Shown here one piece after another: positions 1 to 64,000 of a stretch of 64,000 nucleotides of DNA (position 1 is the stretch's first letter; every line of letters begins with the position of its first letter). The translations under genes and the position numbers were made by a program. The stretch is taken from NCBI GenBank assembly GCA_963806985.1, contig CAWDZV010000003.1, forward strand, positions 611,277-675,276, in the 5' to 3' direction. The stretch comes from an uncultured Acidobacteriaceae bacterium (GTDB lineage: Bacteria > Acidobacteriota > Terriglobia > Terriglobales > Acidobacteriaceae). The notes under the pieces were generated by a model. That model worked only from the letters and a program-made list of their open reading frames with translations, searched no databases and had not been told where the DNA came from.

Positions 1-39
1 TTTCCCAGTAGCACAATTTCCCATCTGCAAAAATTCTGG

Positions 40-2574
40 TTGCTCATCCGGCGGCGCCCGGACATCCCTCTGACCCGGCTGCGCACGAGCGTCGCTGCGA
101 CCGCTGCGATTTTTGTTTGTCTGCTTTTTCTGTCGCAGGCCTTCGGACAGACTCCCGTTTTGACACAGCATTACGACAACGCGCGCACTGGTCAAAATAC
201 GAATGAGACGATTTTGACTCCGGCCAATGTCAATCCGGCGCAATTTGGAAAGCTCTTCACGCAACCTCTGGATGGAGTCGATGCGGGGCAGCCTTTGTAT
301 GTTCCGCAGGTTTACATACCCGGGTTGTTTTCCATTCACAACGTCGTCTACGTGGCCACGCTGCACGACGGCGTTTACGCCTTCGATGCTGACAACAATC
401 AGGGCACTAATGCATCGCCACTCTGGTATGTGAGTCTTATCGATCCTCCCAACGGTGTGACCAGCGTTCCCCAGAGCGACGAGGGGTGCAGCGTGGGTTA
501 CACGGAGTTCGGCATCCAGGGAACGCCGGTCATCGACCTAAATCAGAACGCGATTTATCTGCTCGCGATGACGAAGGAGAATGGCGCCTACGTTCACAGG
601 CTCCATGCCCTGGATCTGGGCACCGGCGCGGAACTCTTTGGCGGCCCGGTAACGATCAGCGCATCGGTCACGGTCGACAACCAACTCTATACCTTCATCG
701 ACAAATACCAGCAGCAGCGGCCTGGGCTTTTATTGCAGGACGGCATTATCTACATAGGTTTTGGCAGCCCCGGCTGTAACATCCCTACGGAAAACGGCTG
801 GGTTATGGCGTACAACGAAACCTCGCTCCAGCAAGTTGGCGTGTTCAATACTTCTCCCGGAGTTGACGCCTCCGCAATCTGGGGGTCCGGCGGAGGACTT
901 GTGGGAGATGGAGCGGGCAACATCTACGCTACAACCGGGGATGGTTTGTTCGATGCGAACACTGGCGGGCCCCACTATGGAGATTCCGTTCTTGAACTCA
1001 ACCAAGGCAATGGCGAACTGAATTTGGTGAGTTATTTCACTCCGTACGACCAGCGGTATTTTCAGCTGAACAACCTCGACGTTGGGTCCAGCCCAGCGCT
1101 GCTTTTGCCTGGGGGCGCCTATGTGGCCGCCATCGACAAGAACGGGGCGCTGTATTTGATGAACCAGAATAACCTGGGGGGATACGATCCTCTGGGTGAC
1201 ACCCAGATCCCGCAGGAGCTGGACGTTCCGATACAGCCGCAGGGAGACAGTCCATCCGAGGTTCACGCAGGCCTTACCTACTGGAACAACAATATTTATG
1301 TCGCGGCGTTCACCACGCCGGTTATGGCCTATTCGTTTTCCAACGGTCAGGTTTCTTGGACGCCGACCTCGCAGACCCCGTCGGCAACGTCGAATCCGCA
1401 GGGAGGCATTGTCTCCGCTAACGGCGATGTGAATGCGATCTACTGGTACGTGTCGTCACCCACGAGCAAGCTTTTTGCCTTTGACGCCACCAATCTTGCG
1501 AATCAGTTTTATAACAGCGCCATGGCGGCGAATAGCCGCAACGTCTTAAGCCAGGTGCCGCACTTTCCTATGCCGATCGTGGCAGATGGCCACGTGTATA
1601 TCGACGGAGGCGCGCTGGCGGGTAACAAGAGCAAGACTCCAGCCCAAGTAAACCAATTGATGGTTTATGGGCTATTGCCCACCCTAACGGCTGCGGGCGG
1701 CAATAACCAGAGCGGAGTGGAAGGGACCACTCTGCCTGTACAGTTGCAGGCAGCGCTTCAGGATCCTTACTCCGGCAACCCGATTCCGACTGCGGGCATT
1801 CCAGTGACGTTCGCGGTCAGCGGCAAGGTCGGTTCATTCTCGAATCCGAACGCCAGTACCGACAGCACTGGGACCGCGTATACGTCCTACACTTTGCCCA
1901 GCAAACCCGGCACTTACACGATTACAGCGTCCAGTCCCGGATACGTGAGCGCGACCTTCACAGTGGTAGCAACGACCACCGGTCCTACGTCGTTGTCGAT
2001 CAACTCGGGAAATAATCAAAAAGCTCCTGTGACTTCGCCGTTACCTCTGCCATTGAACGTCAAGGTTAAAGATGCAGCGGGCATCGGACTCGCCGGAATC
2101 CAAGTGAGCTTTTCCGATGGAGGAGTTGGAGGATCGTTCACGTCGCCGGTCGCGACCACAAACTCGGCCGGACTTGCGACCACATCCTATACCACCGGAA
2201 CGCAGGCGGGCGCGGTCTCGATTACAGCGTCCGTGATTGGGGTGACTCCGGTGGTATTCAAGGAAACCGTGGAGGCTGGTCCGGCAGCCGTTGTGAACGT
2301 ATACGCGGGAAACAATCAGACCGCCAAGCTGGGAGCTGTGGTTCCAAAGGAGTTGGAAGTCATCGTACTAGACCAGTATGGCAATGTCGTGCCAAAGGCG
2401 TCAGTAAGCTTCAACGACGGCGGCGCAGGGGGTAGTTTCGCGCCTAATCCAGCGGTAACGGCCGTGAATGGAATCGCCGGAGCGCACTATACAGCTCCTA
2501 TGACGGCTGGGCCAGTCACGGTAACGGCAAGCGTCGGCAGTGTCTACACCTCATTCACGGTCAACGTCAACTGA
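40..2574 (+). CDS. Secreted PQQ-like beta-propeller repeat protein with three C-terminal Big_1-type Ig-like repeats
   Basis: 844-aa ORF with a TTG start and an N-terminal signal-like hydrophobic stretch (AIFVCLLFLSQAFG). The N-terminal 530 aa are collinear with the 2901-4430 paralog (HYDNARTGQNTNETILTP, HNVVYVAT..D.VYAFDAD). The C-terminus carries three repeats of the form GNNQ...V.F....GGSF......T...G.A...YT....G...ITAS. Confidence 0.7.
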   Translation: MLIRRRPDIPLTRLRTSVAATAAIFVCLLFLSQAFGQTPVLTQHYDNARTGQNTNETILTPANVNPAQFGKLFTQPLDGVDAGQPLYVPQVYIPGLFSIHNVVYVATLHDGVYAFDADNNQGTNASPLWYVSLIDPPNGVTSVPQSDEGCSVGYTEFGIQGTPVIDLNQNAIYLLAMTKENGAYVHRLHALDLGTGAELFGGPVTISASVTVDNQLYTFIDKYQQQRPGLLLQDGIIYIGFGSPGCNIPTENGWVMAYNETSLQQVGVFNTSPGVDASAIWGSGGGLVGDGAGNIYATTGDGLFDANTGGPHYGDSVLELNQGNGELNLVSYFTPYDQRYFQLNNLDVGSSPALLLPGGAYVAAIDKNGALYLMNQNNLGGYDPLGDTQIPQELDVPIQPQGDSPSEVHAGLTYWNNNIYVAAFTTPVMAYSFSNGQVSWTPTSQTPSATSNPQGGIVSANGDVNAIYWYVSSPTSKLFAFDATNLANQFYNSAMAANSRNVLSQVPHFPMPIVADGHVYIDGGALAGNKSKTPAQVNQLMVYGLLPTLTAAGGNNQSGVEGTTLPVQLQAALQDPYSGNPIPTAGIPVTFAVSGKVGSFSNPNASTDSTGTAYTSYTLPSKPGTYTITASSPGYVSATFTVVATTTGPTSLSINSGNNQKAPVTSPLPLPLNVKVKDAAGIGLAGIQVSFSDGGVGGSFTSPVATTNSAGLATTSYTTGTQAGAVSITASVIGVTPVVFKETVEAGPAAVVNVYAGNNQTAKLGAVVPKELEVIVLDQYGNVVPKASVSFNDGGAGGSFAPNPAVTAVNGIAGAHYTAPMTAGPVTVTASVGSVYTSFTVNVN

Positions 2575-2620
2575 GGAACGGTTGGAGATAGTGGGTCGTA
2601 CATTCCGTTACCGTAAGCCG

Positions 2621-2656
2621 CGCCGGAATGTCACCTCAGCGGCTAAAGCCGACGCT
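2621..2656. repeat. Dispersed intergenic repeat, copy 1 (CGCC..TGTCACCTCAGCGGCTAAAGCC..GC)
   Basis: About 35 nt nearly identical to 61631-61666 in the same orientation. Both copies are intergenic. Confidence 0.6.
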
Positions 2657-2900
2657 GAAAACAAGCCGGTTATCGCGGCGGTAAACCGCTGCGCCACCCA
2701 AAAACAAGCGCCAGCGCGACCGTTTCCGCAGGCTGTGAAGCGGTCTTTTCAAAGACAACGAAAGCCGCGCTCTTTTGAGACAAAACAGACAAATCAAATA
2801 AGACAGGTCAAATAAAACAAATCAAACCCAACTACACGGTGGCAAAAGCGTCGCGTAAGGCCAGGCAGAAACTGAGATATCTCAATTTTCCAACTCTCTG

Positions 2901-4430
2901 CTAGAGCAAACCGTATACCACGAGGCAGGTGTTTGTTCCGACGTATACCTTGCCATGTGCTACGACTATATTCGCAAAGTGCGGGGGTGTAGGTAACCTG
3001 CCGCTGCCGTAGAGTTTCTTTAGGGTCGTCGCGTCAAACGCACTGATGCTTGAACCGGTGAGCTGCCAGAGAATCCCGTCAGTGGTTCCATTCGCCGAGA
3101 TCACAGGCGAGTGTCCGGAATCTACCTTCGCTGACTGCACGAAGGGCGTCGATGCCAATACCCCGTCCGTTAGCGACCACGCCTTGATTGGCGCTCCGGT
3201 AGCCGTAGTGTAGATGGCATTGTTCCAGTAGACTAACGACCCAGTGAATGGAGCAGCCGCCGTTAGTTCTTGCACAATCTGCGTGTCTGTGATGGTGCAT
3301 GAAGCGCAGAAGTGGCCCAGGCTCTTTTGGTTCAGAATGTAGATCGTGCCTTCTTTTCCAACCGCGGCCAAGAGATTCGGATAACTTCCTGTCTGCGTCG
3401 GCAGCACCAGTACAGGCGCGAACAGATCCATATCGTTGTCATCCAGAAAGAGCTCGTTGAAGGGAGTGAACCAGTCCGCTAATTCCAGCGTACTGCCAAC
3501 CTGCGACAGCTTGAAGACTGACTGCCCGAAATTGAGGCCGGACGCGAACGGCCCATCTGCAGTTGCTCCGTAGATGTTTCCGCTGCTATCGGCGGAAAGT
3601 CCTCCGCCCGACATCCAAACGGCGGCGGCCGATTCACCAGGTTCGTCGTCAAAGACGCCCATCGGTTGGAGCGTCGAAGCCTTGTACGACATCACCCAAC
3701 CCTGTTCCAGGTCGCCGCGACATCCATTGGATCCAAAAGCTATATAAAGATAGCCCTTCTCGAGCATCAGCGCGGGACGGTTGACCTGCATTTTTGGAGC
3801 GAAAACATAGGTCTTACCGTTGACCACGTAACTCGCGGTGATGACGACCGGGCTGCCTGTTTCTTCGATGCCGGTGGCAACGGCAAGGACGTGGAGGCGA
3901 TAGACAAACTCCGAATTCTCGTAAGTCTTCGCCACCACGTAGAGTCTCCCGGCTACGGGATCAATCACCGGAGTAGAAACGATGCCCACCTGGGTCCACT
4001 CCGTGCTTCCCCCGCACCCCTGCAGCTTGATGGGAACGGGAGTGGCGCCATTGATCAGAAAGCTGGTGTGCCATAGTGGAGCCGCGTTTTCCCCGGTCGC
4101 GCTGTCGGCGTCAAAGGCATAGACGCTGTCATTCATGGTAGCGACATAGACGACGTTATGAATTCCGGCCCCGGGAATTGTGATCTGCGGAAGATAAAGC
4201 GCCTGCCCAACAATTGCGCCGTCGACTGGCTGAGAGAAGAGCAGCCCAAATGTCTTGCTGGTCACGTTGAGTGGTGTCAGAATCGTTTCGTTCGTATTTT
4301 GGCCGTCGCGGGAGTTATCGTAATGCCAGGTGGTCACGGGCGTCTGCGCCCAGGCGGCGGTCACGCTGACAAGCACAAAAAGCAGGGCATAAACACTGGC
4401 GGCACGAACGCGCGAAATGGCAGCAGTCAT
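2901..4430 (-). CDS. Secreted PQQ-like beta-propeller repeat protein (paralog of 40-2574 without the Ig-like tail)
   Basis: The ORF runs 2901-4508. ATG at 4430 gives a signal peptide MTAAISRVRAASVYALLFVLVSVTAAWA. It shares WHYDNSRDGQNTNETILTP and HNVVYVATMNDSVYAFDAD blocks with the upstream paralog. Confidence 0.7.
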   Translation of the reverse strand: MTAAISRVRAASVYALLFVLVSVTAAWAQTPVTTWHYDNSRDGQNTNETILTPLNVTSKTFGLLFSQPVDGAIVGQALYLPQITIPGAGIHNVVYVATMNDSVYAFDADSATGENAAPLWHTSFLINGATPVPIKLQGCGGSTEWTQVGIVSTPVIDPVAGRLYVVAKTYENSEFVYRLHVLAVATGIEETGSPVVITASYVVNGKTYVFAPKMQVNRPALMLEKGYLYIAFGSNGCRGDLEQGWVMSYKASTLQPMGVFDDEPGESAAAVWMSGGGLSADSSGNIYGATADGPFASGLNFGQSVFKLSQVGSTLELADWFTPFNELFLDDNDMDLFAPVLVLPTQTGSYPNLLAAVGKEGTIYILNQKSLGHFCASCTITDTQIVQELTAAAPFTGSLVYWNNAIYTTATGAPIKAWSLTDGVLASTPFVQSAKVDSGHSPVISANGTTDGILWQLTGSSISAFDATTLKKLYGSGRLPTPPHFANIVVAHGKVYVGTNTCLVVYGLL

Positions 4431-4783
4431 CAAAAAAGCCTCCAAGATTATTAAACCGACGGTAGCTAAAAACCCCTGCAGAACGTGTGCTTTCGAGGGG
4501 TATGGCAACAGCGGTGGAACCTAGTTACGCCGAAGGATACCGGTAGATTGCAGGCGAGTCAATTTCTTTATCATTTCGTTAACAAAGCAAGTCTTTGCAG
4601 TGCAAATAGTTGCAGCTCTGGACCGCTGCGGGCGCAAACAGCGACGCCGACGCCCTTCTAAACGCAGTTCGGTCGGCTTACTTCTGTAACCGGGCGAATG
4701 AGCAAACACCGAAAATCCGTTTCCAAATGTTCTGCGGCTGGGCGATACTAAGAGAGAATCCTTCGCGGGCGATCCATCGGGGA

Positions 4784-5671
4784 ATGTCAGAGAAAATACT
4801 CAGGAATGTGGTGTCGGTGGACGTGGAAGACTATTTCCACGCCGAATCCTTTTCCGATGTGGTAGATCGCTCTCGCTGGGACAGCTATACCAGCCGAGTG
4901 GAAGCAAACACGCGCCGACTCCTGGTATTGATGGGTGGGCTGAACCTACACGCAACCTTCTTCGTTCTAGGGTGGGTTGCCGAACGCTTTCCGGCGCTTG
5001 TACGTGAGATTGCCGCCGGTGGACATGAATTGGCCTGTCATTCCTATTGGCATCGGTTGATCTATAAGCTGGAACCGGCTGAATTCAGGGAGGATACGCG
5101 GCGCGCCAAAAACACGATTGAGCAAATCTCAGGACAACCGGTCAGTGGATATCGCGCACCTACCTATTCTGTGATCGATCGTTCCGTTTGGGCGCTCGAT
5201 ATCCTGGCCGAGTTGGGATTCAGCTACGACTCCAGTATTTTCCCGATTCATCATGATCGCTATGGAATGCCGGGTGCGCCGCGGGCGCCGTTTCGTTTTC
5301 AAACGCCTTCCGGGCCGATGACTGAGTTTCCCATTACCACCTTTCGCCTGGCAGGACATAATATGCCAGTGGGGGGCGGCGGCTACCTTCGATTGCTGCC
5401 GCGGATGTACACGCGACTGGGATTGAAACGCGTGCAGGAAGAGGGATTGCCTACCGTGATCTACATACATCCCTGGGAGATCGATCCCGAACAGCCGCGA
5501 TTGCCGGGGCGTTTGAGCTCGCGTCTCCGTCACTACACCAACCTGTCGAGCACTCTCGATCGTTTCGAGAGCGTTCTGCGGGCAGGAAATTACACCAGCT
5601 TCCGCGAAAGCGGACTCGCCGATACGGCCAAGGATTTCGATTTTTATGAATGGAACAGCCACAAAAACTAA
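4784..5671 (+). CDS. Polysaccharide deacetylase family protein (PEP-CTERM/XrtA-locus subtype, DUF3473-like C-terminus)
   Basis: Begins MSEKILRNVVSVDVEDYFH, followed by ATFFVLGWVAERFP, HELACHSYWH and YIHPWEID. The ATG at 4784 was chosen over the long ORF-track extension from 4610. Confidence 0.75.
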   Translation: MSEKILRNVVSVDVEDYFHAESFSDVVDRSRWDSYTSRVEANTRRLLVLMGGLNLHATFFVLGWVAERFPALVREIAAGGHELACHSYWHRLIYKLEPAEFREDTRRAKNTIEQISGQPVSGYRAPTYSVIDRSVWALDILAELGFSYDSSIFPIHHDRYGMPGAPRAPFRFQTPSGPMTEFPITTFRLAGHNMPVGGGGYLRLLPRMYTRLGLKRVQEEGLPTVIYIHPWEIDPEQPRLPGRLSSRLRHYTNLSSTLDRFESVLRAGNYTSFRESGLADTAKDFDFYEWNSHKN

Positions 5672-6329
5672 ACCTGACGAAACCGAGCAGATCGCGAAAT
5701 ATTGGAACGACATCGCGAACGATTTCGACGCCATCTATACCGGTAAAAAGGGCCCGATTGGGCGCGGACTTGATAAGTGGCTGCGAAAAGACATTTACCA
5801 GCGTTACGAGTGGGTCATGCGCGAATCGGGTTCAGCTCCCGACTTGAGCGGCATAACGATTTGCGATGTTGGCTGCGGATCGGGGCGCTTTGTCGCGGCT
5901 CTGGCCAAGCGCGGCGCGCAGGTTACAGGCCTCGACTTTGCCCCGGAGATGCTCAGGTTGAGCCAACAACTGGTGGAAAAGGAAGGGGTCGCGGACCGCT
6001 GCAAATTTGTGCTCAGCGATGTGCTCGACTGGAAAACGGAGCAAAAGTTTGATCAGGTGATTGCTATAGGCTTCTGGGATTACGTTGCCGACCCGTTGCC
6101 GAGATTGCAAGTTATTCGCGGGATTACGAAGAAGACGTTCTTGTCGGCGTGGCCGCGCGCCGCAACTTTGCGCGCCTCCATTCGCAAAGTGCGTCTGAAG
6201 GCGGACGGCTGCCCGGTGTATTTCTTCACCCAGGCGCAGGCGGAGGACTATTTGAAACGAGCCGGTTTCCGAGTCGATTCGCACGAGATTCTGGGGCAAC
6301 TGCATTGCATACGGTCGACGGCAATCTAA
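5646..6329 (+). CDS. Class I SAM-dependent methyltransferase
   Basis: Motif I is ICDVGCGSGRF, and an acidic loop GLDFAPEM follows. It overlaps the deacetylase 3' end by 26 nt, which suggests an operon. Confidence 0.7.
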   Translation: MNGTATKTKPDETEQIAKYWNDIANDFDAIYTGKKGPIGRGLDKWLRKDIYQRYEWVMRESGSAPDLSGITICDVGCGSGRFVAALAKRGAQVTGLDFAPEMLRLSQQLVEKEGVADRCKFVLSDVLDWKTEQKFDQVIAIGFWDYVADPLPRLQVIRGITKKTFLSAWPRAATLRASIRKVRLKADGCPVYFFTQAQAEDYLKRAGFRVDSHEILGQLHCIRSTAI

Positions 6330-6351
6330 GTCAGCGCTCGGGGCAGTACTA

Positions 6352-7545
6352 ATGACGACGGCCAGGCTCGTGTTCTGGATCTCATCGGGATTTGTAGTCT
6401 ACGTCTATGTTGGTTACCCGCTGCTGCTGTGGTTCCTGCAAGCCATCTTTCGCTCATCGCCTCAGCGGCAGCCGATTGAGCCTACGGTTTCGCTGCTCGT
6501 GGCGGCCTATAACGAAGCTGCAGTCATCGCGGAGAAAATCCGCAATAGTCTGGCCCTCGACTATCCTGTGGACAAGCTGGAGATTGTGATCGCGTCGGAT
6601 GGCTCCAAGGACGCGACGGCGGAAATTGTCCGGGGATTCTGTAAAAGCGAAGCGTCAAGCGAACCCCAAAGCGAAGCCGGCGGACGGATTCGCCTTCTCG
6701 ACTACGAGAAGAACCGCGGAAAGATGGCGGTTCTGAACGACGCCGTGCGCGAATTGCGCGGAGACGTCGTGGCCTTTTCTGACGCCTCTAGCATGCTGGC
6801 TCCCGATTCTCTCCGCACCCTGGTTCAGAGCTTCGATGACGCGCGGGTGGGCGCTGCCAGCGGCGTTTATCGCCTGCTAAAGAAAGATCAAGCGCAACTT
6901 GGAGCGCAAGAGGATCTGTATTGGAAATACGAAACCTTCCTCAAAGTGCAGGAAGCCAAGCTGGGCGCCTTCACGGGCGCACATGGATCGCTTTATGCCA
7001 TCCGCCGCGCGCTTTATCCCTTTCCGCCGCTAAACACAATCAACGATGACTTCACCATTCCCATGCGGATTCTCGAACGTGGACATCGGGTGGCCTACGA
7101 GCCGGCTGCGGTGGCCTATGAAGAGGCTCATGAAATGGAAGGATTTTCCCGCCGCGTGCGCATTACCGCCGGCAACATTGAGCAGTTGCGAGAGATCAAG
7201 GGGCTGATCTGGCCACCGCGTCCGTTTGTTCTCTTCTGTTTGCTCTCGCATAAGACAGGGCGGCTGCTGGTGCCAGTGTTTATGCTGGTCGCCCTGGGAG
7301 CGAATCTTGCCCTGCGTGGACAATACCCTTACAACTGGTTGCTTCTCGGGCAAATGCTTTTTTATGGCCTCGCAGTGCTGGGCGCTATGACCAGCCTCAA
7401 GCCAAAAGTGCTCCGGCTCCCTTACTACTTCTGCATGATCAATTCGGCATTGTTTGCCTGGGTCTATCAGGCGCTGCGTCACGGGCGCGCGATTCCATCG
7501 CGAGTAGAGCTTGATCGTCTGGGAAATCACCCACCGGTGGGCTAG
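6352..7545 (+). CDS. Membrane-anchored family 2 glycosyltransferase
   Basis: Contains LLVAAYNEAAVI..LEIVIASDGSKD and a DAS (DxD-like) motif. Hydrophobic helices flank the domain at both the N- and C-terminus. Confidence 0.75.
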   Translation: MTTARLVFWISSGFVVYVYVGYPLLLWFLQAIFRSSPQRQPIEPTVSLLVAAYNEAAVIAEKIRNSLALDYPVDKLEIVIASDGSKDATAEIVRGFCKSEASSEPQSEAGGRIRLLDYEKNRGKMAVLNDAVRELRGDVVAFSDASSMLAPDSLRTLVQSFDDARVGAASGVYRLLKKDQAQLGAQEDLYWKYETFLKVQEAKLGAFTGAHGSLYAIRRALYPFPPLNTINDDFTIPMRILERGHRVAYEPAAVAYEEAHEMEGFSRRVRITAGNIEQLREIKGLIWPPRPFVLFCLLSHKTGRLLVPVFMLVALGANLALRGQYPYNWLLLGQMLFYGLAVLGAMTSLKPKVLRLPYYFCMINSALFAWVYQALRHGRAIPSRVELDRLGNHPPVG

Positions 7546-7771
7546 CCGGCGGCCGCGAGGCCAGATGTGGCGCTGAAAAATTCGGATCGCGTCCGTCAGA
7601 GGTGCGTGATAACCGGGTCGTCCCTCCGGGACTGGATTTGCGAGTGCCTTCCCCAGGGAATTCTCCGCAGTGCTCCGCGCGAGAAAAAATGTCCGCGGCA
7701 CGCTGCACAAGAAAAAGGCCCGAGGCGCGCCGCGGACCTTATCTACTATCATCTGCTATCGGGCTTCTACC

Positions 7772-9694
7772 TTATTCGACTCCGGCGAGGGCCTCGTTGA
7801 GTCCGACGATGTCGGCGCCGAGATCCTTGCCGTCGCTGCCGGCATTCTTGTAGGGGCTGTTGGGTGGAAGCTCGTAGTTCCCGCCGTTGCCGTTGTTAAA
7901 GGAAGTGAATTCGGCATTGCTGGGGGTCGGACCAAACATGTTGCCGGCCGGCCAGGTTGACGATCCAAACTCGGGAGTGGTCCCAAGGAAAGCGTTGTAG
8001 TTGAACGTGAAAGTCTTGAAGCAGCTGTTCAGAATTTTGACCGGAACGTCTGAAACTGCGCAACTGGCATCGCCGCCCTCGGCCTCCCACATGGGGTGAA
8101 TGCCGGTGGTGACGATGTTGTTGGTGAAGACGAATCCATACATCTCCGGGTTCGGCTTGTTGTTACCCGTGAACATGAAGCCGCCGGTGACATCTGCGAA
8201 GCCGGTAATATGATTGATGGTGATTGTATTTATGGGATTCGTTGGCCAGTTGTTCGCCAGATAAAACAGCCTGCCCGTACCGTTATAATTGTCGCTACTG
8301 ATATCGTCCATGACGATGTCGTGAATGCTCCAGCGAGTTCCTGCCGCGGCATAGTATTTTTCTTTGCTCGACCCATGGCTTTCAAGTGGAGTCGCCATTA
8401 CGATGCCGCCTCCGGCATGGATCACATGCGTGTACCGGATCGTCACGTCGGTAACCACACAAATTGGACACATGGGAGCATTGGTTTGACTGGGCTGGTT
8501 GATGGGAGTCAGGACGATGGCAAAGCCTCTCTGGCTGAAACCTCCCCAGACGTTTTCCATGAGGTTGGCTTCCGCCAGAACGCGTGAGGCGTTCTTAAGC
8601 TCCAAGTGATTCTTGACAATGAACGGATACCCTGCATACCCGCCCTGGAAGGGCTCACTTCCTGGCATCCATTGCCATGGTTTGAAGAAGTGATTGGAAT
8701 CGATGGTGATGTCGGTTGGAGTCGTGGTGGCTCCGCCGCCGCCGAACAGAATCGCTTCGCCCGATGCCTCGAGGAAGTTGTCCTCGATCAGATAGGGGCC
8801 GTCTTGGTGATCGCCGGTACCACCGCTCACTGCGTGCGCATCTGTGCATGCACCTTTAATGGAGGTGCAGTGAAGATCATTGAGGTAGGAATCCACGACG
8901 GCTACATAGTTTGAGCCGGCGAGATTGAAACCGGTCTTGGTGTCATCGAGCGCCACGCCGTGCACCCAGCTTCGATCGACAACGAGGTATTGGGCAGTGC
9001 CTTTTTGCTCGATCGAGATGAGGGTTGGCGAGGCTTTGACCCCGACCGGTCTGGTTATCTCCAGCCCGAGCAGACGATAGTGATTAGCTCCCGATTCGAA
9101 GATCACCGGGCCGTCGGCGAGTCCTGAAACCACAAGCTTCGCCAGTACATTCTGCGGTTGGTTGCAGGCATATTGCGGACGTCCCACGAGCGAAGCGACT
9201 CCCGCATAGCAGGGCGTCAAGCGCTGACCTTCGGGCGGCAGACTGGCGTCAGCAGAGCTGGTGCGAACGATGATCCAGTGATCGTTGTCGCAGTTCTTGG
9301 CGGGAAACTTGAATACTCCCGAAAACGTCGCCCCAGCCTGCAGTTCAATGGTGTCGCCGCACAGCGCGTTATTCAAGGCCGTTTGCAGACTGCCGCCGGC
9401 ATTGACGCTGATGATGGAGCCGGGAGCCGGTGTATCGGCCATCGAACTAGCAACCGTCGCGATCGGCAATTGCGCCGGACCATCGTAACCGCTGCTGCTG
9501 GTGCCGCCGTTGTTGTTGGTGTCAGTCCCTTGCGAATAGATATCCGTTTCGCGTATCGCAGTTCCGTGCACCGCCGCCGCGGAAAGAGCGGGCAGCAGCG
9601 CGACCGTCAGAAGGATTAGAAAAGTAAGACGCTGCAGGAACGCAGCAGAAAATCTGGAATAGTTCCTTATAAGTACAATTTCCGAAGCAAACAT
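7772..9694 (-). CDS. Secreted right-handed parallel beta-helix repeat protein (possible glycan lyase/hydrolase/epimerase)
   Basis: 640 aa with a signal peptide (LLTVALLPALSAAAVHG). Repeated G/N-rich beta-helix-like segments are present. No catalytic family was recognised. Confidence 0.5.
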   Translation of the reverse strand: MFASEIVLIRNYSRFSAAFLQRLTFLILLTVALLPALSAAAVHGTAIRETDIYSQGTDTNNNGGTSSSGYDGPAQLPIATVASSMADTPAPGSIISVNAGGSLQTALNNALCGDTIELQAGATFSGVFKFPAKNCDNDHWIIVRTSSADASLPPEGQRLTPCYAGVASLVGRPQYACNQPQNVLAKLVVSGLADGPVIFESGANHYRLLGLEITRPVGVKASPTLISIEQKGTAQYLVVDRSWVHGVALDDTKTGFNLAGSNYVAVVDSYLNDLHCTSIKGACTDAHAVSGGTGDHQDGPYLIEDNFLEASGEAILFGGGGATTTPTDITIDSNHFFKPWQWMPGSEPFQGGYAGYPFIVKNHLELKNASRVLAEANLMENVWGGFSQRGFAIVLTPINQPSQTNAPMCPICVVTDVTIRYTHVIHAGGGIVMATPLESHGSSKEKYYAAAGTRWSIHDIVMDDISSDNYNGTGRLFYLANNWPTNPINTITINHITGFADVTGGFMFTGNNKPNPEMYGFVFTNNIVTTGIHPMWEAEGGDASCAVSDVPVKILNSCFKTFTFNYNAFLGTTPEFGSSTWPAGNMFGPTPSNAEFTSFNNGNGGNYELPPNSPYKNAGSDGKDLGADIVGLNEALAGVE

Positions 9695-10042
9695 TATGAG
9701 CCCTCGACCCTACTGAATTGGGGGACAGTCGATGTCCTCAGGCTGAATCTAACGGGGTGGGTGGCATGTTCCTAGATATCGCCGGTGTATGGCAGACACG
9801 TCGGTACAAGTACGGGCGTGATGTACCGATTCGCGCGATCCACTGTCCACCGGTGTTTTACGTTTGAAGTGGCTGAAAACAGGCTCAGGGCAGTCGGTTT
9901 GGGGTGAGAGAGCGAAGAAGCGGAGACCTAGACCGGAGACAGCGCTATAAAAACTGTTGTAACACGATAACGAAGCACTCTTTTATTTACCTGTCTCCGC
10001 TAGTTAACCGGGAACGAGACCGCGATCGCGAATCGGAACGCA

Positions 10043-10867
10043 TCAAGCTTCTTTATCGGCGCCTACGGTTTGCGTGTGGCGGTCGAGCATGGCGAGCAGA
10101 GGAGCGCGCAAAAAGGGGCTTCCCGCCAGCAAGCCGGAGATCAGGGGATTTTTCTGGTTGCAGCGCAATGCAGAATGGTCGAGTTTCAGCACCCAGCCTC
10201 CGGCGCTTTCGACGAGGGCCGCGCCAGCGGCAACGTCCCACTCATTTTTCGGAACCAGGGTGAAGGTGAGATCGGCACGACCGGCAGCGACGAGTCCTAG
10301 TTTGTAGGCGACAGAACCCATGGGGCGAATGTTGAATTCCGCGGACTCGAACTGCTTCCATTCTCCGCGCTTCACCTCGCTGCGGCTGGCGAGCACGAGC
10401 GCGCGGTGCAAATCTTTGCGCTGGCTCGGCTGTGCGGGCTGTCCGTTGTAGGTTACACCGGTATCACGCGAGCCGAGGATGAGTTCGTCGGTTGCGGGAT
10501 TGCAAATTCCGCCGGCGATCGGAATTCCGTTCTCGACCATCGCGATGGAAACGCAAAATTCGGGTATGCCCTGGACGAACTCGCGCGTGCCGTCGAGCGG
10601 GTCGACCACCCAGACACGTTGTTTGTCGAGACGAGTGAAATCGTCCACGGTCTCTTCCGAGAGCCAGCCTTCGCCGGCGCGAAGAAGCGTTTTGCGGAGA
10701 ATGTCATCGACCGCGCGGTCGGCTCCGGTGACCGGATCGTGCCCGACCTTGTATTCGGCTTCGATCGCGCCGGGAGTGAAGCGGTTCAGAACCGCGCGGG
10801 CCGCTTCGAGGGCGGCATGAATGCGTTCAAGAATTTCTGCAGATGAGGTCACTATGATGTTCTCCAC
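10043..10867 (-). CDS. cysQ: Inositol monophosphatase-family phosphatase, probably 3'(2'),5'-bisphosphate nucleotidase (PAP phosphatase)
   Basis: Carries IMPase motifs WVVDPLDGT and WDVAAG and has a GTG start. The CysQ assignment rests on its position beside the PAPS synthase and sulfotransferases. Confidence 0.6.
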   Translation of the reverse strand: MENIIVTSSAEILERIHAALEAARAVLNRFTPGAIEAEYKVGHDPVTGADRAVDDILRKTLLRAGEGWLSEETVDDFTRLDKQRVWVVDPLDGTREFVQGIPEFCVSIAMVENGIPIAGGICNPATDELILGSRDTGVTYNGQPAQPSQRKDLHRALVLASRSEVKRGEWKQFESAEFNIRPMGSVAYKLGLVAAGRADLTFTLVPKNEWDVAAGAALVESAGGWVLKLDHSALRCNQKNPLISGLLAGSPFLRAPLLAMLDRHTQTVGADKEA

Positions 10868-10881
10868 GGATAAGTGTGCTT

Positions 10882-10963
10882 ATTGAATCATTGAGAGATT
10901 GAATCATTGAATCATTGGGACTGTCGATTAATGACTCAATGATTCAATGTCAAAATGAATCAA
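10882..10963. repeat. Low-complexity palindromic intergenic element built from ATTGAATCATTGA oligomers
   Basis: The left arm attgaatcattgag..gaatcattgaatcattggg is complementary to the right arm ctcaatgattcaatg. It lies between the cysQ-like start and the TauE-like stop. Confidence 0.6.
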
Positions 10964-10970
10964 CGCTTCT

Positions 10971-11741
10971 TTACACCCACAGCATGCGCGCTCCGGTGAT
11001 CAGCAAAATTGTGCACAAGATTCGACGCAGCCAGAGTACTGGAACGCGCGTCGTCAAATAGGAACCAAGCATGCCGCCGGGGATCGAACCGAGCAGCAAA
11101 GCGCCGACCAGATGACCGTCGACGTTGCCTGCACGCCAATGCAACAGGCTGGTCATGCCGGTGAGAAGCACGGCGTGGGCAATGTCGGTGCCGACCATGA
11201 TCCTGGGTGGAAACGAATAAAACAAAAGAAGCAACATCATGATGATGCTGCCGGAACCAACCGAAGTGATACCGACCAGAAATCCGCCCGCCAATCCAAT
11301 CACAGCCATGAAGGCAAAAGACTGCATCGTGGGCTGGCGTCCGACGAGATGGTCTTCGATCCGCTTTTGGAAGAGAAGCAGAGCGGGAATGATAACCAGC
11401 AGCAAGCCGACGGCAGACTTGATGAAATCGTTGACGCCCGCGCCATGGACCTGGCGCAGATGCACCAGAAAAGTGACGCCGAAATAAGAGCCGGGAATGC
11501 TGCCGATGGCGAGCGCCACAACGACTTTTCTACGCACCGTGCCTTTGCGCAAGTGGATGAGGCTGGCGGGAATTTTGGTGAAGAAGTTACACAGGGCATC
11601 GCTGCCGACGGCAATGATGGCGGGCACATGCAGTCCAAAGATGAGCATGGGCAGCAGCAATACGCCGCCCCCCAGACCTGTCAACCCGATCAGCGTTCCG
11701 ACTGTGAAGCCGATCAGCACTTTTAGCAGCAAGAAGTCCAT
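10971..11741 (-). CDS. TauE/SafE (DUF81) family anion permease
   Basis: 256-aa polytopic membrane protein. Its two halves have Gly-rich helices (GLTGLGGGVLLLP, GITSVGSGSIIMM) typical of the family. Confidence 0.65.
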   Translation of the reverse strand: MDFLLLKVLIGFTVGTLIGLTGLGGGVLLLPMLIFGLHVPAIIAVGSDALCNFFTKIPASLIHLRKGTVRRKVVVALAIGSIPGSYFGVTFLVHLRQVHGAGVNDFIKSAVGLLLVIIPALLLFQKRIEDHLVGRQPTMQSFAFMAVIGLAGGFLVGITSVGSGSIIMMLLLLFYSFPPRIMVGTDIAHAVLLTGMTSLLHWRAGNVDGHLVGALLLGSIPGGMLGSYLTTRVPVLWLRRILCTILLITGARMLWV

Positions 11742-11756
11742 GCCGTATTTCGAGGA

Positions 11757-11785
11757 GTTCCCGGTTCCCAGTTTTCAGTTCTCAG
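11757..11785. repeat. GTTCCCAG/GTTCTCAG oligomer repeat, arm upstream of the TauE-like gene
   Basis: The sequence gttcccggttcccagttttcagttctcag is the inverted partner of 11997-20. The same family occurs at 50563-50657. Confidence 0.55.
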
Positions 11786-11957
11786 TAAAGGCAAAACCTT
11801 GTTAGCAGAACCTGTTTCGCAAAACCTTGTTTAGCAGAAGCATGTTAAGGAACCGAGAAAGTGAAAATCGGCGCTGAGAGCCGGTTTCCAGAAGACATTA
11901 TCGCATAAAGTCCATCGTAATAATAGGCTTTGTTGACATCATCAGGCACTTACGGCA

Positions 11958-12020
11958 GTTTCCCGGTTCCCAGCCACGCAAAATCGCGCCAAACGACTGA
12001 GAACTGAGAACTGGGAACTG
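11958..12020. repeat. GTTCCCAG/CTGAGAAC palindromic element directly downstream of the PAPS synthase stop
   Basis: gtttcccggttcccag ... ctgagaactgagaactgggaactg forms an imperfect hairpin abutting the stop codon at 12026. Confidence 0.55.
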
Positions 12021-12025
12021 CCTTT

Positions 12026-13903
12026 CTAGCCGTTGCCGTTGGCTGCGACAAAGCCCTCGCGTTCCAGGTGCAAAATAATGGTCTGCGCCGCCTCCTCGGG
12101 ACTCAACTTGGCAGTGTCAATCACCACCTCGGCGTCGGTGGGCGCCTCGTAGGGGTCGGAAATGCCGGTGAATTCCTTTACGATGCCGGCGCGCGCCTTG
12201 GCGTACAGGCCTTTGCGGTCGCGCTGTTCACAGACTTCGATCGAAGTCGCCGCGTGCACGAGGATAAAGCCGCCGAAAGGTTCAATCATCTGCCGCACGG
12301 CTTGCCGCGTCGCCGCATAAGGAGCGATCGGTGCGCAGATCGCGATACCGCCGTTCTTAGTGATTTCGGAGGCGACATAGCCGATGCGGCGAATGTTGAT
12401 GTCGCGATGTTCCTTTGAGAAGCCCAATTCCGACGACAGGTTCTTGCGCACCAGGTCGCCATCGAGCAGCGTGACCGGGCGTCCACCCATTTCCAGGAAT
12501 TTCGTGATCAAAGCGTTGGCGATGGTGGACTTGCCTGAGCCTGAAAGCCCGGTGAAGAAGATCGTGACGCCTTGTTTGTGCCGTGGCGGATAACTGCGGC
12601 GCAATTCCTGCACCACTTCGGGATAAGTGAACCACGCAGGGATGTCGCGGCCTTCGTTCAAGCGCTTCCGCAGTTCGGTACCCGAGATGTCGAGCACCTT
12701 GGCGCCCGGCGGCACTTCATCGGCCGGAACGTAGCGGTCTTCATTCTGCAGATACATCATCATCTGGAAGGGAACCATCTTTAAGCCCGTTTCGGCTTCG
12801 TGCTTCTTGAAGAGTTCCTGCGCGTCATAGGGGCCGTAGAAGTTCTTGCCGTCGGTATCTTTTCCGGGTCCGGCATGATCGCGACCGACGATGAAATGGG
12901 TGCAGCCATGATTCTTGCGGATCAAGCCGTGCCACAGCGCTTCGCGCGGGCCGCCCATGCGCATGGCCAGAGGCAGCATGGAAAGTTTGACGGTGCCGTG
13001 CGGATATTTCGCGAGCAGCAGTTCGTAGCAGCGCGTGCGGACAAAATAATCCACGTCGCCGGGCTTGGTCATGCCGACCGACGGATGGATGAGCAAATTG
13101 GCCTCGACTTGCTTGGCGGCGCGCATGGTCAGTTCGACGTGCGCGCGATGCATGGGATTGCGTGTCTGGAAAGCTACGACGGTGGTCCAGCCCAAACGTC
13201 CGAATTCGGCGCGCAAATCGGCGGGGGTGAGGCGCAGCGCGCGGAAGTCGTAATGGGATGGAGCCTGCAATTCTTCAATGGTCCCACCCACGTACCAGGG
13301 GTTCGATTTGTTGATGGCGTAGTCAGCGCCTGGGTGCGCGGCGCTGGTAGAACCAAACACGCACTGGGCTTCGACCTTCCGGTCAGGCTGCCACACATCT
13401 TCGACGCTAAGGACGGCGAGCATGACGCCTTCGGGATCGCGCAGCGCGATCTTGCTCGATCCGGGCGTGAGCTTCTTGGCTAAATCTTCGCTGACGTCGA
13501 GAGTGATCGGCATGGGCCACAGAGTCCCGTTGGCGAGCCGCATGTTGTGGCACACGCCCTCATAATCGGCGCGGTTCATAAACCCGCGCAGCGGAGAAAA
13601 GCCACCGCTCATCAGCAATTCCAGATCGCAAAGCTGCCGGGCGCTCAGGTCCCATGAGGGCCAGTCTTTCGAGTGCACCTTTAACTCCGCGGCGCGTGCG
13701 GCCGGCACTTGCAGTTGGACAAGCTCTCCCCCATGGGGGGCAATCAGATGGCTGCTTGAGGCGGTCAAGTCCTTATTCCTCCAGGTGTTTACGGCGGTGG
13801 GCACTTCGCTTTTAACTTCCTCGCTCTTAACTTCTTCGCTTTTAACTTCAAGGTTTACTTCAAATTTATGCTTCTGCGGCGTACCAGTATCTTTGGGACT
13901 CAT
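12026..13903 (-). CDS. sat/cysC: Bifunctional sulfate adenylyltransferase / adenylylsulfate kinase (PAPS synthase)
   Basis: ATP sulfurylase motifs QTRNPMHRAH and HPSVGMTKPGD are followed by an APS kinase P-loop FFTGLSGSGKSTIA. The N-terminus carries a 15-nt tandem repeat encoding EVKSEEVKSEEVKSE. Confidence 0.85.
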   Translation of the reverse strand: MSPKDTGTPQKHKFEVNLEVKSEEVKSEEVKSEVPTAVNTWRNKDLTASSSHLIAPHGGELVQLQVPAARAAELKVHSKDWPSWDLSARQLCDLELLMSGGFSPLRGFMNRADYEGVCHNMRLANGTLWPMPITLDVSEDLAKKLTPGSSKIALRDPEGVMLAVLSVEDVWQPDRKVEAQCVFGSTSAAHPGADYAINKSNPWYVGGTIEELQAPSHYDFRALRLTPADLRAEFGRLGWTTVVAFQTRNPMHRAHVELTMRAAKQVEANLLIHPSVGMTKPGDVDYFVRTRCYELLLAKYPHGTVKLSMLPLAMRMGGPREALWHGLIRKNHGCTHFIVGRDHAGPGKDTDGKNFYGPYDAQELFKKHEAETGLKMVPFQMMMYLQNEDRYVPADEVPPGAKVLDISGTELRKRLNEGRDIPAWFTYPEVVQELRRSYPPRHKQGVTIFFTGLSGSGKSTIANALITKFLEMGGRPVTLLDGDLVRKNLSSELGFSKEHRDINIRRIGYVASEITKNGGIAICAPIAPYAATRQAVRQMIEPFGGFILVHAATSIEVCEQRDRKGLYAKARAGIVKEFTGISDPYEAPTDAEVVIDTAKLSPEEAAQTIILHLEREGFVAANGNG

Positions 13904-14600
13904 CCCATGATTCCTTCCTCACCCGTGGACGCGTGGAGATTTTGAGGGGCCGGTCCGATAGGCGAACTACTTTCAAGTTGGACAACAAACGTTGGACTCC
14001 AACCAATAAAAAATCCGTGTCTTGATTTGAGGGAGCAATTCGACTTCCGTATAACGGCAGAGAGGTGTTTGTAAGGCATTGAAGCCATTTAACAATCCTG
14101 TTTACGGAAGCTTTTCGTTGCGTGCAATCTGGGTCGAAGTGAAAAAAGTTGCGCTATTCCACCCTGACAGGGAAATAAAGATGCAAATCCTACTGACTGA
14201 TCGCCCGGATGAAAAAACCCCCATAACGCTTATATTCTGAAACCGTAAGCAGCTCGATTCTAGCAGTTAGCCAATCAGGCAGCAGCATCGGCCGATGGAA
14301 TAGCCAATCATAAGTAACTGCTCGCGGATTTGGGCGGTAGGATGTTGCGCTGTTATAGCGGATTTTGTTTTCGATTTTAATAGCGCGTAGCGGGTGCAAA
14401 ATGGAGAAATAAGTTGGTTAGGCAGATGGCTCATTTTCCTGCACCAGAGTTACTTTCGGAACCCGAGAAGCGCAAAAACCCTGTGCTACAATTTGGTTCT
14501 CCTGCAAAGATTTAGTCGAGAACTTAGCGAAGCCGGTGCGGAAAAAAAGCCAATCGAAGATTAGCCAATTCGAGGCTAGCGAATCCCACGTTTAAATCTT

Positions 14601-15965
14601 ATGGCGAGCAAGAAGATTGTCATTATCGGGGCGGGACCGACCGGACTCGGTGCGGCCTATCGTCTCCACGAACTGGGCTACGATAACTGGGTTCTTTACG
14701 AGAAATCGGATGACGTCGGGGGCCATGCTACCTCGCATGTAGACAAGCACGGGTTTGTCTGGGACGAGGGCGGGCACGTCATCTTTTCGCACTATCCTTA
14801 TTTTGATCGGCTGATCGACAAAGTGCTGGGCAAAGAGGTTCACGAGCGCATTCGCGAAAGCTGGATCGTAAAGGGCGAATCGTGGGTCCCGTATCCTTTT
14901 CAGAGCAATCTGCGCTACCTGCCGAAAGAAGTTCAGGTCAGTTGCCTGATTGGAGCGGCCAAAGCGGCATCTAATGGAAGCGGACGTGAAGCGGGGAACT
15001 TTCGCGACTGGATTCTGGCCACGATGGGCGAGGGCATCGCGGAAGAATTCATGTTTCCCTACAACTCGAAGGTCTGGACGACCCCGCTCGAACAGATGTC
15101 GAAGACCTGGATCGCGGAGCGCGTGGCGGCGATAGATTTCAAACGACTGCTGGAAAACGTTCTCTATGAACGCGACGACGTGGCGTGGGGGCCGAACAGC
15201 AAATTCAAGTTTCCGCTGCATGGTGGAACCGGCGAAATCTACCGCCGCATAGCCGCATTCTTCACCAGGAAGATACAGCCGGGAAAGCAGTTGGCGGAAG
15301 TTGACCTGGCGCAACGCCGGATCTCGTTCGCCGATGGCACAGGCGACAACTACGATGTGCTGATCTCAACCGCGCCCCTGGATCTGCTCACGAAGATGAT
15401 CAAACCGACGGATAACCGGCTACTGGATGCTGCCCAGGGTCTGGAGCACAATAATCTGCTCGTGGTCGGCCTCGGCTTGAAGAAGAAGATCGAGACCGGG
15501 CGGTGCTGGATTTACTTCACCGACGCGCAGATGCCCTGCTATCGCGCCACCTACTTTTCACACTACTCACCCAACAACGTGCCGAACGGCGATATCGAGC
15601 ACTACAGTTCACTGATGTGCGAGATGTCGTTCCCTGTGGGAGAAACGCCCGACCCGGAAAAGGTGCTGGATCAGGTAACGACCGAACTGATTCGGACGCA
15701 TATGCTGGAAGAGTCGGATCGTGGCCGTATCGTTTCCCGCTATCACCGGACGGTTGGTTACTCGTATCCGATTCCCACGCTCGGGCGCGATCGCGCGCTT
15801 GAGGTGCTGCAACCGGCGCTACTGGAAAAGGGCATTTATTCGCGCGGACGTTTTGGCGCCTGGCGATATGAAATTGGAAATATGGACCACTCGGTGCTGA
15901 TGGGTGTGGAAGCGGTCAATCACATCGTGGCGGGTGAGAAGGAGCTGGTTTTTCACAGTTCGTAA
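14601..15965 (+). CDS. UDP-galactopyranose mutase, eukaryote-type flavoenzyme
   Basis: Motifs are IVIIGAGPTGLGAA, GGHVIFSHYPYFD, WVPYPFQSN, WIAERVAA, WGPNSKFKFPLHGGTG, CWIYF..YRATYFSHYSPNN and RGRFGAWRYEIGNMDHSVLMGVEAVNHIV. From memory, these blocks are collinear with fungal/protozoan UGM. Confidence 0.8.
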   Translation: MASKKIVIIGAGPTGLGAAYRLHELGYDNWVLYEKSDDVGGHATSHVDKHGFVWDEGGHVIFSHYPYFDRLIDKVLGKEVHERIRESWIVKGESWVPYPFQSNLRYLPKEVQVSCLIGAAKAASNGSGREAGNFRDWILATMGEGIAEEFMFPYNSKVWTTPLEQMSKTWIAERVAAIDFKRLLENVLYERDDVAWGPNSKFKFPLHGGTGEIYRRIAAFFTRKIQPGKQLAEVDLAQRRISFADGTGDNYDVLISTAPLDLLTKMIKPTDNRLLDAAQGLEHNNLLVVGLGLKKKIETGRCWIYFTDAQMPCYRATYFSHYSPNNVPNGDIEHYSSLMCEMSFPVGETPDPEKVLDQVTTELIRTHMLEESDRGRIVSRYHRTVGYSYPIPTLGRDRALEVLQPALLEKGIYSRGRFGAWRYEIGNMDHSVLMGVEAVNHIVAGEKELVFHSS

Positions 15966-16016
15966 ACATGGTTCTCTTAGCATAAGGAGCCGTGAAGGAG
16001 CACGCTTTTTTGCGAG

Positions 16017-16092
16017 TTGTCATCCTGAGCGAAGCGAGGGATCTGCACTCTGTGGCGAAACTGCAGATCCCTCGCTTCGCTCGGGATGACAA
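16017..16092. repeat. 31-bp-stem perfect-type hairpin repeat (TTGTCATCCTGAGCGAAGCGAGGGATCTGCA / inverse), likely terminator/REP-like
   Basis: Left arm 16017-16047 and right arm 16062-16092 are complementary with one G-U position and a 14-nt loop. It lies 50 nt after the UGM stop. A related half copy is at 57169-57196. Confidence 0.75.
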
Positions 16093-16164
16093 AATCCGGG
16101 AATTGGGGTTAACGAGCTAAGGTCCACGTTCCCCGGACGCTGTAGAGAAAGTTGTTAGATATTC

Positions 16165-17163
16165 ATGGAGTTTGTGGCGACAACCTCGACCAATCCGGCA
16201 CCTAAGGTCAGCGTGATCATCCCCAGCTATAAGACCGCTGATCTGATCGCGGCTTGCCTCGATTCCGTCTTTGCGCAGACCTATTCGGATTTCGAGGCGA
16301 TCGTCGTCAACGACGGCTCTCCGGATACGCCCCAGCTGGAAAAGGCGCTGCAGCCCTACATCTCCCGAGAAAAAGAGCGCCTCGTCTACATCAAACAGGA
16401 GAACAAGCGCGCCGCTGCCGCGCGTAATAACGCCATTCGGCAGGCTCGCGGCGAGTTCGTCGCCTTTCTTGACAGCGATGACAGTTGGTATCCGAATCAC
16501 CTGGCGGCGCAGATGCAAATGATCGCCGACGATCCGTCGCTCGATCTGGTCTATGCCAATGCTCTGCTGGTTGGCGATCCGGCGAATGAGCGGCCGTTTA
16601 TGGATAAGTGCCCGTCTCATGGGCAGGCTACCTTCGAAGCTTTGATTGTGGAGCGCTGCCAGATTCCGATTTCAACCGTGGTCGCTCGCAAGCGCAGTTT
16701 GATGGATGCGGGGTTGTTCGATGAAAAGCTCGCGCGCTGCGACGATTACGATATGTGGGTGCGTACTGCATTCAGCGGCGCGAAAATCGGCTATGGGCGA
16801 GCGCTTCAGGCCCGCCTGTTTATTGGCCGGCCGGGCTCTCTCAGCGTATCCCGCGCCAAGATGGCGGAAGCTTACTGGTGTATTCTGGAGAAGTTCCAGC
16901 GGACTTTGCCGCTGCAAGATGTTGATCGCGCGGTGGTCGAAAAGCGCGCCGCCGAGATTCACGCCCGCTATTTGCTTGAAGAGGGCAAATGCAAGCTGGA
17001 AGAACGCCAGTTTGACAAGGCGCGGGAGTTGATTGCCGAGGCCAACGGCTTTTTGCACAGCGCCGCGCTGAGTCTGGCCGTCGTCGGCTTGGGCATCGCG
17101 CCCGGCGCTACCACCAAGATGATGTCTTTCTGGAGTTGGATTCGGCACGGAGCCACGGCGTGA
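16165..17163 (+). CDS. Family 2 glycosyltransferase
   Basis: Contains VSVIIPSYKTADLIAACLDSVFAQTYSDFEAIVVNDGSPD and the FLDSDD DxD motif. Confidence 0.8.
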   Translation: MEFVATTSTNPAPKVSVIIPSYKTADLIAACLDSVFAQTYSDFEAIVVNDGSPDTPQLEKALQPYISREKERLVYIKQENKRAAAARNNAIRQARGEFVAFLDSDDSWYPNHLAAQMQMIADDPSLDLVYANALLVGDPANERPFMDKCPSHGQATFEALIVERCQIPISTVVARKRSLMDAGLFDEKLARCDDYDMWVRTAFSGAKIGYGRALQARLFIGRPGSLSVSRAKMAEAYWCILEKFQRTLPLQDVDRAVVEKRAAEIHARYLLEEGKCKLEERQFDKARELIAEANGFLHSAALSLAVVGLGIAPGATTKMMSFWSWIRHGATA

Positions 17164-17226
17164 TCGGCTTGCATGGCAAACTGATGCGCAGGGCGGGTTG
17201 GGGTGGGATATTCGGGATTGGGCACA

Positions 17227-18084
17227 ATGATTAAGCGTTTGATCGCAGGAGGAAAATATTTTTTCGGGTTGCATCCGCCCGGCCGCAATGTGCAGGTTTT
17301 TCCCGACGACGTTTTTCTTGTTTCGTATCCCAAGTCGGGCAATACCTGGACGCGGTTTCTGATTGCCAACCTGGTCTACCCGGAAAGGAATCCCGATTTT
17401 TCAAATATTAACGAATTAGTGCCCGACCCGGAGGCGATGGCGAAGAGGGACCTGGAGTGCGCGACGCGCCCTCGCCTGCTCAAAAGCCATCAATACTTCG
17501 ATCCCCGGTATCCGAAAGTGATCTATATCGTTCGCGATCCGCGCGACGTCGTGCTTTCGGAGTTTTACTTCGATATTAAACGGCGGGCCATCCCAGACGA
17601 TTTTCCGCTGCCGGAATTTGTAGCACGGTTTGTTCGCGGGGAGGTGAGCCACCAGTCTGGAACGTGGTTCGAAAATGCGGCTTCGTGGTTTTATACGCGT
17701 CGCGGTGATTCTCGATTTTTGCTGGTGAAATACGAGGCGCTGCAGTCGCAGGCCATGGACGAGATGGAAAGAATCGCAAGTTTTCTCGGGATTTCAACCG
17801 ACCAGGAACGGCTTGCCTTCGCTATCAAGCAGAGTTCCGCGGATCGAATGCGTGAACTGGAAAAGAAGCAGGCGCATCTGTGGTCTTCGACGCGGGAGAC
17901 TCGAAAAGACAAGCCGTTTGTCCGCTCCGCCAAGTCAGGAGGCTGGAAAACCGAGTTATCGGAGTCGAGCGTCGCGGAAATTGAATCGGCCTGGAGCGGA
18001 CTGATGCGCGATATGGGCTATGAATTGGCCGGGTCTAGCCTGGTGGGCGCGAGGCGGGTTCATTCGGGACTGGAGGATTTGTAA
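17227..18084 (+). CDS. PAPS-dependent sulfotransferase (paralog 1)
   Basis: Has the 5'-PSB motif YPKSGNTWTRF and the 3'-PB motif RDPRDVVLSEF. ATG 17227 is preferred over GTG 17203. Confidence 0.8.
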   Translation: MIKRLIAGGKYFFGLHPPGRNVQVFPDDVFLVSYPKSGNTWTRFLIANLVYPERNPDFSNINELVPDPEAMAKRDLECATRPRLLKSHQYFDPRYPKVIYIVRDPRDVVLSEFYFDIKRRAIPDDFPLPEFVARFVRGEVSHQSGTWFENAASWFYTRRGDSRFLLVKYEALQSQAMDEMERIASFLGISTDQERLAFAIKQSSADRMRELEKKQAHLWSSTRETRKDKPFVRSAKSGGWKTELSESSVAEIESAWSGLMRDMGYELAGSSLVGARRVHSGLEDL

Positions 18085-18175
18085 TTGGTGATTTTTAATT
18101 GGTAATTTGAAAATCGCGATTGAAAACCACTAGCGAAGGGGTTGCAATTACAAATTACAAATTACCAATTGCAAA
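18077..18175. repeat. ATTTGTAATTGGTAATTTG / CAAATTACCAATTACAAAT palindromic element, copy 1
   Basis: Imperfect inverted arms at 18077-18114 and 18142-18175. The element covers the stop of sulfotransferase 1 and ends at the SD of sulfotransferase 2. Confidence 0.7.
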
Positions 18176-18188
18176 TGAGGGTTGGAAG

Positions 18189-19061
18189 ATGATCAAGCAC
18201 TTAGTGGCTGGGATACAACGCGGACTTGGGCTGCACCGGCCCGCGCGCAGCCTCCTCATTCTTCCGGATGATATTTTTCTGGTTTCCTTTCCGAAATCGG
18301 GCAATACCTGGACGCGCTTTCTCCTTGCCAATCTCAGATTTCCGGAACAGCCCGCGACCTTTGAGAACATCAATCGGTTGATTCCAGATCCTGAGGGTAC
18401 GGCGAAAAGGGATTTCGAACGCATGCCGCGGCCACGCATTATCAAGAGTCATGAGTGCTTCGATCCTCGCTATCCACGCGTGGTTTACATCGTGCGCGAT
18501 CCGCGCGATGTTGTGGTTTCGCAATACCACTATCATCGCAAGCTTAGAAAAATCGAAGACGATTCGCCCATCGAGAAATTTGTTACGCGCTTTCTTGCTG
18601 GCGAAACCTGTCCGCACGGGTCGTGGGGACAAAACATCGCTACCTGGCTGTATACGAGCGAGGGAAGTCCCCGGTTTCTTTTGCTGCGTTACGAAGATCT
18701 GGTCGCCGATACCGCCCGCGAACTGGGCAAAGTCGTAGAGTTTCTGCATCTCACGGCCGGCCCCGAATTGATTGCTCGAGCGGTGGAGCGAAGCTCGGCC
18801 GATAGCATGCGGAAACTTGAAAAGAAGCAGCCGGACAAGAATGAATTGATGAAAGGCTCGCGCAAGGACCTTTCGTTTATACGGGCTGCCGGCTCTGGCG
18901 GATGGCGTAAGGATTTGCCCGCATCCGAGGCTGCCAGAATCGAGGTGGCATGGGGACCGCTGATGCAACGTCTGGGATATGAGTTGAGTTCAGCTATTTC
19001 TGCCGAAGCGCGAGACGGTGATACGTTCGGAGTGCTCAGCGGCAGCGGTAGACATTTGTAA
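18189..19061 (+). CDS. PAPS-dependent sulfotransferase (paralog 2)
   Basis: Motifs are FPKSGNTWTRF and RDPRDVVVSQY. The ATG at 18189 is preceded by gaggg. The ORF-track extension from 18120 translates the repeat element. Confidence 0.8.
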   Translation: MIKHLVAGIQRGLGLHRPARSLLILPDDIFLVSFPKSGNTWTRFLLANLRFPEQPATFENINRLIPDPEGTAKRDFERMPRPRIIKSHECFDPRYPRVVYIVRDPRDVVVSQYHYHRKLRKIEDDSPIEKFVTRFLAGETCPHGSWGQNIATWLYTSEGSPRFLLLRYEDLVADTARELGKVVEFLHLTAGPELIARAVERSSADSMRKLEKKQPDKNELMKGSRKDLSFIRAAGSGGWRKDLPASEAARIEVAWGPLMQRLGYELSSAISAEARDGDTFGVLSGSGRHL

Positions 19062-19140
19062 TTTGCAATTTGTAATTGGTAATTTGAGATCAAAAGCAAA
19101 GGCGTTCAAATTACCAACTACAAATCGCAAATTACCAATT
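19054..19140. repeat. ATTTGTAATTGGTAATTTG palindromic element, copy 2
   Basis: Arms at 19054-19087 and 19106-19140 are about 34 bp and near-complementary, with an 18-nt loop. It sits between sulfotransferases 2 and 3. Confidence 0.75.
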
Positions 19141-19144
19141 CATC

Positions 19145-20005
19145 ATGCTGGCCCACGTCAAATACGCCGTGAAGTATCTCCTGGGACGCGATCAGGCCGG
19201 GAATGATTTCACTGTTTTTCCCGACGACACCTTTCTCGTGTCGTATCCGAAGTCGGGTAATACATGGGTCCGTTTCCTGCTGGCGAATTTGATCTATCCC
19301 AACGAGACTGTGGGTTTCGCCAATATCAACCGACTCCTGCCCGCGCCGGGGGTTTCGTCCAAGCGATTTCTGAAGGGTCTGCCCCGGCCGCGCATTTTAA
19401 AGAGTCACGAGCCGTTTGACGTTCGATTTCGGAAGGTTATCTACCTGGTCCGCGATCCGCGCGACGTTGCGGTCTCCGAGTATCACTTCGACTTGAAGAA
19501 GCGCTATATCGAGCCGGATGTCACTCTAGAACAATTCGTCGAGCGCTTCATCAAGGGCACAACTTCAGGCTACGGTTCGTGGTGGGAACACACGGCGAGT
19601 TGGATTGGCGCGCGGCACGGTAATCCGGCCTTTCTTTTGGTTCGTTATGAAGACCTGCTCTCAGAGCCCGTCAGCGAAACTGGCAAGATTGCTGAATTCC
19701 TCGGAATTCAGGCCGGACCGGAGCGTCTTGGGGCAGCGGTGCGACGAAGCTCCGCGGATCGCATGCGCAAGCTCGAAAAACAGCAGGCCGACCAGTGGAC
19801 GGGAACCAAGAATACGCGCAAAGAAATTCCCTTTGTCCGCGCTGCGAAATCGGGCGGATGGAAGGAAACTCTGCCTCAACCTTGCGTGCAGGAGATTGAA
19901 ATTGCGTGGGCTCCGCTTTTGAATTTTCTTGGCTACTCGCTGCAGACGCCGGAATTGGACAACAAAACTGTGCCATCGTGGGTCCGGACGGGTCAGCCAC
20001 TCTAA
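19145..20005 (+). CDS. PAPS-dependent sulfotransferase (paralog 3)
   Basis: Motifs are YPKSGNTWVRF and RDPRDVAVSEY. It is collinear with paralogs 1 and 2. Confidence 0.8.
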   Translation: MLAHVKYAVKYLLGRDQAGNDFTVFPDDTFLVSYPKSGNTWVRFLLANLIYPNETVGFANINRLLPAPGVSSKRFLKGLPRPRILKSHEPFDVRFRKVIYLVRDPRDVAVSEYHFDLKKRYIEPDVTLEQFVERFIKGTTSGYGSWWEHTASWIGARHGNPAFLLVRYEDLLSEPVSETGKIAEFLGIQAGPERLGAAVRRSSADRMRKLEKQQADQWTGTKNTRKEIPFVRAAKSGGWKETLPQPCVQEIEIAWAPLLNFLGYSLQTPELDNKTVPSWVRTGQPL

Positions 20006-20109
20006 TGGACGTCTTAATAAACGTCGGCGCCATCATGTTCCAAGTGCAGGGAAGAGCTATCTGCTCCCGATGAATTACTTCCTGAGTTGGGTTCAATGAG
20101 TTGCTTGCC

Positions 20110-21675
20110 ATGAGCACCAACAAACGGCAAATCATGAAGAATGTCGGCTCCAGTTGGTTCTCGCTGGGGGTTGATGTCGTTGTCGGCTTCTTGCTGTACC
20201 CCTTCATCCTGCACAAACTGGGCGATACGGCTTCCGGCATCTGGGTTTTGATCTTCTCGATTACCGGCTACTACGGCCTGTTCGATCTCGGAATTCGTTC
20301 CTCGGTGGTTCGCTACGTTTCGAAATTTACCGCCGTCGACGATATTGAAGACCTGGCCAAGCTGATCAATACTAGCCTTTTCAGCTACAGCTGCATCGGT
20401 GTTCTGAGTTTGATGGTCACCGGGCTTCTCGCGGCCTATGTCGACAATCTATTCAAAATTCCGGCAGGATTCCATTCCACTGCTCGCCTGTTGCTGTGGA
20501 TGGTCGGGGCCGCGATTGCACTCGGCTTCCCCCTGGGCGTAGTCGGCGGTTTCCTGGATGGGCTGCAGAAGTTCTACGTCAACAACTGGACGAGCGTTGC
20601 GGGTAATGCTGTTCGCGTAGTTCTGATCGTGACTGCTCTTACCCACGGTAAGGGATTACTCACCGTGGCGGCGATCACGGTTGTTCTTCCCATCTTTAAC
20701 TCGCTGGTGCGGGGAGCTATCGCCTTCCGCATTCATCCCGTTCCCTTGGGGATGAAATACGTGGACCGCAAGACCTTCCGCCTTATTGCGAACTATAGCG
20801 GGGTCACGCTGATCATCATGATCGCGACCCAGCTCAAGTTTAAGACTGACAACATCGTGATTGGCAGCATGATCTCGGCGGCCGCCGTTACTTACTTCAC
20901 CATCGGCTCGCGGATCGTGAATTACACGCAGCAGGTGGTGATGGCGCTGGCGCAAAACTTTCTTCCTTTGGCCAGCGAGTCTGAGGCGACCGGAAAAATG
21001 GACCGCCTGCGAAAAGTTTTCGTGGCTGGAAACCGCTTGTGCGCCTTCACTTGTTTCCCCATCACGGCGACGCTGCTGATTTTGGGCAAGTCGGTGATCG
21101 AAGTGTGGGTGGGGAAGAGATATATCGCGACGAGCTACCCGGTGCTTGTGATTCTGATTATCCCGGCCACGCTGATGTGGGCGCAGGCGGCGTCGGGACG
21201 CGTGCTCTTTGGAATCAGCAAACACAAGACCTGGGCGTTCGTAACGCTGGCTGAGGGTATTGCCAACCTTGTGCTTAGCATCATTTTGGTGCGTCCGTAT
21301 GGAATCGAGGGCGACGCTTATGGCACGGCCATACCGCTCGCTTGCAGCATGATTCTTTTCATGCCGGGGCATTTGTGCAAGCAACTTGGAATTCGCGTGC
21401 GAACCTACTTGCGCGAAGCGTACACCCTGCCAATTCTCATTACAGTGCCTATGGTGCTCGTGCTTCTCTTGCTGCAACGCTGGTTCATCCCGCACCATTA
21501 TTTCGAATTGGCCTTGCAACTCCTGATCGCCGGGGCGGTCTACGGGTTGGGATTGCTTTGGGTGGTGTTGACGAAGCGGGCTCTGCGTGTTGGCGAGCTT
21601 GCGCCAGAGGAAAATCAAGTTGCAGCGGAGATCGGCCCTCCTGAAGTGATCGAAACCTATCAGCCGGGAGGATAA
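20110..21675 (+). CDS. Polysaccharide biosynthesis protein, Wzx-like MOP-family flippase
   Basis: About 520 aa with roughly 12-14 hydrophobic helices. The N-terminus (KNVGSSWFSLGVDVVVGFLLYPFILHKLG) is typical of oligosaccharide flippases. Confidence 0.7.
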   Translation: MSTNKRQIMKNVGSSWFSLGVDVVVGFLLYPFILHKLGDTASGIWVLIFSITGYYGLFDLGIRSSVVRYVSKFTAVDDIEDLAKLINTSLFSYSCIGVLSLMVTGLLAAYVDNLFKIPAGFHSTARLLLWMVGAAIALGFPLGVVGGFLDGLQKFYVNNWTSVAGNAVRVVLIVTALTHGKGLLTVAAITVVLPIFNSLVRGAIAFRIHPVPLGMKYVDRKTFRLIANYSGVTLIIMIATQLKFKTDNIVIGSMISAAAVTYFTIGSRIVNYTQQVVMALAQNFLPLASESEATGKMDRLRKVFVAGNRLCAFTCFPITATLLILGKSVIEVWVGKRYIATSYPVLVILIIPATLMWAQAASGRVLFGISKHKTWAFVTLAEGIANLVLSIILVRPYGIEGDAYGTAIPLACSMILFMPGHLCKQLGIRVRTYLREAYTLPILITVPMVLVLLLLQRWFIPHHYFELALQLLIAGAVYGLGLLWVVLTKRALRVGELAPEENQVAAEIGPPEVIETYQPGG

Positions 21676-21804
21676 CGTCGCCGGTGCAGCCCACTTCTCG
21701 TTGGCAGTTTGCGCGGGTGACACAAAAGGCCGAACCACAGGGGGCACAGAGAAACACGGGGGAAGGCAAACAACGGACCCGTTTGTTCCTCCCTCTTTGT
21801 GTTC

Positions 21805-23661
21805 TTAGTCGCCATCCGGCGGCGCTGGCGCGGATGTGTCATGCAGAAAATGGTTCGCGTTCACCGGGGCTGCGATCGGCGCGAACACCAGCGGTAACTG
21901 GTTAAAGTTGAAGCAATCCGACAAATCGTCGGAACGCGAGTCGGCATAGCCCACCATGGGGTCAATTTCGGAGAGAGAGAAGGACGATTCCACAAATTTC
22001 AGGATGCTGCCGAAATCGTGGGTTACGTGCGAGATGTAGGCTGGCTTGGCGAAGGCTGAGATCACGATCAGCGGCACACGGAACCCGTATTCGTAGGAAT
22101 CGCGAATGTTTGGCGGCGGTACGTGGTCATACCAACCGCCCCAGTCGTCCCAGGCTACGATGATCGCAGTGTTTCCCCAGTACTGTGGGCTCTGGCCAAT
22201 GGCATTTACGATGGCCGCTACCCATGATGGCCCATCGTCTACGGAGTTATCGGCGTGATCCGAGTTCTGGCCCGCGGGAATCACCCAACTCACGGCGGCA
22301 AGTTGTCCGTTAGAAATATCAGTCAGGATCTGCGCGCCCGATCCTTCAATCACAACATTCGGGTTGGAGGCTGTCCAGTCATTTCCGCTGCACACGGTGT
22401 CGTCGAACATTCCGTCGGCCGAAGTGGGCACGCACATGTGCTGGATCGCATCGGGCGCCGTCCAGATCGAACCCGCCGCGGGTGCGTAATACTTCCAAGT
22501 GAGGCTGCCGGCATCCAAAAGGTCGGTCAAGGTTGGATGTTCATAACACAACTGCGTGATCACGGTAGTGGGTGTTGCCGGACTCGCGTGGCTGGTATCG
22601 ATGGCATCGATTGTCGAGCCGGGAGGCGCAAGGCATCCCGCCCAGTAAGTGCCGTCGGGCCGGGCTATGTTGTTGTTTGGATTGTCGGCAACCGCGACGG
22701 TACTGGTTGCGGAAATCTCAGAGGTGCCCGAAATGATGTACTGATGCGCTGGAAAACTTGGTCCCTGGTTGGTCTGGAACATGTGGTCGCCGAAAGTATA
22801 CGTCTGCGCCATGGCGAGGTAAGGCTGCACGGCTGAGGCTGGCACGTATTGATATTCCGGATTGGGAGGGCAATTCGCGACGGGATTGCAGTTGTTCGTG
22901 TCCGCGCCATCCATTTTGCAAGTATTGGTCGAGGTTTGATAGTCGCAGGACTCGAAGAAAGAATAGTGACCGTGGCCGAGGTCATAGTTGGTTATCAGAC
23001 CGCCGGCGACCGGTGTGAGCGGGATGGTCGCTCCAGAAGACGTTAGTCCGCTGCTGGCAATATCGTACTGCGCAGGATTGACGCCCGTGGGATCGCAGCC
23101 GGGCACACCGCCATTGGCCGCGCATAATCCCTGAAACAGATTGTCGGGCGTTCGGTTCTCCTGGAAAATAATCACCACGTGATCGATCTGCTGCGGCCCG
23201 ATCGTAGTCGGGTCGGATGCCGTGGCACTGGGCGCGCCGCCGCCCGAGACCATTGCCTGGTCGGTGACCGTTCCGGGGGTGGTTCCAACATTTACGGTTA
23301 TGGTGATGTCGGAATAGACGTTGTTGGGCGTAAGCGCGTCCGAACAAGTGCAGGAGAGCGAACTGAGGGTGCAGGTCCATCCGGTGCCTTTGATATTAGT
23401 GGCAGTGAGGCCGGCTGGCACGGTGTCGGTTACGGTGACGGTACCGGAAGTTGGGCTTCCACCGGTGTTCATGATTTGAATGAAATATTCATCGCCGACC
23501 TGGCCCGGTGGGAAGTTGCCGATGTGAAAGAGAGTAATGGTCAGCGCTGGAGGTGGGGGAGGTGGAGCGGTATTGGAGCCGCCTCCGCAGCCAACCAGAA
23601 CCAGCGTGGAGCAAGCGACGAGCGCCAGCGGCAAGCCGAATTCTGCAGTTATGGTGCGCAC
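21805..23661 (-). CDS. Lipoprotein of the phosphoesterase family (phospholipase C / AcpA-like acid phosphatase)
   Basis: Has a lipobox LVGCGG and an N-terminal Ig-like segment. Phosphoesterase motifs IDHVVIIFQENRTPDNLF and WGGWYDHVPPP follow. The start is GTG. Confidence 0.7.
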   Translation of the reverse strand: MRTITAEFGLPLALVACSTLVLVGCGGGSNTAPPPPPPALTITLFHIGNFPPGQVGDEYFIQIMNTGGSPTSGTVTVTDTVPAGLTATNIKGTGWTCTLSSLSCTCSDALTPNNVYSDITITVNVGTTPGTVTDQAMVSGGGAPSATASDPTTIGPQQIDHVVIIFQENRTPDNLFQGLCAANGGVPGCDPTGVNPAQYDIASSGLTSSGATIPLTPVAGGLITNYDLGHGHYSFFESCDYQTSTNTCKMDGADTNNCNPVANCPPNPEYQYVPASAVQPYLAMAQTYTFGDHMFQTNQGPSFPAHQYIISGTSEISATSTVAVADNPNNNIARPDGTYWAGCLAPPGSTIDAIDTSHASPATPTTVITQLCYEHPTLTDLLDAGSLTWKYYAPAAGSIWTAPDAIQHMCVPTSADGMFDDTVCSGNDWTASNPNVVIEGSGAQILTDISNGQLAAVSWVIPAGQNSDHADNSVDDGPSWVAAIVNAIGQSPQYWGNTAIIVAWDDWGGWYDHVPPPNIRDSYEYGFRVPLIVISAFAKPAYISHVTHDFGSILKFVESSFSLSEIDPMVGYADSRSDDLSDCFNFNQLPLVFAPIAAPVNANHFLHDTSAPAPPDGD

Positions 23662-23720
23662 TTTTTGCCCTTCCGAGGGGCCAGTCTACCGAAGGGCGCG
23701 CGCTCACGCCAGCCGACGGA

Positions 23721-24687
23721 ATGAATCGCCCTGATGTCCAACTCGCCGGCATCGTTGAGCCCGACGAAAAGCCTTTCGAATCCTATGCGCAGCGCTATTA
23801 TCTCCCCGCAAGCTTGCACTTTCGCAACATTCAGGAAATGGTTGAGCATGCGCACCCTCGCGCAGTGCTGGTCTTCCGGCTCCGAGTGACCACAGGCGGG
23901 GTCATCGAGGAATCCGCCGCCCGCGTCCACGTAATGGTGGAGAAGCCGCTGACCATAAGTTATAGAGACGCGTTGGCCATCCAAGATGCGGCGCAACACG
24001 GCAAGATCCATGTGCTCGTCAACCTGGAAACATCGTGGTACGCGAGCAATTCGGAAGCTTTCCGTTTACTGAAGCAGGGCGCTCTGGGACCGATGGTAAA
24101 GACTGCCATTCGTGACGGGCATCCCGGGCCCAAACAGATCTGGGTTGGACCCGAGTTCCTCTCCTTCTTAACGGATCCGAAGCAGAACGGAGCCGCAGCT
24201 CTTTTTGACTTCGGCTGCTATGGGCCGAACCTCATGACCTGGCTGATGGATGGCGAGATGCCTTTGTCCGTAACTGCGGTTACCAAGCAATGGCAACCGG
24301 ATGTGTATCCGGAAGTGGATGACGAAGCGGAGATCATTCTCAACTCCAAAAATGCGGTCGCCATCGTTCAGGCGTCGTGGAACTGGCCTTTCAATCTGAA
24401 GCAAATGGATGTCTATGGCCGGACCGGCTATGCCAAGGCAACCGACCCCGATCGAATCGAGGTTCGAAAGGCAGAATGAGTCCGAAGGCCGGGTGATGAC
24501 GGGAACAAGACCGACCGCTCCGTATGGCGATCCGTTGCACCATATGGCTGCAGTTCTCAATGGAGAGATTCAAGAGGGGAGCGCGCCGTCCTCGCTGCAG
24601 ACTAACATGACCGTGTCAGAGATCCTGGATGCAGCGAAACAGTCCGCCCAGAGCGGCAAGACGGTAGGCTTACCCCTGGCGAAGTGA
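23721..24687 (+). pseudogene. Gfo/Idh/MocA-family oxidoreductase remnant (N-terminally truncated and frameshifted)
   Basis: The EKPL motif and C-terminal domain are recognisable, but no GxGxxG Rossmann start precedes PDVQLAGIV. The reading frame switches near 24470: ORF 23553-24479 continues as ORF 24409-24687 in another frame. Confidence 0.5.
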
Positions 24688-24844
24688 GGCTGCATCAATT
24701 CCGGGGACCGGCAATCCCATAATGTCCTTGGCAAATAAATCTTCTTCTTACGCCACCGACGGCGTGTCAATCCATATGGTCCAAACCCCTTCAAGGTGAT
24801 ATAGACTCCTTAGCTGTGTAGGAAAACAGACCGGAGTTCTTCCG

Positions 24845-26038
24845 ATGGCCTCTACCTTTTTTCGATCAGTACGATCGCTCGAAGCCGACAACTCGCAGCG
24901 TTCTTATTTGGGTCTCGCTCTGGCTGCCTGCTTGCTGGCGGCGTGGATACTGTGGTTTTTTCTAGCGCGAGTATCGGTTTACGCGGTCACGGACAAGGCC
25001 GATTTGGAAGTGGATCGGGCGGCGCATCCGGTGGAATCGGTGGTCAGCGGCCGAGTCGTGGCGACCGATATGACGCTTGACCAGGAAGTAAAGGCTGGGG
25101 ATGTTCTGGTTGAGCTTGACTCTGGTGCTCAGCAGTTTCAGCTCACTGAAGAGAAGACGCAATTAGCAGGCGCGAATCCACAAATCCGTTCCCGCGAAGA
25201 AGAGATCGTCTCGGAAGGGCAGGCGCTGGAGCAGGATCAGAAATCGGCCAAGGATGCGCTGGAGGAAGCGCGGGCGCACTACCGGGAGGCCGAGGCGGCG
25301 GCGCAATTTGCGCAAGCGGAAGCAGATCGATTGAGCAAGATGTACAACGCCGGGGTAGTGGCGGAACTGGATCTGAACCGGAGCGTCGCCGATGCACAGC
25401 AGCGCCGTGCCGCTGCGGACAGTTTGAAGTATGCGGTGGAGCGACTGGAAGGCGAGCAACGCACGCGTACCAACGAGAGACGTGCACACATCGAACAAAT
25501 GACAAGCGAACTCAACAGGCTGCGCGGCGACCAGGCTACGGCGGGCGTGACTCTGCAGCGCCTGGAAGAAGAAGTAGATCGCCGGTATATACGCGCGCCG
25601 ATTGATGGGAAGTTGGGCGAAGTGGCGCCCTTGAGGGTGGGAGCGGTGGTCCACGAAGGCGATAAACTCGCCGCCGTCATTCCGTCGGGGAAGCTGCGAG
25701 TGGTGGCGAACTTCGATCCACCAGCGGCTTTGGGGCGCATACGGCCGGGGCAGCATGCACGGCTGCGGCTGGAAGGGTTTCCGTGGGCGCAGTATGGAAG
25801 CGTAGGCGCGACCATCACTAGTGTGGCCAGCGAGATTCGCGATGGCAGCATACGAGTGGAGATGGCGATCGATCCGAATTCCTCGTCTCGTATTCCCCTG
25901 CAACACGGGCTGCCTGGGTCGGTGGAAGTTCAGATTGAAACCGTCTCGCCCGCGAATCTCGTGCTGCGTACGGCGGGAAGCTTAGTGGCCAGCCCTAAGA
26001 ACAATTTCACAAATCTCGGCGTGGTGACGGCGCGATGA
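24845..26038 (+). CDS. HlyD-family membrane fusion / secretion protein
   Basis: One N-terminal TM helix, a long coiled-coil (EEARAHYREAEAAAQFAQAEADRL...) and a C-terminal beta-barrel segment. Its stop overlaps the next start as ATGA. Confidence 0.8.
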   Translation: MASTFFRSVRSLEADNSQRSYLGLALAACLLAAWILWFFLARVSVYAVTDKADLEVDRAAHPVESVVSGRVVATDMTLDQEVKAGDVLVELDSGAQQFQLTEEKTQLAGANPQIRSREEEIVSEGQALEQDQKSAKDALEEARAHYREAEAAAQFAQAEADRLSKMYNAGVVAELDLNRSVADAQQRRAAADSLKYAVERLEGEQRTRTNERRAHIEQMTSELNRLRGDQATAGVTLQRLEEEVDRRYIRAPIDGKLGEVAPLRVGAVVHEGDKLAAVIPSGKLRVVANFDPPAALGRIRPGQHARLRLEGFPWAQYGSVGATITSVASEIRDGSIRVEMAIDPNSSSRIPLQHGLPGSVEVQIETVSPANLVLRTAGSLVASPKNNFTNLGVVTAR

Positions 26039-28797
26039 ATCTGGGCCGGCGCCGCATATTTGTTCCGGAGGTGGTGCAGACGTTGGTGATGGATTGCGGA
26101 CCGGCATCGCTGAAGTGTCTGGCGGAGGGATTCGGCATACCTGTCAGCTACGGGCGCTTGCGGGAAGCCTGCCAGACCGATGTCGATGGGACTTCGATCG
26201 ACACGATGGAAGAGGTTGCGAAGCAGTTGGGACTGGAAGCAGAACAGATTATGGCACCAGCGGATTTTGTGCTGCTTCCGGAAGCGAACCTGTTGCCCGC
26301 GATCGCAGTGGTTATTCGCGCCAGCAAGTTAACCCACTTCGTGGTCGCATGGCGGAGCCACGGCGCTCTGCTGCAAGTCATGGATCCCGCGCTAGGCCGC
26401 CAATGGGAGCCGAGGGCGCAATTTGTTTCCAGTCTTTACATCCACACGCTGCCAGTTAGCGCTCAAGGTTGGAGAGAGTGGGCGGAGTCGGAGGAGTTCA
26501 CGCTACCGGTGCGACGGAAGTTGGATGACCTGGGCATTTCGGGGAAGGCTGCGACGGGCTTGATTGAAAACGCGGTCAATGCTCCCGGCTGGCGAGGTCT
26601 GGCTCGACTCGATGCTGGTGCGCGAAGCATGGGCGCAATTGTCAGATCCGGAGGATTGCGGAGAGGAAAGGAAGCGGAGCGGGTGCTGGAACGGCTGCTC
26701 GTTTCGAGCCGGGATGAACGGAGTCAGGGTGAACGGAGTCAGGATGAACAAGCCAGCGGAAGCGCGAAAGAAGAGTACGGCGTAATCCCATCCAATTATT
26801 GGTCAGCATGGTCGGCGCCTCCCGATGAGGAAAACGGAGAGGAGCGCGTTTTCTTTAAGGGCGCGGTGCTGGTGCATGTGAAGGGACGCCGCGCCGAATC
26901 AGCGGCGGTGGAAACTGAGAAGCTTCCGCCGGAGGTGGCTGCCGCACTGCAAGAGAAGTCGAGCGAGCCTGGCCGAGAACTCCTGCGCATGCTAAAGGCG
27001 GACGGGCTCCTTGCGCCTGCGGCGGCGGTGACCGCTCTTTTTCTTGCGACCCTCGGAGTATTGATCGAGGCAGTCTTGTTTCGCAGCTTGCTCGATATGC
27101 CGCGTCAGTTCGGATTGTATGGACAGCGGCTGGGGGTGATGGCAGCCCTATTGATTTTTTTGACCGCCTTGATGCTTCTTGAGTTGCCAATCGCATCGGG
27201 CGTTCTGCGAATTGGCAGGCATCTCGAGGCGCGGCTGCGAACCACGTTTCTCGAAAAAATTCCCAAGCTCGGAGATCGATATTTTCATAGCCGCTTGACC
27301 TCCGATATGGCGGAGCGCAGTCATAGTACGCACCGCATACGGCTGCTGCCGGGATTGGGCGGTCAGGTTCTTCGTTCGACGTTTGAACTCATAGCTACGG
27401 TTGCGGGAATCATCTGGCTGGACGCTCGCCTCGCGGTGCCGGCTCTGATCGCCGCGGCGCTGGCGGTGGGCTTGCCTTTGGCCGTGCAGCCCATGCTCAC
27501 CGAAAGAGACCTCCGAGTGCGCAATCACATGGGAGCGCTGAGCCGTTTCTATCTTGACGCGTTGTTAGGTCTGGTTCCTGTACTCACGCACAGAGCCGAA
27601 CGCGCCTTGCGACGGGAACATGAAAGCTTGTTGGTGGAATGGGCTCATGCATCGTTTGGATTGCAAAGCCTGGCAGTTTGGGTCGAAGCGTTGCAGGGGT
27701 TGACTGGATTTGGCTTGGCTGCCTGGCTGATGCTCGACCACATCAGCCGCGCGGGCGAGGCCGGAGGCGCACTGCTGCTTGTCTACTGGGCGCTCAATCT
27801 GCCGGGGCTGGGTGAGGAGATTGCGCAGGTCGCGCGCCAATATCCTTCCTACCGGAACGTCACGCTTCGACTGCTGGAGCCGATTGGCGCGCTCGAAGAT
27901 GAAGGTGGCGTTGAAAGTAAGGAGAATGCAAACGAATTTGAATCAGCGCCTCGAATTGAGGATTTATCGCTGGAAGGATCCGGCGGCGCATCCATCGAGC
28001 TGACCAAAGTAAACGTGCACGCCGCAGGACACACCATTCTGGAAGAGATCAATTTAAAGATTGATCCGGGCGATCATGTGGCTATTGTTGGCGTCTCGGG
28101 TGCGGGAAAATCGAGCCTGCTGGGCCTGCTTCTGGGTTGGTATCGAGCGGCCGAGGGAAGCGTGCTGGTCGATGGTGCCGCGCTGGAGGGCGTGCATCTG
28201 GACCAGTTGCGTCAGCAGACTGCGTGGATTGATCCGGCAGTGCAGCTGTGGAATCGCTCTCTGTTTTCAAATCTCTGCTACGGCAATCCGGACGCTATGC
28301 CAACCGCAGAGTTGTTGGAACAAATTGAACTGCGCCAGTTGCTCGAAAAATTGCCGGAGGGAATGCAAACGAAACTCGGGGAAAGCGGTGGCCTGATTTC
28401 TGGTGGTGAGGGGCAGCGGGTTCGACTGGGACGCGCTCTGCTAAAACGCGGAGTGCGCCTCGCTCTGCTCGACGAACCCTTTCGGGGACTTGATCGGCAG
28501 GCGCGGCGAGAGTTGCTGGCGCGCGCCCGCCGGCACTGGGCGAGCACGACATTGTTGTGCGTCACCCACGATGTGGGCGAGACACTGACATTTCCTCGCA
28601 CGCTGGTGATTGAGAACGGACGCATTGTCGAGGATGGGAACCCGGCAGAGCTTGCTCGAAGAATGAATTCGCGTTATCGAGCGCTGCTTGAGGCGGAGGA
28701 GAGTGTGCGGGAAAGTTCGTGGTCGGGCGGCGCCTGGCGACACCTCCGGCTGGAAGGTGGCCGCCTGATCGAAGAGTTGCAACGGGCCCGGGCATGA
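26035..28797 (+). CDS. Bacteriocin-type ABC transporter with N-terminal C39 cysteine peptidase domain
   Basis: C39 residues are present (MDCGPASLKCL, HFVVAW, DP). An insert of about 190 aa precedes the TMD. Other motifs are Walker A GVSGAGKSS, signature ISGGEGQRV and Walker B LALLDEP. Confidence 0.8.
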   Translation: MNLGRRRIFVPEVVQTLVMDCGPASLKCLAEGFGIPVSYGRLREACQTDVDGTSIDTMEEVAKQLGLEAEQIMAPADFVLLPEANLLPAIAVVIRASKLTHFVVAWRSHGALLQVMDPALGRQWEPRAQFVSSLYIHTLPVSAQGWREWAESEEFTLPVRRKLDDLGISGKAATGLIENAVNAPGWRGLARLDAGARSMGAIVRSGGLRRGKEAERVLERLLVSSRDERSQGERSQDEQASGSAKEEYGVIPSNYWSAWSAPPDEENGEERVFFKGAVLVHVKGRRAESAAVETEKLPPEVAAALQEKSSEPGRELLRMLKADGLLAPAAAVTALFLATLGVLIEAVLFRSLLDMPRQFGLYGQRLGVMAALLIFLTALMLLELPIASGVLRIGRHLEARLRTTFLEKIPKLGDRYFHSRLTSDMAERSHSTHRIRLLPGLGGQVLRSTFELIATVAGIIWLDARLAVPALIAAALAVGLPLAVQPMLTERDLRVRNHMGALSRFYLDALLGLVPVLTHRAERALRREHESLLVEWAHASFGLQSLAVWVEALQGLTGFGLAAWLMLDHISRAGEAGGALLLVYWALNLPGLGEEIAQVARQYPSYRNVTLRLLEPIGALEDEGGVESKENANEFESAPRIEDLSLEGSGGASIELTKVNVHAAGHTILEEINLKIDPGDHVAIVGVSGAGKSSLLGLLLGWYRAAEGSVLVDGAALEGVHLDQLRQQTAWIDPAVQLWNRSLFSNLCYGNPDAMPTAELLEQIELRQLLEKLPEGMQTKLGESGGLISGGEGQRVRLGRALLKRGVRLALLDEPFRGLDRQARRELLARARRHWASTTLLCVTHDVGETLTFPRTLVIENGRIVEDGNPAELARRMNSRYRALLEAEESVRESSWSGGAWRHLRLEGGRLIEELQRARA

Positions 28798-28843
28798 AAA
28801 ACCCGGGCATGAAAAATGACGACGTGAAAGACGCGGGGAAAAT

Positions 28844-31054
28844 ATGAAAGAAGATTTGCCCTCGCTTTTCTGGTCGTCTTCCGAGCTAGGCTCTGGTCTC
28901 GAAGCTCTGGCACGCAAGAGCGAACTGCGGCCCTCTTCTGTGCAGGTCCCGAACCCTCCAAGCTCGGTTGCTTCGCTGGATAATACGGCCGCGAGCCGTG
29001 ATGCATTGAGCCAATGGATCGAGTCGGCGGCCAGTTGGCTGGGCTTGGAAGCAGAGCCTTCGGCTGTGCCCTACGAGGGGCTGGAGCAAGTTATAGAGAA
29101 TGCCGGATTGGCGGTGCTGCAAGTGCCAGGAGACGGTTCGGCAAAATTCCTCTTTCTTTTCCCACGACCTGTACCCCGAAAAATTTCTGCTCGAAGAAGG
29201 GGACATATATCGGTGCTTGCTCCCGATCTGCGGACGGTCTCACTGCGGCTAGACGCAGTTCGCACACTGCTCTGTAGCGCATTGGAAGAGACGGTCGCGC
29301 CGGAAGTTGACCGCCTGCTCGACGATGCCGGCATTCCCGAGTCGCGACGTGGGGATGCGCGGGCGGCACTCTTGCTCGAACGTCTGAGGGGCAAGGACGT
29401 GGGCGGCTGCTGGCTGCTTCGTCAGTCACCGGGTGCTCCGTTTTGGAGCCAGGCAAATCGAGCCCACTTGCCGAGACGTTTGGGCACGCTACTGGCGGCC
29501 CATGCAGCCGAATATTTTCTGTTGGTTGTTTCCTGGTGGCTTATCGGGCGTGCTGCGCTTTCAGGACATCTGGACCATGGCTGGTTGCTGGCATGGGCGC
29601 TGATTCTGCTAACCCTGGTTCCTTTTCGAGTATTGAGCACGTGGTTGCAGGGCGTGCTGGCGATCAACGGCGGAATTCTCTTCAAACAGCGACTTCTCTT
29701 TGGCGCACTTCGACTGAGACCCGAGGAAATCCGGCACAAGGGTGTAGGGCAGTTTCTGGGCGAGGTCATGGAGTCGGAAGCCGTCGAGTCACTGGCGCTA
29801 AGTGTCGGGTTTCAGGGCTTGACGGGAGCCATCGAATTGATTGCCGCGGAATTCGTTCTCTCGCGAGGCGTGGGGCGCGGGCTGGAGCTGATTTTATTAC
29901 CGGCGTGGTTTGCGCTTACGCTGCTGCTCGGCGTCCGTTATTTTCGGCAACGGCAGCGGTGGACGGAATCGCGGCTCTCGATGACCAACGATCTGACCGA
30001 ACGAATGGTCGGGCATCGCACACGCCTCGCTCAGGAAGCTCGCCAGAACTGGCACGATGGTGAAGATGAGGAACTGGAGCGCTACCTGGAGATGTCGAGA
30101 AAGATGGACGGCGCGGCCGCGCTGCTTATGGCTCTCGCTCCGCGCGGCTGGCTGCTGCTCGGGATGCTTGGTTTGACCGGAGCATTTGCCGCCAGCCAAG
30201 GTCTAAACATTAGACTCGCAATTTCTCTTGGCGGAATCCTGCTGGCGTATCGCGCGCTGAAAAGACTTTCCTTAGGCCTGATTGCTCTCGCCGACGCTAT
30301 TATTTCGTGGCAACAGGTTGCTCCACTGTTTCAGGCAGCGGGCAGAACGCAATTGCAGGGGTCTCCCGCAGTCGCTCTTACGCCTGCCGCTGGCGAGGAT
30401 GACGTCCGAAACGATGCCGTCAGAAATGCTGAGCGCGGAAACCAGGCGGTGATGGAGGCTCACGATCTTGTTTTTCGCTATCAGGAGCGGGGCGAGCCAG
30501 TGTTGAAAGGATGCAGCCTGAGGGTTTGTCCCGGCGACAGGCTTCTGTTGGAGGGGTCGTCGGGCGGAGGTAAATCCACATTGGCGTCGCTGCTTGTCGG
30601 CTTACGAGTGCCGCAATCAGGCCTGCTCTTGCTTCGTGGGCTGGACCGGCAAACGCTTGGTGACGAAGGCTGGCGTCAGCGCGTTGTCTCCGCGCCCCAA
30701 TTCCATGAGAACCATGTGCTCACAGAAACCTTCGCCTTCAACCTTTTAATGGGCCGCCGCTGGCCGCCGCACGAAGAGGATATGCGGGAAGCGTCGGCGA
30801 TTTGCCGCGAACTCGGTCTTGAGCCCCTGCTCAGCAAGATGCCGGCGGGAATGTTGCAAATGGTTGGGGAGACAGGCTGGCAGCTCTCGCACGGGGAACG
30901 CAGCCGGGTTTACATCGCCCGGGCGCTGCTCCAGCGCGCGGAGGTGGTGATTTTCGACGAGAGCTTTGCCGCGCTCGATCCGGAAAATGTTAAGCTGGCA
31001 CTCGGCTGTGTGCTGCGCCGGGCGCGGACTTTGCTCGTGGTGGCACATCCGTGA
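28844..31054 (+). CDS. ABC transporter permease/ATPase without peptidase residues (second subunit of the exporter)
   Basis: Has a 200-aa N-terminal domain of unknown type, then a TMD. Motifs are Walker A GSSGGGKST, signature LSHGERSRV and Walker B VVIFDES. Confidence 0.75.
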   Translation: MKEDLPSLFWSSSELGSGLEALARKSELRPSSVQVPNPPSSVASLDNTAASRDALSQWIESAASWLGLEAEPSAVPYEGLEQVIENAGLAVLQVPGDGSAKFLFLFPRPVPRKISARRRGHISVLAPDLRTVSLRLDAVRTLLCSALEETVAPEVDRLLDDAGIPESRRGDARAALLLERLRGKDVGGCWLLRQSPGAPFWSQANRAHLPRRLGTLLAAHAAEYFLLVVSWWLIGRAALSGHLDHGWLLAWALILLTLVPFRVLSTWLQGVLAINGGILFKQRLLFGALRLRPEEIRHKGVGQFLGEVMESEAVESLALSVGFQGLTGAIELIAAEFVLSRGVGRGLELILLPAWFALTLLLGVRYFRQRQRWTESRLSMTNDLTERMVGHRTRLAQEARQNWHDGEDEELERYLEMSRKMDGAAALLMALAPRGWLLLGMLGLTGAFAASQGLNIRLAISLGGILLAYRALKRLSLGLIALADAIISWQQVAPLFQAAGRTQLQGSPAVALTPAAGEDDVRNDAVRNAERGNQAVMEAHDLVFRYQERGEPVLKGCSLRVCPGDRLLLEGSSGGGKSTLASLLVGLRVPQSGLLLLRGLDRQTLGDEGWRQRVVSAPQFHENHVLTETFAFNLLMGRRWPPHEEDMREASAICRELGLEPLLSKMPAGMLQMVGETGWQLSHGERSRVYIARALLQRAEVVIFDESFAALDPENVKLALGCVLRRARTLLVVAHP

Positions 31055-31144
31055 GAGCTTTCTTCAAAAGTAGATTAGAATTGCAGCCCTCACAGGTTGG
31101 CCGTTAAGAGGCTATCTAAAGACGTTTATCCAAGAGGTTCAAAC

Positions 31145-33721
31145 ATGGTCGGCAAGACACTTCGCTCCTATCGCATTGAGTCGAAACTCGGTGCCGGTGG
31201 AATGGGTGTCGTTTATAAGGCCGTGGACTCGCGCCTCGACCGGATGGCCGCCATCAAGGTGCTGGTCGCCTCCGCAGTCAGCGCCGACCGGGAAAAACGA
31301 TTCACTCAGGAAGCTAAGACTGCATCTTCGCTGAACCACGCGAACATCGTCACCATCTATGACATCGACACACAGGAGATAGATGGCAAGCCGGTTCACT
31401 ACATCGCCATGGAGTACGTGGCCGGCGAAACGCTCGATCATTTGATCGGGCGCAAAGGGCTGCGCGTGCGTACCGCGCTGAAGTATGCGGCGCAGATTGC
31501 CGATGCGCTGGCCGCTGCACACGCCGCAGGCATCGTCCACCGCGATCTGAAGCCCTCGAATGTGATGGTGACGCCGCAAGAGGTGGTGAAGGTTCTTGAT
31601 TTCGGCCTGGCCAAGTTGAACGAAGAGACCGAAGCCGATGCTTTTGCGGAAACGATCCATGGCGATGGCGCTCCTCTTACGGAAGAGGGGACGATTCTTG
31701 GCACGGTCGCCTATATGTCGCCGGAGCAGGCGGAAGGCAAGAAAGTTGATGCCCGTTCGGACATTTTTTCGTTCGGCTCGATGCTTTACGAAATGCTGAC
31801 AGGGCAGCGTGCCTTCACGGGCGGGTCTAAACTGGCGTCTCTTTCGGCAGTCTTGCATCAGGAGCCGCAACCTGCTTCGCAGACGGTTGCAGACCTTCCG
31901 CCGGAATTGGAACGGATCATCGCGCGGTGCATGAAGAAGGACCCAGCGCGCCGATGGCAGAGCATGGCCGACGTGAAGGTCGCTTTGGAGGAGTTGCGGG
32001 AGGAGACGGAATCAAGCAGCGTCGACCAAACGAGACCCAGTTTAGCGACTGGGGGAAAGCGTACGGCGCTCCCGGCCAAACGCTGGCTGGTCCTAGCCGT
32101 TGTGGGTCTGCTTCTGGTGGGACTTGTCGTTGGTGCATACTCGGCGCGAAGGTACTTGCGCGCAGAGCCACTCACGTTCCAACGGGTAACCTTTCGGCGA
32201 GGCGACGTCACGGCAGCGAGGTTTGGTCCGGGCGATGAAATTATTTATAGCGCCAAGTGGGACGGAGGTCCATCGACGCTATTCTCCACCCAGCCGGGAA
32301 ATCGTGAAGCCCGGCCGTTAGGCCTTCCGACGAGTCAGATTTTAGCAATCTCCCACACCGGCGAAATGGCGATTCTGCTGGGCGATGAAGATATAGGGAC
32401 ACTGGCGCGTGTGCCCTTCAGCGGAGGCGCGCCTCGTGAAATGCTGGAGAATGTCAGCGGGGCGGACTGGAGTCCCAGTGGAGACACATTGGCGGTGGTG
32501 CGATCGATCAGGGGAAAAAATCGGCTCGAATATCCCATAGGGACTGTGCTGTATGAAAACGATGCGCGCCCGCCACTTGCGCCACGAGTGTCCGCCGACG
32601 GCAAACTTGTGGCTTTTTTCGACTTCGATGTGGAGGTGGGAGATTACTCGTTATGCGTGGTTGGTTCTAATCGGCCGAAGCAGGTTCTTTCCCGGGGATG
32701 GCGGACGGTGAGTCACTCGCTGAGTTGGTCTCCGAGCGGAGATGAGATCTGGTTTGCCGCCGGCCAGCCGGGCAGCGATCCCGCGCTCTACGCGGTGACT
32801 CTTTCAGGCAAGCAGCGGCTTCTGGCTCAGACTCCTGGCGTGATTGTGATGCAGGATTTGGCCGCCGATGGCCGCGTGCTGCTGAGCACGGTCAACTCTC
32901 GACTTGGCATTCGTTATGTCGACTTCGAACATTCCACCGAGCGCGATCTCGCATGGCTGGACGCTTCCATGCTCTTTGAGATGTCCAATGACGGGAAGAG
33001 CCTGGTGTTTGTGGAGCTCTCTTACGGCGAAGGGCGCAATGCAGCAATCTATTTGCGTAAGACCGATGGGTCCCCCGCGGTAAGACTGGGGTATGGCAAC
33101 CGGCCTTCGCTCTCGCCGGATGGAAAGTGGGTAGTGTGCATCCGTCGCGATGCCGCGCGCGCACGCTTGATGCTGCTGCCGACGGGGCCGGGGGAATCGC
33201 GCTTTCTGAACGTCGAGGGAGTGTACTTCGAGTCGCTCGGGTGGTTCCCGGATAGCAAGCGGGTTGTCTTTACCGGGAATGAGCAGGGACATCCGGTTCG
33301 GACGTGGATCTACGATCTGGACTCCGACAAAGCCACGCCACTTACGACGGAGGGGACGAGAGGCGGCCCAGTTTCTCCGGACGGCCGCTGGTTCGTGATT
33401 GCCGATGTGCATCAGTTATCGCTCGCGCCGGTTACGGGGGGAGCGCCGCGCAAGATAGCCCAGTTGCAGAATGGCGAGGAGGTGGTGAGGTGGAGCGGGG
33501 ATGGACGCTATCTTTTTCTGCGGCAGCCGGAAGAGGATACAGAGAAGATCAGCCGGCTCGAGGTCGCCAATGGGCGCAAAGAACCCTGGCGGACGCTGAA
33601 GGTTCCCGAGCCGGGCGCCGAATTTCTAGGACTCCTCGCACTGTCGGAGGATGGGAAGGAATGCGCTTTCTCCTTTCAGCATGATCTGGCTAACCTCTAT
33701 CTGGTAAAGGGACTGCAGTGA
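31145..33721 (+). CDS. Hanks-type Ser/Thr protein kinase with one TM helix and a periplasmic TolB-like (PD40) beta-propeller
   Basis: Kinase motifs are GAGGMGVVYKA, HRDLKPSN, DFGLA and TVAYMSPEQ. The TM helix is WLVLAVVGLLLVGLVVGAY. Repeated SPDGK/SADGK/SGDGR PD40-like blocks follow. Confidence 0.85.
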   Translation: MVGKTLRSYRIESKLGAGGMGVVYKAVDSRLDRMAAIKVLVASAVSADREKRFTQEAKTASSLNHANIVTIYDIDTQEIDGKPVHYIAMEYVAGETLDHLIGRKGLRVRTALKYAAQIADALAAAHAAGIVHRDLKPSNVMVTPQEVVKVLDFGLAKLNEETEADAFAETIHGDGAPLTEEGTILGTVAYMSPEQAEGKKVDARSDIFSFGSMLYEMLTGQRAFTGGSKLASLSAVLHQEPQPASQTVADLPPELERIIARCMKKDPARRWQSMADVKVALEELREETESSSVDQTRPSLATGGKRTALPAKRWLVLAVVGLLLVGLVVGAYSARRYLRAEPLTFQRVTFRRGDVTAARFGPGDEIIYSAKWDGGPSTLFSTQPGNREARPLGLPTSQILAISHTGEMAILLGDEDIGTLARVPFSGGAPREMLENVSGADWSPSGDTLAVVRSIRGKNRLEYPIGTVLYENDARPPLAPRVSADGKLVAFFDFDVEVGDYSLCVVGSNRPKQVLSRGWRTVSHSLSWSPSGDEIWFAAGQPGSDPALYAVTLSGKQRLLAQTPGVIVMQDLAADGRVLLSTVNSRLGIRYVDFEHSTERDLAWLDASMLFEMSNDGKSLVFVELSYGEGRNAAIYLRKTDGSPAVRLGYGNRPSLSPDGKWVVCIRRDAARARLMLLPTGPGESRFLNVEGVYFESLGWFPDSKRVVFTGNEQGHPVRTWIYDLDSDKATPLTTEGTRGGPVSPDGRWFVIADVHQLSLAPVTGGAPRKIAQLQNGEEVVRWSGDGRYLFLRQPEEDTEKISRLEVANGRKEPWRTLKVPEPGAEFLGLLALSEDGKECAFSFQHDLANLYLVKGLQ

Positions 33722-33817
33722 GTCATGAATCAATGAAAGCGGTGCGTTCTCGCGCAGCCAGAGATATGCTCGCCGCAGCGGGGCGAGGACGCCCGGCGCT
33801 CCATTGCGGGAGTCGGT

Positions 33818-35770
33818 TTATGCGCGACGCTGGCGCTTGGGCGTGAGATTCAGGGTCCGGATCAGACGGAACAGATGGTTGGGATGCACGCCGAGGATGC
33901 CAGCCGCGTCCGTATAGTTGCCATCGGCCTGCTCGATCGCCTGCTCGATGAGTTTCTTCTTGGCCTCGCGGATGCCGTCGTGCAGCGCCGTAATTGGCTC
34001 GCCGGAAGAAGATGCTGTTTCTTCCAGGATCGAATCGGGCAGGTCTTCGGGCAGGATCAATTCCGTCGAACCCAATACCACCGCTCGTTCGATGGCATTT
34101 TCGAGTTCGCGCACGTTGCCCGGCCAAGGATAGCGCAGCAGGCAGGCCCGCGCCTTCGGAGATATGCCGGCGACGCGGCGCTTTACTCTTTCGCTATAGC
34201 GAGCCGTGAAGAAGGCTGCCAGCATCGGGATATCTTCGGTACGTTCCCGCAAGGGAGGAATCTTGATGGAGACCACGTTGAGCCGGTAATAAAGGTCTTG
34301 CCGAAATTTTCCGTTGCGTGACGCTTCGTTGAGGTCCACATTGGTGGCGGTAATCAGCCGGATATCGAGTTTAATTGGGCGCGTGCCGCCTACGCGTTCG
34401 AACTCGCGCTCCTGCAAAACCCGCAATAGCTTGGCTTGCAGGGAATGGGCGAGCTCGCCGATCTCATCGAGAAACACTGTGCCACCCTCGGCGGTTTCCA
34501 GCTTTCCTTTTTTCTGGCCAACGGCGCCGGTGAATGCCCCTTTCTCGTGGCCAAAGAGTTCACTCTCCAGCAGAGTATCGACTATAGCCGCACAATTGAT
34601 GGCCACAAATGGCCGGTCGGCACGGCCGCTGTTGCTATGAATGGCACGGGCAACCAGTTCTTTTCCCGTGCCGCTCTCGCCATGGATGAGGATGGTCGAT
34701 TCGCGCGGCGCCACCCGCGAGACAAACTGATAGACCTCGCGCATGGGCTGGCTTTCGCCAACCATGCTGTGTTGTATGTTAAGTTCCTGCTGCAGGCGGC
34801 GATTCTCATCTCCGAGCCGTTCCAGGTGGCTCGCGTTTTCGATCGCGAGCGCGGCCACGTTTCCGAGCGCGGTCACCAATTGCAACAGAGCCGAATCGAA
34901 AGGAGCGGCGTGCGAAGTGGTATCCAGATAGAGCGCGCCCAGGATTTTGTCCTGCACCTCGAGTGGAACGGCTAGCACGGCATGCACCTGAGGTTCGATC
35001 AGGCTCTCCGCCACACGAAACGCCTCGTCGCCTGGAACATCGTTGCAGAGCACCGCCAGATTCTCTTTGATGACCTGGTTCAGAATTGTTTGGCTGACTT
35101 GAATCGGTTGATTCGGGCCCAGTCGCCGGTCCCAACCGACTACGGAGGTGAATCCTTCAGCTCCCTCTTCGGTCAACAGTATGGCGGCTCGGTCGGCGGA
35201 AGAGATTTCGAGGACCGCTTCCAGGGCTTTCTGCTGAAGCGCAGCTAAGCCACGGACCGAGTTCAGACTGGTGCTGAAGTTGAGAAGAACGTTCAAATCG
35301 CGAACCGTGCGCTCGGTGGCCCCCAGCGTGCGGAGCCGTGCGGGCTGCAGATAAATGGCATCCTGCTTGCGCAATATCACTGTGGCTCCGCCGGGCGTTG
35401 GGGCGGAATTAAACTCCACCGAGGAATTATCGTGAGAATTTTCCAGAGACAAACCCTGGAATACCAAAATTGATTTACCGATCCGTATCTGGTCGCCGTT
35501 CGTCAGCCGTCTCTCTTTGACGGGCACATCGTTCACGAAAGTACTATTTCTGCTGTCCAAATCCTCGAGCAGAAAGCCTTCGCCGTCCCTGCGAATCACG
35601 CAATGCCGCCGCGATGCCAGCGAGTCCAGCAGCGAAATCTGGTTGGAGGGATCACGACCGATCGATAATTCATCGTCGGTGAGGGGAAAAGTTCGGCCAT
35701 GGAGTGGTCCAGCCACTGCTTCGAGCCGGGCAGGGCTCGAGGAAACCCCCTCTGAATCGTGATTTGTCAC
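33818..35770 (-). CDS. Sigma54-dependent enhancer-binding protein with FHA-GAF-AAA+-HTH architecture
   Basis: The FHA block is [23 protein letters not shown]...NSTFVN, followed by a GAF segment. AAA+ motifs are GESGTGKE and the sigma54-contact GAFTGA. A C-terminal Fis-type HTH is present. The start is GTG. Confidence 0.85.
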
Positions 35771-35799
35771 TCGATGAGTATACCAACCGTCGATTTCGT

Positions 35800-35820
35800 G
35801 CGCTTTCTAACATAGATGCG
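35800..35820. promoter_or_regulatory. Candidate upstream activator site, box 1 (GCGCTTTCTAACATAGATGCG)
   Basis: A 21-nt box about 140 bp upstream of sigma54 promoter 1. It matches a box at 36496-36516 about 150 bp upstream of promoter 2 at 18 of 21 positions. Confidence 0.4.
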
Positions 35821-35949
35821 TGATCGCGAAGCGGAAGCGCTAGGTTTTCACGAATAGAGCGGCGCTCACCAAAGAACCGACCATCGTTTTCTCCCGTGGT
35901 TTCAATAAGAAAAACAGACGATGCCAGGAAGGAACTCAGTGGTTACTTT

Positions 35950-35965
35950 TGGCACACAGCTTGCA
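35950..35965 (+). promoter_or_regulatory. Sigma54 (-24/-12) promoter 1
   Basis: The sequence TGGCACacagcTTGCA matches TGGCAC-N5-TTGCW exactly. It is divergent from the EBP gene and lies about 65 nt upstream of micro-ORF 1. Confidence 0.8.
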
Positions 35966-36028
35966 TTACTTAAGTGCGTTACCGCAACTTGAAAGGCCAA
36001 ACAAAGTCCGAAAGAAAGGAGCACTCCG

Positions 36029-36079
36029 ATGAAAGTCAAGACGAACATGAAGGCTGGCAGCGCACTGTGGGGCAGCTAG
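36029..36079 (+). CDS. Micro-ORF 1, 16 aa: MKVKTNMKAGSALWGS
   Basis: AAGGAG lies 7 nt upstream of the ATG and the stop is TAG. It is one of five conserved copies whose differences are mostly synonymous. Confidence 0.65.
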   Translation: MKVKTNMKAGSALWGS

Positions 36080-36148
36080 AAGTCCGAAAAGATCGACCAT
36101 TAAACAAAGGCTTTAGGAAGCGAAAATCTCAGGAAAGGAGCAACCCCT

Positions 36149-36199
36149 ATGAAGGTTAAAACGAATGCAAGAGCGGGCAACGCGTTGTGGGGCGGCTAA
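36149..36199 (+). CDS. Micro-ORF 2, 16 aa: MKVKTNARAGNALWGG
   Basis: AAGGAG SD, ATG start and TAA stop. Against micro-ORF 1 it shows 7 synonymous and 4 conservative replacement differences. Confidence 0.65.
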   Translation: MKVKTNARAGNALWGG

Positions 36200-36267
36200 T
36201 GCTGAAAGTTTTTTTAAACAATCGAAAACTGACAGGCTCATTTAAGAACTCGCTAGCAACAAGAGAA

Positions 36268-36341
36268 GGACGCTCCAAAGGTTGGTGAACACTGGGCTTC
36301 GCAATACCCAGCATCGCCTTTTGGAGTGTCCTCTATTTTTT
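36268..36341 (+). terminator. Probable intrinsic terminator of micro-ORF module 1
   Basis: ggacgctccaaagg pairs with ccttttggagtgtcc and encloses the inner hairpin ctgggc..cccag. The tract tctaTTTTTTg follows. Confidence 0.55.
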
Positions 36342-36495
36342 GCTGCTCTAACGTTCTAACGGGTGCCATTCGAGCGAACTTATCTTCGTGGCCAAAGTCA
36401 CCCATAAGAGATCCCAAGGGTGTCTCGTTCCCCTAGCAGCCCGCCTTTCAGGGTGGTCTGGCTGCGCGCGGCGAGCGCAAGCAACCAGCGGTCTC

Positions 36496-36516
36496 GCGCT
36501 ACCTAACATAAATGCG
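36496..36516. promoter_or_regulatory. Candidate upstream activator site, box 2 (GCGCTACCTAACATAAATGCG)
   Basis: Matches box 1 and occupies a comparable position relative to sigma54 promoter 2. Extra TCTAAC/GTTAGA words occur at about 36345-36362, 36534-36540 and 36634-36640. Confidence 0.4.
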
Positions 36517-36656
36517 AGTTCAGCAAGCCGAATTGTTAGATCGTCTGGCGAGGGGGGACGATGAAGGCCAGAGGCTGAGTAGCCTGACGCTGTGTATCTC
36601 TTTTGTTTTCAATGCGGGAGCAGGTGTCGATATTGTTAGAAACCCGCTGTTACTTT

Positions 36657-36672
36657 TGGCACACCGCATGCA
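36657..36672 (+). promoter_or_regulatory. Sigma54 (-24/-12) promoter 2
   Basis: The sequence is TGGCACaccgcATGCA, with the same GG-to-GC spacing as promoter 1. The flanks are conserved (ttacttt upstream and ttact downstream). Confidence 0.75.
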
Positions 36673-36732
36673 TTACTAAAGTGCATGAAGGCAAGTGGAA
36701 AACAAAAAAATTCAGAAGAAAGGAGCAATCCG

Positions 36733-36783
36733 ATGAAAGTCAAGACGAACATGAAGGCCGGCAGCGCACTGTGGGGCAGCTAA
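36733..36783 (+). CDS. Micro-ORF 3, 16 aa: MKVKTNMKAGSALWGS
   Basis: AAGGAG SD, ATG start and TAA stop. It differs from micro-ORF 1 by one synonymous change (GCT to GCC). Confidence 0.65.
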   Translation: MKVKTNMKAGSALWGS

Positions 36784-36860
36784 TTCAAGGGTTCCCAAAA
36801 ACCGTGAATTGAGTTTAGAAGCAACTGAGCACGGAAAAATCCCACGAAAGGAGCAATCCG

Positions 36861-36911
36861 ATGAAAGTCAAGACGAACATGAAGGCTGGCAGCGCACTGT
36901 GGGGCAGCTAA
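36861..36911 (+). CDS. Micro-ORF 4, 16 aa: MKVKTNMKAGSALWGS
   Basis: AAGGAG SD, ATG start and TAA stop. Its coding sequence is identical to micro-ORF 1. Confidence 0.65.
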   Translation: MKVKTNMKAGSALWGS

Positions 36912-36993
36912 CTTAACAGTTTATAACGAGTTGATAGCTAGAGAAACAGGCAGCGAAGCGATCTAACAAATCCCCGGATAAGGAGCCAGTCCA

Positions 36994-37044
36994 ATGAAAG
37001 TTAAGACGAACACGAAAGCGGGCAACGCATTGTGGGGGAGCTAA
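36994..37044 (+). CDS. Micro-ORF 5, 16 aa: MKVKTNTKAGNALWGS
   Basis: AAGGAG SD, ATG start and TAA stop. Against micro-ORF 1 it shows 5 synonymous and 2 replacement differences. Confidence 0.65.
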   Translation: MKVKTNTKAGNALWGS

Positions 37045-37117
37045 GTTCAACGGCTTACCTGAACCGAACAAAATCAGTATCGCGTATCGAGAAGTTTCAA
37101 GAATTAGAAGCATAAGG

Positions 37118-37180
37118 GTGCTTCAAAGGTTAAAACTGGGCTTCGAACACCCAGCGTCCCCCCTTCGGAGCATCTTTTTG
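37118..37180 (+). terminator. Probable intrinsic terminator of micro-ORF module 2
   Basis: Homologous to 36268-36341, with the inner hairpin ctgggcttcgaacacccag, the outer arm cccttcggagcat, and then cTTTTTg. Confidence 0.5.
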
Positions 37181-37372
37181 CTTGATGGCCGACCCCGTCC
37201 TCACTGAGCATCCCTGTCGCGATGTCCAATTCAGCGCGATTCTGAAAACCACAACTGCCAAGTCCCACGGCGTTCGCCGAATCTCGTTCCTGGCTGCGGC
37301 GGTTTGAGATCCGGAATGGGCGATCTTTGTCCTGATTATCTTCGGCGTGATCCCGTTTAGCATTACAGAGGT

Positions 37373-38170
37373 ATGAATCAGAGAAGAGTGGGACTGGCCC
37401 GAGCGCTTTCGAAAATGGGTTATTGCTCGCGATCTCAGGCGGCTGCTTTGATTCGCGGCGGACGTGTCAGTTTGAATGGGCGCATTGCTCGAGACGTAGA
37501 GAGTCCGGTGCGAATGCCTGGAGATCATATTGGGGTCGACGGTTCGCCGCTCGACAAGGCGCCGCCGCTTTACCTTGTCATGAATAAACCGCGCGGAGTG
37601 GTAACGACCGCATCGGACGAGCAAGGGCGCGAGACGATCTACGATCTGCTGGAGCCATGGTCGTCATGGGTTGGTCCGGTAGGAAGGTTGGATAAGGCGA
37701 GCGAAGGTTTGCTGTTGTTGACCAATGATTCGGAGTGGGCGGCTGCAATCACAGAGCCCTCCAGTCATGTGGACAAGAAATATCACGTGCAAATAGACTG
37801 CGTGGCGGACGGCGATTTGCTGGCGAGAATTGTTCGAAGTACCGCTGAGGGCGGCTTGTTTGCGGATACTTCGATCGCGAAAAAACGAAGGGCGGATGAC
37901 TCGGAACGATGCCTAAGCGCGAAGGTGGCGCGCTTGCTTCGGCATGGAGATAAAAATAGTTGGTTGGAGATTACGTTAGATGAAGGTAAGAATCGGCAAA
38001 TTCGACGATTGCTGGAAGGGTTGAATATTCGAGTTCTGCGACTCGTTCGAGTGTCGATTGGGCCGCTCGAACTGGGCGATCTGAAAAAGGGCTCAACGCG
38101 GCGGTTGACGCCAGCGGAAAAGACTGCGATCGATCGGACGCTAGGAAAGCGATACCCGACTGTGCTGTAG
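37373..38170 (+). CDS. Pseudouridine synthase, RsuA/RluB family, with N-terminal S4 domain
   Basis: The S4-like start is RVGLARALSKMGYCSRSQAAALIRGGRVSLNG. The catalytic motif is GRLDKASEGLLLLTND. Confidence 0.8.
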   Translation: MNQRRVGLARALSKMGYCSRSQAAALIRGGRVSLNGRIARDVESPVRMPGDHIGVDGSPLDKAPPLYLVMNKPRGVVTTASDEQGRETIYDLLEPWSSWVGPVGRLDKASEGLLLLTNDSEWAAAITEPSSHVDKKYHVQIDCVADGDLLARIVRSTAEGGLFADTSIAKKRRADDSERCLSAKVARLLRHGDKNSWLEITLDEGKNRQIRRLLEGLNIRVLRLVRVSIGPLELGDLKKGSTRRLTPAEKTAIDRTLGKRYPTVL

Positions 38171-38194
38171 AGACGCGGCTTGCCGCGTCTCTGC
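38167..38194. repeat. GTAGAGACGCGGCTTGCCGCGTCTC hairpin repeat, copy 1
   Basis: A stem of about 10 bp overlapping the rsuA-like stop codon. A near-identical copy in inverse orientation lies at 53299-53324. Confidence 0.65.
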
Positions 38195-38246
38195 TGCGGA
38201 GGGTGACCCGGCGAGCGGCTCGCACCTCAATTGCTCCTACGATGTC

Positions 38247-38780
38247 CTAGACTGATAGGCTTTTTTGCTCCAGATAGTCCTGGGCCTGGCGAAGCACTTT
38301 GCGCTCGTTTCCGTAGGCAAGTTGGCTGGGCGCATAGGCCAGCGGCACCCAGAGAGCTCGCGTGACCTCTATGCGCATGTCAGGAGCCAGGTTGTCGATT
38401 TCGCCGGACACGTATCGCATCAAATAAAAGGTCACAATCTTGAAGACTCGGGCGCCGTCTCCCCATCGGCGGACGTAGACGTACTTATTATCGGCGAGTT
38501 TAGTAACTGGTTCGGCTATGATTCCGGTTTCTTCAAATACTTCGCGCACGGCGGCGGCTTGTGGTTTTTCGCCGGGATCCACCAAACCTTTGGGCAGAGT
38601 TAATACGGTGCGGGTGCGCTTGCGCGGCGCTCTTGGCGGCGGGGCGGCTTCCTCCGGTGGTGCATTTTTCTGCGCTTCGTTTTTCTGTGGCTCGTTTTTT
38701 TGTGGTTCAATCAGGGCGACGTGCCACACTCCCGAGATCTGCCGAAGCACAACGCCGCCTGCTGAAATTTCCCGGGTCAT
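38247..38780 (-). CDS. NUDIX hydrolase
   Basis: The Nudix box is GLVDPGEKPQAAAVREVFEETGI. ATG 38780 (MTREISAGGVV) is preferred because the longer ORF overlaps the decarboxylase. A 15-nt tandem repeat encodes EPQKNEPQKNEAQKN. Confidence 0.7.
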   Translation of the reverse strand: MTREISAGGVVLRQISGVWHVALIEPQKNEPQKNEAQKNAPPEEAAPPPRAPRKRTRTVLTLPKGLVDPGEKPQAAAVREVFEETGIIAEPVTKLADNKYVYVRRWGDGARVFKIVTFYLMRYVSGEIDNLAPDMRIEVTRALWVPLAYAPSQLAYGNERKVLRQAQDYLEQKSLSV

Positions 38781-38805
38781 AGCGCACAGTCTCGAAGACA
38801 CGCCA

Positions 38806-40251
38806 TCAGAAATCGCCGAGTTTCCCAGTCTCTTGTTGAATGCGTTGCCAGGCGCGTTCCACATGCTGCGCCTGAGTGTTGGTTTGGCCGACGCACAGTC
38901 GAAGCGTGACCTTGCCGTCGAGCTTGGTGTGAGTAAGGTAAAGGTCGCCGCTGCTATTCAACCGGTCCATCAGTACTTGATTGGCCTGATCTCCGGCGCG
39001 GAGCCGGAAGCAGACGAGGTTGAGCTGAACGGGCGCGGCGAGTTCAAAGCGATCATCTTTTCGGAGCCAGATGGCAAACTCCTGCGCAAGGCGCACATGC
39101 TCTCGAATGTGGTGTTGCAGGCCTTCGATTCCGTAATATCGGATTACGAACCAAAGTTTGAGAGAACGAAAGCGGCGCCCGAGCTGGATGTGCCAGTCGC
39201 GATAGTCGATAACGGCGCCGGATTCAGTGGCCTGGTTGCGTAGATATTCCGGCAAGATCGAAAGCGTCTGGATCAAGTGCTTGCGGTCGGCAACGTAAAA
39301 GCAATTGCAATCGAAGTTCGTGAACATCCATTTGTGAGGATTGAAGGTGTAGCTGTCTGCAAACTCCACGCCATCGTTGATGAAGCGAAATTCCGGGCAG
39401 AGCGCGGCCGTGCCGCTCATGGCGGAATCGACGTGCAGCCAGAGTTTGTGCTCGTGGCAGATGCGGGCAACTTCGCGGATGGGATCGATCGCGTTCGAAG
39501 ATGTGGTCCCCACGGTGGCGCAGACGAAGCAGGGAATCAGAGCGGCGCTGAGGTCGGATTTGATCTGGCGCTCGAGCGCGTCGGGGCGCATGGCGAAGTT
39601 TTCGTCCACTTCGATATGGCACAGGTTTTCCGAACCCATGCCCGCGATCTTCATTGCCTTTTCAATGGAGGAGTGGGTTTGCGTGGAGCAGTAGGCAGAC
39701 AGCCGTCCATTGCAGCCTTTGCGATTGCTGGTGAATTCGGTGGTACGCTCGCGAGCGGCTAGCAAGGCGCATAACGAGGCGCTCGACGCCGTGTCCTGAA
39801 TCACGCCGCCGCCGGCGCTGCTTGTCGAAAGAAACTTCTCGGGCAGACCAAGCATCGAGACCAGCCAATCGAGCACGTGCGTTTCAAGCTCGGTGCATGC
39901 TGGACTGGTGGACCAGAGCATGCCTTGCACCCCCAGTCCGGAGGACAAGAGATCACCGAGGATGGCCGGGCCGGAGGCGTTCGCCGGGAAGTAGGCGTAA
40001 AAATTTGGCGACTGCCAGTGGGTGATGCCAGGAAGGATGATGCGTTCGATGTCATCAAGAATCTGCTCGAAGGCTTCACCATGTTCAGGCGCGGCTGGCG
40101 ACAACTTCGAACGAATTTCTCCCGGATTCACGCGCGCGAGAACGGGAAAGCTTTCGACGCGGGAGTGGTAGTCGGCGATCCAATCGACCATGGCGTGGCC
40201 GTGGCGGCGGAACTCCTCCGGCGACATGTGGAAAGATTTAGGTTCAGACAT
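38806..40251 (-). CDS. PLP-dependent group II decarboxylase (aromatic-L-amino-acid/tyrosine decarboxylase-like)
   Basis: Contains the FNPHKWMFTNFDCNCFYV lysine motif, HWQSPNFYAYFP and DYRDWHIQLGRRFRSLKLW. ATG 40251 was chosen because the TTG at 40263 lies inside a repeat. Confidence 0.8.
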   Translation of the reverse strand: MSEPKSFHMSPEEFRRHGHAMVDWIADYHSRVESFPVLARVNPGEIRSKLSPAAPEHGEAFEQILDDIERIILPGITHWQSPNFYAYFPANASGPAILGDLLSSGLGVQGMLWSTSPACTELETHVLDWLVSMLGLPEKFLSTSSAGGGVIQDTASSASLCALLAARERTTEFTSNRKGCNGRLSAYCSTQTHSSIEKAMKIAGMGSENLCHIEVDENFAMRPDALERQIKSDLSAALIPCFVCATVGTTSSNAIDPIREVARICHEHKLWLHVDSAMSGTAALCPEFRFINDGVEFADSYTFNPHKWMFTNFDCNCFYVADRKHLIQTLSILPEYLRNQATESGAVIDYRDWHIQLGRRFRSLKLWFVIRYYGIEGLQHHIREHVRLAQEFAIWLRKDDRFELAAPVQLNLVCFRLRAGDQANQVLMDRLNSSGDLYLTHTKLDGKVTLRLCVGQTNTQAQHVERAWQRIQQETGKLGDF

Positions 40252-40255
40252 GGGG

Positions 40256-40342
40256 ATTTGCAATTTGTAATTTGCGATTTGTAATTGGTAATTTGAAATG
40301 GGCTGCTCTTAAATTGCCAATTACAAATTATCAATTACAAAT
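40256..40342. repeat. ATTTGTAATTGGTAATTTG palindromic element, copy 3
   Basis: Arms at 40256-40299 and 40309-40342. It spans from the decarboxylase start to the methyltransferase stop codon. Confidence 0.7.
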
Positions 40343-41093
40343 GCCCGTAATACACTCTCGTCTTGTATTTGAATTCGACCCTATTATTCATAGCATGGGC
40401 GTGAAAGATCCGCTGCAGTTCCTGCATCATCGGCGCGTGGTTGGGATGGCCTTCGAGCGGCGCGTATGAAGACGACAGCAACCGTCCGGCGGCGCCTTCG
40501 TAACCAAACGGCTGGCGGAGGCTGAAGACACGTTCCTGGTATGGCGCGGGCGCAAAGAATTCATGGATGATTGCAGTCGTGCGTTCGTGGCGCACTTCTT
40601 TGTAGTCTGTGCCGTACGACAACAAAAGTTGCTCGTAGTCGCAGAGGAATGGCGTGCTAGCAGTGTCGCGCTCATTCCAGATCAACACGCACCATCCCTC
40701 GGGTTTCAGAATGCGGGCGAATTCGGCGCGCGTGCGAGGCAGGTCAAACCAGTGCGCCGCCTGGGCAGCGGTTACGAAGTCGACGGAAGCGGATCGCAGC
40801 GTCGTTTCGTCCGCTGTGCCGGCGACCGACACCAGTCGGGGATAGTCTTCGAGTTCGTGCATGCCCATATTGCGCATTTCTGTGTTGGGCTCGACGGCAA
40901 GGACGGAATTTCCGTTTTCCAGAAGAAGGCGGGTAAATACACCCGTGCCCGAGGCGATGTCGGCGACGATGTGACTGGACTGCAATCCGCATTCGGCGCG
41001 GAGAAGGTCGAGAACTTCGGGCGGATATCCGGGACGATAGCGGACGTAGTTTTCCACGCGATCGGAGAAACGTGTGGTTGAGGACTTGGCCAT
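40335..41093 (-). CDS. Class I SAM-dependent methyltransferase
   Basis: Motif I is VADIASGTGVFTRLLLENG, followed by an acidic post-I residue (AVEPN). Confidence 0.7.
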   Translation of the reverse strand: MAKSSTTRFSDRVENYVRYRPGYPPEVLDLLRAECGLQSSHIVADIASGTGVFTRLLLENGNSVLAVEPNTEMRNMGMHELEDYPRLVSVAGTADETTLRSASVDFVTAAQAAHWFDLPRTRAEFARILKPEGWCVLIWNERDTASTPFLCDYEQLLLSYGTDYKEVRHERTTAIIHEFFAPAPYQERVFSLRQPFGYEGAAGRLLSSSYAPLEGHPNHAPMMQELQRIFHAHAMNNRVEFKYKTRVYYGHL

Positions 41094-41211
41094 GGGTCTT
41101 CAGTGTAAGTGTAACGCGTCCCAACGGCGATGCTCTCCACACGGTACAATCTTCAGTTTGTGGCAAGAGCTGTTCTGGTTGATTGCATTTGCCGTTTTCT
41201 CAAGGAGCTTC

Positions 41212-43374
41212 ATGAGATTTCTCTCGGGTGCATTCCTTTTTTTCTTGCTGATTGGTTCGAACCAACCGGTTAATCAGGCCGGCAAGGAGCAATATCAGGC
41301 CGACAACAGTCCGGTCACCGGTTTCCGCGACACTGCCACCGAGCGACAAGTGGAGGCGAAATTTCTGGCGGCGCCCGATCCTAAGCTAGCCGAAGAACAT
41401 CTTCGAGTTTTGACGCAGGCTCCGCATATCGCCGGCTCTCCTGAAGATAAAGCGACTGCCGACTATGTGGCACAGAAGTTTCGCGATGCGGGACTGGACA
41501 CAGAAATTGTCGAATATAAGGTGTGGTTTAACTATCCAGCAGAAATCCGTGTGAATATGACCTCGCCGCCTGGAGTTGAGATGCATGGGCCGCGCCGCGA
41601 GCACGTTGACGGAGACCCGTATCAGGACGATCCGCGGGTTGTGACTCCTTATAACGGTATGTCTCCGTCAGGCGATGCAGAGGCGGAAGTTGTCTATGCG
41701 AACTACGGCTCGCCCGATGATTTCGACAAGCTGAAGCAGATGAACGTCGATGTGCGCGGCAAGATCGTTATTGTCCGTTATGGTCAGAATTTTCGTGGCG
41801 TGAAAGCGTTTGTGGCGCAGGAACACGGCGCCGCCGGAGTCATCATTTATTCCGACCCGAAGGATGACGGCTATTATCGCGGCGACGCCTATCCGAAAGG
41901 GCCGTGGCGCCCGGCCAGCGGCGTGCAGCGTGGATCGGTCGGGTTCATGTTCCAGTTTCCGGGGGACCCTACCACGCCGGGTGTAGCGTCGATTCCGACG
42001 CTGCCGGACTCTAAGCGGGTGTCACCCGCGGAATCTGAACAGATGCCGAAGATTCCCGTGACTCCGCTGTCTTATGCCGATGCCTCGCCGATTTTGGAGC
42101 ATCTCGGCGGACCGGCTTCGCCGCGTGAATGGCAGGGCGCGCTGCCGTTTACTTATCACGTGGGCCCCGGCCCTGCGAAAGTCAGGATGGACCTTAAGCA
42201 GGATTACCAGTTCCGCACCATTTGGGACGTCATTGGCAAAATTCACGGTGCGTCGTCGCCCGATGAATGGGTAGTGGCGGGCAATCATCGCGATGCGTGG
42301 GTCTATGGGGCTGTGGACCCCAACAGCGGCACCGCGGCGATGCTGGAGTCGGTGCACGGATTGGGCGAGCTTCTGAAGTCGGGCTGGAAGCCCAAGCGCA
42401 CCATCGTGATCGGAAGCTGGGATGCGGAAGAAGAGGGGCTGATCGGTTCGACCGAATGGGGCGAGGACCACGCACAGGAACTGGAAAGTGCCGATGCCTA
42501 TTTCAATATGGATGTTGGCGTGTCGGGCAAGAAATTCGGAGCGTCTGGAGTCCCCACGCTAAAGGAGTTTATTCGCGAGATTGCCAAGGCCGTGCCCTCG
42601 CCCCAAGGTGCGACCGTGTACGATGCATGGAAAAAAGCAACCGCACTCACGGCGGAAGGTAACCATCCACAGGAAACGGCGAGCTTTCGTTCGCTGCCGA
42701 ACGCGGTGCAAAACGATGTGCCCGTCGGCGATCTGGGCAGTGGCTCGGACTACTCTGTTTTTCTCCAGCATCTGGGCGTGCCTTCAACCGACATCAGTTC
42801 GACCGGCGATTATGGTGTATATCATTCGACATTCGACGACTTCGCGTGGTTCAAGAAATTCGGCGATCCTGATTTCCGCTACGAGCAGGAAATGGCTCGC
42901 ATCTACGGCTTGGAAATTGTACGTATGTCGAGCGCCAACGTCCTGCCCTACGATTACGAGAACTACGGGAAAGAGATTGTGGTGTACCTCGAAGGCGCCA
43001 GGTCGAAGAGTAAAGACCGGTTCGGAGACAAGAGTCCCGACTTTTCGGCGGCCCTTGAAGGCGCCCGCCGCCTGCAGGAAGCGGGCGCAAAAATGCTGCA
43101 AAAACAACGCAAAATGCCGGTACAGCCGGATCGAATCAATGTTAAACTTCGCGATGCAGAACGGGCACTGCTGATCCCAGAGGGGCTTCCGAACCGTCCT
43201 TGGTTTCACCATGCCATTTACGCTCCGGGACAGTACACCGGTTACGCAGCTGTGGTGATCCCTGGAGTGAACGAGGCGATTGATCGTAATGATCTTCGCC
43301 GGACCGAACAACAGATTGCAACTCTGGCAGCGGTGTTAAACCGTGCCACGCAAGTGTTGGAGCAATACCGCTAA
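41212..43374 (+). CDS. M28-family metallopeptidase, glutamate carboxypeptidase II/PSMA-like (PA domain plus TfR-like dimerisation domain)
   Basis: Contains GNHRDAWVYGAVDPNSGTAAMLE, SWDAEEEGLIGSTEW and YHSTFDDF. AAGGAG precedes ATG 41212, and a signal peptide follows. Confidence 0.8.
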   Translation: MRFLSGAFLFFLLIGSNQPVNQAGKEQYQADNSPVTGFRDTATERQVEAKFLAAPDPKLAEEHLRVLTQAPHIAGSPEDKATADYVAQKFRDAGLDTEIVEYKVWFNYPAEIRVNMTSPPGVEMHGPRREHVDGDPYQDDPRVVTPYNGMSPSGDAEAEVVYANYGSPDDFDKLKQMNVDVRGKIVIVRYGQNFRGVKAFVAQEHGAAGVIIYSDPKDDGYYRGDAYPKGPWRPASGVQRGSVGFMFQFPGDPTTPGVASIPTLPDSKRVSPAESEQMPKIPVTPLSYADASPILEHLGGPASPREWQGALPFTYHVGPGPAKVRMDLKQDYQFRTIWDVIGKIHGASSPDEWVVAGNHRDAWVYGAVDPNSGTAAMLESVHGLGELLKSGWKPKRTIVIGSWDAEEEGLIGSTEWGEDHAQELESADAYFNMDVGVSGKKFGASGVPTLKEFIREIAKAVPSPQGATVYDAWKKATALTAEGNHPQETASFRSLPNAVQNDVPVGDLGSGSDYSVFLQHLGVPSTDISSTGDYGVYHSTFDDFAWFKKFGDPDFRYEQEMARIYGLEIVRMSSANVLPYDYENYGKEIVVYLEGARSKSKDRFGDKSPDFSAALEGARRLQEAGAKMLQKQRKMPVQPDRINVKLRDAERALLIPEGLPNRPWFHHAIYAPGQYTGYAAVVIPGVNEAIDRNDLRRTEQQIATLAAVLNRATQVLEQYR

Positions 43375-43447
43375 TTACGGCGCAAGAATCTAACCTCAAT
43401 CGTGCGGCAAAGTGATGTGACGCGGTTAAGGCCGAGGTGCATCAGTT

Positions 43448-44482
43448 ATGCCACTGGCAAGAATCATTACGTGGTCCGAGACATGCGGTCAACAGCTCGC
43501 GCTGGATCTCGTTGCTCGCGGGTACGCCGTCGAAGTCGTCGCTCCTGACTCGGTGCCGGACAACTTCGCCGATTTGGTGTTGCGAGTCGGAGAGGATTCC
43601 GGAAAACTGGTCGCGAGTGTGGAAGCGCACAACGGCGGGCGTACGGCTTCTCTTGATTTTGTGCATCACTTGCGAGTCCCGCTGGCAGATTCTAGGATGC
43701 CGGCAAACGTTGAGGTGGTTTGTCTTTCGGGGGGACCAGCCAGCTTAGAGGCGGGATCGAGCACAGAACAGGTGCCCTTGTCGGCGGACGTTCCGCCACT
43801 GGGGATCAAAGCAGCGTCTCCCCAGCAGCCGAGTTTAAGCGCCGCACGTCCGGACTCGGACGACCCAGTTCCAGCCATTTCGGAGCGCTCGCGATTGGTT
43901 GAAACAGCTTCGCTAGCCCGAACGTCCGTGGCGTCCGTAAAAGGCCCGACCATCTCGCCGAGGCAAGCTGTGCGACTCAACCGGCCTTCAGCGTGGCAAT
44001 GGCGGGCGGCTCTGGCTACTGCCTGCATGGTGTCGCTGGCTCTGGCGCTCGCACTCGGGGGACGCCGCTTCGAAAAAACTCCCGTTGCGGTTCCGCAGGT
44101 AGATTCAGAAGAACTCGCGTTTCCATCGATCGATTCGTACTCGCCGGCCGCTGCTTTTGAGAATGATCCGCAGAAAGGTCGGACGAATGTACCGAAAGCT
44201 ATTTTCGGTTTGCCGGCACTCCCTTCGGTCGCGCAACGGGGAGGGGTTGCCGATCACATGTCAAAGAATTCAGCGGCTACTACTGCCGGAGACTCAGTTG
44301 TCAGAGCGTCTATAGTCGATAGAACGGAACGTTCCCGCCGGCACGATGGTTTGATAGCGCGCGACACCGTTATTTATCTGGACGGGAGGGGCCGACCTGC
44401 GCGGAAAGCGCGCGTAGCGAAGGGTATCGCCGCGAACACCGTCACCTATCTCAGCAAGCCGATTCCGAAACCGGCAAAATAA
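43448..44482 (+). CDS. Hypothetical protein with one central TM helix
   Basis: 344-aa ORF with coding-like composition and the hydrophobic segment AALATACMVSLALALALGG. No family was recognised. Confidence 0.4.
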   Translation: MPLARIITWSETCGQQLALDLVARGYAVEVVAPDSVPDNFADLVLRVGEDSGKLVASVEAHNGGRTASLDFVHHLRVPLADSRMPANVEVVCLSGGPASLEAGSSTEQVPLSADVPPLGIKAASPQQPSLSAARPDSDDPVPAISERSRLVETASLARTSVASVKGPTISPRQAVRLNRPSAWQWRAALATACMVSLALALALGGRRFEKTPVAVPQVDSEELAFPSIDSYSPAAAFENDPQKGRTNVPKAIFGLPALPSVAQRGGVADHMSKNSAATTAGDSVVRASIVDRTERSRRHDGLIARDTVIYLDGRGRPARKARVAKGIAANTVTYLSKPIPKPAK

Positions 44483-44742
44483 ATCCTCGTAGCTTCGCCG
44501 GCGCAACCTACCTGCCGAAGGACGTGGTTCCCGGCGCGTTACGCCGCGGCCGGGGTCAAACCCTGACCAAAAAGGCACGAAGGTCCACGAAGGGAAAAAA
44601 CTTTAAAACCACTAGGACTGAGCTACTGCTCGGTTCAACTTGCAACGTTTTGCTTCCTATTAGTACTAATAGCGATGCGGGTTATACGTACACGCTGGCG
44701 CATTGGTTACTCATCACGCGCACTTACCTGGGAGGTCTGTTT

Positions 44743-45774
44743 ATGCGGTATGGCTTCTTACTTTTGCTTTTGGCGGGCCTCGTGCTTCAGGCGAACGCGC
44801 AAGATGAGGTGGGTGGTCCCGCTAACGAGAAAGCCCGGAAGACGTATAAAGAGGGTCTGAACTATCTGCAGCACCACATGACCTCCGCCGCCTTGGATAG
44901 CTTTAAGAAGGCGGATAAGCAGGATGACCGACACTGCCTGGCCTGCCAGAAGAAGATGATCAAATATGGAACCGAGCTTGGAGATTGGAAGACTGCTGAA
45001 ACGGCTGGCGAAGAGACTCTGGCCGAGGCCCAGGGATCTAAAGAGATCGCACTCTCGCATTATGAGCTCGGAATGATCCTGCGGGATGAAGGGATCGAAA
45101 AACATAAAGATGAAATTCTTAGTCGGGCGCACGAGGAAATCGTCAAGGCATTAGCGGTCGCGCCAAATTTTCCAGACGCGGTTTTTGTCGACGGACTGAT
45201 CCTCGCTCACCTGAAGCAGGACGACGCGGCCAAGAAGCAGTTTGAGCAGTTTGTGAAGATGAGACCAGAGGATGATCCGAATCGGCAGCGCGCGCTGCGA
45301 TACATCGGCGTTCCCGAGCTGGCGCGGGCGAGAATGGCACCTTCATTTGCGATAACCACGATGGATGGGCAGAGGGTTTCTCTCGACGACCTTAAAGGGA
45401 AGGCCGTACTGATCGACTTCTGGGCTACCTGGTGCGAACCTTGCCGTGAGGCTCTGCCCCATATGCGGGAGATCGCGAAAAAGTTTGCCGGCCAGCCGCT
45501 GGTCGTACTGAGCGTAAGCCTCGACGACAATGACCAGAGGTGGAAGGACTTTGTGGCCAAAAATGAGATGACCTGGCCGCAATGTTGTGACGGCGGATTC
45601 AACGGACCCATCGCCACCAAGTTTGCCGTGCGAGCGATTCCGCAAACGTTCACCATCGATGCGGATGGAGTGCTGCAGGATCAGCACATCGGGGACGCGT
45701 CGATTGAAGGCAAACTGAAAAAACTCGTAGGACGGGTGCGGGATTTACGGGCCGCGGAGACGCCGAGGCAATAA
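44743..45774 (+). CDS. Secreted TPR-repeat / TlpA-like thioredoxin-fold thiol-disulfide oxidoreductase
   Basis: GGAGG precedes ATG 44743. The signal peptide is MRYGFLLLLLAGLVLQANA, and the redox motif is WATWCEPC. Confidence 0.75.
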   Translation: MRYGFLLLLLAGLVLQANAQDEVGGPANEKARKTYKEGLNYLQHHMTSAALDSFKKADKQDDRHCLACQKKMIKYGTELGDWKTAETAGEETLAEAQGSKEIALSHYELGMILRDEGIEKHKDEILSRAHEEIVKALAVAPNFPDAVFVDGLILAHLKQDDAAKKQFEQFVKMRPEDDPNRQRALRYIGVPELARARMAPSFAITTMDGQRVSLDDLKGKAVLIDFWATWCEPCREALPHMREIAKKFAGQPLVVLSVSLDDNDQRWKDFVAKNEMTWPQCCDGGFNGPIATKFAVRAIPQTFTIDADGVLQDQHIGDASIEGKLKKLVGRVRDLRAAETPRQ

Positions 45775-45858
45775 CCACTTCCCGACCGGCACGGGATGGC
45801 GAGTCGACGTTCCACGCTCGGTGGTGTGTTAATCCAGCTGGCTCTAGAATAGACGGGT

Positions 45859-46302
45859 ATGAGGAAGAGCTTTCTGGTCCTGCATGCAGTGGTCATCCTG
45901 TTCGGATTTGGCCTGGTGAATGTCAATGTGGCGGCTCAGGATGATTATGAAGGGCCGCTGGCGGATTTGCGCTTTGTTGTGGTGAAGGACTACAACGGCA
46001 AGCCGGTGCGGAATGCGGCCGTGGTGCTGCATCCGGTGAGCAAGGGCAAGCAGGCGCGTGGTGGAATGGAGTTGAAGACCGACAACGACGGGCGGACGAA
46101 TATCGATGGAATTCCTTATGGTCCACTGCGGGTGCAGGTGTTGGCGCAGGGTTTCCAGACTTTTGGGGAAGATTACGAAATCAACAAGCCGGAACTGGAA
46201 ATTACGGTGAAGCTGAAGCGCCCTGGGGGACAGTACTCGACCTACACCGGAAGTACGACGAATCCGGATGACAAGAAACCGCCGCAGCAGAAACCGCAAT
46301 AG
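45859..46302 (+). CDS. Small secreted carboxypeptidase-regulatory-like (Ig-fold) domain protein, paralog A
   Basis: Has a signal peptide and the blocks KPVRNAAVVLHP...GIPYGPLRVQVLAQGFQTFGEDYEINK. It is closely similar to 46471-46887. Confidence 0.6.
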   Translation: MRKSFLVLHAVVILFGFGLVNVNVAAQDDYEGPLADLRFVVVKDYNGKPVRNAAVVLHPVSKGKQARGGMELKTDNDGRTNIDGIPYGPLRVQVLAQGFQTFGEDYEINKPELEITVKLKRPGGQYSTYTGSTTNPDDKKPPQQKPQ

Positions 46303-46470
46303 CCTGGCCGGTGAACTCTATCGGCTTTTGTTGTAACGACGTTGGTTTGCCATCTCGGCTGGTACGCTATTAGTCCCGCAAAAATCGCGTACTGGTCGCT
46401 ACTAATCGCGCACTATTCGCCGACCATTCGCGCACTGAGGCGCGCCGTTTTTAGAGAGGATGGAATCTTT

Positions 46471-46887
46471 ATGAAAAACAATTGTTTTCGAACGATCACG
46501 ATGGCGGTAGCTTTGGGACTTGCATTGACTGGGTTGACGTGGGCTCAGGATGATGAAGGGCCTACGGCGAAGCTGCTCTTTCTGGTGGTGCGCGATACTG
46601 ATGGGAAGCCGGTGAGGAACGCGGAGGTAGTGCTGCATCCGGTTAAGCGCAAGGGCAAACAGGATAAGGGAGAGATGGACTTCAAGACGGATGCGCAAGG
46701 GAAGACGAGCGCGGATGACATTCCGTATGGACAGTTGCGAGTGCAGGTGCTGGCGCCGCATTTCCAGACGTTTGGGGAAGACTACGAGATCAATAAGGCG
46801 GAGATGGAAATTACGGTGAAGCTGAAGCATCCGGGGGAACAGTACTCTGTTTACGACAATCACGGAGACGATAAGAAACCGCAGTAA
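46471..46887 (+). CDS. Small secreted carboxypeptidase-regulatory-like domain protein, paralog B
   Basis: The ATG at 46471 follows gagagga. It is collinear with paralog A (KPVRNAEVVLHP...IPYGQLRVQVLAPHFQTFGEDYEINK). Confidence 0.6.
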   Translation: MKNNCFRTITMAVALGLALTGLTWAQDDEGPTAKLLFLVVRDTDGKPVRNAEVVLHPVKRKGKQDKGEMDFKTDAQGKTSADDIPYGQLRVQVLAPHFQTFGEDYEINKAEMEITVKLKHPGEQYSVYDNHGDDKKPQ

Positions 46888-46975
46888 GGCAGTAAGACTG
46901 AGAAAGAGATCTGGAGAAGAATCAATTAGTGGGGATGACAGCAAGAGCCGGTTGACCTACAATCTGAGGGCTGCC

Positions 46976-47338
46976 ATGGCAATACAGGAACTCACGGTTG
47001 AGCGCTATGAGGGAGTCGCGGACGATCAGCGCATTCTGTTGCTGCGCGGCCCTATTACCATGGAGACCGCTCCGCAATTCGAGCGTGCCGTGCGCCACGA
47101 GTGCGCCGAGACGATGATTCTGGATTTGTCCGATGTGCCTTACATCGATTCGGTTGGGTTGGGGTCGTTAGTAGCGACGTACGTGTCGCACCAGAAAATG
47201 GGCCGGTGCCTGGTGCTGACGGGGGTCAAGCCGCGGGTGCGCAAGATTATGGAAATTACAAAGGTGACCGATTTCTTCGTAACCTTTAGCACGACGTGGG
47301 AAGCGGTGGAAGCGCTGGCTAACACTGGGACTGCATGA
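46976..47338 (+). CDS. STAS-domain anti-sigma-factor antagonist (SpoIIAA-like)
   Basis: Contains the phosphorylatable-serine context DLSDVPYIDSVGLGSLV. Confidence 0.7.
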   Translation: MAIQELTVERYEGVADDQRILLLRGPITMETAPQFERAVRHECAETMILDLSDVPYIDSVGLGSLVATYVSHQKMGRCLVLTGVKPRVRKIMEITKVTDFFVTFSTTWEAVEALANTGTA

Positions 47339-47447
47339 AAATTGGATAGACGACTCGCATACCGGTTGGAAATCATCTGAGAACAATCATCTGGGCACGA
47401 CTGGCGCTCCCCAACCGGACCGACACACGTCTCTAAAACAAGCTTGT

Positions 47448-48296
47448 TTAGCGGGCTAAAGACTCTATTGCTTGCACGGCTTCGCCCGGCAGAACTAGAC
47501 CGCGGCTGGCTAGGTCCTGTTTCATGTGGTCGACGTCGGAAGTGCCGGTAAGAGGCAGAATTCCGATTTTGCGAGCGAAGCTGAACACTACCTGGGCCGG
47601 CGTTGCCTTGGCGCTCGCCGCCAGACTGGCAATCAGAGGATGGTGCAGCACCTCCTGATTTGCGGTTAAAAGCGAAAATCCCTGATAGATGATTTTGTGC
47701 TCGCGGCAGAACTGGCGAACGGCGCGGTCCCAGCCGAGGTGTGCATAACATCGGTTTTGCACGAAGGCCGGAAGCTCGGTGTGGGCGGCCGAAATTTGCT
47801 GCAGGTGTTGCAGCGACACATTGCTTACGGCGATGAGACGGGTACGGCCGCCATCGCGCTCTTTTTGCATAGCCTCCCAGACTTCGGACTCGGAGGCGGT
47901 CCAGTCATAGTTTGACAGCGGCCCGTGCAGTACGTAACTGTCGACATGGTCGGTTCCGAGATGATCGAGCGAACTAGACATCGACTGCTCAACCTGACGA
48001 GCGAGCGTTGCTGAGGGATCGTAAGGAAGGTGGTGGTCCTGACCTTGCCGGTAGGTAAATTTCGTTTGCAGAAAGAGATCGTCGCGCGTGATGACACCCG
48101 CGCGATAAGCCGCTGCTAATCCCGCGCCAACTCCGGCCTCGAAGTAATGCCGTCGCTGGTTCGCTGTATCGATAGCGCGAAAACCCATGCGGAGCGCTAG
48201 TTCGGTGAGCGCCGGGGTACGATCTTCCTTCCAGGCGGTGCCGTAGATAAAGTCGGGGATGCCACTTGGTGACTGACTTGGCGTTCCATTATTCAT
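47448..48296 (-). CDS. Aldo/keto reductase
   Basis: Motifs are GFRAIDTA..Y, LDHLGTDHVDSYVLH and IAVSN. The length is typical of the AKR family. Confidence 0.75.
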   Translation of the reverse strand: MNNGTPSQSPSGIPDFIYGTAWKEDRTPALTELALRMGFRAIDTANQRRHYFEAGVGAGLAAAYRAGVITRDDLFLQTKFTYRQGQDHHLPYDPSATLARQVEQSMSSSLDHLGTDHVDSYVLHGPLSNYDWTASESEVWEAMQKERDGGRTRLIAVSNVSLQHLQQISAAHTELPAFVQNRCYAHLGWDRAVRQFCREHKIIYQGFSLLTANQEVLHHPLIASLAASAKATPAQVVFSFARKIGILPLTGTSDVDHMKQDLASRGLVLPGEAVQAIESLAR

Positions 48297-49678
48297 GTAA
48301 TTACAGGAATGTTGGTAAGTCCCGTGGTGCCGAATACGCGGCAGTAGCGTTCGATTTCTGACGGAGGACCGAGTGCCTTAGCATAGTTGTCGGAGAGCTT
48401 TACGGCGGGCTTGCCTTCTACCGTAGTTACCTTGCAGATCAAGCTGATAGGGTCAAAGTCGCCGCCGCTAGCGGGATCACAGCCGCGGAAATCGTTGGTC
48501 AGCAAGGTGCCCCAACCGGCGCTGAAACGAATGCGGCGGCTGGGAGTCCATTTTTGTGAATCCTGGAAATCGGCGGCGTAACGAAAGTCTGAGCGGCGCG
48601 CTCCGCGGGCGAACGTCCCGCCAAAATAAGCGTGCAAGCCGAGAATGTCATCGACGTCGAGTGCGTCGGAAGCGATGATGAGTTTGTCATGCGGATCCCG
48701 GCCACGGGCTTTAAGCCATTGGATGTATTCGTCGCCTCCAACGTAGGGATCTTTGCTGTCGATGCGCTGGCCCGTCCAATCTGCCACCCAGTCGGGAGCA
48801 TTTTCCAGGAATTGCGTGGTTCCAAAAGTATCGGGAAGGAGGATCCGAAGAGCGCCCTCATAGGTGGCTTGCCACAACTCGAGGACGCGGTACTGAGAGG
48901 CTTTCAGCGCATCGTCGTCGGTCGTCAATGCAGCGAGGACCATGGGAATTTCGTGCGCGTTGGTTCCGATGGCTTCCAAATCATGCTTATGGGCAATGAA
49001 GGCATTGGAAGTTCCGGTGAAGGAGCTGCCGAGATTTGCCGCCATCGCATTCACAACGTACTCCTGCCAGAGAAAGCTATGACGGCGGCGAGTGCCGAAG
49101 TCGGCGACAGCCAGACCGGGAACCCCGCGCAGGCGCTCGATCTTGCCCCAGAGTTTGGTCTTCGCCCTCGCGTACAAAATGTCGAGACCGAACTCGCGCA
49201 GTTTTTTTAGTCCGGCTCGGGTTTTGAGTTCGCCAATTATGGAGAGCGCGTAGAGTTCCCACATGGTGGTCTCAGTCCAAAGGCCGTCGAACGCAAGATG
49301 GAATTGTCCGTCTTTGATCGACAGCTCATAATCCGACAACCGGAAGTCGCGCTCCAGCCATTCCAGAAAGGCGGGCTCAAAGATTCCGCGGCGGCCGTAG
49401 AAGGTGTTGCCTGCCAGCCACACGAGTTCCGATCGGCGAAAGCGAAGTTGGCGAGCATGTTCCATCTGGTGGATGAGCTCTTCGCGCGGAAACATCTCCG
49501 CGAGGGGCACAGAAGTGGAGCGATTGAATACAGAGAACGAAACACGCGTCGTTGGATAATGCTTCCAGATGAACTGGAGCATTAGGAGTTTGTAGAAATC
49601 GGTGTCAAGCAAAGATCGGGTGACCGGGTCGAGCTCCCAATTGTGGTTGTGCGCCCGCTCGGCGAAGTTGACGATCAT
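48293..49678 (-). CDS. pncB: Nicotinate phosphoribosyltransferase
   Basis: Motifs are LLDTDFYKLLM, FGTRRR and GTSN. ATG 49678 was chosen over the upstream extension. Confidence 0.8.
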   Translation of the reverse strand: MIVNFAERAHNHNWELDPVTRSLLDTDFYKLLMLQFIWKHYPTTRVSFSVFNRSTSVPLAEMFPREELIHQMEHARQLRFRRSELVWLAGNTFYGRRGIFEPAFLEWLERDFRLSDYELSIKDGQFHLAFDGLWTETTMWELYALSIIGELKTRAGLKKLREFGLDILYARAKTKLWGKIERLRGVPGLAVADFGTRRRHSFLWQEYVVNAMAANLGSSFTGTSNAFIAHKHDLEAIGTNAHEIPMVLAALTTDDDALKASQYRVLELWQATYEGALRILLPDTFGTTQFLENAPDWVADWTGQRIDSKDPYVGGDEYIQWLKARGRDPHDKLIIASDALDVDDILGLHAYFGGTFARGARRSDFRYAADFQDSQKWTPSRRIRFSAGWGTLLTNDFRGCDPASGGDFDPISLICKVTTVEGKPAVKLSDNYAKALGPPSEIERYCRVFGTTGLTNIPVIT

Positions 49679-49845
49679 CGTTGGCGATCTCGCATGGTGT
49701 CTTGTGTGCTTTCTCGGGTACGTTCTCTCGGGTACTATCCTCTTTGAGCATACGGAGAAAATCAACCGTAGTTACCGGCGGGGTGCGTTTTCTTGCAGGC
49801 TGGCTGACTTGGGGAAGGCAAACACGGTACTATCAAATTTTGTTC

Positions 49846-50208
49846 ATGAGATTACCTCGGCCCTTGATCAACGACTCCCAGGCTTGTGCATCGTTATTTT
49901 TTGCCATCGGACGGGTCCATGGCTGGGCCGATTTCGCTGAGCGGGCGCTTGCCGTCGGAGTTCTGCCGGCAATGTTCCTGGCCAGAAGCGGCCGCGAGGA
50001 AATCTACAACGTTCTTTGGACGTTGGTGTTTGGTTTCGCCACGCTGAACATTCTGAGCCTAGGCGCACGGCACTTTGAACCGGGGAAATCTGGCCTGAGC
50101 TTTGGCGAGACTCTGGCGATTCTGGTGGTGCTGGTTTCGATCGCGCTGTTGGGTTGGGAGATGCTGTATGTGTTCCATATTCTGCCGATTCGGCTAAACC
50201 CGCAGTGA
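49846..50208 (+). CDS. Small hypothetical membrane protein
   Basis: About 120 aa with 3-4 hydrophobic helices. The start is uncertain. Confidence 0.35.
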   Translation: MRLPRPLINDSQACASLFFAIGRVHGWADFAERALAVGVLPAMFLARSGREEIYNVLWTLVFGFATLNILSLGARHFEPGKSGLSFGETLAILVVLVSIALLGWEMLYVFHILPIRLNPQ

Positions 50209-50214
50209 CGCGGA

Positions 50215-50556
50215 TTGCGGTATGATCGCGGTGTGGCGAAACGCGGATCCTATGTACGTGAATCGAATTTTGAAGTGACCTGCCCCTGCTGCGGTGCGGT
50301 CATGAAAATTGACGTGGCAACTCGCAGCATTATTGCGCATACCGCTCCGGTAAAGCCGAAAACCTTCAACGATATGGAAGAAGCGGCTCGTGCGATGAAG
50401 GAGCACGATAGCCGGCGCGACTCCATCTTCCAACAATCGATGGAAGCGCAAAAGCATGCTGCGGAACTGCTGGAGAAGAAATTCCAGGAGGCGGTAAAGA
50501 AGGCCAAAGAAACCCCGGACACGGGAAGGCCGCTTCGGGATTTCGACTTGGACTGA
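50215..50556 (+). CDS. Hypothetical small protein with CPCC zinc-ribbon-like motif and charged helical tail
   Basis: 113-aa ORF with coding-like composition. No family was recognised. Confidence 0.35.
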   Translation: MRYDRGVAKRGSYVRESNFEVTCPCCGAVMKIDVATRSIIAHTAPVKPKTFNDMEEAARAMKEHDSRRDSIFQQSMEAQKHAAELLEKKFQEAVKKAKETPDTGRPLRDFDLD

Positions 50557-50562
50557 TAAACA

Positions 50563-50657
50563 GGTTCTCAGTTCCCGGTTCTCAGTTCTCAGTCTGAGGC
50601 GCGGGAGGTTGCTGGGAACTGAGAATTGAGAACTCCTGACCGGAACTGAGAACTTCC
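50563..50657. repeat. GTTCTCAGTTCCC / GGGAACTGAGAAC palindromic element (same family as 11757-12020)
   Basis: Arms at 50563-50592 and 50612-50657. It ends directly at the ATG of the GDPD gene. Confidence 0.7.
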
Positions 50658-51305
50658 ATGGCACCTCTTCTTTTGGGGCATCGCGGTGCTCGGGCTTTCC
50701 GCAACATTCCTGAAAATACTTTGGCATCGTTCGAGCTTTGTTTGCGGCATGGCTGCGACGGGTTCGAATTTGACTTGCGGCGGTCCGCCGATGAGCAGGC
50801 GGTGATTTGCCACGACGCGACTTTCGAGGGACGGCAGATTGCTGCTACGGCTTCGAAAAGCCTGCGTTTGCCCGGGCTGGAGGATGTTTTGCGGGAATTT
50901 GCCGGCCGGGCTTTTCTTGATATCGAGTTGAAGGTGGCGGGACTGGAGACGCAGACGCTCGCGGTGTTGCGCAGTCATCCGGCGCAAAGGGGGTATGTGG
51001 TTTCGTCGTTTCTTCCCGATGTGCTCAAGACAATTTACGAATTCGACCAGGCGATTCCCCTGGGATTTCTTTGCGAGTCTGCGCATCAGCTTCTGGATTG
51101 GCGACAAATGCCGGCGCCGTGGGTGATTCCCGAATTCAGACTGGTTGACAGAGCATTGATCGAGCGGGTTCATGATGCAGAAAAGCGCATCATGGTTTGG
51201 ACGGTCAATGACATTGCGCGCATGGGTGAGTTCGCCGCGTGGGGCGTGGACGCGATCATTTCCGATGAGACGGAATTGCTGGTTCGCTCGTTGCGGTCGT
51301 TTTAG
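50658..51305 (+). CDS. Glycerophosphodiester phosphodiesterase
   Basis: Has the GDPD N-terminal motif LLGHRGA..ENTLASF..GCDGFEFDLR, and the C-terminal block is VWTVND. Confidence 0.75.
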   Translation: MAPLLLGHRGARAFRNIPENTLASFELCLRHGCDGFEFDLRRSADEQAVICHDATFEGRQIAATASKSLRLPGLEDVLREFAGRAFLDIELKVAGLETQTLAVLRSHPAQRGYVVSSFLPDVLKTIYEFDQAIPLGFLCESAHQLLDWRQMPAPWVIPEFRLVDRALIERVHDAEKRIMVWTVNDIARMGEFAAWGVDAIISDETELLVRSLRSF

Positions 51306-51384
51306 CTGCGGAAAAGCGGACAATGGATCCGGAACTCCTGTGTCATCATTGCTCCCGGTATTCTCGTCATTTACATTGATCAGG

Positions 51385-52362
51385 ATGGCCACTACTGGCG
51401 AACGATTCGAGCGAGCGGTTCAGATCATGGAGCGATTGCGGGCTCCGGGTGGGTGCCCGTGGGACCGCGAACAGACCTTCGATACCATCAAGCCGTACAC
51501 GCTGGAAGAGGCTTACGAAGTCCTCGAAGCGATTGACAATCGCGATTGGCCGGAACTGACCGGTGAATTGGGCGACCTGCTGCTGCAGGTGCTGTTCTAT
51601 TCGGAGATGGCGCGCGAGGCAGGCCATTTCTCGGTCGATGACGTGCTGGACCGGCTTTCCAATAAGTTGGTGGATCGGCATCCGCACGTGTTTGGCGACG
51701 TGAAGGCGGATACTTCCGCCGAGGTTCTGCGCAACTGGGAGGAGCTCAAGGCGCGAGAGAAAGAGAAAACGAAACGGCTGGCGGCAGTTGACGAGACGAC
51801 CAGACAGACTGATGACGCCGACGCCCGCCCCTTGCAAAAAGCGCAAGGAGCGGGGCTCGCCTCGGAACACTCCGCGGACCATTCTGCCGACCATGCACAA
51901 TCTGTGCTGGCGGGCGTGTCTTCGAAGATGCCCGCGCTGATGGAGGCTTATAAGCTCAGTTCGCGCGCGGCACGTGTTGGATTTGACTGGCAGGAAATTG
52001 AAGGATTGTTCGAAAAGCTTGCAGAGGAAACCGCCGAACTGCGCGAGGAACTGAAGGTCACGCCCGTCCGTGGGCAGCCGGGAACTGGGGTTGCAGGGTC
52101 GGGAAAGACGCAGGTTTCTCCGGAACTGCGCGAGCGTTTGGAAGATGAGGTGGGGGATCTCTTCTTTGTTCTGGTGAACATTGCTCGCTTTCTGTCGCTT
52201 GATCCCGAGTCGGCATTGCGGAGGACGAATCGCAAATTCAAGCGCCGCTTTCAATGGATGGAGGAGCGGCTCGCCGCCGGCGGGCGAGCGCCGCAGCAGG
52301 CGTCGATGGATGAACTGGAAGCATTATGGCAAGAGTCGAAGAGGCAGGAAAAACAGACATGA
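51385..52362 (+). CDS. mazG: Nucleoside triphosphate pyrophosphohydrolase MazG (tandem MazG domains)
   Basis: Contains GCPWDREQTF..TLEEAYEV.EAI and a second EE..EL.EE...E.GDLFF repeat. ATG 51385 was chosen. Confidence 0.8.
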   Translation: MATTGERFERAVQIMERLRAPGGCPWDREQTFDTIKPYTLEEAYEVLEAIDNRDWPELTGELGDLLLQVLFYSEMAREAGHFSVDDVLDRLSNKLVDRHPHVFGDVKADTSAEVLRNWEELKAREKEKTKRLAAVDETTRQTDDADARPLQKAQGAGLASEHSADHSADHAQSVLAGVSSKMPALMEAYKLSSRAARVGFDWQEIEGLFEKLAEETAELREELKVTPVRGQPGTGVAGSGKTQVSPELRERLEDEVGDLFFVLVNIARFLSLDPESALRRTNRKFKRRFQWMEERLAAGGRAPQQASMDELEALWQESKRQEKQT

Positions 52363-53231
52363 CCGGCGCGGGACCTAGGCAATCGTCCGGAATCGTATCA
52401 ACTGACAGAGGGTCGGCCAAAGAAGTGGCCCTCCGAAAGTGTGAAGCGCTGGCGGATATGCAGGCGTGTTTTGAGCTGCAGAAAGAAGTATGGAAGTTTT
52501 CGGATGCGGAGTTGGTTCCGGTGCGGTTGTTCGTGGTGGCGGCGAAAATAGGCGGTCAGGTGATGGGGGCGTTTGTTCCGAAGAGCAAGCAAAGTTACGA
52601 CGACCGGAACGACGACCGGGACGCTGAAAGCAGCATCGAAAGCGAATTGATCGGCTTTGCGCTGGCGATTCCGGGGATGCGGAATGGGCATAGTTACTTG
52701 CACTCGCAGATGCTGGCGGTTCGCCAGCAATATCGCGATGGTGGATTGGGACGGCGGCTGAAGTTCTATCAGCGAGACGACGCTTTGGCGCGCGGTTTCG
52801 AATTGATGGAATGGACGTTCGATCCGCTGGAGATCAAGAACGCGTATCTGAATATCGAAAAGCTGGGAGCGATTGCGCGCCGCTACAATGTAAATCAGTA
52901 TGGGACTACCTCTTCGCCGCTGCAGGGCGGATTGCCGAGCGACCGATTGGTGGCAGAGTGGTGGATGAAGTCGAAACGGGTTGATGCGGCGCTGGCGGGC
53001 GCTGCGCGTGCGGAGTTCGAGTGCCGTGCGCGAGTTGAAGTTCCAGCTGAGATCAGCGAATGGAAGGCCGACGCTGGCATGCGAGGGAGGGCGCTGACCG
53101 TGCAAGAACACTGTCGGCAGCAGCTCCAGCGGGCATTTGCCGACGGATTGAGCGTGCTTGGCTACGAACGCGATCAGCGCGGAAATGGAAGTTTTAAGCT
53201 GGGACAATGGGACGAAAGCTGGCGCTACTAG
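52359..53231 (+). CDS. GNAT-fold acyltransferase-like protein
   Basis: A motif-A-like RDGGLGRRLK is present. Its ATG overlaps the mazG stop as ATGA, and it lies directly upstream of the OSBS/NSAR-family gene. Confidence 0.45.
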   Translation: MTGAGPRQSSGIVSTDRGSAKEVALRKCEALADMQACFELQKEVWKFSDAELVPVRLFVVAAKIGGQVMGAFVPKSKQSYDDRNDDRDAESSIESELIGFALAIPGMRNGHSYLHSQMLAVRQQYRDGGLGRRLKFYQRDDALARGFELMEWTFDPLEIKNAYLNIEKLGAIARRYNVNQYGTTSSPLQGGLPSDRLVAEWWMKSKRVDAALAGAARAEFECRARVEVPAEISEWKADAGMRGRALTVQEHCRQQLQRAFADGLSVLGYERDQRGNGSFKLGQWDESWRY

Positions 53232-53298
53232 CGGCACCCAAATTCCCGTAGAGACCGGCTTGCCCTGTTCCACGCGCCCGCGAATTTTGTGGAAGGTT

Positions 53299-53324
53299 CG
53301 AGACGCGGCAAGCCACGTCTCTAC
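53299..53324. repeat. GAGACGCGGCAAGCCACGTCTCTAC hairpin repeat, copy 2 (inverse orientation of 38167-38194)
   Basis: Its reverse complement matches copy 1 at all but one of the shared positions. It lies about 70 nt after the GNAT-like stop. Confidence 0.6.
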
Positions 53325-53368
53325 AGGCCGGCATCGCTAAACGGTGCCCGACGCGAGTGCAACTCATT

Positions 53369-54487
53369 ATGAGAATCGATTCCGTAAGTCTGCGTGAAAT
53401 TCATATGCCGCTCGTGCATTTTTTTGAAACGAGCTTTGGCCGCGTCTACAGCCGCAAGATTTTGCTGGTGAGTGTCGAGGCGGATGGAGTGCGCGGCTGG
53501 GGAGAGTGCGTGGCCGGAGAGGATCCGTATTACAGCCCGGAATGGACGGAAACCGCGTGGCCTACGATCAAGAATTATCTGGCGCCTTTACTACTACAAC
53601 GCGAATTGGACGCCGGTAGAGATTGTGCGGCGCGGTTTGCTCGGGTCCGCGGGCATCGTATGGCTAAAGCGGCCCTCGAAAATGCGGTATGGGATGCCGA
53701 GGCGAAACAGAAGCAAGTGCCACTCTGGAAACTCCTAGGAGGAACTCGGCGCGAGATTGCCTGTGGCGTTTCGATCGGCATTCAAGATTCGCCAGGGCAA
53801 CTTCTAGAGAAGATAGAAACGGAACTGGCGGCGGGTTACCGGCGGATCAAGATCAAGGTGAAGCCGGGATGGGATTTGAATGTGCTGGAGAAGATTCGGG
53901 CGCGCTGGGCACACATTGTTCTCAGCGTGGACGCGAATTCGGCCTACACGCTGGACGAGGTTGAGCATCTACGCAAATTCGATGCGTTCAATTTGCTGAT
54001 GATCGAGCAGCCGCTGTGGAACGATGAAATCTACCTGCACGCGCGGCTGCAGAAATCTATACGGACGGCGATTTGCCTGGACGAATCGATTTTGAATGCG
54101 CGCGACGCCGATTTTGCGCTGGAAATAGGCGCCTGCCGTATTCTCAACATCAAGGTCGGGCGGGTGGGCGGCTTCGGCGAGGCAAAAAAAATACATGATG
54201 TCGCCGCGCGGCACAACGTTCCGGTATGGTGCGGAGGGATGCTGGAATCTGGAATCGGACGAGCGCACAACATTGCCTTATCGACGCTCGAAAATTTTCG
54301 CTTGCCGGGAGATGTGTCTGCTTCGAAGCGTTATTGGAAAGAGGACATCATCGAGCCGGAAGTGGAAGTGCGGCCCGATGGAATGATCGCCGTCAGTGAT
54401 CTGCCTGGGACAGGTTATCAAGTGCGCGAGGAGTTGGTGCGCAAGGTCACGGTGCGGGAGGAGACATTTCGCGCGGGGAAACCGTAA
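53369..54487 (+). CDS. Enolase-superfamily o-succinylbenzoate synthase / N-succinylamino-acid racemase family enzyme
   Basis: Has the KIKVKPGWD (KxK) motif, metal ligands in DANSAY, IEQPL and LDES, the second lysine in NIKVGRVGG, and MLESGIGRA. Confidence 0.75.
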   Translation: MRIDSVSLREIHMPLVHFFETSFGRVYSRKILLVSVEADGVRGWGECVAGEDPYYSPEWTETAWPTIKNYLAPLLLQRELDAGRDCAARFARVRGHRMAKAALENAVWDAEAKQKQVPLWKLLGGTRREIACGVSIGIQDSPGQLLEKIETELAAGYRRIKIKVKPGWDLNVLEKIRARWAHIVLSVDANSAYTLDEVEHLRKFDAFNLLMIEQPLWNDEIYLHARLQKSIRTAICLDESILNARDADFALEIGACRILNIKVGRVGGFGEAKKIHDVAARHNVPVWCGGMLESGIGRAHNIALSTLENFRLPGDVSASKRYWKEDIIEPEVEVRPDGMIAVSDLPGTGYQVREELVRKVTVREETFRAGKP

Positions 54488-54579
54488 CGCGTATCCAAAG
54501 TCGCTGTGGTCGCTGGCGACTGCCGAGTTGTGCTCGGCTGGACAGCCGAGGGCGGCTGTCCCTACATGAGAAACTTCAC

Positions 54580-55560
54580 TTATATGCGAGTTTGCAGGCA
54601 GCGGGGCTTTCCGCTAACGAAGATTCTTCCTTTTTCAGCAGTTCCAGGGCCTGGGCGAATGTGAGGTTTGAAGGCACTGGCCTGAAGCCGCTGAAAACTT
54701 CCGTCGAGCTGATGTTGAGACTTTTCACCAGCAAAATTCTCCCTGTGAATTTCAAGGTCATGCTTGAAATTTCCCAGAAGATTGTCTCCAACCTCCTGCT
54801 GCTGAACCATAAAACGTCCGCCGCGATCGAGGTGTCCGAGGATTCCCCAGCCAAAGCTCACTTCCTTGACAAGCGTGCCGTCGATGCTGGCGATGCGGTA
54901 ACGGGCGGAGTCCAGCAGAACGTAGCCTTGCATGCCAGTCAACACTTCTTCTACGTGCGAGGGCGGTTGGTAGTTGGGGTTCGGCCGGAAATTCAATTTG
55001 ACCAGCGCATCACCGGCGCGCCCAACGCCTTCCCGGCCTTGCTCTTGCCCTGCGTATTCAAACAGGAACGCGTCGGGCATGGCGCGCATTATGCGCAGGG
55101 TGCGTTCGGCGTATTCGTGCTCCAGTTCACGCTTCTTTTTAAGTTCTTCGGGATTATCGATGAATCGTTTGACGCGCGCTTGCTCAGACTGTCGTTGCTC
55201 CGGAGTTAAAGGTTTGCCGTTGTAGGCGATTACCAACCCGGCAGTAGCTTCTTTCGTCTCTACGTAGAGTCTGGTGGTCGACCCCTGAGGGGTGGTCTTG
55301 ATTCCGCGAAACAGATAGTGAGTGCTGTCTTCATTGGACGCCTTGACTTCGTTTTGCACGGCCTTGCGCATCAGGTCGGCGGGATCCTGGGAAGAAGAAA
55401 CTGTTGCCGACTGCGACGCCAGGGTGGCAGCTGTGAGCACGAGAATGCAAATGCCGGCGTGTGCGAGTGTGCATGCCAGGTTGCGTGCGAAGACGCGAGT
55501 CCAATTGTGAGTTGAACATTGGCGTAGGATCTGGCGTGGGATGAGGTTGACAATTCCCAT
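54580..55560 (-). CDS. Hypothetical secreted protein
   Basis: 326-aa ORF with a signal-like segment ICILVLTAATLASQSA. No family was recognised. Confidence 0.4.
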   Translation of the reverse strand: MGIVNLIPRQILRQCSTHNWTRVFARNLACTLAHAGICILVLTAATLASQSATVSSSQDPADLMRKAVQNEVKASNEDSTHYLFRGIKTTPQGSTTRLYVETKEATAGLVIAYNGKPLTPEQRQSEQARVKRFIDNPEELKKKRELEHEYAERTLRIMRAMPDAFLFEYAGQEQGREGVGRAGDALVKLNFRPNPNYQPPSHVEEVLTGMQGYVLLDSARYRIASIDGTLVKEVSFGWGILGHLDRGGRFMVQQQEVGDNLLGNFKHDLEIHRENFAGEKSQHQLDGSFQRLQASAFKPHIRPGPGTAEKGRIFVSGKPRCLQTRI

Positions 55561-55754
55561 GGCTGAACCGGGCTGGGTAGCCCGTTACGATGATGGTAGC
55601 AAAACGGCAGCGACAGTCGATCAGGCTTTCGTGCCGGTTCGCTAAGTACATGATGGAGAATGGTTTCCGGCATCGTTTCGAGCCGCAAGAGGAGGAATGA
55701 TTTACAATCGGTTCATTCGCGCTGATTCAAGCGCGACGGATTTGGAGGCTCAGC

Positions 55755-56120
55755 ATGGATGTTTCGCAGGCCGGCGACGGCGCCCACATCGGCAAGTCTG
55801 TGGTTATTAAAGGAGAGCTGTCGGGCTCCGAAGACTTGTATGTGGATGGCAACGTTGAGGGGAAAATTGAGCTGCGCGACCACCGCCTGACCGTGGGGCC
55901 GAACGGAAATGTCAAGGCCAACGTCACCGCCAAGGCGGTTGTAATTCAGGGCAAGTTGGAGGGGAGCCTGAATGCCTCCGAGCGCGTGGAATTGTCAAAG
56001 TCGGCAGTGGTGACGGGGGATGTGATCACGCAACGCATCGCTATTGAAGAAGGCGCCTTCCTGAAAGGGAAGGTTGATATTAAAAAAGAGGCTGCAAAGG
56101 CGACGCCTGCGTCTGCTTGA
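55755..56120 (+). CDS. Bactofilin (polymer-forming cytoskeletal protein)
   Basis: Repetitive beta-helix pattern: G.VVIKGEL.G.EDLYVDG.VEG.I......L.VG..G.V.A.V.A..VVI.G.L.G. Confidence 0.8.
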   Translation: MDVSQAGDGAHIGKSVVIKGELSGSEDLYVDGNVEGKIELRDHRLTVGPNGNVKANVTAKAVVIQGKLEGSLNASERVELSKSAVVTGDVITQRIAIEEGAFLKGKVDIKKEAAKATPASA

Positions 56121-56154
56121 GAATAACATCAGTCGTTATCGACATTTATCGAAG

Positions 56155-56844
56155 ATGGCATCTGTTTCTGACAACGTAATGAAACTTTTTCGAAGTTCTT
56201 CTAAGCAGGCAACGCCCGAATCGCAGCGAAAGCTAACCCGGCGGTCGAGCGGGATGGGCGAGGTGGCGCGGATACTGAACTCGCAGGAGGGTCTGTGCGT
56301 GCTCGACATGGGCGCGACATCGCCTGGCAATATCCGATTTCTTACCGATAGGGGACACAAGAATTACAGCGAAGATCTGCTGCGCTCGTCGCTCGACCCG
56401 GCGCTTCGCGTCAAGGACGATGCGGGTAGTCTGGTCGTAGATAGCAAAAAATTTCTGGACGAGAACCTGGGATATCCTAATGCTCACTTCGATGTGGTGC
56501 TGTGCTGGAACCTGCCCGATTACATGGAAGAGAGTCTGGTGAAGCCCACCATCGACCGTTTGTGGTCGGTGATGAAGCCGGGCGGAGTATTGCTGGCGTT
56601 CTTTCACACGCGCGATGCCGGGCCGGACTCGACCTGCTATCGCTATCACGTGACTGAGAGCGACATGCTGGAAATGCAGGAAGTAAAGTTCGCGCCCCCT
56701 GGGCGCCCCGCGTCTGAAAAGCAGTCTCCGCGGCTGCAGAGGGTGTTCAACAACCGGCATATTGAAAATCTGTTCCGGGACTTTGCTTCGATCAAGTTCT
56801 TCCTGGCGCGCGATGCCATGCGTGAAGTGCTGGTGGTGCGTTGA
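56155..56844 (+). CDS. Class I SAM-dependent methyltransferase
   Basis: Motif I is VLDMGATSPGN, followed by FDVVLCWN and GGVLLAFF. ATG 56155 was chosen. Confidence 0.6.
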   Translation: MASVSDNVMKLFRSSSKQATPESQRKLTRRSSGMGEVARILNSQEGLCVLDMGATSPGNIRFLTDRGHKNYSEDLLRSSLDPALRVKDDAGSLVVDSKKFLDENLGYPNAHFDVVLCWNLPDYMEESLVKPTIDRLWSVMKPGGVLLAFFHTRDAGPDSTCYRYHVTESDMLEMQEVKFAPPGRPASEKQSPRLQRVFNNRHIENLFRDFASIKFFLARDAMREVLVVR

Positions 56845-56856
56845 AGATTCCTTGTT

Positions 56857-57081
56857 TTAGGCGCTGCTTCCTTTGCAGATCGGGCATGTCTTTTCGTGAG
56901 TCAGGCGCGCTTTGTGAGCTTGCTCATACGCTTCCATATCTTCTTTCTGATGCTTCCGCTTTGCTTTCTCCGAGGGCCTCGGTTTGACTTCGTTGCGGAA
57001 GAGATAAGACGTCCATGCCGCGTGGGCGCGGGTTTCGCGGTCTTTTAGCTTTTTGTAGGTGGGACATTCTGACTCGGCCAT
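56857..57081 (-). CDS. Small hypothetical basic protein (74 aa) with terminal CPxC
   Basis: The ORF from ATG 57081 was used. The longer ORF-track version translates a repeat half-element (CHPEQSEGPAL). Confidence 0.3.
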   Translation of the reverse strand: MAESECPTYKKLKDRETRAHAAWTSYLFRNEVKPRPSEKAKRKHQKEDMEAYEQAHKARLTHEKTCPICKGSSA

Positions 57082-57168
57082 AAAGTAATTCGATGATAGA
57101 CGAAAGCTCTTGGTAGTGTCGCACTTTGAAAAGGAAGCGAGGCAAGCGTGTGATTGGTGCGGCAAAGC

Positions 57169-57196
57169 AGGTCCTTCGCTTTGCTCAGGATGACAA
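57169..57196. repeat. Solo half-copy of the GATCCCTCGCTTCGCTCGGGATGACAA repeat family
   Basis: aggtccttcgctttgctcaggatgacaa is roughly 80 percent identical to the right arm at 16062-16092. No partner arm lies nearby. Confidence 0.5.
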
Positions 57197-57280
57197 TACT
57201 TTGTGATGTCCGCCAAACTGAGACATTACCAAGCTCTTACGGGCATTCCTGTTTTCTGCGATCTCTTGCTAAGATGTAGA

Positions 57281-57386
57281 GTCAGGCATCGGTTCCGCGC
57301 GACGTTTTCCCGCCAACCCCGCCAGGTCCGGAAGGAAGCAACGGTAACGGGCTCTTTCGTGTGCAGTGGAGCACCGGTGCCTGGCT
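57281..57386 (+). ncRNA. ffs: Signal recognition particle RNA (small 4.5S type)
   Basis: Contains the universally conserved domain IV core CCAGGTCCGGAAGGAAGCAACGGTAA. The 5' caggcatcggttcc pairs with the 3' ggagcaccggtgcctg. A T-run follows at 57386-57391. Confidence 0.85.
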
Positions 57387-57474
57387 TTTTTATTTGACTT
57401 GTGGAATTGCCCAGGCTAGCGCCCAAAGGTGCGGCGCGAACCCGGGGCATCAAGCCCGTCATTGTGCTTTCGTT

Positions 57475-58743
57475 ATGACCAAACGTCTTTATTACGACAG
57501 TTCTGAAATTCATGAATTCGATTCGGTTGTCGAAGACGTTGCACTGACTACATCCGCGGAATCGCGGCCGGCGATCATCTTGCGAGAGACGGCGTTTTAT
57601 CCGACCAGCGGGGGACAGGTTCACGACACCGGTTGGCTCACTCTTACTGGACCTGAGGGAGGCGACGCACGCCTCCGAGTTTCGGAAGTTGCGGAAGCGG
57701 AAGACGGCAGGATCGTTCACTACCTGGAAGCGCCGGTGCGGTTGCCGGCGGCTGGCGCGGCCGTGCATGGCAGTATCGATGCCGAGAGGCGACGCGACCA
57801 TATGCAGCAGCATACGGGGCAGCATGTTCTCTCGGCGGCTTTTTTGGAGCTTTATCAGATGCCGACGGTTTCATTCCACATGGGTGATGAATATTGCTCG
57901 ATTCATCTGGCCGTTCCGTCGGTGAGTTCGGAGCAGATTGTTGGGGCTGAGAAGCGGGCCAATCAGATTGTGTTTGAGAATCGGGCGGTGCGGGTTCGGT
58001 ATGTTTCGCGGACGGAGGCGGAGAAGCTTGGCCTACGCAAACTGCCGCCAGCGGAGCGGGATGAGTTGCGTCTGATTGAGGTTGCGGATTTCGATCTCTC
58101 GGCGTGTGGCGGAACTCATGTCGGCGCGAGCGGTCAGATCGGCTCGATCATTCTTCGGAAAAGCGAAAAAGTGCAGCAGGGAACGCGCGTGGAATTTGTC
58201 TGTGGCGATCGTGCCGTGCGCATGGCTCGGCGCGATTATAGCGCGCTCAGCGAGGCGGCTGCGTTGTTCTCTGCGCAACTTTGGGATGTGCCGGAGCAGA
58301 TCCGCAAGAGTGTTGAAGAGAGCAAGCTGTTGCGCAAACAGAAGAATGATGCGCTTGATGAACTCGCCGGCCTGATGGCTTTGGCTGATCTGCAAGCGCA
58401 TTCGGAGTCGAACGGGCGGAAGATCGTTGTGAGGGTATTTGCCGATCGCGATATTAATTTTGCCAAGTTGTTTGCGCAGAAAGTAACGCGAACGGGAACG
58501 GCGGCGATTGCGCTGGCGGCGAGTACGGTTGACCCGCCGGGATTGGTGTTTTGTCAGACGTCGACTCAGACTAGGGCTCTGGGTTTCACCGCTGATATGG
58601 GGGCGTTGCTGAAGCAGGTTCTGTCTTCCGTCGGAGGGCGGGGTGGTGGGGGGCGCGATTTTGCACAGGGCGGACTTCCGCCGGGCTCGAAGATTAATGT
58701 TGAGCAGCTTTTGCGGCAGGCGGCGGCTACAATCGAAAGCTGA
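57475..58743 (+). CDS. Alanyl-tRNA editing protein (AlaX-L-like, editing domain plus DHHA1-like C-terminus)
   Basis: Zinc and editing motifs are HTGQHVLS and CGGTHV. ATG 57475 was chosen because the upstream ORF extension overlaps the SRP RNA. Confidence 0.75.
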   Translation: MTKRLYYDSSEIHEFDSVVEDVALTTSAESRPAIILRETAFYPTSGGQVHDTGWLTLTGPEGGDARLRVSEVAEAEDGRIVHYLEAPVRLPAAGAAVHGSIDAERRRDHMQQHTGQHVLSAAFLELYQMPTVSFHMGDEYCSIHLAVPSVSSEQIVGAEKRANQIVFENRAVRVRYVSRTEAEKLGLRKLPPAERDELRLIEVADFDLSACGGTHVGASGQIGSIILRKSEKVQQGTRVEFVCGDRAVRMARRDYSALSEAAALFSAQLWDVPEQIRKSVEESKLLRKQKNDALDELAGLMALADLQAHSESNGRKIVVRVFADRDINFAKLFAQKVTRTGTAAIALAASTVDPPGLVFCQTSTQTRALGFTADMGALLKQVLSSVGGRGGGGRDFAQGGLPPGSKINVEQLLRQAAATIES

Positions 58744-58782
58744 TCCCGACAGTGCTGGGCGCTAGAGTGTAACTCCCAAATA

Positions 58783-58980
58783 GGTCGTCCCTCCGGGACT
58801 TGATTTTTGTTTCGGACGCTTACCCAGCGCCAAGGCGCTGGGCTAAGGTGGGTCGTCCCTTCGGGACTGGAGTTATTGTGCCGTTCTTCCCAGCGCTGAA
58901 GCGCTGGGCTAAGTTCGGCCGTTCTTCCGGGACTGACGTTTTTTAACAAGGGACTGACGTTTTTTAATGCGGGACTGAAG
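58783..58980. repeat. Tandem array of small stem-loop modules (GTCGTCCCTYCGGGACT and CCCAGCGC-N4-GCGCTGGGCTAAG)
   Basis: There are two full units of about 66 nt (58783-58847 and 58850-58913). Degenerate GGGACTGACGTTTTTTAA repeats follow. Confidence 0.7.
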
Positions 58981-58987
58981 TCTTTGA

Positions 58988-60397
58988 ATGCTGGAATCCA
59001 CGCTTATACTCGTTAATCTGCTGATCAAGCTGGGCGTGGCGGCGGCCTTGTCGAGCGCGCTGGTGCGCTCGATGGAGTTCAAGCGTCTACTCTTTCGCGA
59101 GCACCGGGCGACCCGCCACAAAATTTATCTGGCATTGTGGATGGCAATCCCCATCGCGCTCGGCGTCTGGATTCGATCCAGCGTGAAGAGCTTCTTCGCC
59201 GGAGATTTGTCGCTCGAAACCTCACTGCTGTTGGGCGTGATCGGCGGACGCTTGTCGGGCGGCGTAGGGGGAGCATTGATGGCGATCCCCGCGGTGTTCC
59301 ATGGCGAATGGGCGGCCATGCCATTGAATGTGTTTGCCGGGATTGTCGCCGGCCAGCTGCGCCGCGCCGCGCCCGAGCAGGAAGACATTTGGTCGTTCTC
59401 ACCCTTCATCGATCTCACTCTGTATCGCATTATTCGCCGCAATCTGCCGCGGCCGCGCGTGTTCGATTGGCAAGTGGCTTTTTTTGTCACGATTGTGAGC
59501 TTGCGTTTTCTGCAGACCGAAATCTGGCGGATCTTACCGACCTCGATCTTCAGCCTGGAGAGCCCGAACTTGTGGATGCCGGGCAGGCGCGAAACTCTGA
59601 ATGCCTATCTGGTGGAAAGCGCGATCTACCTGAGCGTGGTTATGGTGGTGGGTATCGAGCTGAAAATCTTTAACAGCGTCCGCATACAGATCAAGCTGGA
59701 AGAGCAGGAGCGGTTGCTGCTGCAGGCGCGCATGGTGGCTTTGCAGAATCAGATTAATCCGCACTTTCTCTTCAATACGCTGAATTCCATTTCATCGCTG
59801 GTGCGCTTCGATCCGGATATGGCGCGGGAGATGATTTTGAAGCTCGCCACCATTCTTCGCCGGCTGCTGCAGAGCTCGGAGTCGTTCGTTGCGCTGCGCG
59901 AGGAGGTGGAGTTTATAGACAATTATCTTGACATCGAAGTTGTGCGCTTTGGACGTGACAAACTGAAGGTGGTTAAAGATCTCGATCCAGCGTCGCTCGA
60001 AGCAATGGTTCCGAGCATGCTCTTGCAGCCGCTGGTGGAAAACTGCATCAAACACGGGCTTGCTCCAAAGGTTGAAGGCGGCAGCATCACCTTGCGCAGC
60101 CGCGTGATCAAGTCGCGGCTGGTGGTGGAAGTAGAGGATGACGGCGTGGGTATGGGAGCTGCGCAACTGGTTGCGCAACCTGATGGTTTTGGTGGTGGCG
60201 GCATCGGCATGGCGAATGTCGCCGAACGGCTGAAAGTGCTCTACGGCGACACGGCGAAAATGATCATTGAAAACCGCGAGGGCGGCGGCACGCTGATCCG
60301 CTTGCGGCTGCCGATTTTGCCTAACCCCGAAGAGCTAATGACAACTTCGACGATTGCTCAAGCACCTTTTGGTAAAAGTCTTCGTAAAGCGGAATGA
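58988..60397 (+). CDS. LytS/YehU-family sensor histidine kinase
   Basis: The N-terminus is multi-TM. The His_kinase motif is NPHFLFNTLNSISSLV, and the HATPase_c blocks are N (LQPLVENCIKHG) and G (DDGVGMG, GGGIGMANV). Confidence 0.8.
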   Translation: MLESTLILVNLLIKLGVAAALSSALVRSMEFKRLLFREHRATRHKIYLALWMAIPIALGVWIRSSVKSFFAGDLSLETSLLLGVIGGRLSGGVGGALMAIPAVFHGEWAAMPLNVFAGIVAGQLRRAAPEQEDIWSFSPFIDLTLYRIIRRNLPRPRVFDWQVAFFVTIVSLRFLQTEIWRILPTSIFSLESPNLWMPGRRETLNAYLVESAIYLSVVMVVGIELKIFNSVRIQIKLEEQERLLLQARMVALQNQINPHFLFNTLNSISSLVRFDPDMAREMILKLATILRRLLQSSESFVALREEVEFIDNYLDIEVVRFGRDKLKVVKDLDPASLEAMVPSMLLQPLVENCIKHGLAPKVEGGSITLRSRVIKSRLVVEVEDDGVGMGAAQLVAQPDGFGGGGIGMANVAERLKVLYGDTAKMIIENREGGGTLIRLRLPILPNPEELMTTSTIAQAPFGKSLRKAE

Positions 60398-61487
60398 TCC
60401 TGCTGGAACAGTATTTCGCCTGGGCAGCGGCGCGGGCACGTTTCCCCATAGCGCGGAGAACGGATTCGTCACCGAGCAAATCAATGGCGTAGTGCGCCAT
60501 GGTGTCCACGTCGCCGACATCGGCCAAAAATCCGCTCACGCCATGCTCGATTACCTCCGGCACGCCCCCGGTACGCGTGGCAATGGGAACAACTTCACAG
60601 GCCATTGCTTCGAGCGCTGCGAGCCCGAAAGACTCAAGTTCGCTGGGCATTAACATCAAGTCGGAGAGGGCCAGTTTTTCGCGAACCTGATCCTGCTTGC
60701 CCAGAAACAACACGTGCTCGTGGATGCCTTTCTGCACCGCCAGCCATTCCGCCTGGGAGCGATCGGGGCCGTCGCCAATCAGCAATAGCTTGGAAGGAAT
60801 TTTCTTGCGCACACGGTCGAAGATTTCGATTGCATCGAGGACGCGTTTCACCGGGCGGAAATTCGAAAGATGCACCAGCAGCCGTTCGTCGTTGGAGACG
60901 TACTCGCTCCGCTTTTCGAGCCATTCCGGCTTGCGCAGGTAGTCGTCGCAGTTCACGAAGTTGGGGATGACCTCGATGTGGTTCTTGATGTCGAACATAT
61001 TCAGAGTGCGGTTGCGCAAATACTGTGAGACCGCGGTTACGCCGTCGCTCTGCTCGATGGAGAAACGCGTAATCGGGAGATAGGAGCGATCGAGGCCTAC
61101 CAGCGTTATATCGGTGCCGTGGAGGGTGGTGACAAAAGGCAGATTGCGCCGCGGCGGAGTTGCGGCCAGCATCTGCTTGGCCAGCATCGCACTCACCGAG
61201 TGCGGTATCGCGTAGTGCACGTGCAGCAAGTCGAGTTCGTAGAGTTGCGAGACCTCGGCCATTCGCGTGGCCAGCGCCAGATCGTAGGGAGGGTATTCAA
61301 AGAGCGGATAACGCGTGACCTCGACCTCATGATAATGAATGTTGGGTTCGGGACCGGTGAGGCGGATGGGTTGCGAGTAGGAGATGAAATGAATTTCGTG
61401 TCCGCGGCGAGCCAGTTCGAGGCCGAGTTCGGTGGCAACGACTCCGCTGCCACCGTAGGTTGGATAACAGGTTATGCCGACTTTCAT
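60321..61487 (-). CDS. bshA: N-acetyl-alpha-D-glucosaminyl L-malate synthase (bacillithiol biosynthesis GT4)
   Basis: The N-terminus MKVGITCYPTYGGSGVVATELGLELARRGHEIHFISYSQPIRL and the block TTLHGTDITL match BshA as I recall it. ATG 61487 was chosen. Confidence 0.75.
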   Translation of the reverse strand: MKVGITCYPTYGGSGVVATELGLELARRGHEIHFISYSQPIRLTGPEPNIHYHEVEVTRYPLFEYPPYDLALATRMAEVSQLYELDLLHVHYAIPHSVSAMLAKQMLAATPPRRNLPFVTTLHGTDITLVGLDRSYLPITRFSIEQSDGVTAVSQYLRNRTLNMFDIKNHIEVIPNFVNCDDYLRKPEWLEKRSEYVSNDERLLVHLSNFRPVKRVLDAIEIFDRVRKKIPSKLLLIGDGPDRSQAEWLAVQKGIHEHVLFLGKQDQVREKLALSDLMLMPSELESFGLAALEAMACEVVPIATRTGGVPEVIEHGVSGFLADVGDVDTMAHYAIDLLGDESVLRAMGKRARAAAQAKYCSSRIIPLYEDFYQKVLEQSSKLSLALRG

Positions 61488-61630
61488 GCGACTCCGGATG
61501 CCGGTCCAACGATACCATCGTTGGACACCATCATTGGATTCGCGGGGAGGGCTGGCGGTGCAGGGCCGGACTTCCAAATAAAACAGGCTTTGGATAATTG
61601 ACTAGCAGGCTGCGGAAAAAGTGTTTTCCG

Positions 61631-61666
61631 CGCCAGAGTGTCACCTCAGCGGCTAAAGCCAGCGCC
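61631..61666. repeat. Dispersed intergenic repeat, copy 2 (CGCC..TGTCACCTCAGCGGCTAAAGCC..GC)
   Basis: Matches 2621-2656. Confidence 0.6.
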
Positions 61667-61978
61667 GTTTCTTACCGTTAGGAAGAAAATCCCGCCAAAT
61701 CAATGGTTTTAAAGCACTTATTAGTAAACTATTGTGGAATAAGGACTTAAGGAAATCGGTTGGATAATTCGGACAAAACAAAAAGGGGTGCGGAGTGAAC
61801 CGCAATCCTTTAGTTTTTCTATACTCTGTCCTAACTCCATTATACCAAGTTCAGTGGGGCTGGTTGGACATCCGATCTGGGTTTATTTTCCCTGCCACTT
61901 CATAGGCTTGCGGGGAAGTCCGCCGAAAAGGGGGCTTGACACGGTGTAGAGGCGGTCGATTTCATGAGTCTTCATGGT

Positions 61979-62218
61979 TTACTGTTGGCTGAGCCGCACA
62001 TTGACTCCGGCGCCAAAGCGAAGGTTGTCCTGGCGGTTATTGAGGCCGTTGGGGATTTTGGTCATGAAGTACTCGGTCTGCGCGGGACGAACGGAAACGT
62101 GCCGGGAGACTTTGACATCGATGCCGCCGCCAGCGGTCATGGCAAAATTATTTTCGGACGCCGACTGGCCAATTCCTTTGGTTGTCCAAACGCCTCCCAA
62201 GAGAGTTTGGACGGGCAA
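61979..62218 (-). pseudogene. C-terminal fragment of an outer-membrane beta-barrel (OmpA-like/porin family) protein
   Basis: 79 aa with alternating beta-strand pattern and the terminal NLRFGAGVNVRL. An in-frame stop lies just upstream of the TTG, and there is no room for an N-terminal barrel half. Confidence 0.35.
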
Positions 62219-62299
62219 GCTACAATCCTCGAGTTTTTACCGTCTCCAGCTCGCCCTTACGCGCTACTTGTTAGTCCTTAATAGAATCCCTAGTCCTTA

Positions 62300-62947
62300 C
62301 TAGTCCTTGCTTGGCTTTTTCGGTGTCAGGTCGCAGGCTTGTTTGACGCGATCGAAATTCAGGCCGCTGGGAGAAAATTCCGCGATCTGGCGGCCGCTGC
62401 GTGTTGGGAGCGCGATGTTGAAGACGTTGGCGCCGATCATTCCCCGAACCGTGCCTTTGTCCATGGAGAGGAAGTGGTCGCGCATCCAGTTCCATCCCTT
62501 GTGGTCGTGCGTATCGTCGGTGCGCACTTCCACTTCCAACTGAGGCTGCCCCCAGAAGCCGGGTCGATTCGGCGGAACCAGTCGCATTCCTGGATTGAAC
62601 TCTGCCCACTTGTACTTGCCGTTGCTGCAAAAAATATTGACTCGGGGCTTGTAGTCGTTGTCTTCGCGAAAATAGTTATTGGACTGGAGCTGAAAGCGGA
62701 CTTTTTTCTCGCCTGTCATCTTGTCGGTGGAGTCGAACTCGAGCCAGTTGCCACCGGCGCTGACGCCATCCTGTTCGCCCTGGTAAGGAGACATGGCGCC
62801 AGTCTGAGCCGAAGCCACGGCTGACGCGCTAAACCAAAAAGATAAAACAGCAAAAGATAAAAGAATGGCTCTCGTGGTTAATCCAAAACCGATAGCCTTG
62901 CCAAACCGGCGCGATGCTTTCACGATCTCCTCCTGACAGTCACACAT
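62300..62947 (-). CDS. Hypothetical secreted protein
   Basis: 215-aa ORF with the signal peptide ILLSFAVLSFWFSASAVASA. No family was recognised. Confidence 0.45.
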   Translation of the reverse strand: MCDCQEEIVKASRRFGKAIGFGLTTRAILLSFAVLSFWFSASAVASAQTGAMSPYQGEQDGVSAGGNWLEFDSTDKMTGEKKVRFQLQSNNYFREDNDYKPRVNIFCSNGKYKWAEFNPGMRLVPPNRPGFWGQPQLEVEVRTDDTHDHKGWNWMRDHFLSMDKGTVRGMIGANVFNIALPTRSGRQIAEFSPSGLNFDRVKQACDLTPKKPSKD

Positions 62948-63219
62948 CTACATATTATTGAACCCTAAAACGAAGAAAAAGTTGTATCCGAGATCCCGAG
63001 GAAGGCCCCAGGCAATTTGTGCCACCGATTATACTTACGAAACTATACAAACCAAAAGTGCGCTAACGAGCGCTGCCAACGCGCCGACGCACGATCTTCG
63101 GAAGTGTCCTACTTTGGCAGGTTGCCGCCGACGTAGCAGCGCCACCCACGCCGCCGGACGGCGGCGCTACAATTGCCGCACGAATTGGGACACCGCCCGA
63201 TCTTGGAGGATGCGCTCTG

Positions 63220-64000
63220 ATGAATGGAATCGAGAAAGACTGGCCCGCGTTACCGCTGGACGAATGGGAAGCAACCTATCGCACGGTTCATATGTGGACT
63301 CAGATCGTCGGAAAGATTCGTCTCGCTCTTACGCCGCTTGTGAATCACTGGTGGAATTGCGCTCTCTATGTGAATACACGCGGCCTGACGACTTTGCCGA
63401 TACCCTATCGTGGGAGCGCCTTTGAAATCCAGTTTGATTTTGTTGAGCATCGCCTGGAGCTGCGAACTTCAGATGCAGACCGAGCCTTTCCACTGACACC
63501 AATGTCGGTGGCAGCCTTTTATCGGGAGTTATTTTCCATGTTGCGAGGGGCAGGGATCGAGGTCGAAATCAATCGCAAACCACAGGAGATTCCCAATCCG
63601 ATTCCTTTCGATGAGGATGACACGCACGCCTCCTATGATCCGGAATATACGAATCGGTTGGGGCGCATCCTGCTTTCCGCAAATAACGTGCTGCAGGAAT
63701 TTCGCGCTCGATTTATCGGCAAGACCAGTCCTGTCCATTTTTTCTGGGGAAGCTTCGACTTGTGCTGTACACGCTTTAACGGTCGCCGAGCTCCGGTGCG
63801 GAAGGGCATTATCACCGCGGAAGCATATTCGCATGAATGCAGCAGCGTTGGCTGGTGGCCGGGTGGCGGAGAAGTGAGCGGACCAGCGTTCTATGCCTAC
63901 ACGGCTCCGGAGCCGCCTGGCCTTGCCGCGCAACCGGTTCGGCCGGCGAGAGGTTCTTATCGGAGCAAGCTGCACGAATTCCTGCTGATGTATGACGAGG
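63220..64000 (+). CDS. Conserved hypothetical protein, DUF5996-like (3' end outside the window)
   Basis: An open frame runs from ATG 63220 (GGAGGA 10 nt upstream) to the window end and is absent from the ORF track. It begins MNGIEKDWPALPLDEWEATYRTVHMWTQIVGKIRLAL. Confidence 0.55.
   Translation, partial: MNGIEKDWPALPLDEWEATYRTVHMWTQIVGKIRLALTPLVNHWWNCALYVNTRGLTTLPIPYRGSAFEIQFDFVEHRLELRTSDADRAFPLTPMSVAAFYRELFSMLRGAGIEVEINRKPQEIPNPIPFDEDDTHASYDPEYTNRLGRILLSANNVLQEFRARFIGKTSPVHFFWGSFDLCCTRFNGRRAPVRKGIITAEAYSHECSSVGWWPGGGEVSGPAFYAYTAPEPPGLAAQPVRPARGSYRSKLHEFLLMYDE

Follow-up and report, generated by a model that had tools for sequence, protein, structure and literature searches.

We find that five tandem 16-codon micro-ORFs in the window, by which we mean the whole 64,000-nucleotide stretch of acidobacterial DNA analysed here, are genes whose pattern of variation indicates purifying selection on the encoded peptide. 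On sequence comparison, their 16-residue products are an unannotated family conserved across soil Acidobacteriota. The reading that we favor, with a probability of about 70%, is that the micro-ORFs encode ultra-short precursors that would be cut after a KAG motif and exported as hexapeptides, under the control of a Ser/Thr kinase, an FHA-domain EBP and sigma-54.

Layout and predicted transcription of the micro-ORFs

The micro-ORFs, each 16 codons plus a stop on the forward strand, form two units of two and three genes. The first unit holds micro-ORF 1 (36029..36079, peptide MKVKTNMKAGSALWGS) and micro-ORF 2 (36149..36199, MKVKTNARAGNALWGG), and the second holds micro-ORF 3 (36733..36783, MKVKTNMKAGSALWGS), micro-ORF 4 (36861..36911, MKVKTNMKAGSALWGS) and micro-ORF 5 (36994..37044, MKVKTNTKAGNALWGS); one peptide is encoded three times and the other two once each. 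Every micro-ORF has its own AAGGAG ribosome-binding site 7-8 nt ahead of the ATG. Start-to-start distances within the units are 120, 128 and 133 nt with spacers of 69-82 nt, and the likeness among copies fades some 26 nt ahead of the ORF and some 10 nt past its end. The starts, length, peptides, ribosome-binding sites and spacers given in the original prediction all check out, and a recount reproduced its substitution counts (5 synonymous and 2 replacement differences between ORF1 and ORF5; 7 synonymous and 4 replacement codons between ORF1 and ORF2). Gene calls in the source contigs include none of the 16-codon genes. We rejected two out-of-frame ORFs of 61 and 69 residues (35974-36159 and 36603-36812) as genes because the third codon positions that they would have fall on the best-conserved sites of the 16-codon frame.

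Each unit is preceded by a predicted sigma-54 promoter on the forward strand, with -24 GG and -12 GC elements at the correct spacing. Promoter 1 (35950..35965) matches TGGCAC-N5-TTGCA exactly, and promoter 2 (36657..36672) reads TGGCAC-N5-ATGCA, its -12 element departing from the motif at one base. No other match to TGGCAC-N5-WTGCW occurs on either strand of the 64 kb, in which 0.15 matches would be expected by chance; a sigma-70 promoter scan returned 0 sites. When arrays were scored against TTGGCAC-N5-TTGCAT (GG-N10-GC), 34 of 60 reached the threshold of at least 10 of 13 positions, a score equalled by 2.4% of random windows, and in most of the 34 the element lies 59-83 nt before the first ATG. 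About 10 "operon-type" arrays have no recognisable sigma-54 element. The sigma-54 promoters that had been proposed are thus upheld by the retention of the motif in other arrays and by a conserved, divergent EBP gene.

Further upstream, an alignment of 26 promoter-upstream regions revealed a conserved inverted repeat, CCTAACA-N~27-TGTTAGG, at about 105-155 nt, which is probably bound by the EBP. The window contains a degenerate copy as candidate enhancer (UAS) 1 at 35806..35845, about 105-145 nt upstream of promoter 1, and a CCTAACA ... TGTTAGA inverted repeat as candidate UAS 2 at 36502..36540. One further element is conserved among these regions, a T-rich, TATCTCnTTTnnTnTCAAT-like sequence at 35887..35906, about 45-60 nt upstream of the -24 element and possibly a DNA-bending site; its second copy (TATCTCTTTTGTTTTCAAT) lies at 36595..36613. 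TGTTAGG half-sites also accompany a TGGCAG-N5-TTGCT element at an array of related 18-codon genes (locus L063, see below).

Both units close, as had been predicted, in a hairpin and T-run, which folding recovered on the forward strand at 36264..36342 (terminator 1, a long hairpin followed by UAUUUUUU; -36.6 kcal/mol, z = -5.2) and at 37116..37179 (terminator 2, a long hairpin followed by CUUUUU; -31.3 kcal/mol, z = -4.4). None of 200 shuffled sequences folded as well as either hairpin. A simple terminator scan found neither, because their loops are longer than its criteria allow.

Selection on the encoded peptide

The 16-codon unit recurs in about 150 copies in about 42 acidobacterial MAGs and, in addition, in metagenome contigs, and this recurrence at a conserved length places the micro-ORFs beyond chance. 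Within the set found by pattern search, a length of exactly 16 codons holds in 148 of 149 copies and dN/dS is 0.14. Entropy at codon positions 1, 2 and 3 is 0.43, 0.33 and 1.05 against 1.5-1.9 in the flanks, although this periodicity is inflated because the genome-scan pattern held first and second codon positions fixed. A second set was ascertained by the neighbouring EBP gene and hence without selection on the peptide; it is free of most of the pattern bias, with a search profile built from the pattern-found units. Its strong matches (nhmmer E ≤ 1e-6) number 35, every one of them intact, with a dN/dS of 0.13. Synonymous sites among copies are near saturation, while the Shine-Dalgarno site and the ATG are conserved. 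Further, a search of Rfam 15 over 35700-37300 gave no match at E ≤ 1 or at the gathering threshold. The original prediction had read the repeats as selection on a translated peptide rather than on an RNA repeat, and the fixed length, third-position variation, dN/dS of about 0.13 and empty Rfam search all point the same way. We infer that the micro-ORFs are translated.

The absence of the peptide from described families, which had also been claimed, was borne out. Neither Pfam nor NCBIfam matched a 32-residue extended ORF, a concatenated 48-mer or a 60-residue relative at thresholds of E ≤ 1-10; such searches are weak for a query of 16 residues, but the 60-residue relative was null as well. Our literature search found no description of the family and no paper with the NHNETL or KVKTN motifs.

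An exporter, a kinase and an EBP gene adjoin the micro-ORFs

Five genes precede the micro-ORFs. The first (24845..26038, forward strand) encodes a 397-aa HlyD-type periplasmic adaptor (Pfam HlyD_3) with a single N-terminal TM segment at residues 22-40, and is conserved in orthologous loci; its top NCBIfam matches are EmrA/HlyD adaptors, with NHLM_micro_HlyD scoring well under the cutoff. The second (26035..28797, forward strand) encodes a 920-aa, PCAT-like ABC exporter subunit with a C39 peptidase domain (Pfam Peptidase_C39 at residues 13-132, ABC_membrane, ABC_tran). The C39 domain aligns to those of PCAT1 (4ry2) and ComA and retains Gln15, Cys21, His and Asp, so that by alignment its catalytic residues are intact; PMC6959990 lists C21 and H99 as the catalytic residues. 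Its constant partner is a second ABC exporter subunit of 736 aa without a peptidase domain (28844..31054, forward strand; Pfam ABC_tran), whose TIGR03797-like match falls far under the cutoff.

The fourth gene (31097..33721, forward strand; Pfam Pkinase and PD40) encodes a receptor-type Ser/Thr kinase, with a kinase domain at residues 25-289, one predicted TM segment at 331-349 and a C-terminal PD40/Tricorn-like beta-propeller; its orthologues are annotated Tricorn_N/PD40. The fifth (33818..35770, reverse strand) is divergent from the micro-ORFs and encodes an EBP with FHA (36-98), GAF (177-310), AAA+ sigma-54 interaction (Sigma54_activat, 336-502) and HTH_8 domains. No outer-membrane partner or immunity gene was evident at the module. 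PADLOC returned generic kinase, AAA+ and ABC domain matches only for the module proteins, and we dropped an anti-phage defence system as an explanation on that ground.

Orthologues of the EBP form more than 120 clusters at an identity of at least 82%. Orthologous loci keep the block of adaptor, C39-ABC, second ABC, kinase and EBP genes together with 3-5 micro-ORFs that point away from the EBP gene, and all six full-length EBP orthologues with at least 80% identity and enough upstream DNA carry 3-5 intact copies. Co-occurrence with the EBP, the kinase and the exporter had been suggested as a check on the original prediction; run across orthologous loci, it was positive, and the genomic linkage can be read directly from these contigs.

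The arrangement varies between lineages. In Bryobacteraceae and some others the micro-ORFs stand directly ahead of the HlyD-C39ABC-ABC2 genes. Eight loci (L012, L016, L017, L024, L031, L043, L045 and L056) have them co-directional with and directly upstream of HlyD-C39ABC(-ABC2), and L006 combines this order with a divergent EBP gene. A few copies stand alone in unrelated surroundings (L032, L044, L050 and L052). Full-length FHA-EBP relatives of about 48-60% identity (L066-L072, L075 and L076) had no 16-mer arrays by nhmmer or regex. Metagenome EBP matches L077-L139 mostly cover the generic AAA+ core and none has the micro-ORF unit, for which reason they served as negative controls.

A leader shared among several peptide families

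Residues 1-10 of the 16-mers (MKVKTNxKAG) recur as a leader common to several types of peptide gene, followed in the 16-mers by a six-residue core, S/N-A-L-W-G-S/G. In the same loci, 18-codon genes join the M1-G10 leader to a different tail (MKVKSNLKAG + QSSAAVLD). Using the 60-residue relative from L022 as query, we also retrieved 74 small multi-cassette proteins in which the leader is built into repeated cassettes of KVKTNVKAG, a variable stretch and NHNETLVR. The L022 protein itself contains the six-residue core of the 16-mers, bracketed by both cassette elements. All four multi-cassette loci examined (L022, L057, L058 and L059) have an HlyD-like gene and two large ABC-exporter genes nearby. 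A C39 domain turned up in three of the four, through tblastn in L022 and through Pfam in L057 and L058; the gene in L059 has no domain record. The leader is thus shared, at the level of sequence, across 16-mers, 18-mers and multi-cassette precursors. Given this pattern, we propose a 10 + 6 leader/core architecture with cleavage by the adjacent C39 exporter.

We also considered cleavage at the C-terminal G15-[S/G/A], which would make the 16-mer a "leader-only peptide". This site was set aside because the 18-mers finish with VLD and because no G-[GAS] pair regularly precedes NHNETLV in the multi-cassette relatives; KAG was preferred because it is constant among the relatives.

Comparison with known export and signalling systems

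The closest parallels are the GG-leader/PCAT systems (ComC/ComAB, class II bacteriocins and microcins, CtA/PCAT1), in which small peptides are likewise encoded beside a C39-ABC exporter. The micro-ORFs adjoin an ABC exporter with a C39 domain and intact catalytic residues, as expected of PCAT substrates; an HlyD adaptor is present, as in Gram-negative microcin systems, and the precursors are tandem paralogues with a conserved N-terminal segment that ends in a small-residue pair and precedes a variable C-terminal part. The canonical double-glycine leader, however, is L(-12)xxxE(-8)L(-7)xxxxG(-2)G(-1) and about 15-24 residues long (PMC6959990). Cut after G10, the 16-mers would have a leader of only 10 residues with Ala at -2, Lys at -7, Val at -8 and no position -12; cut after residue 16, at G15-[S/G/A], they would have Gly at -7 and Thr at -12. 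Because of this departure from the consensus, we hypothesize rather than conclude that the C39 domain cleaves at KAG. The leader thus ends in Ala-Gly instead of Gly-Gly/Ala/Ser, has no Leu(-12)/Glu(-8)/Leu(-7) helix and precedes a cargo of 6 residues. The window exporter also differs in being a two-gene ABC pair with one C39 domain and an unassigned insert of 190 residues in the C39 subunit, and its regulators are sigma-54, an FHA-EBP and a Ser/Thr kinase in place of a histidine kinase/response regulator pair or Rgg.

NHLM (NHLP/Nif11) export uses the same three-gene exporter of HlyD adaptor, C39-ABC and peptidase-less ABC, but the window proteins stay far under the family cutoffs, with 39 versus 156 bits (TIGR03794), 156 versus 853 (TIGR03796) and 106 versus 709 (TIGR03797), and the window precursors have no NHLP or Nif11 leader domain.

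In heterocystous cyanobacteria, PatS is encoded by a gene of 13-17 codons, its C-terminal RGSGR penta- to octapeptide being the active diffusible signal, with the PCAT-like HetC as a suggested exporter. Like patS, the window genes are micro-genes of about 16 codons, and the active exported signal would be a short C-terminal part of the product. A link of PatS to PCAT has been proposed, and the patS gene is single-copy and away from hetC (PMC10986499). The window genes, in contrast, are tandem, exporter-linked and predicted to be sigma-54 dependent, and there is no sequence similarity between the peptides.

Cyanobactin PatE is a multi-core cassette precursor. The KVKTNVKAG...NHNETLV family shares with PatE-type precursors the repeated cassettes, the conserved flanking recognition sequences and the short hypervariable cores. 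However, no PatA/PatG-type proteases or heterocyclases occur nearby, where the genes that are conserved encode a PCAT-type exporter and sigma-54 regulators. The window genes are single cassettes and stop at the point at which NHNETLV would follow.

The regulators recall the FHA-domain sigma-54 EBPs of Myxococcus xanthus, reportedly described by Jelsbak, Givskov and Kaiser in 2005 and thought to be under Ser/Thr kinase control. There, as here, an EBP with an N-terminal FHA domain is encoded beside a eukaryote-like Ser/Thr kinase, an arrangement that implies phosphothreonine-dependent control of the sigma-54 promoter. The window EBP differs in belonging to another phylum, in its extra GAF domain and in its apparent targets, which are micro-peptide arrays and not developmental genes.

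Proposed mechanism and alternatives

Taken from the sequence data, the micro-ORFs most likely encode secreted hexapeptides, which are possibly cell-to-cell signals. Sigma-54 RNA polymerase would bind the -24/-12 elements at 35950 and 36657, and the divergently encoded FHA-GAF-AAA+ EBP would open both promoters, probably via the CCTAACA...TGTTAGG repeat upstream. Two short polycistronic mRNAs of 2 and 3 cistrons, each cistron with its own Shine-Dalgarno site, would end at the hairpin/U-runs. The leader would then be recognised by the adjacent exporter of C39-peptidase ABC subunit, second ABC subunit and HlyD adaptor; the C39 domain would cut behind the near-invariant Ala9-Gly10, and the released hexapeptide would be exported. 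The receptor kinase, with its cytoplasmic kinase domain, single TM segment and presumably extracytoplasmic beta-propeller, may feed back on the EBP through the phosphothreonine-binding FHA domain. This feedback is suggested by gene neighbourhood; if the kinase sensed the exported peptide, the result would be an autoinducing, quorum-sensing-like loop.

A different use of the same export route would be to release an antimicrobial or some other bioactive peptide resembling a microcin or RiPP. Such a product might carry a modification on Trp14 or at another position, made by an enzyme whose gene lies elsewhere, and the kinase and EBP would then answer competition or stress cues and not the peptide. 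Bacteriocins and microcins are the classic cargo of PCAT and HlyD systems (PMC12219008), arrays of bacteriocin and RiPP precursors typically consist of tandem copies that diverge a little, the multi-cassette relatives look like multi-core RiPP precursors, and the distant copy at L052 adjoins a B12-binding radical SAM gene. We nevertheless consider an antimicrobial product rather unlikely, since no tailoring enzyme or immunity gene is conserved and the genes outside the HlyD...EBP block vary between orthologous loci. Moreover, an unmodified core of 5-6 residues would be far shorter than any class II microcin, and the core is strongly conserved, with W14 and G15 invariant, and not diversifying.

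The 16-mers could instead be regulatory micropeptides that work within the cell. The Ser/Thr kinase might, for example, take them as substrates or be modulated by them, or the EBP's FHA domain might bind them as phospho-Thr5 ligands; the exporter would then serve another substrate or mere removal. Thr/Ser at position 5 is nearly invariant among the 16-mer copies, and in Terriglobales the kinase and FHA-EBP are the tightest conserved neighbours of the micro-ORFs. Yet in loci of the Bryobacteraceae type the micro-ORFs stand first in the HlyD-C39ABC-ABC2 operon, with neither EBP nor kinase seen in the DNA examined around them, the leader is also found at L058, whose EBP has no FHA domain, and a conserved leader with variable tails is more in keeping with an export signal than with a kinase substrate. 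On this evidence we regard an intracellular role as very improbable.

That the repeat works as RNA alone (an sRNA or cis-regulatory repeat with an incidental ORF) might be suggested by units that are short, tandem and unannotated and by predicted small transcripts with strong terminators at their ends, but it is already disfavoured and scarcely credible given the three-base periodicity in the ORF frame, the fixed length beside variable spacers, the conserved start signals, the low dN/dS with near-saturated synonymous sites, 5' UTRs that fold no better than shuffled sequence and the Rfam result.

Returning to exported hexapeptides, a bolder extension is that the locus forms a self-contained peptide quorum-sensing circuit, in which a Trp hexapeptide cut by the PCAT would be exported and sensed outside the cell by the propeller-kinase, and the signal relayed by the phosphothreonine-reading FHA-GAF EBP to sigma-54 promoters that drive more peptide, and that KVKTNVKAG defines a new, widespread PCAT leader class spanning the 18-mers, the multi-cassette NHNETLV proteins and several phyla. 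We offer this tentatively, as a speculative possibility.

Implications for Acidobacteriota

Few soil bacteria are as abundant as the Acidobacteriota, yet their communication and competition are almost unexplored. The 16-codon genes escape standard gene callers, yet they are kept in dozens of species and are accompanied by a dedicated set of five genes for export and regulation. If the speculative quorum-sensing circuit exists, a precursor of 16 residues would be among the shortest known and would belong to a new circuit design in diderm soil Acidobacteriota. The KVKTNVKAG leader may provide a search handle for hidden exported micro-peptides and multi-core precursors, and is a compact candidate secretion tag. 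If the peptides are signals, a Gram-negative phylum would have linear-peptide signalling that runs through a eukaryote-like kinase, FHA and sigma-54 and not through a two-component system.

Tandem micro-ORFs in two duplicated units

Five ATG-initiated micro-ORFs of 16 codons each lie on the forward strand of the window (starts at 36029, 36149, 36733, 36861 and 36994), as sequence reading of 35800-37400 bore out, and each is preceded by a Shine-Dalgarno sequence, AAGGAG, 7-8 nt 5' of the ATG. They encode MKVKTNMKAGSALWGS (three copies), MKVKTNARAGNALWGG and MKVKTNTKAGNALWGS, and the source contigs have zero genes called within this interval. A repeat finder placed all five in one family whose similarity spans the Shine-Dalgarno sequence and ORF and fades in the 69-82-nt spacers. 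Our recount agrees with the original prediction in finding 5 synonymous and 2 replacement differences between micro-ORFs 1 and 5, and 7 synonymous and 4 replacement codons between micro-ORFs 1 and 2.

The sigma-54 motifs proposed ahead of both clusters are present as TGGCAC-N5-TTGCA at 35950 and as an ATGCA variant at 36657, and TGGCAC-N5-WTGCW matches nowhere else in the window (0.15 matches expected by chance). Folding likewise recovered the hairpin and U-run said to end each cluster (-36.6 kcal/mol with z = -5.2 for the first, -31.3 kcal/mol with z = -4.4 for the second). Since the two units are alike and the promoter region is itself present twice (35942-35994 and 36649-36701, 83% identity), the locus is a tandem duplication of a promoter, micro-ORF and terminator unit.

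Selection acts on the encoded peptide

Orthologues of the neighbouring FHA-GAF-sigma54 enhancer-binding protein (EBP) form more than 120 clusters at at least 82% identity. Two loci fetched via the EBP protein (L003 and L004) keep the five-gene block and carry 3-4 exactly-16-codon ORFs in the same place, encoding for example MKIKTNTKAGSAMWGS and MKVKTSAKAGNVLWGS. When 185,579 species genomes were scanned with a degenerate DNA pattern, 51 stretches were found in about 42 MAGs that bear the labels Acidobacteriaceae, Terriglobales, Bryobacteraceae, Ca. Sulfotelmatobacter or plain Acidobacteriota and, in one case, Chloroflexota. In this pattern-found set the 16-codon length is kept in 148 of 149 copies, M1, G10, W14 and G15 are invariant, and 130 distinct nucleotide sequences yield just 55 peptides. 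Entropy per site is 0.43, 0.33 and 1.05 at codon positions 1, 2 and 3 and 1.5-1.9 in the flanks, and pooled Nei-Gojobori estimates give pS = 0.60 and dN/dS = 0.14.

Because the scan pattern held many first and second codon positions fixed, we gathered a further sample via the neighbouring EBP gene in a metagenome scan. All six full-length EBP orthologues with at least 80% identity and enough upstream DNA (L060, L062-L065 and L074) have 3-5 copies. When these were combined with the window, L003 and L004, 35 of 35 strong matches (nhmmer E <= 1e-6) were intact 16-codon ORFs. The EBP-found sample, which is not fully independent in that its copies were located by a profile from the pattern-found units, gave a dN/dS of 0.13 and a third-position entropy of 0.64 versus 0.28 and 0.19 at the other positions. 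A weak nhmmer match at L063 3528-3584 is a degenerate copy that lacks an ATG and has two inserted codons, and one array copy at L055 ~4790 is damaged by TGG to AGG (W14R); no other degenerate copy was noticed in about 180 units.

Rfam has no match at the micro-ORF locus, and the 5' UTRs fold no better than shuffled sequence. Taken with the constant length, the third-position variation and the two dN/dS values, this upholds the earlier view that selection acts on a peptide and not on an RNA repeat, and a function of the RNA only, to which we assign almost no weight, is effectively excluded by the coding signals, the empty Rfam search and the unremarkable folds.

Linkage to an exporter and a regulator

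Upstream of the micro-ORFs, the forward strand of the window encodes an HlyD-type adaptor (24845-26038), an ABC exporter of 920 residues whose N-terminal part is a C39 peptidase domain (C39ABC, 26035-28797), a second ABC subunit without peptidase (ABC2, 28844-31054) and a Ser/Thr kinase of 874 residues (STK, 31097-33721) that has a single transmembrane segment (331-349) and, C-terminally, a PD40/Tricorn-like beta-propeller. The EBP gene (FHA-GAF-sigma54-interaction-HTH) is on the minus strand at 33818-35770, divergent from the micro-ORFs, and its close relatives (87-88% identity) carry the NCBI label Terriglobales; the window has matches among metagenome contigs. The pseudouridine synthase gene that lies downstream is not conserved as a neighbour.

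A tblastn search of the five window proteins against all loci found the anticipated co-occurrence with EBP, kinase and exporter, in two gene orders. Terriglobales-type loci have the array divergent from EBP-STK-ABC2-C39ABC-HlyD, and eight tiles (L012, L016, L017, L024, L031, L043, L045 and L056) have 1-2 micro-ORFs directly upstream of and co-directional with HlyD-C39ABC(-ABC2). Both orders meet in L006, where the EBP gene is divergent from micro-ORFs-HlyD-C39ABC. As two independent arrangements join the same peptides to the same exporter, there is strong evidence, at the level of gene order, that the two are functionally linked. Where no partner is visible, the array mostly lies at the edge of its 8-kb tile, and orphan single copies occur in L032, L044, L050 and L052. 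In L036 an IS91-family transposase gene (6432-7616, minus strand) occupies the expected EBP place beside a three-copy array with a perfect sigma-54 promoter. The single 16-codon ORF of L052, a locus from the MAG labelled Chloroflexota, encodes MKVKTNLKAGPGFWGG (4085-4135, plus strand) and is convergent with a B12-binding radical SAM gene (4203-5783, minus strand); horizontal transfer, a binning error or a variant that is modified could each explain it.

Several other features of the window were recorded. A ~190-residue segment of C39ABC between peptidase and membrane domain (residues ~133-320) has no Pfam match and the N-terminal ~210 residues of ABC2 (~1-210) have no domain assignment; these extra segments could be regulatory or substrate-docking domains. 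The GTG start of the EBP gene is preceded on its own strand, at a distance of only ~8 nt, by a conserved GGCGGTTGG-TATACTC (window ~35771-35800). A -10-like TATACT so near the GTG suggests that the EBP mRNA has no leader or a very short one, or that the start codon is mis-set. Elsewhere, the Acido-Lenti-1 sRNA (RF01687) has two matches in tandem (58823-58868 with 46.5 bits and 58889-58934 with 50.1 bits, plus strand), and a small SRP RNA of the bacterial type lies at 57286-57383 on the plus strand; these RNAs fit an acidobacterial origin and have no relation to the micro-ORF locus.

A common leader on different tails

One pattern match (L022, 2667-2849) encodes a 60-residue peptide which, used as a query, retrieved 74 unannotated small proteins of 41-104 residues (P0121-P0194), each with 2-3 cassettes of KVKTNVKAG, 2-14 variable residues, NHNETLVR and a linker. 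These multi-cassette precursors occur in Acidobacteriota and Ca. Eisenbacteria and have no Pfam, NCBIfam or literature match. In L057, L058 (Ca. Eisenbacteria) and L059, tandem precursor genes lie beside an HlyD-like gene and two large ABC-exporter genes, often with a sigma-54 EBP and kinase too, and these three loci have no common tailoring enzyme. L057 and L058 have a recorded C39 domain, the L059 counterpart gene has no domain record, and HlyD and C39-ABC were detected by tblastn in L022.

A second array lies downstream of the EBP gene in four loci (L060 3266-3567, L062 5149-5320, L063 6388-6920 and L065 6125-6870) and consists of 2-5 genes of 18 codons, MKVKSNLKAG-QSSAAVLD (MKVKSNLKAGQSSAAVLD and variants), with the 10-residue leader of the 16-mers and a different core. 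In L063 this array is accompanied by a sigma-54-like element of its own, TGGCAG-N5-TTGCT, and by TGTTAGG half-sites. The window lacks an 18-mer array, and its EBP-kinase gap is only 97 nt. Because the same leader heads the 16-mers, the 18-mers and the cassette precursors, residues 1-10 form a common module on different tails. The L022 peptide carries the six-residue tail of the 16-mers between both cassette elements, and the 16-mer stop codon falls at the exact point where the NHNETLV follower would begin. On comparison of these sequences, the shared residues 1-10 and the bracketed tail are the signature of a leader (or recognition sequence) plus core.

Regulation

Of 60 arrays, 34 are preceded by a -24/-12 element that agrees with TTGGCAC-N5-TTGCAT at 10 or more of its 13 positions, in most cases 59-83 nt from the first ATG; among random windows taken from these loci, only 2.4% reach that score. 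Several Bryobacteraceae arrays have weaker variants at the identical position, such as TGGTAA-N5-TTGCC. Alignment of 26 upstream regions revealed two conserved features: an inverted repeat, CCTAACATAAATG...TTGTTAGGT, that lies about 105-155 nt 5' of the -24 (window copies at 35806-35845 and 36502-36540), and, closer to the promoter, a TATCTCnTTTnnTnTCAAT element. The repeat is placed as expected of an enhancer for the adjacent EBP, which we infer would bind it. Separately, a 14-nt inverted repeat (GAATTGTTAGATCG / CGATCTAACAAATC) pairs the right half of the second candidate enhancer (36530-36543) with the spacer ahead of micro-ORF 5 (36959-36972), the latter arm including a half-site-like TCTAACA.

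As the kinase is receptor-type and the EBP begins with an FHA domain, the natural reading is a relay that would run from kinase through phosphothreonine and FHA-EBP to sigma-54. The FHA-EBPs of Myxococcus parallel this regulator. In operon-type arrays, where the micro-ORFs stand directly 5' of HlyD, the sigma-54 motif is missing and the Shine-Dalgarno sequence has a conserved hairpin, GAGTTCTCGCCTGCCAGCGAGAACTC, just ahead of it (L017 ~5300-5361, L024 ~3250-3309, also L035, L045 and L056). The hairpin may be a different regulatory device; regulation thus differs between lineages.

Processing and possible roles

We favor, with a probability of roughly 0.7, a reading in which the micro-ORFs would be translated as ultra-short precursors under sigma-54/EBP control and the adjacent system, of the C39-peptidase-containing ABC transporter (PCAT) type, would process and export them. 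The C39 domain aligns with PCAT1, in which C21 and H99 are named catalytic (PMC6959990), and with ComA, and it keeps the oxyanion Gln, Cys21, His and Asp, so cleavage of the 16-mers by this domain is plausible. Of all positions, Ala9-Gly10 alone is constant in the three peptide types, which makes a cut after KAG the most economical hypothesis. The leader fits neither the canonical GG-leader consensus, L(-12)xxxE(-8)L(-7)xxxxG(-2)G(-1) (PMC6959990), nor microcin signal sequences of 15-18 residues (PMC12219008). For this reason we do not file the 16-mers as canonical GG-leader peptides, although their mode of action is most likely similar.

If the peptides are exported, they might tentatively be autoinducers, sensed by the kinase propeller in a positive feedback. 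An antimicrobial or modified-RiPP product seems unlikely, as the loci share no conserved tailoring or immunity gene and the core shows conservation instead of diversification, and an intracellular regulatory role of the 16-mers is more improbable still.

The nearest known systems to such exported precursors are GG-leader peptides with PCATs (ComC/ComAB, microcins) and NHLM exporters. The exporter trio in the window resembles the NHLP/Nif11 (NHLM) systems in architecture, yet falls far below the family cutoffs. PatS offers a conceptual parallel as a micro-gene with an active C-terminal oligopeptide, and cyanobactin-like multi-core precursors parallel the wider cassette family. That the peptide lies outside described families was corroborated, for it and its cassette relatives, in Pfam, NCBIfam, Rfam, PADLOC and the literature searched. 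The 16-mers would thus be PCAT-exported leader peptides whose leader, of 10 residues, is non-canonical, whose core has 6 residues and whose regulatory wiring is unusual, and the micro-ORF family, overlooked by annotation and directly testable, is widespread in an abundant, poorly understood phylum.
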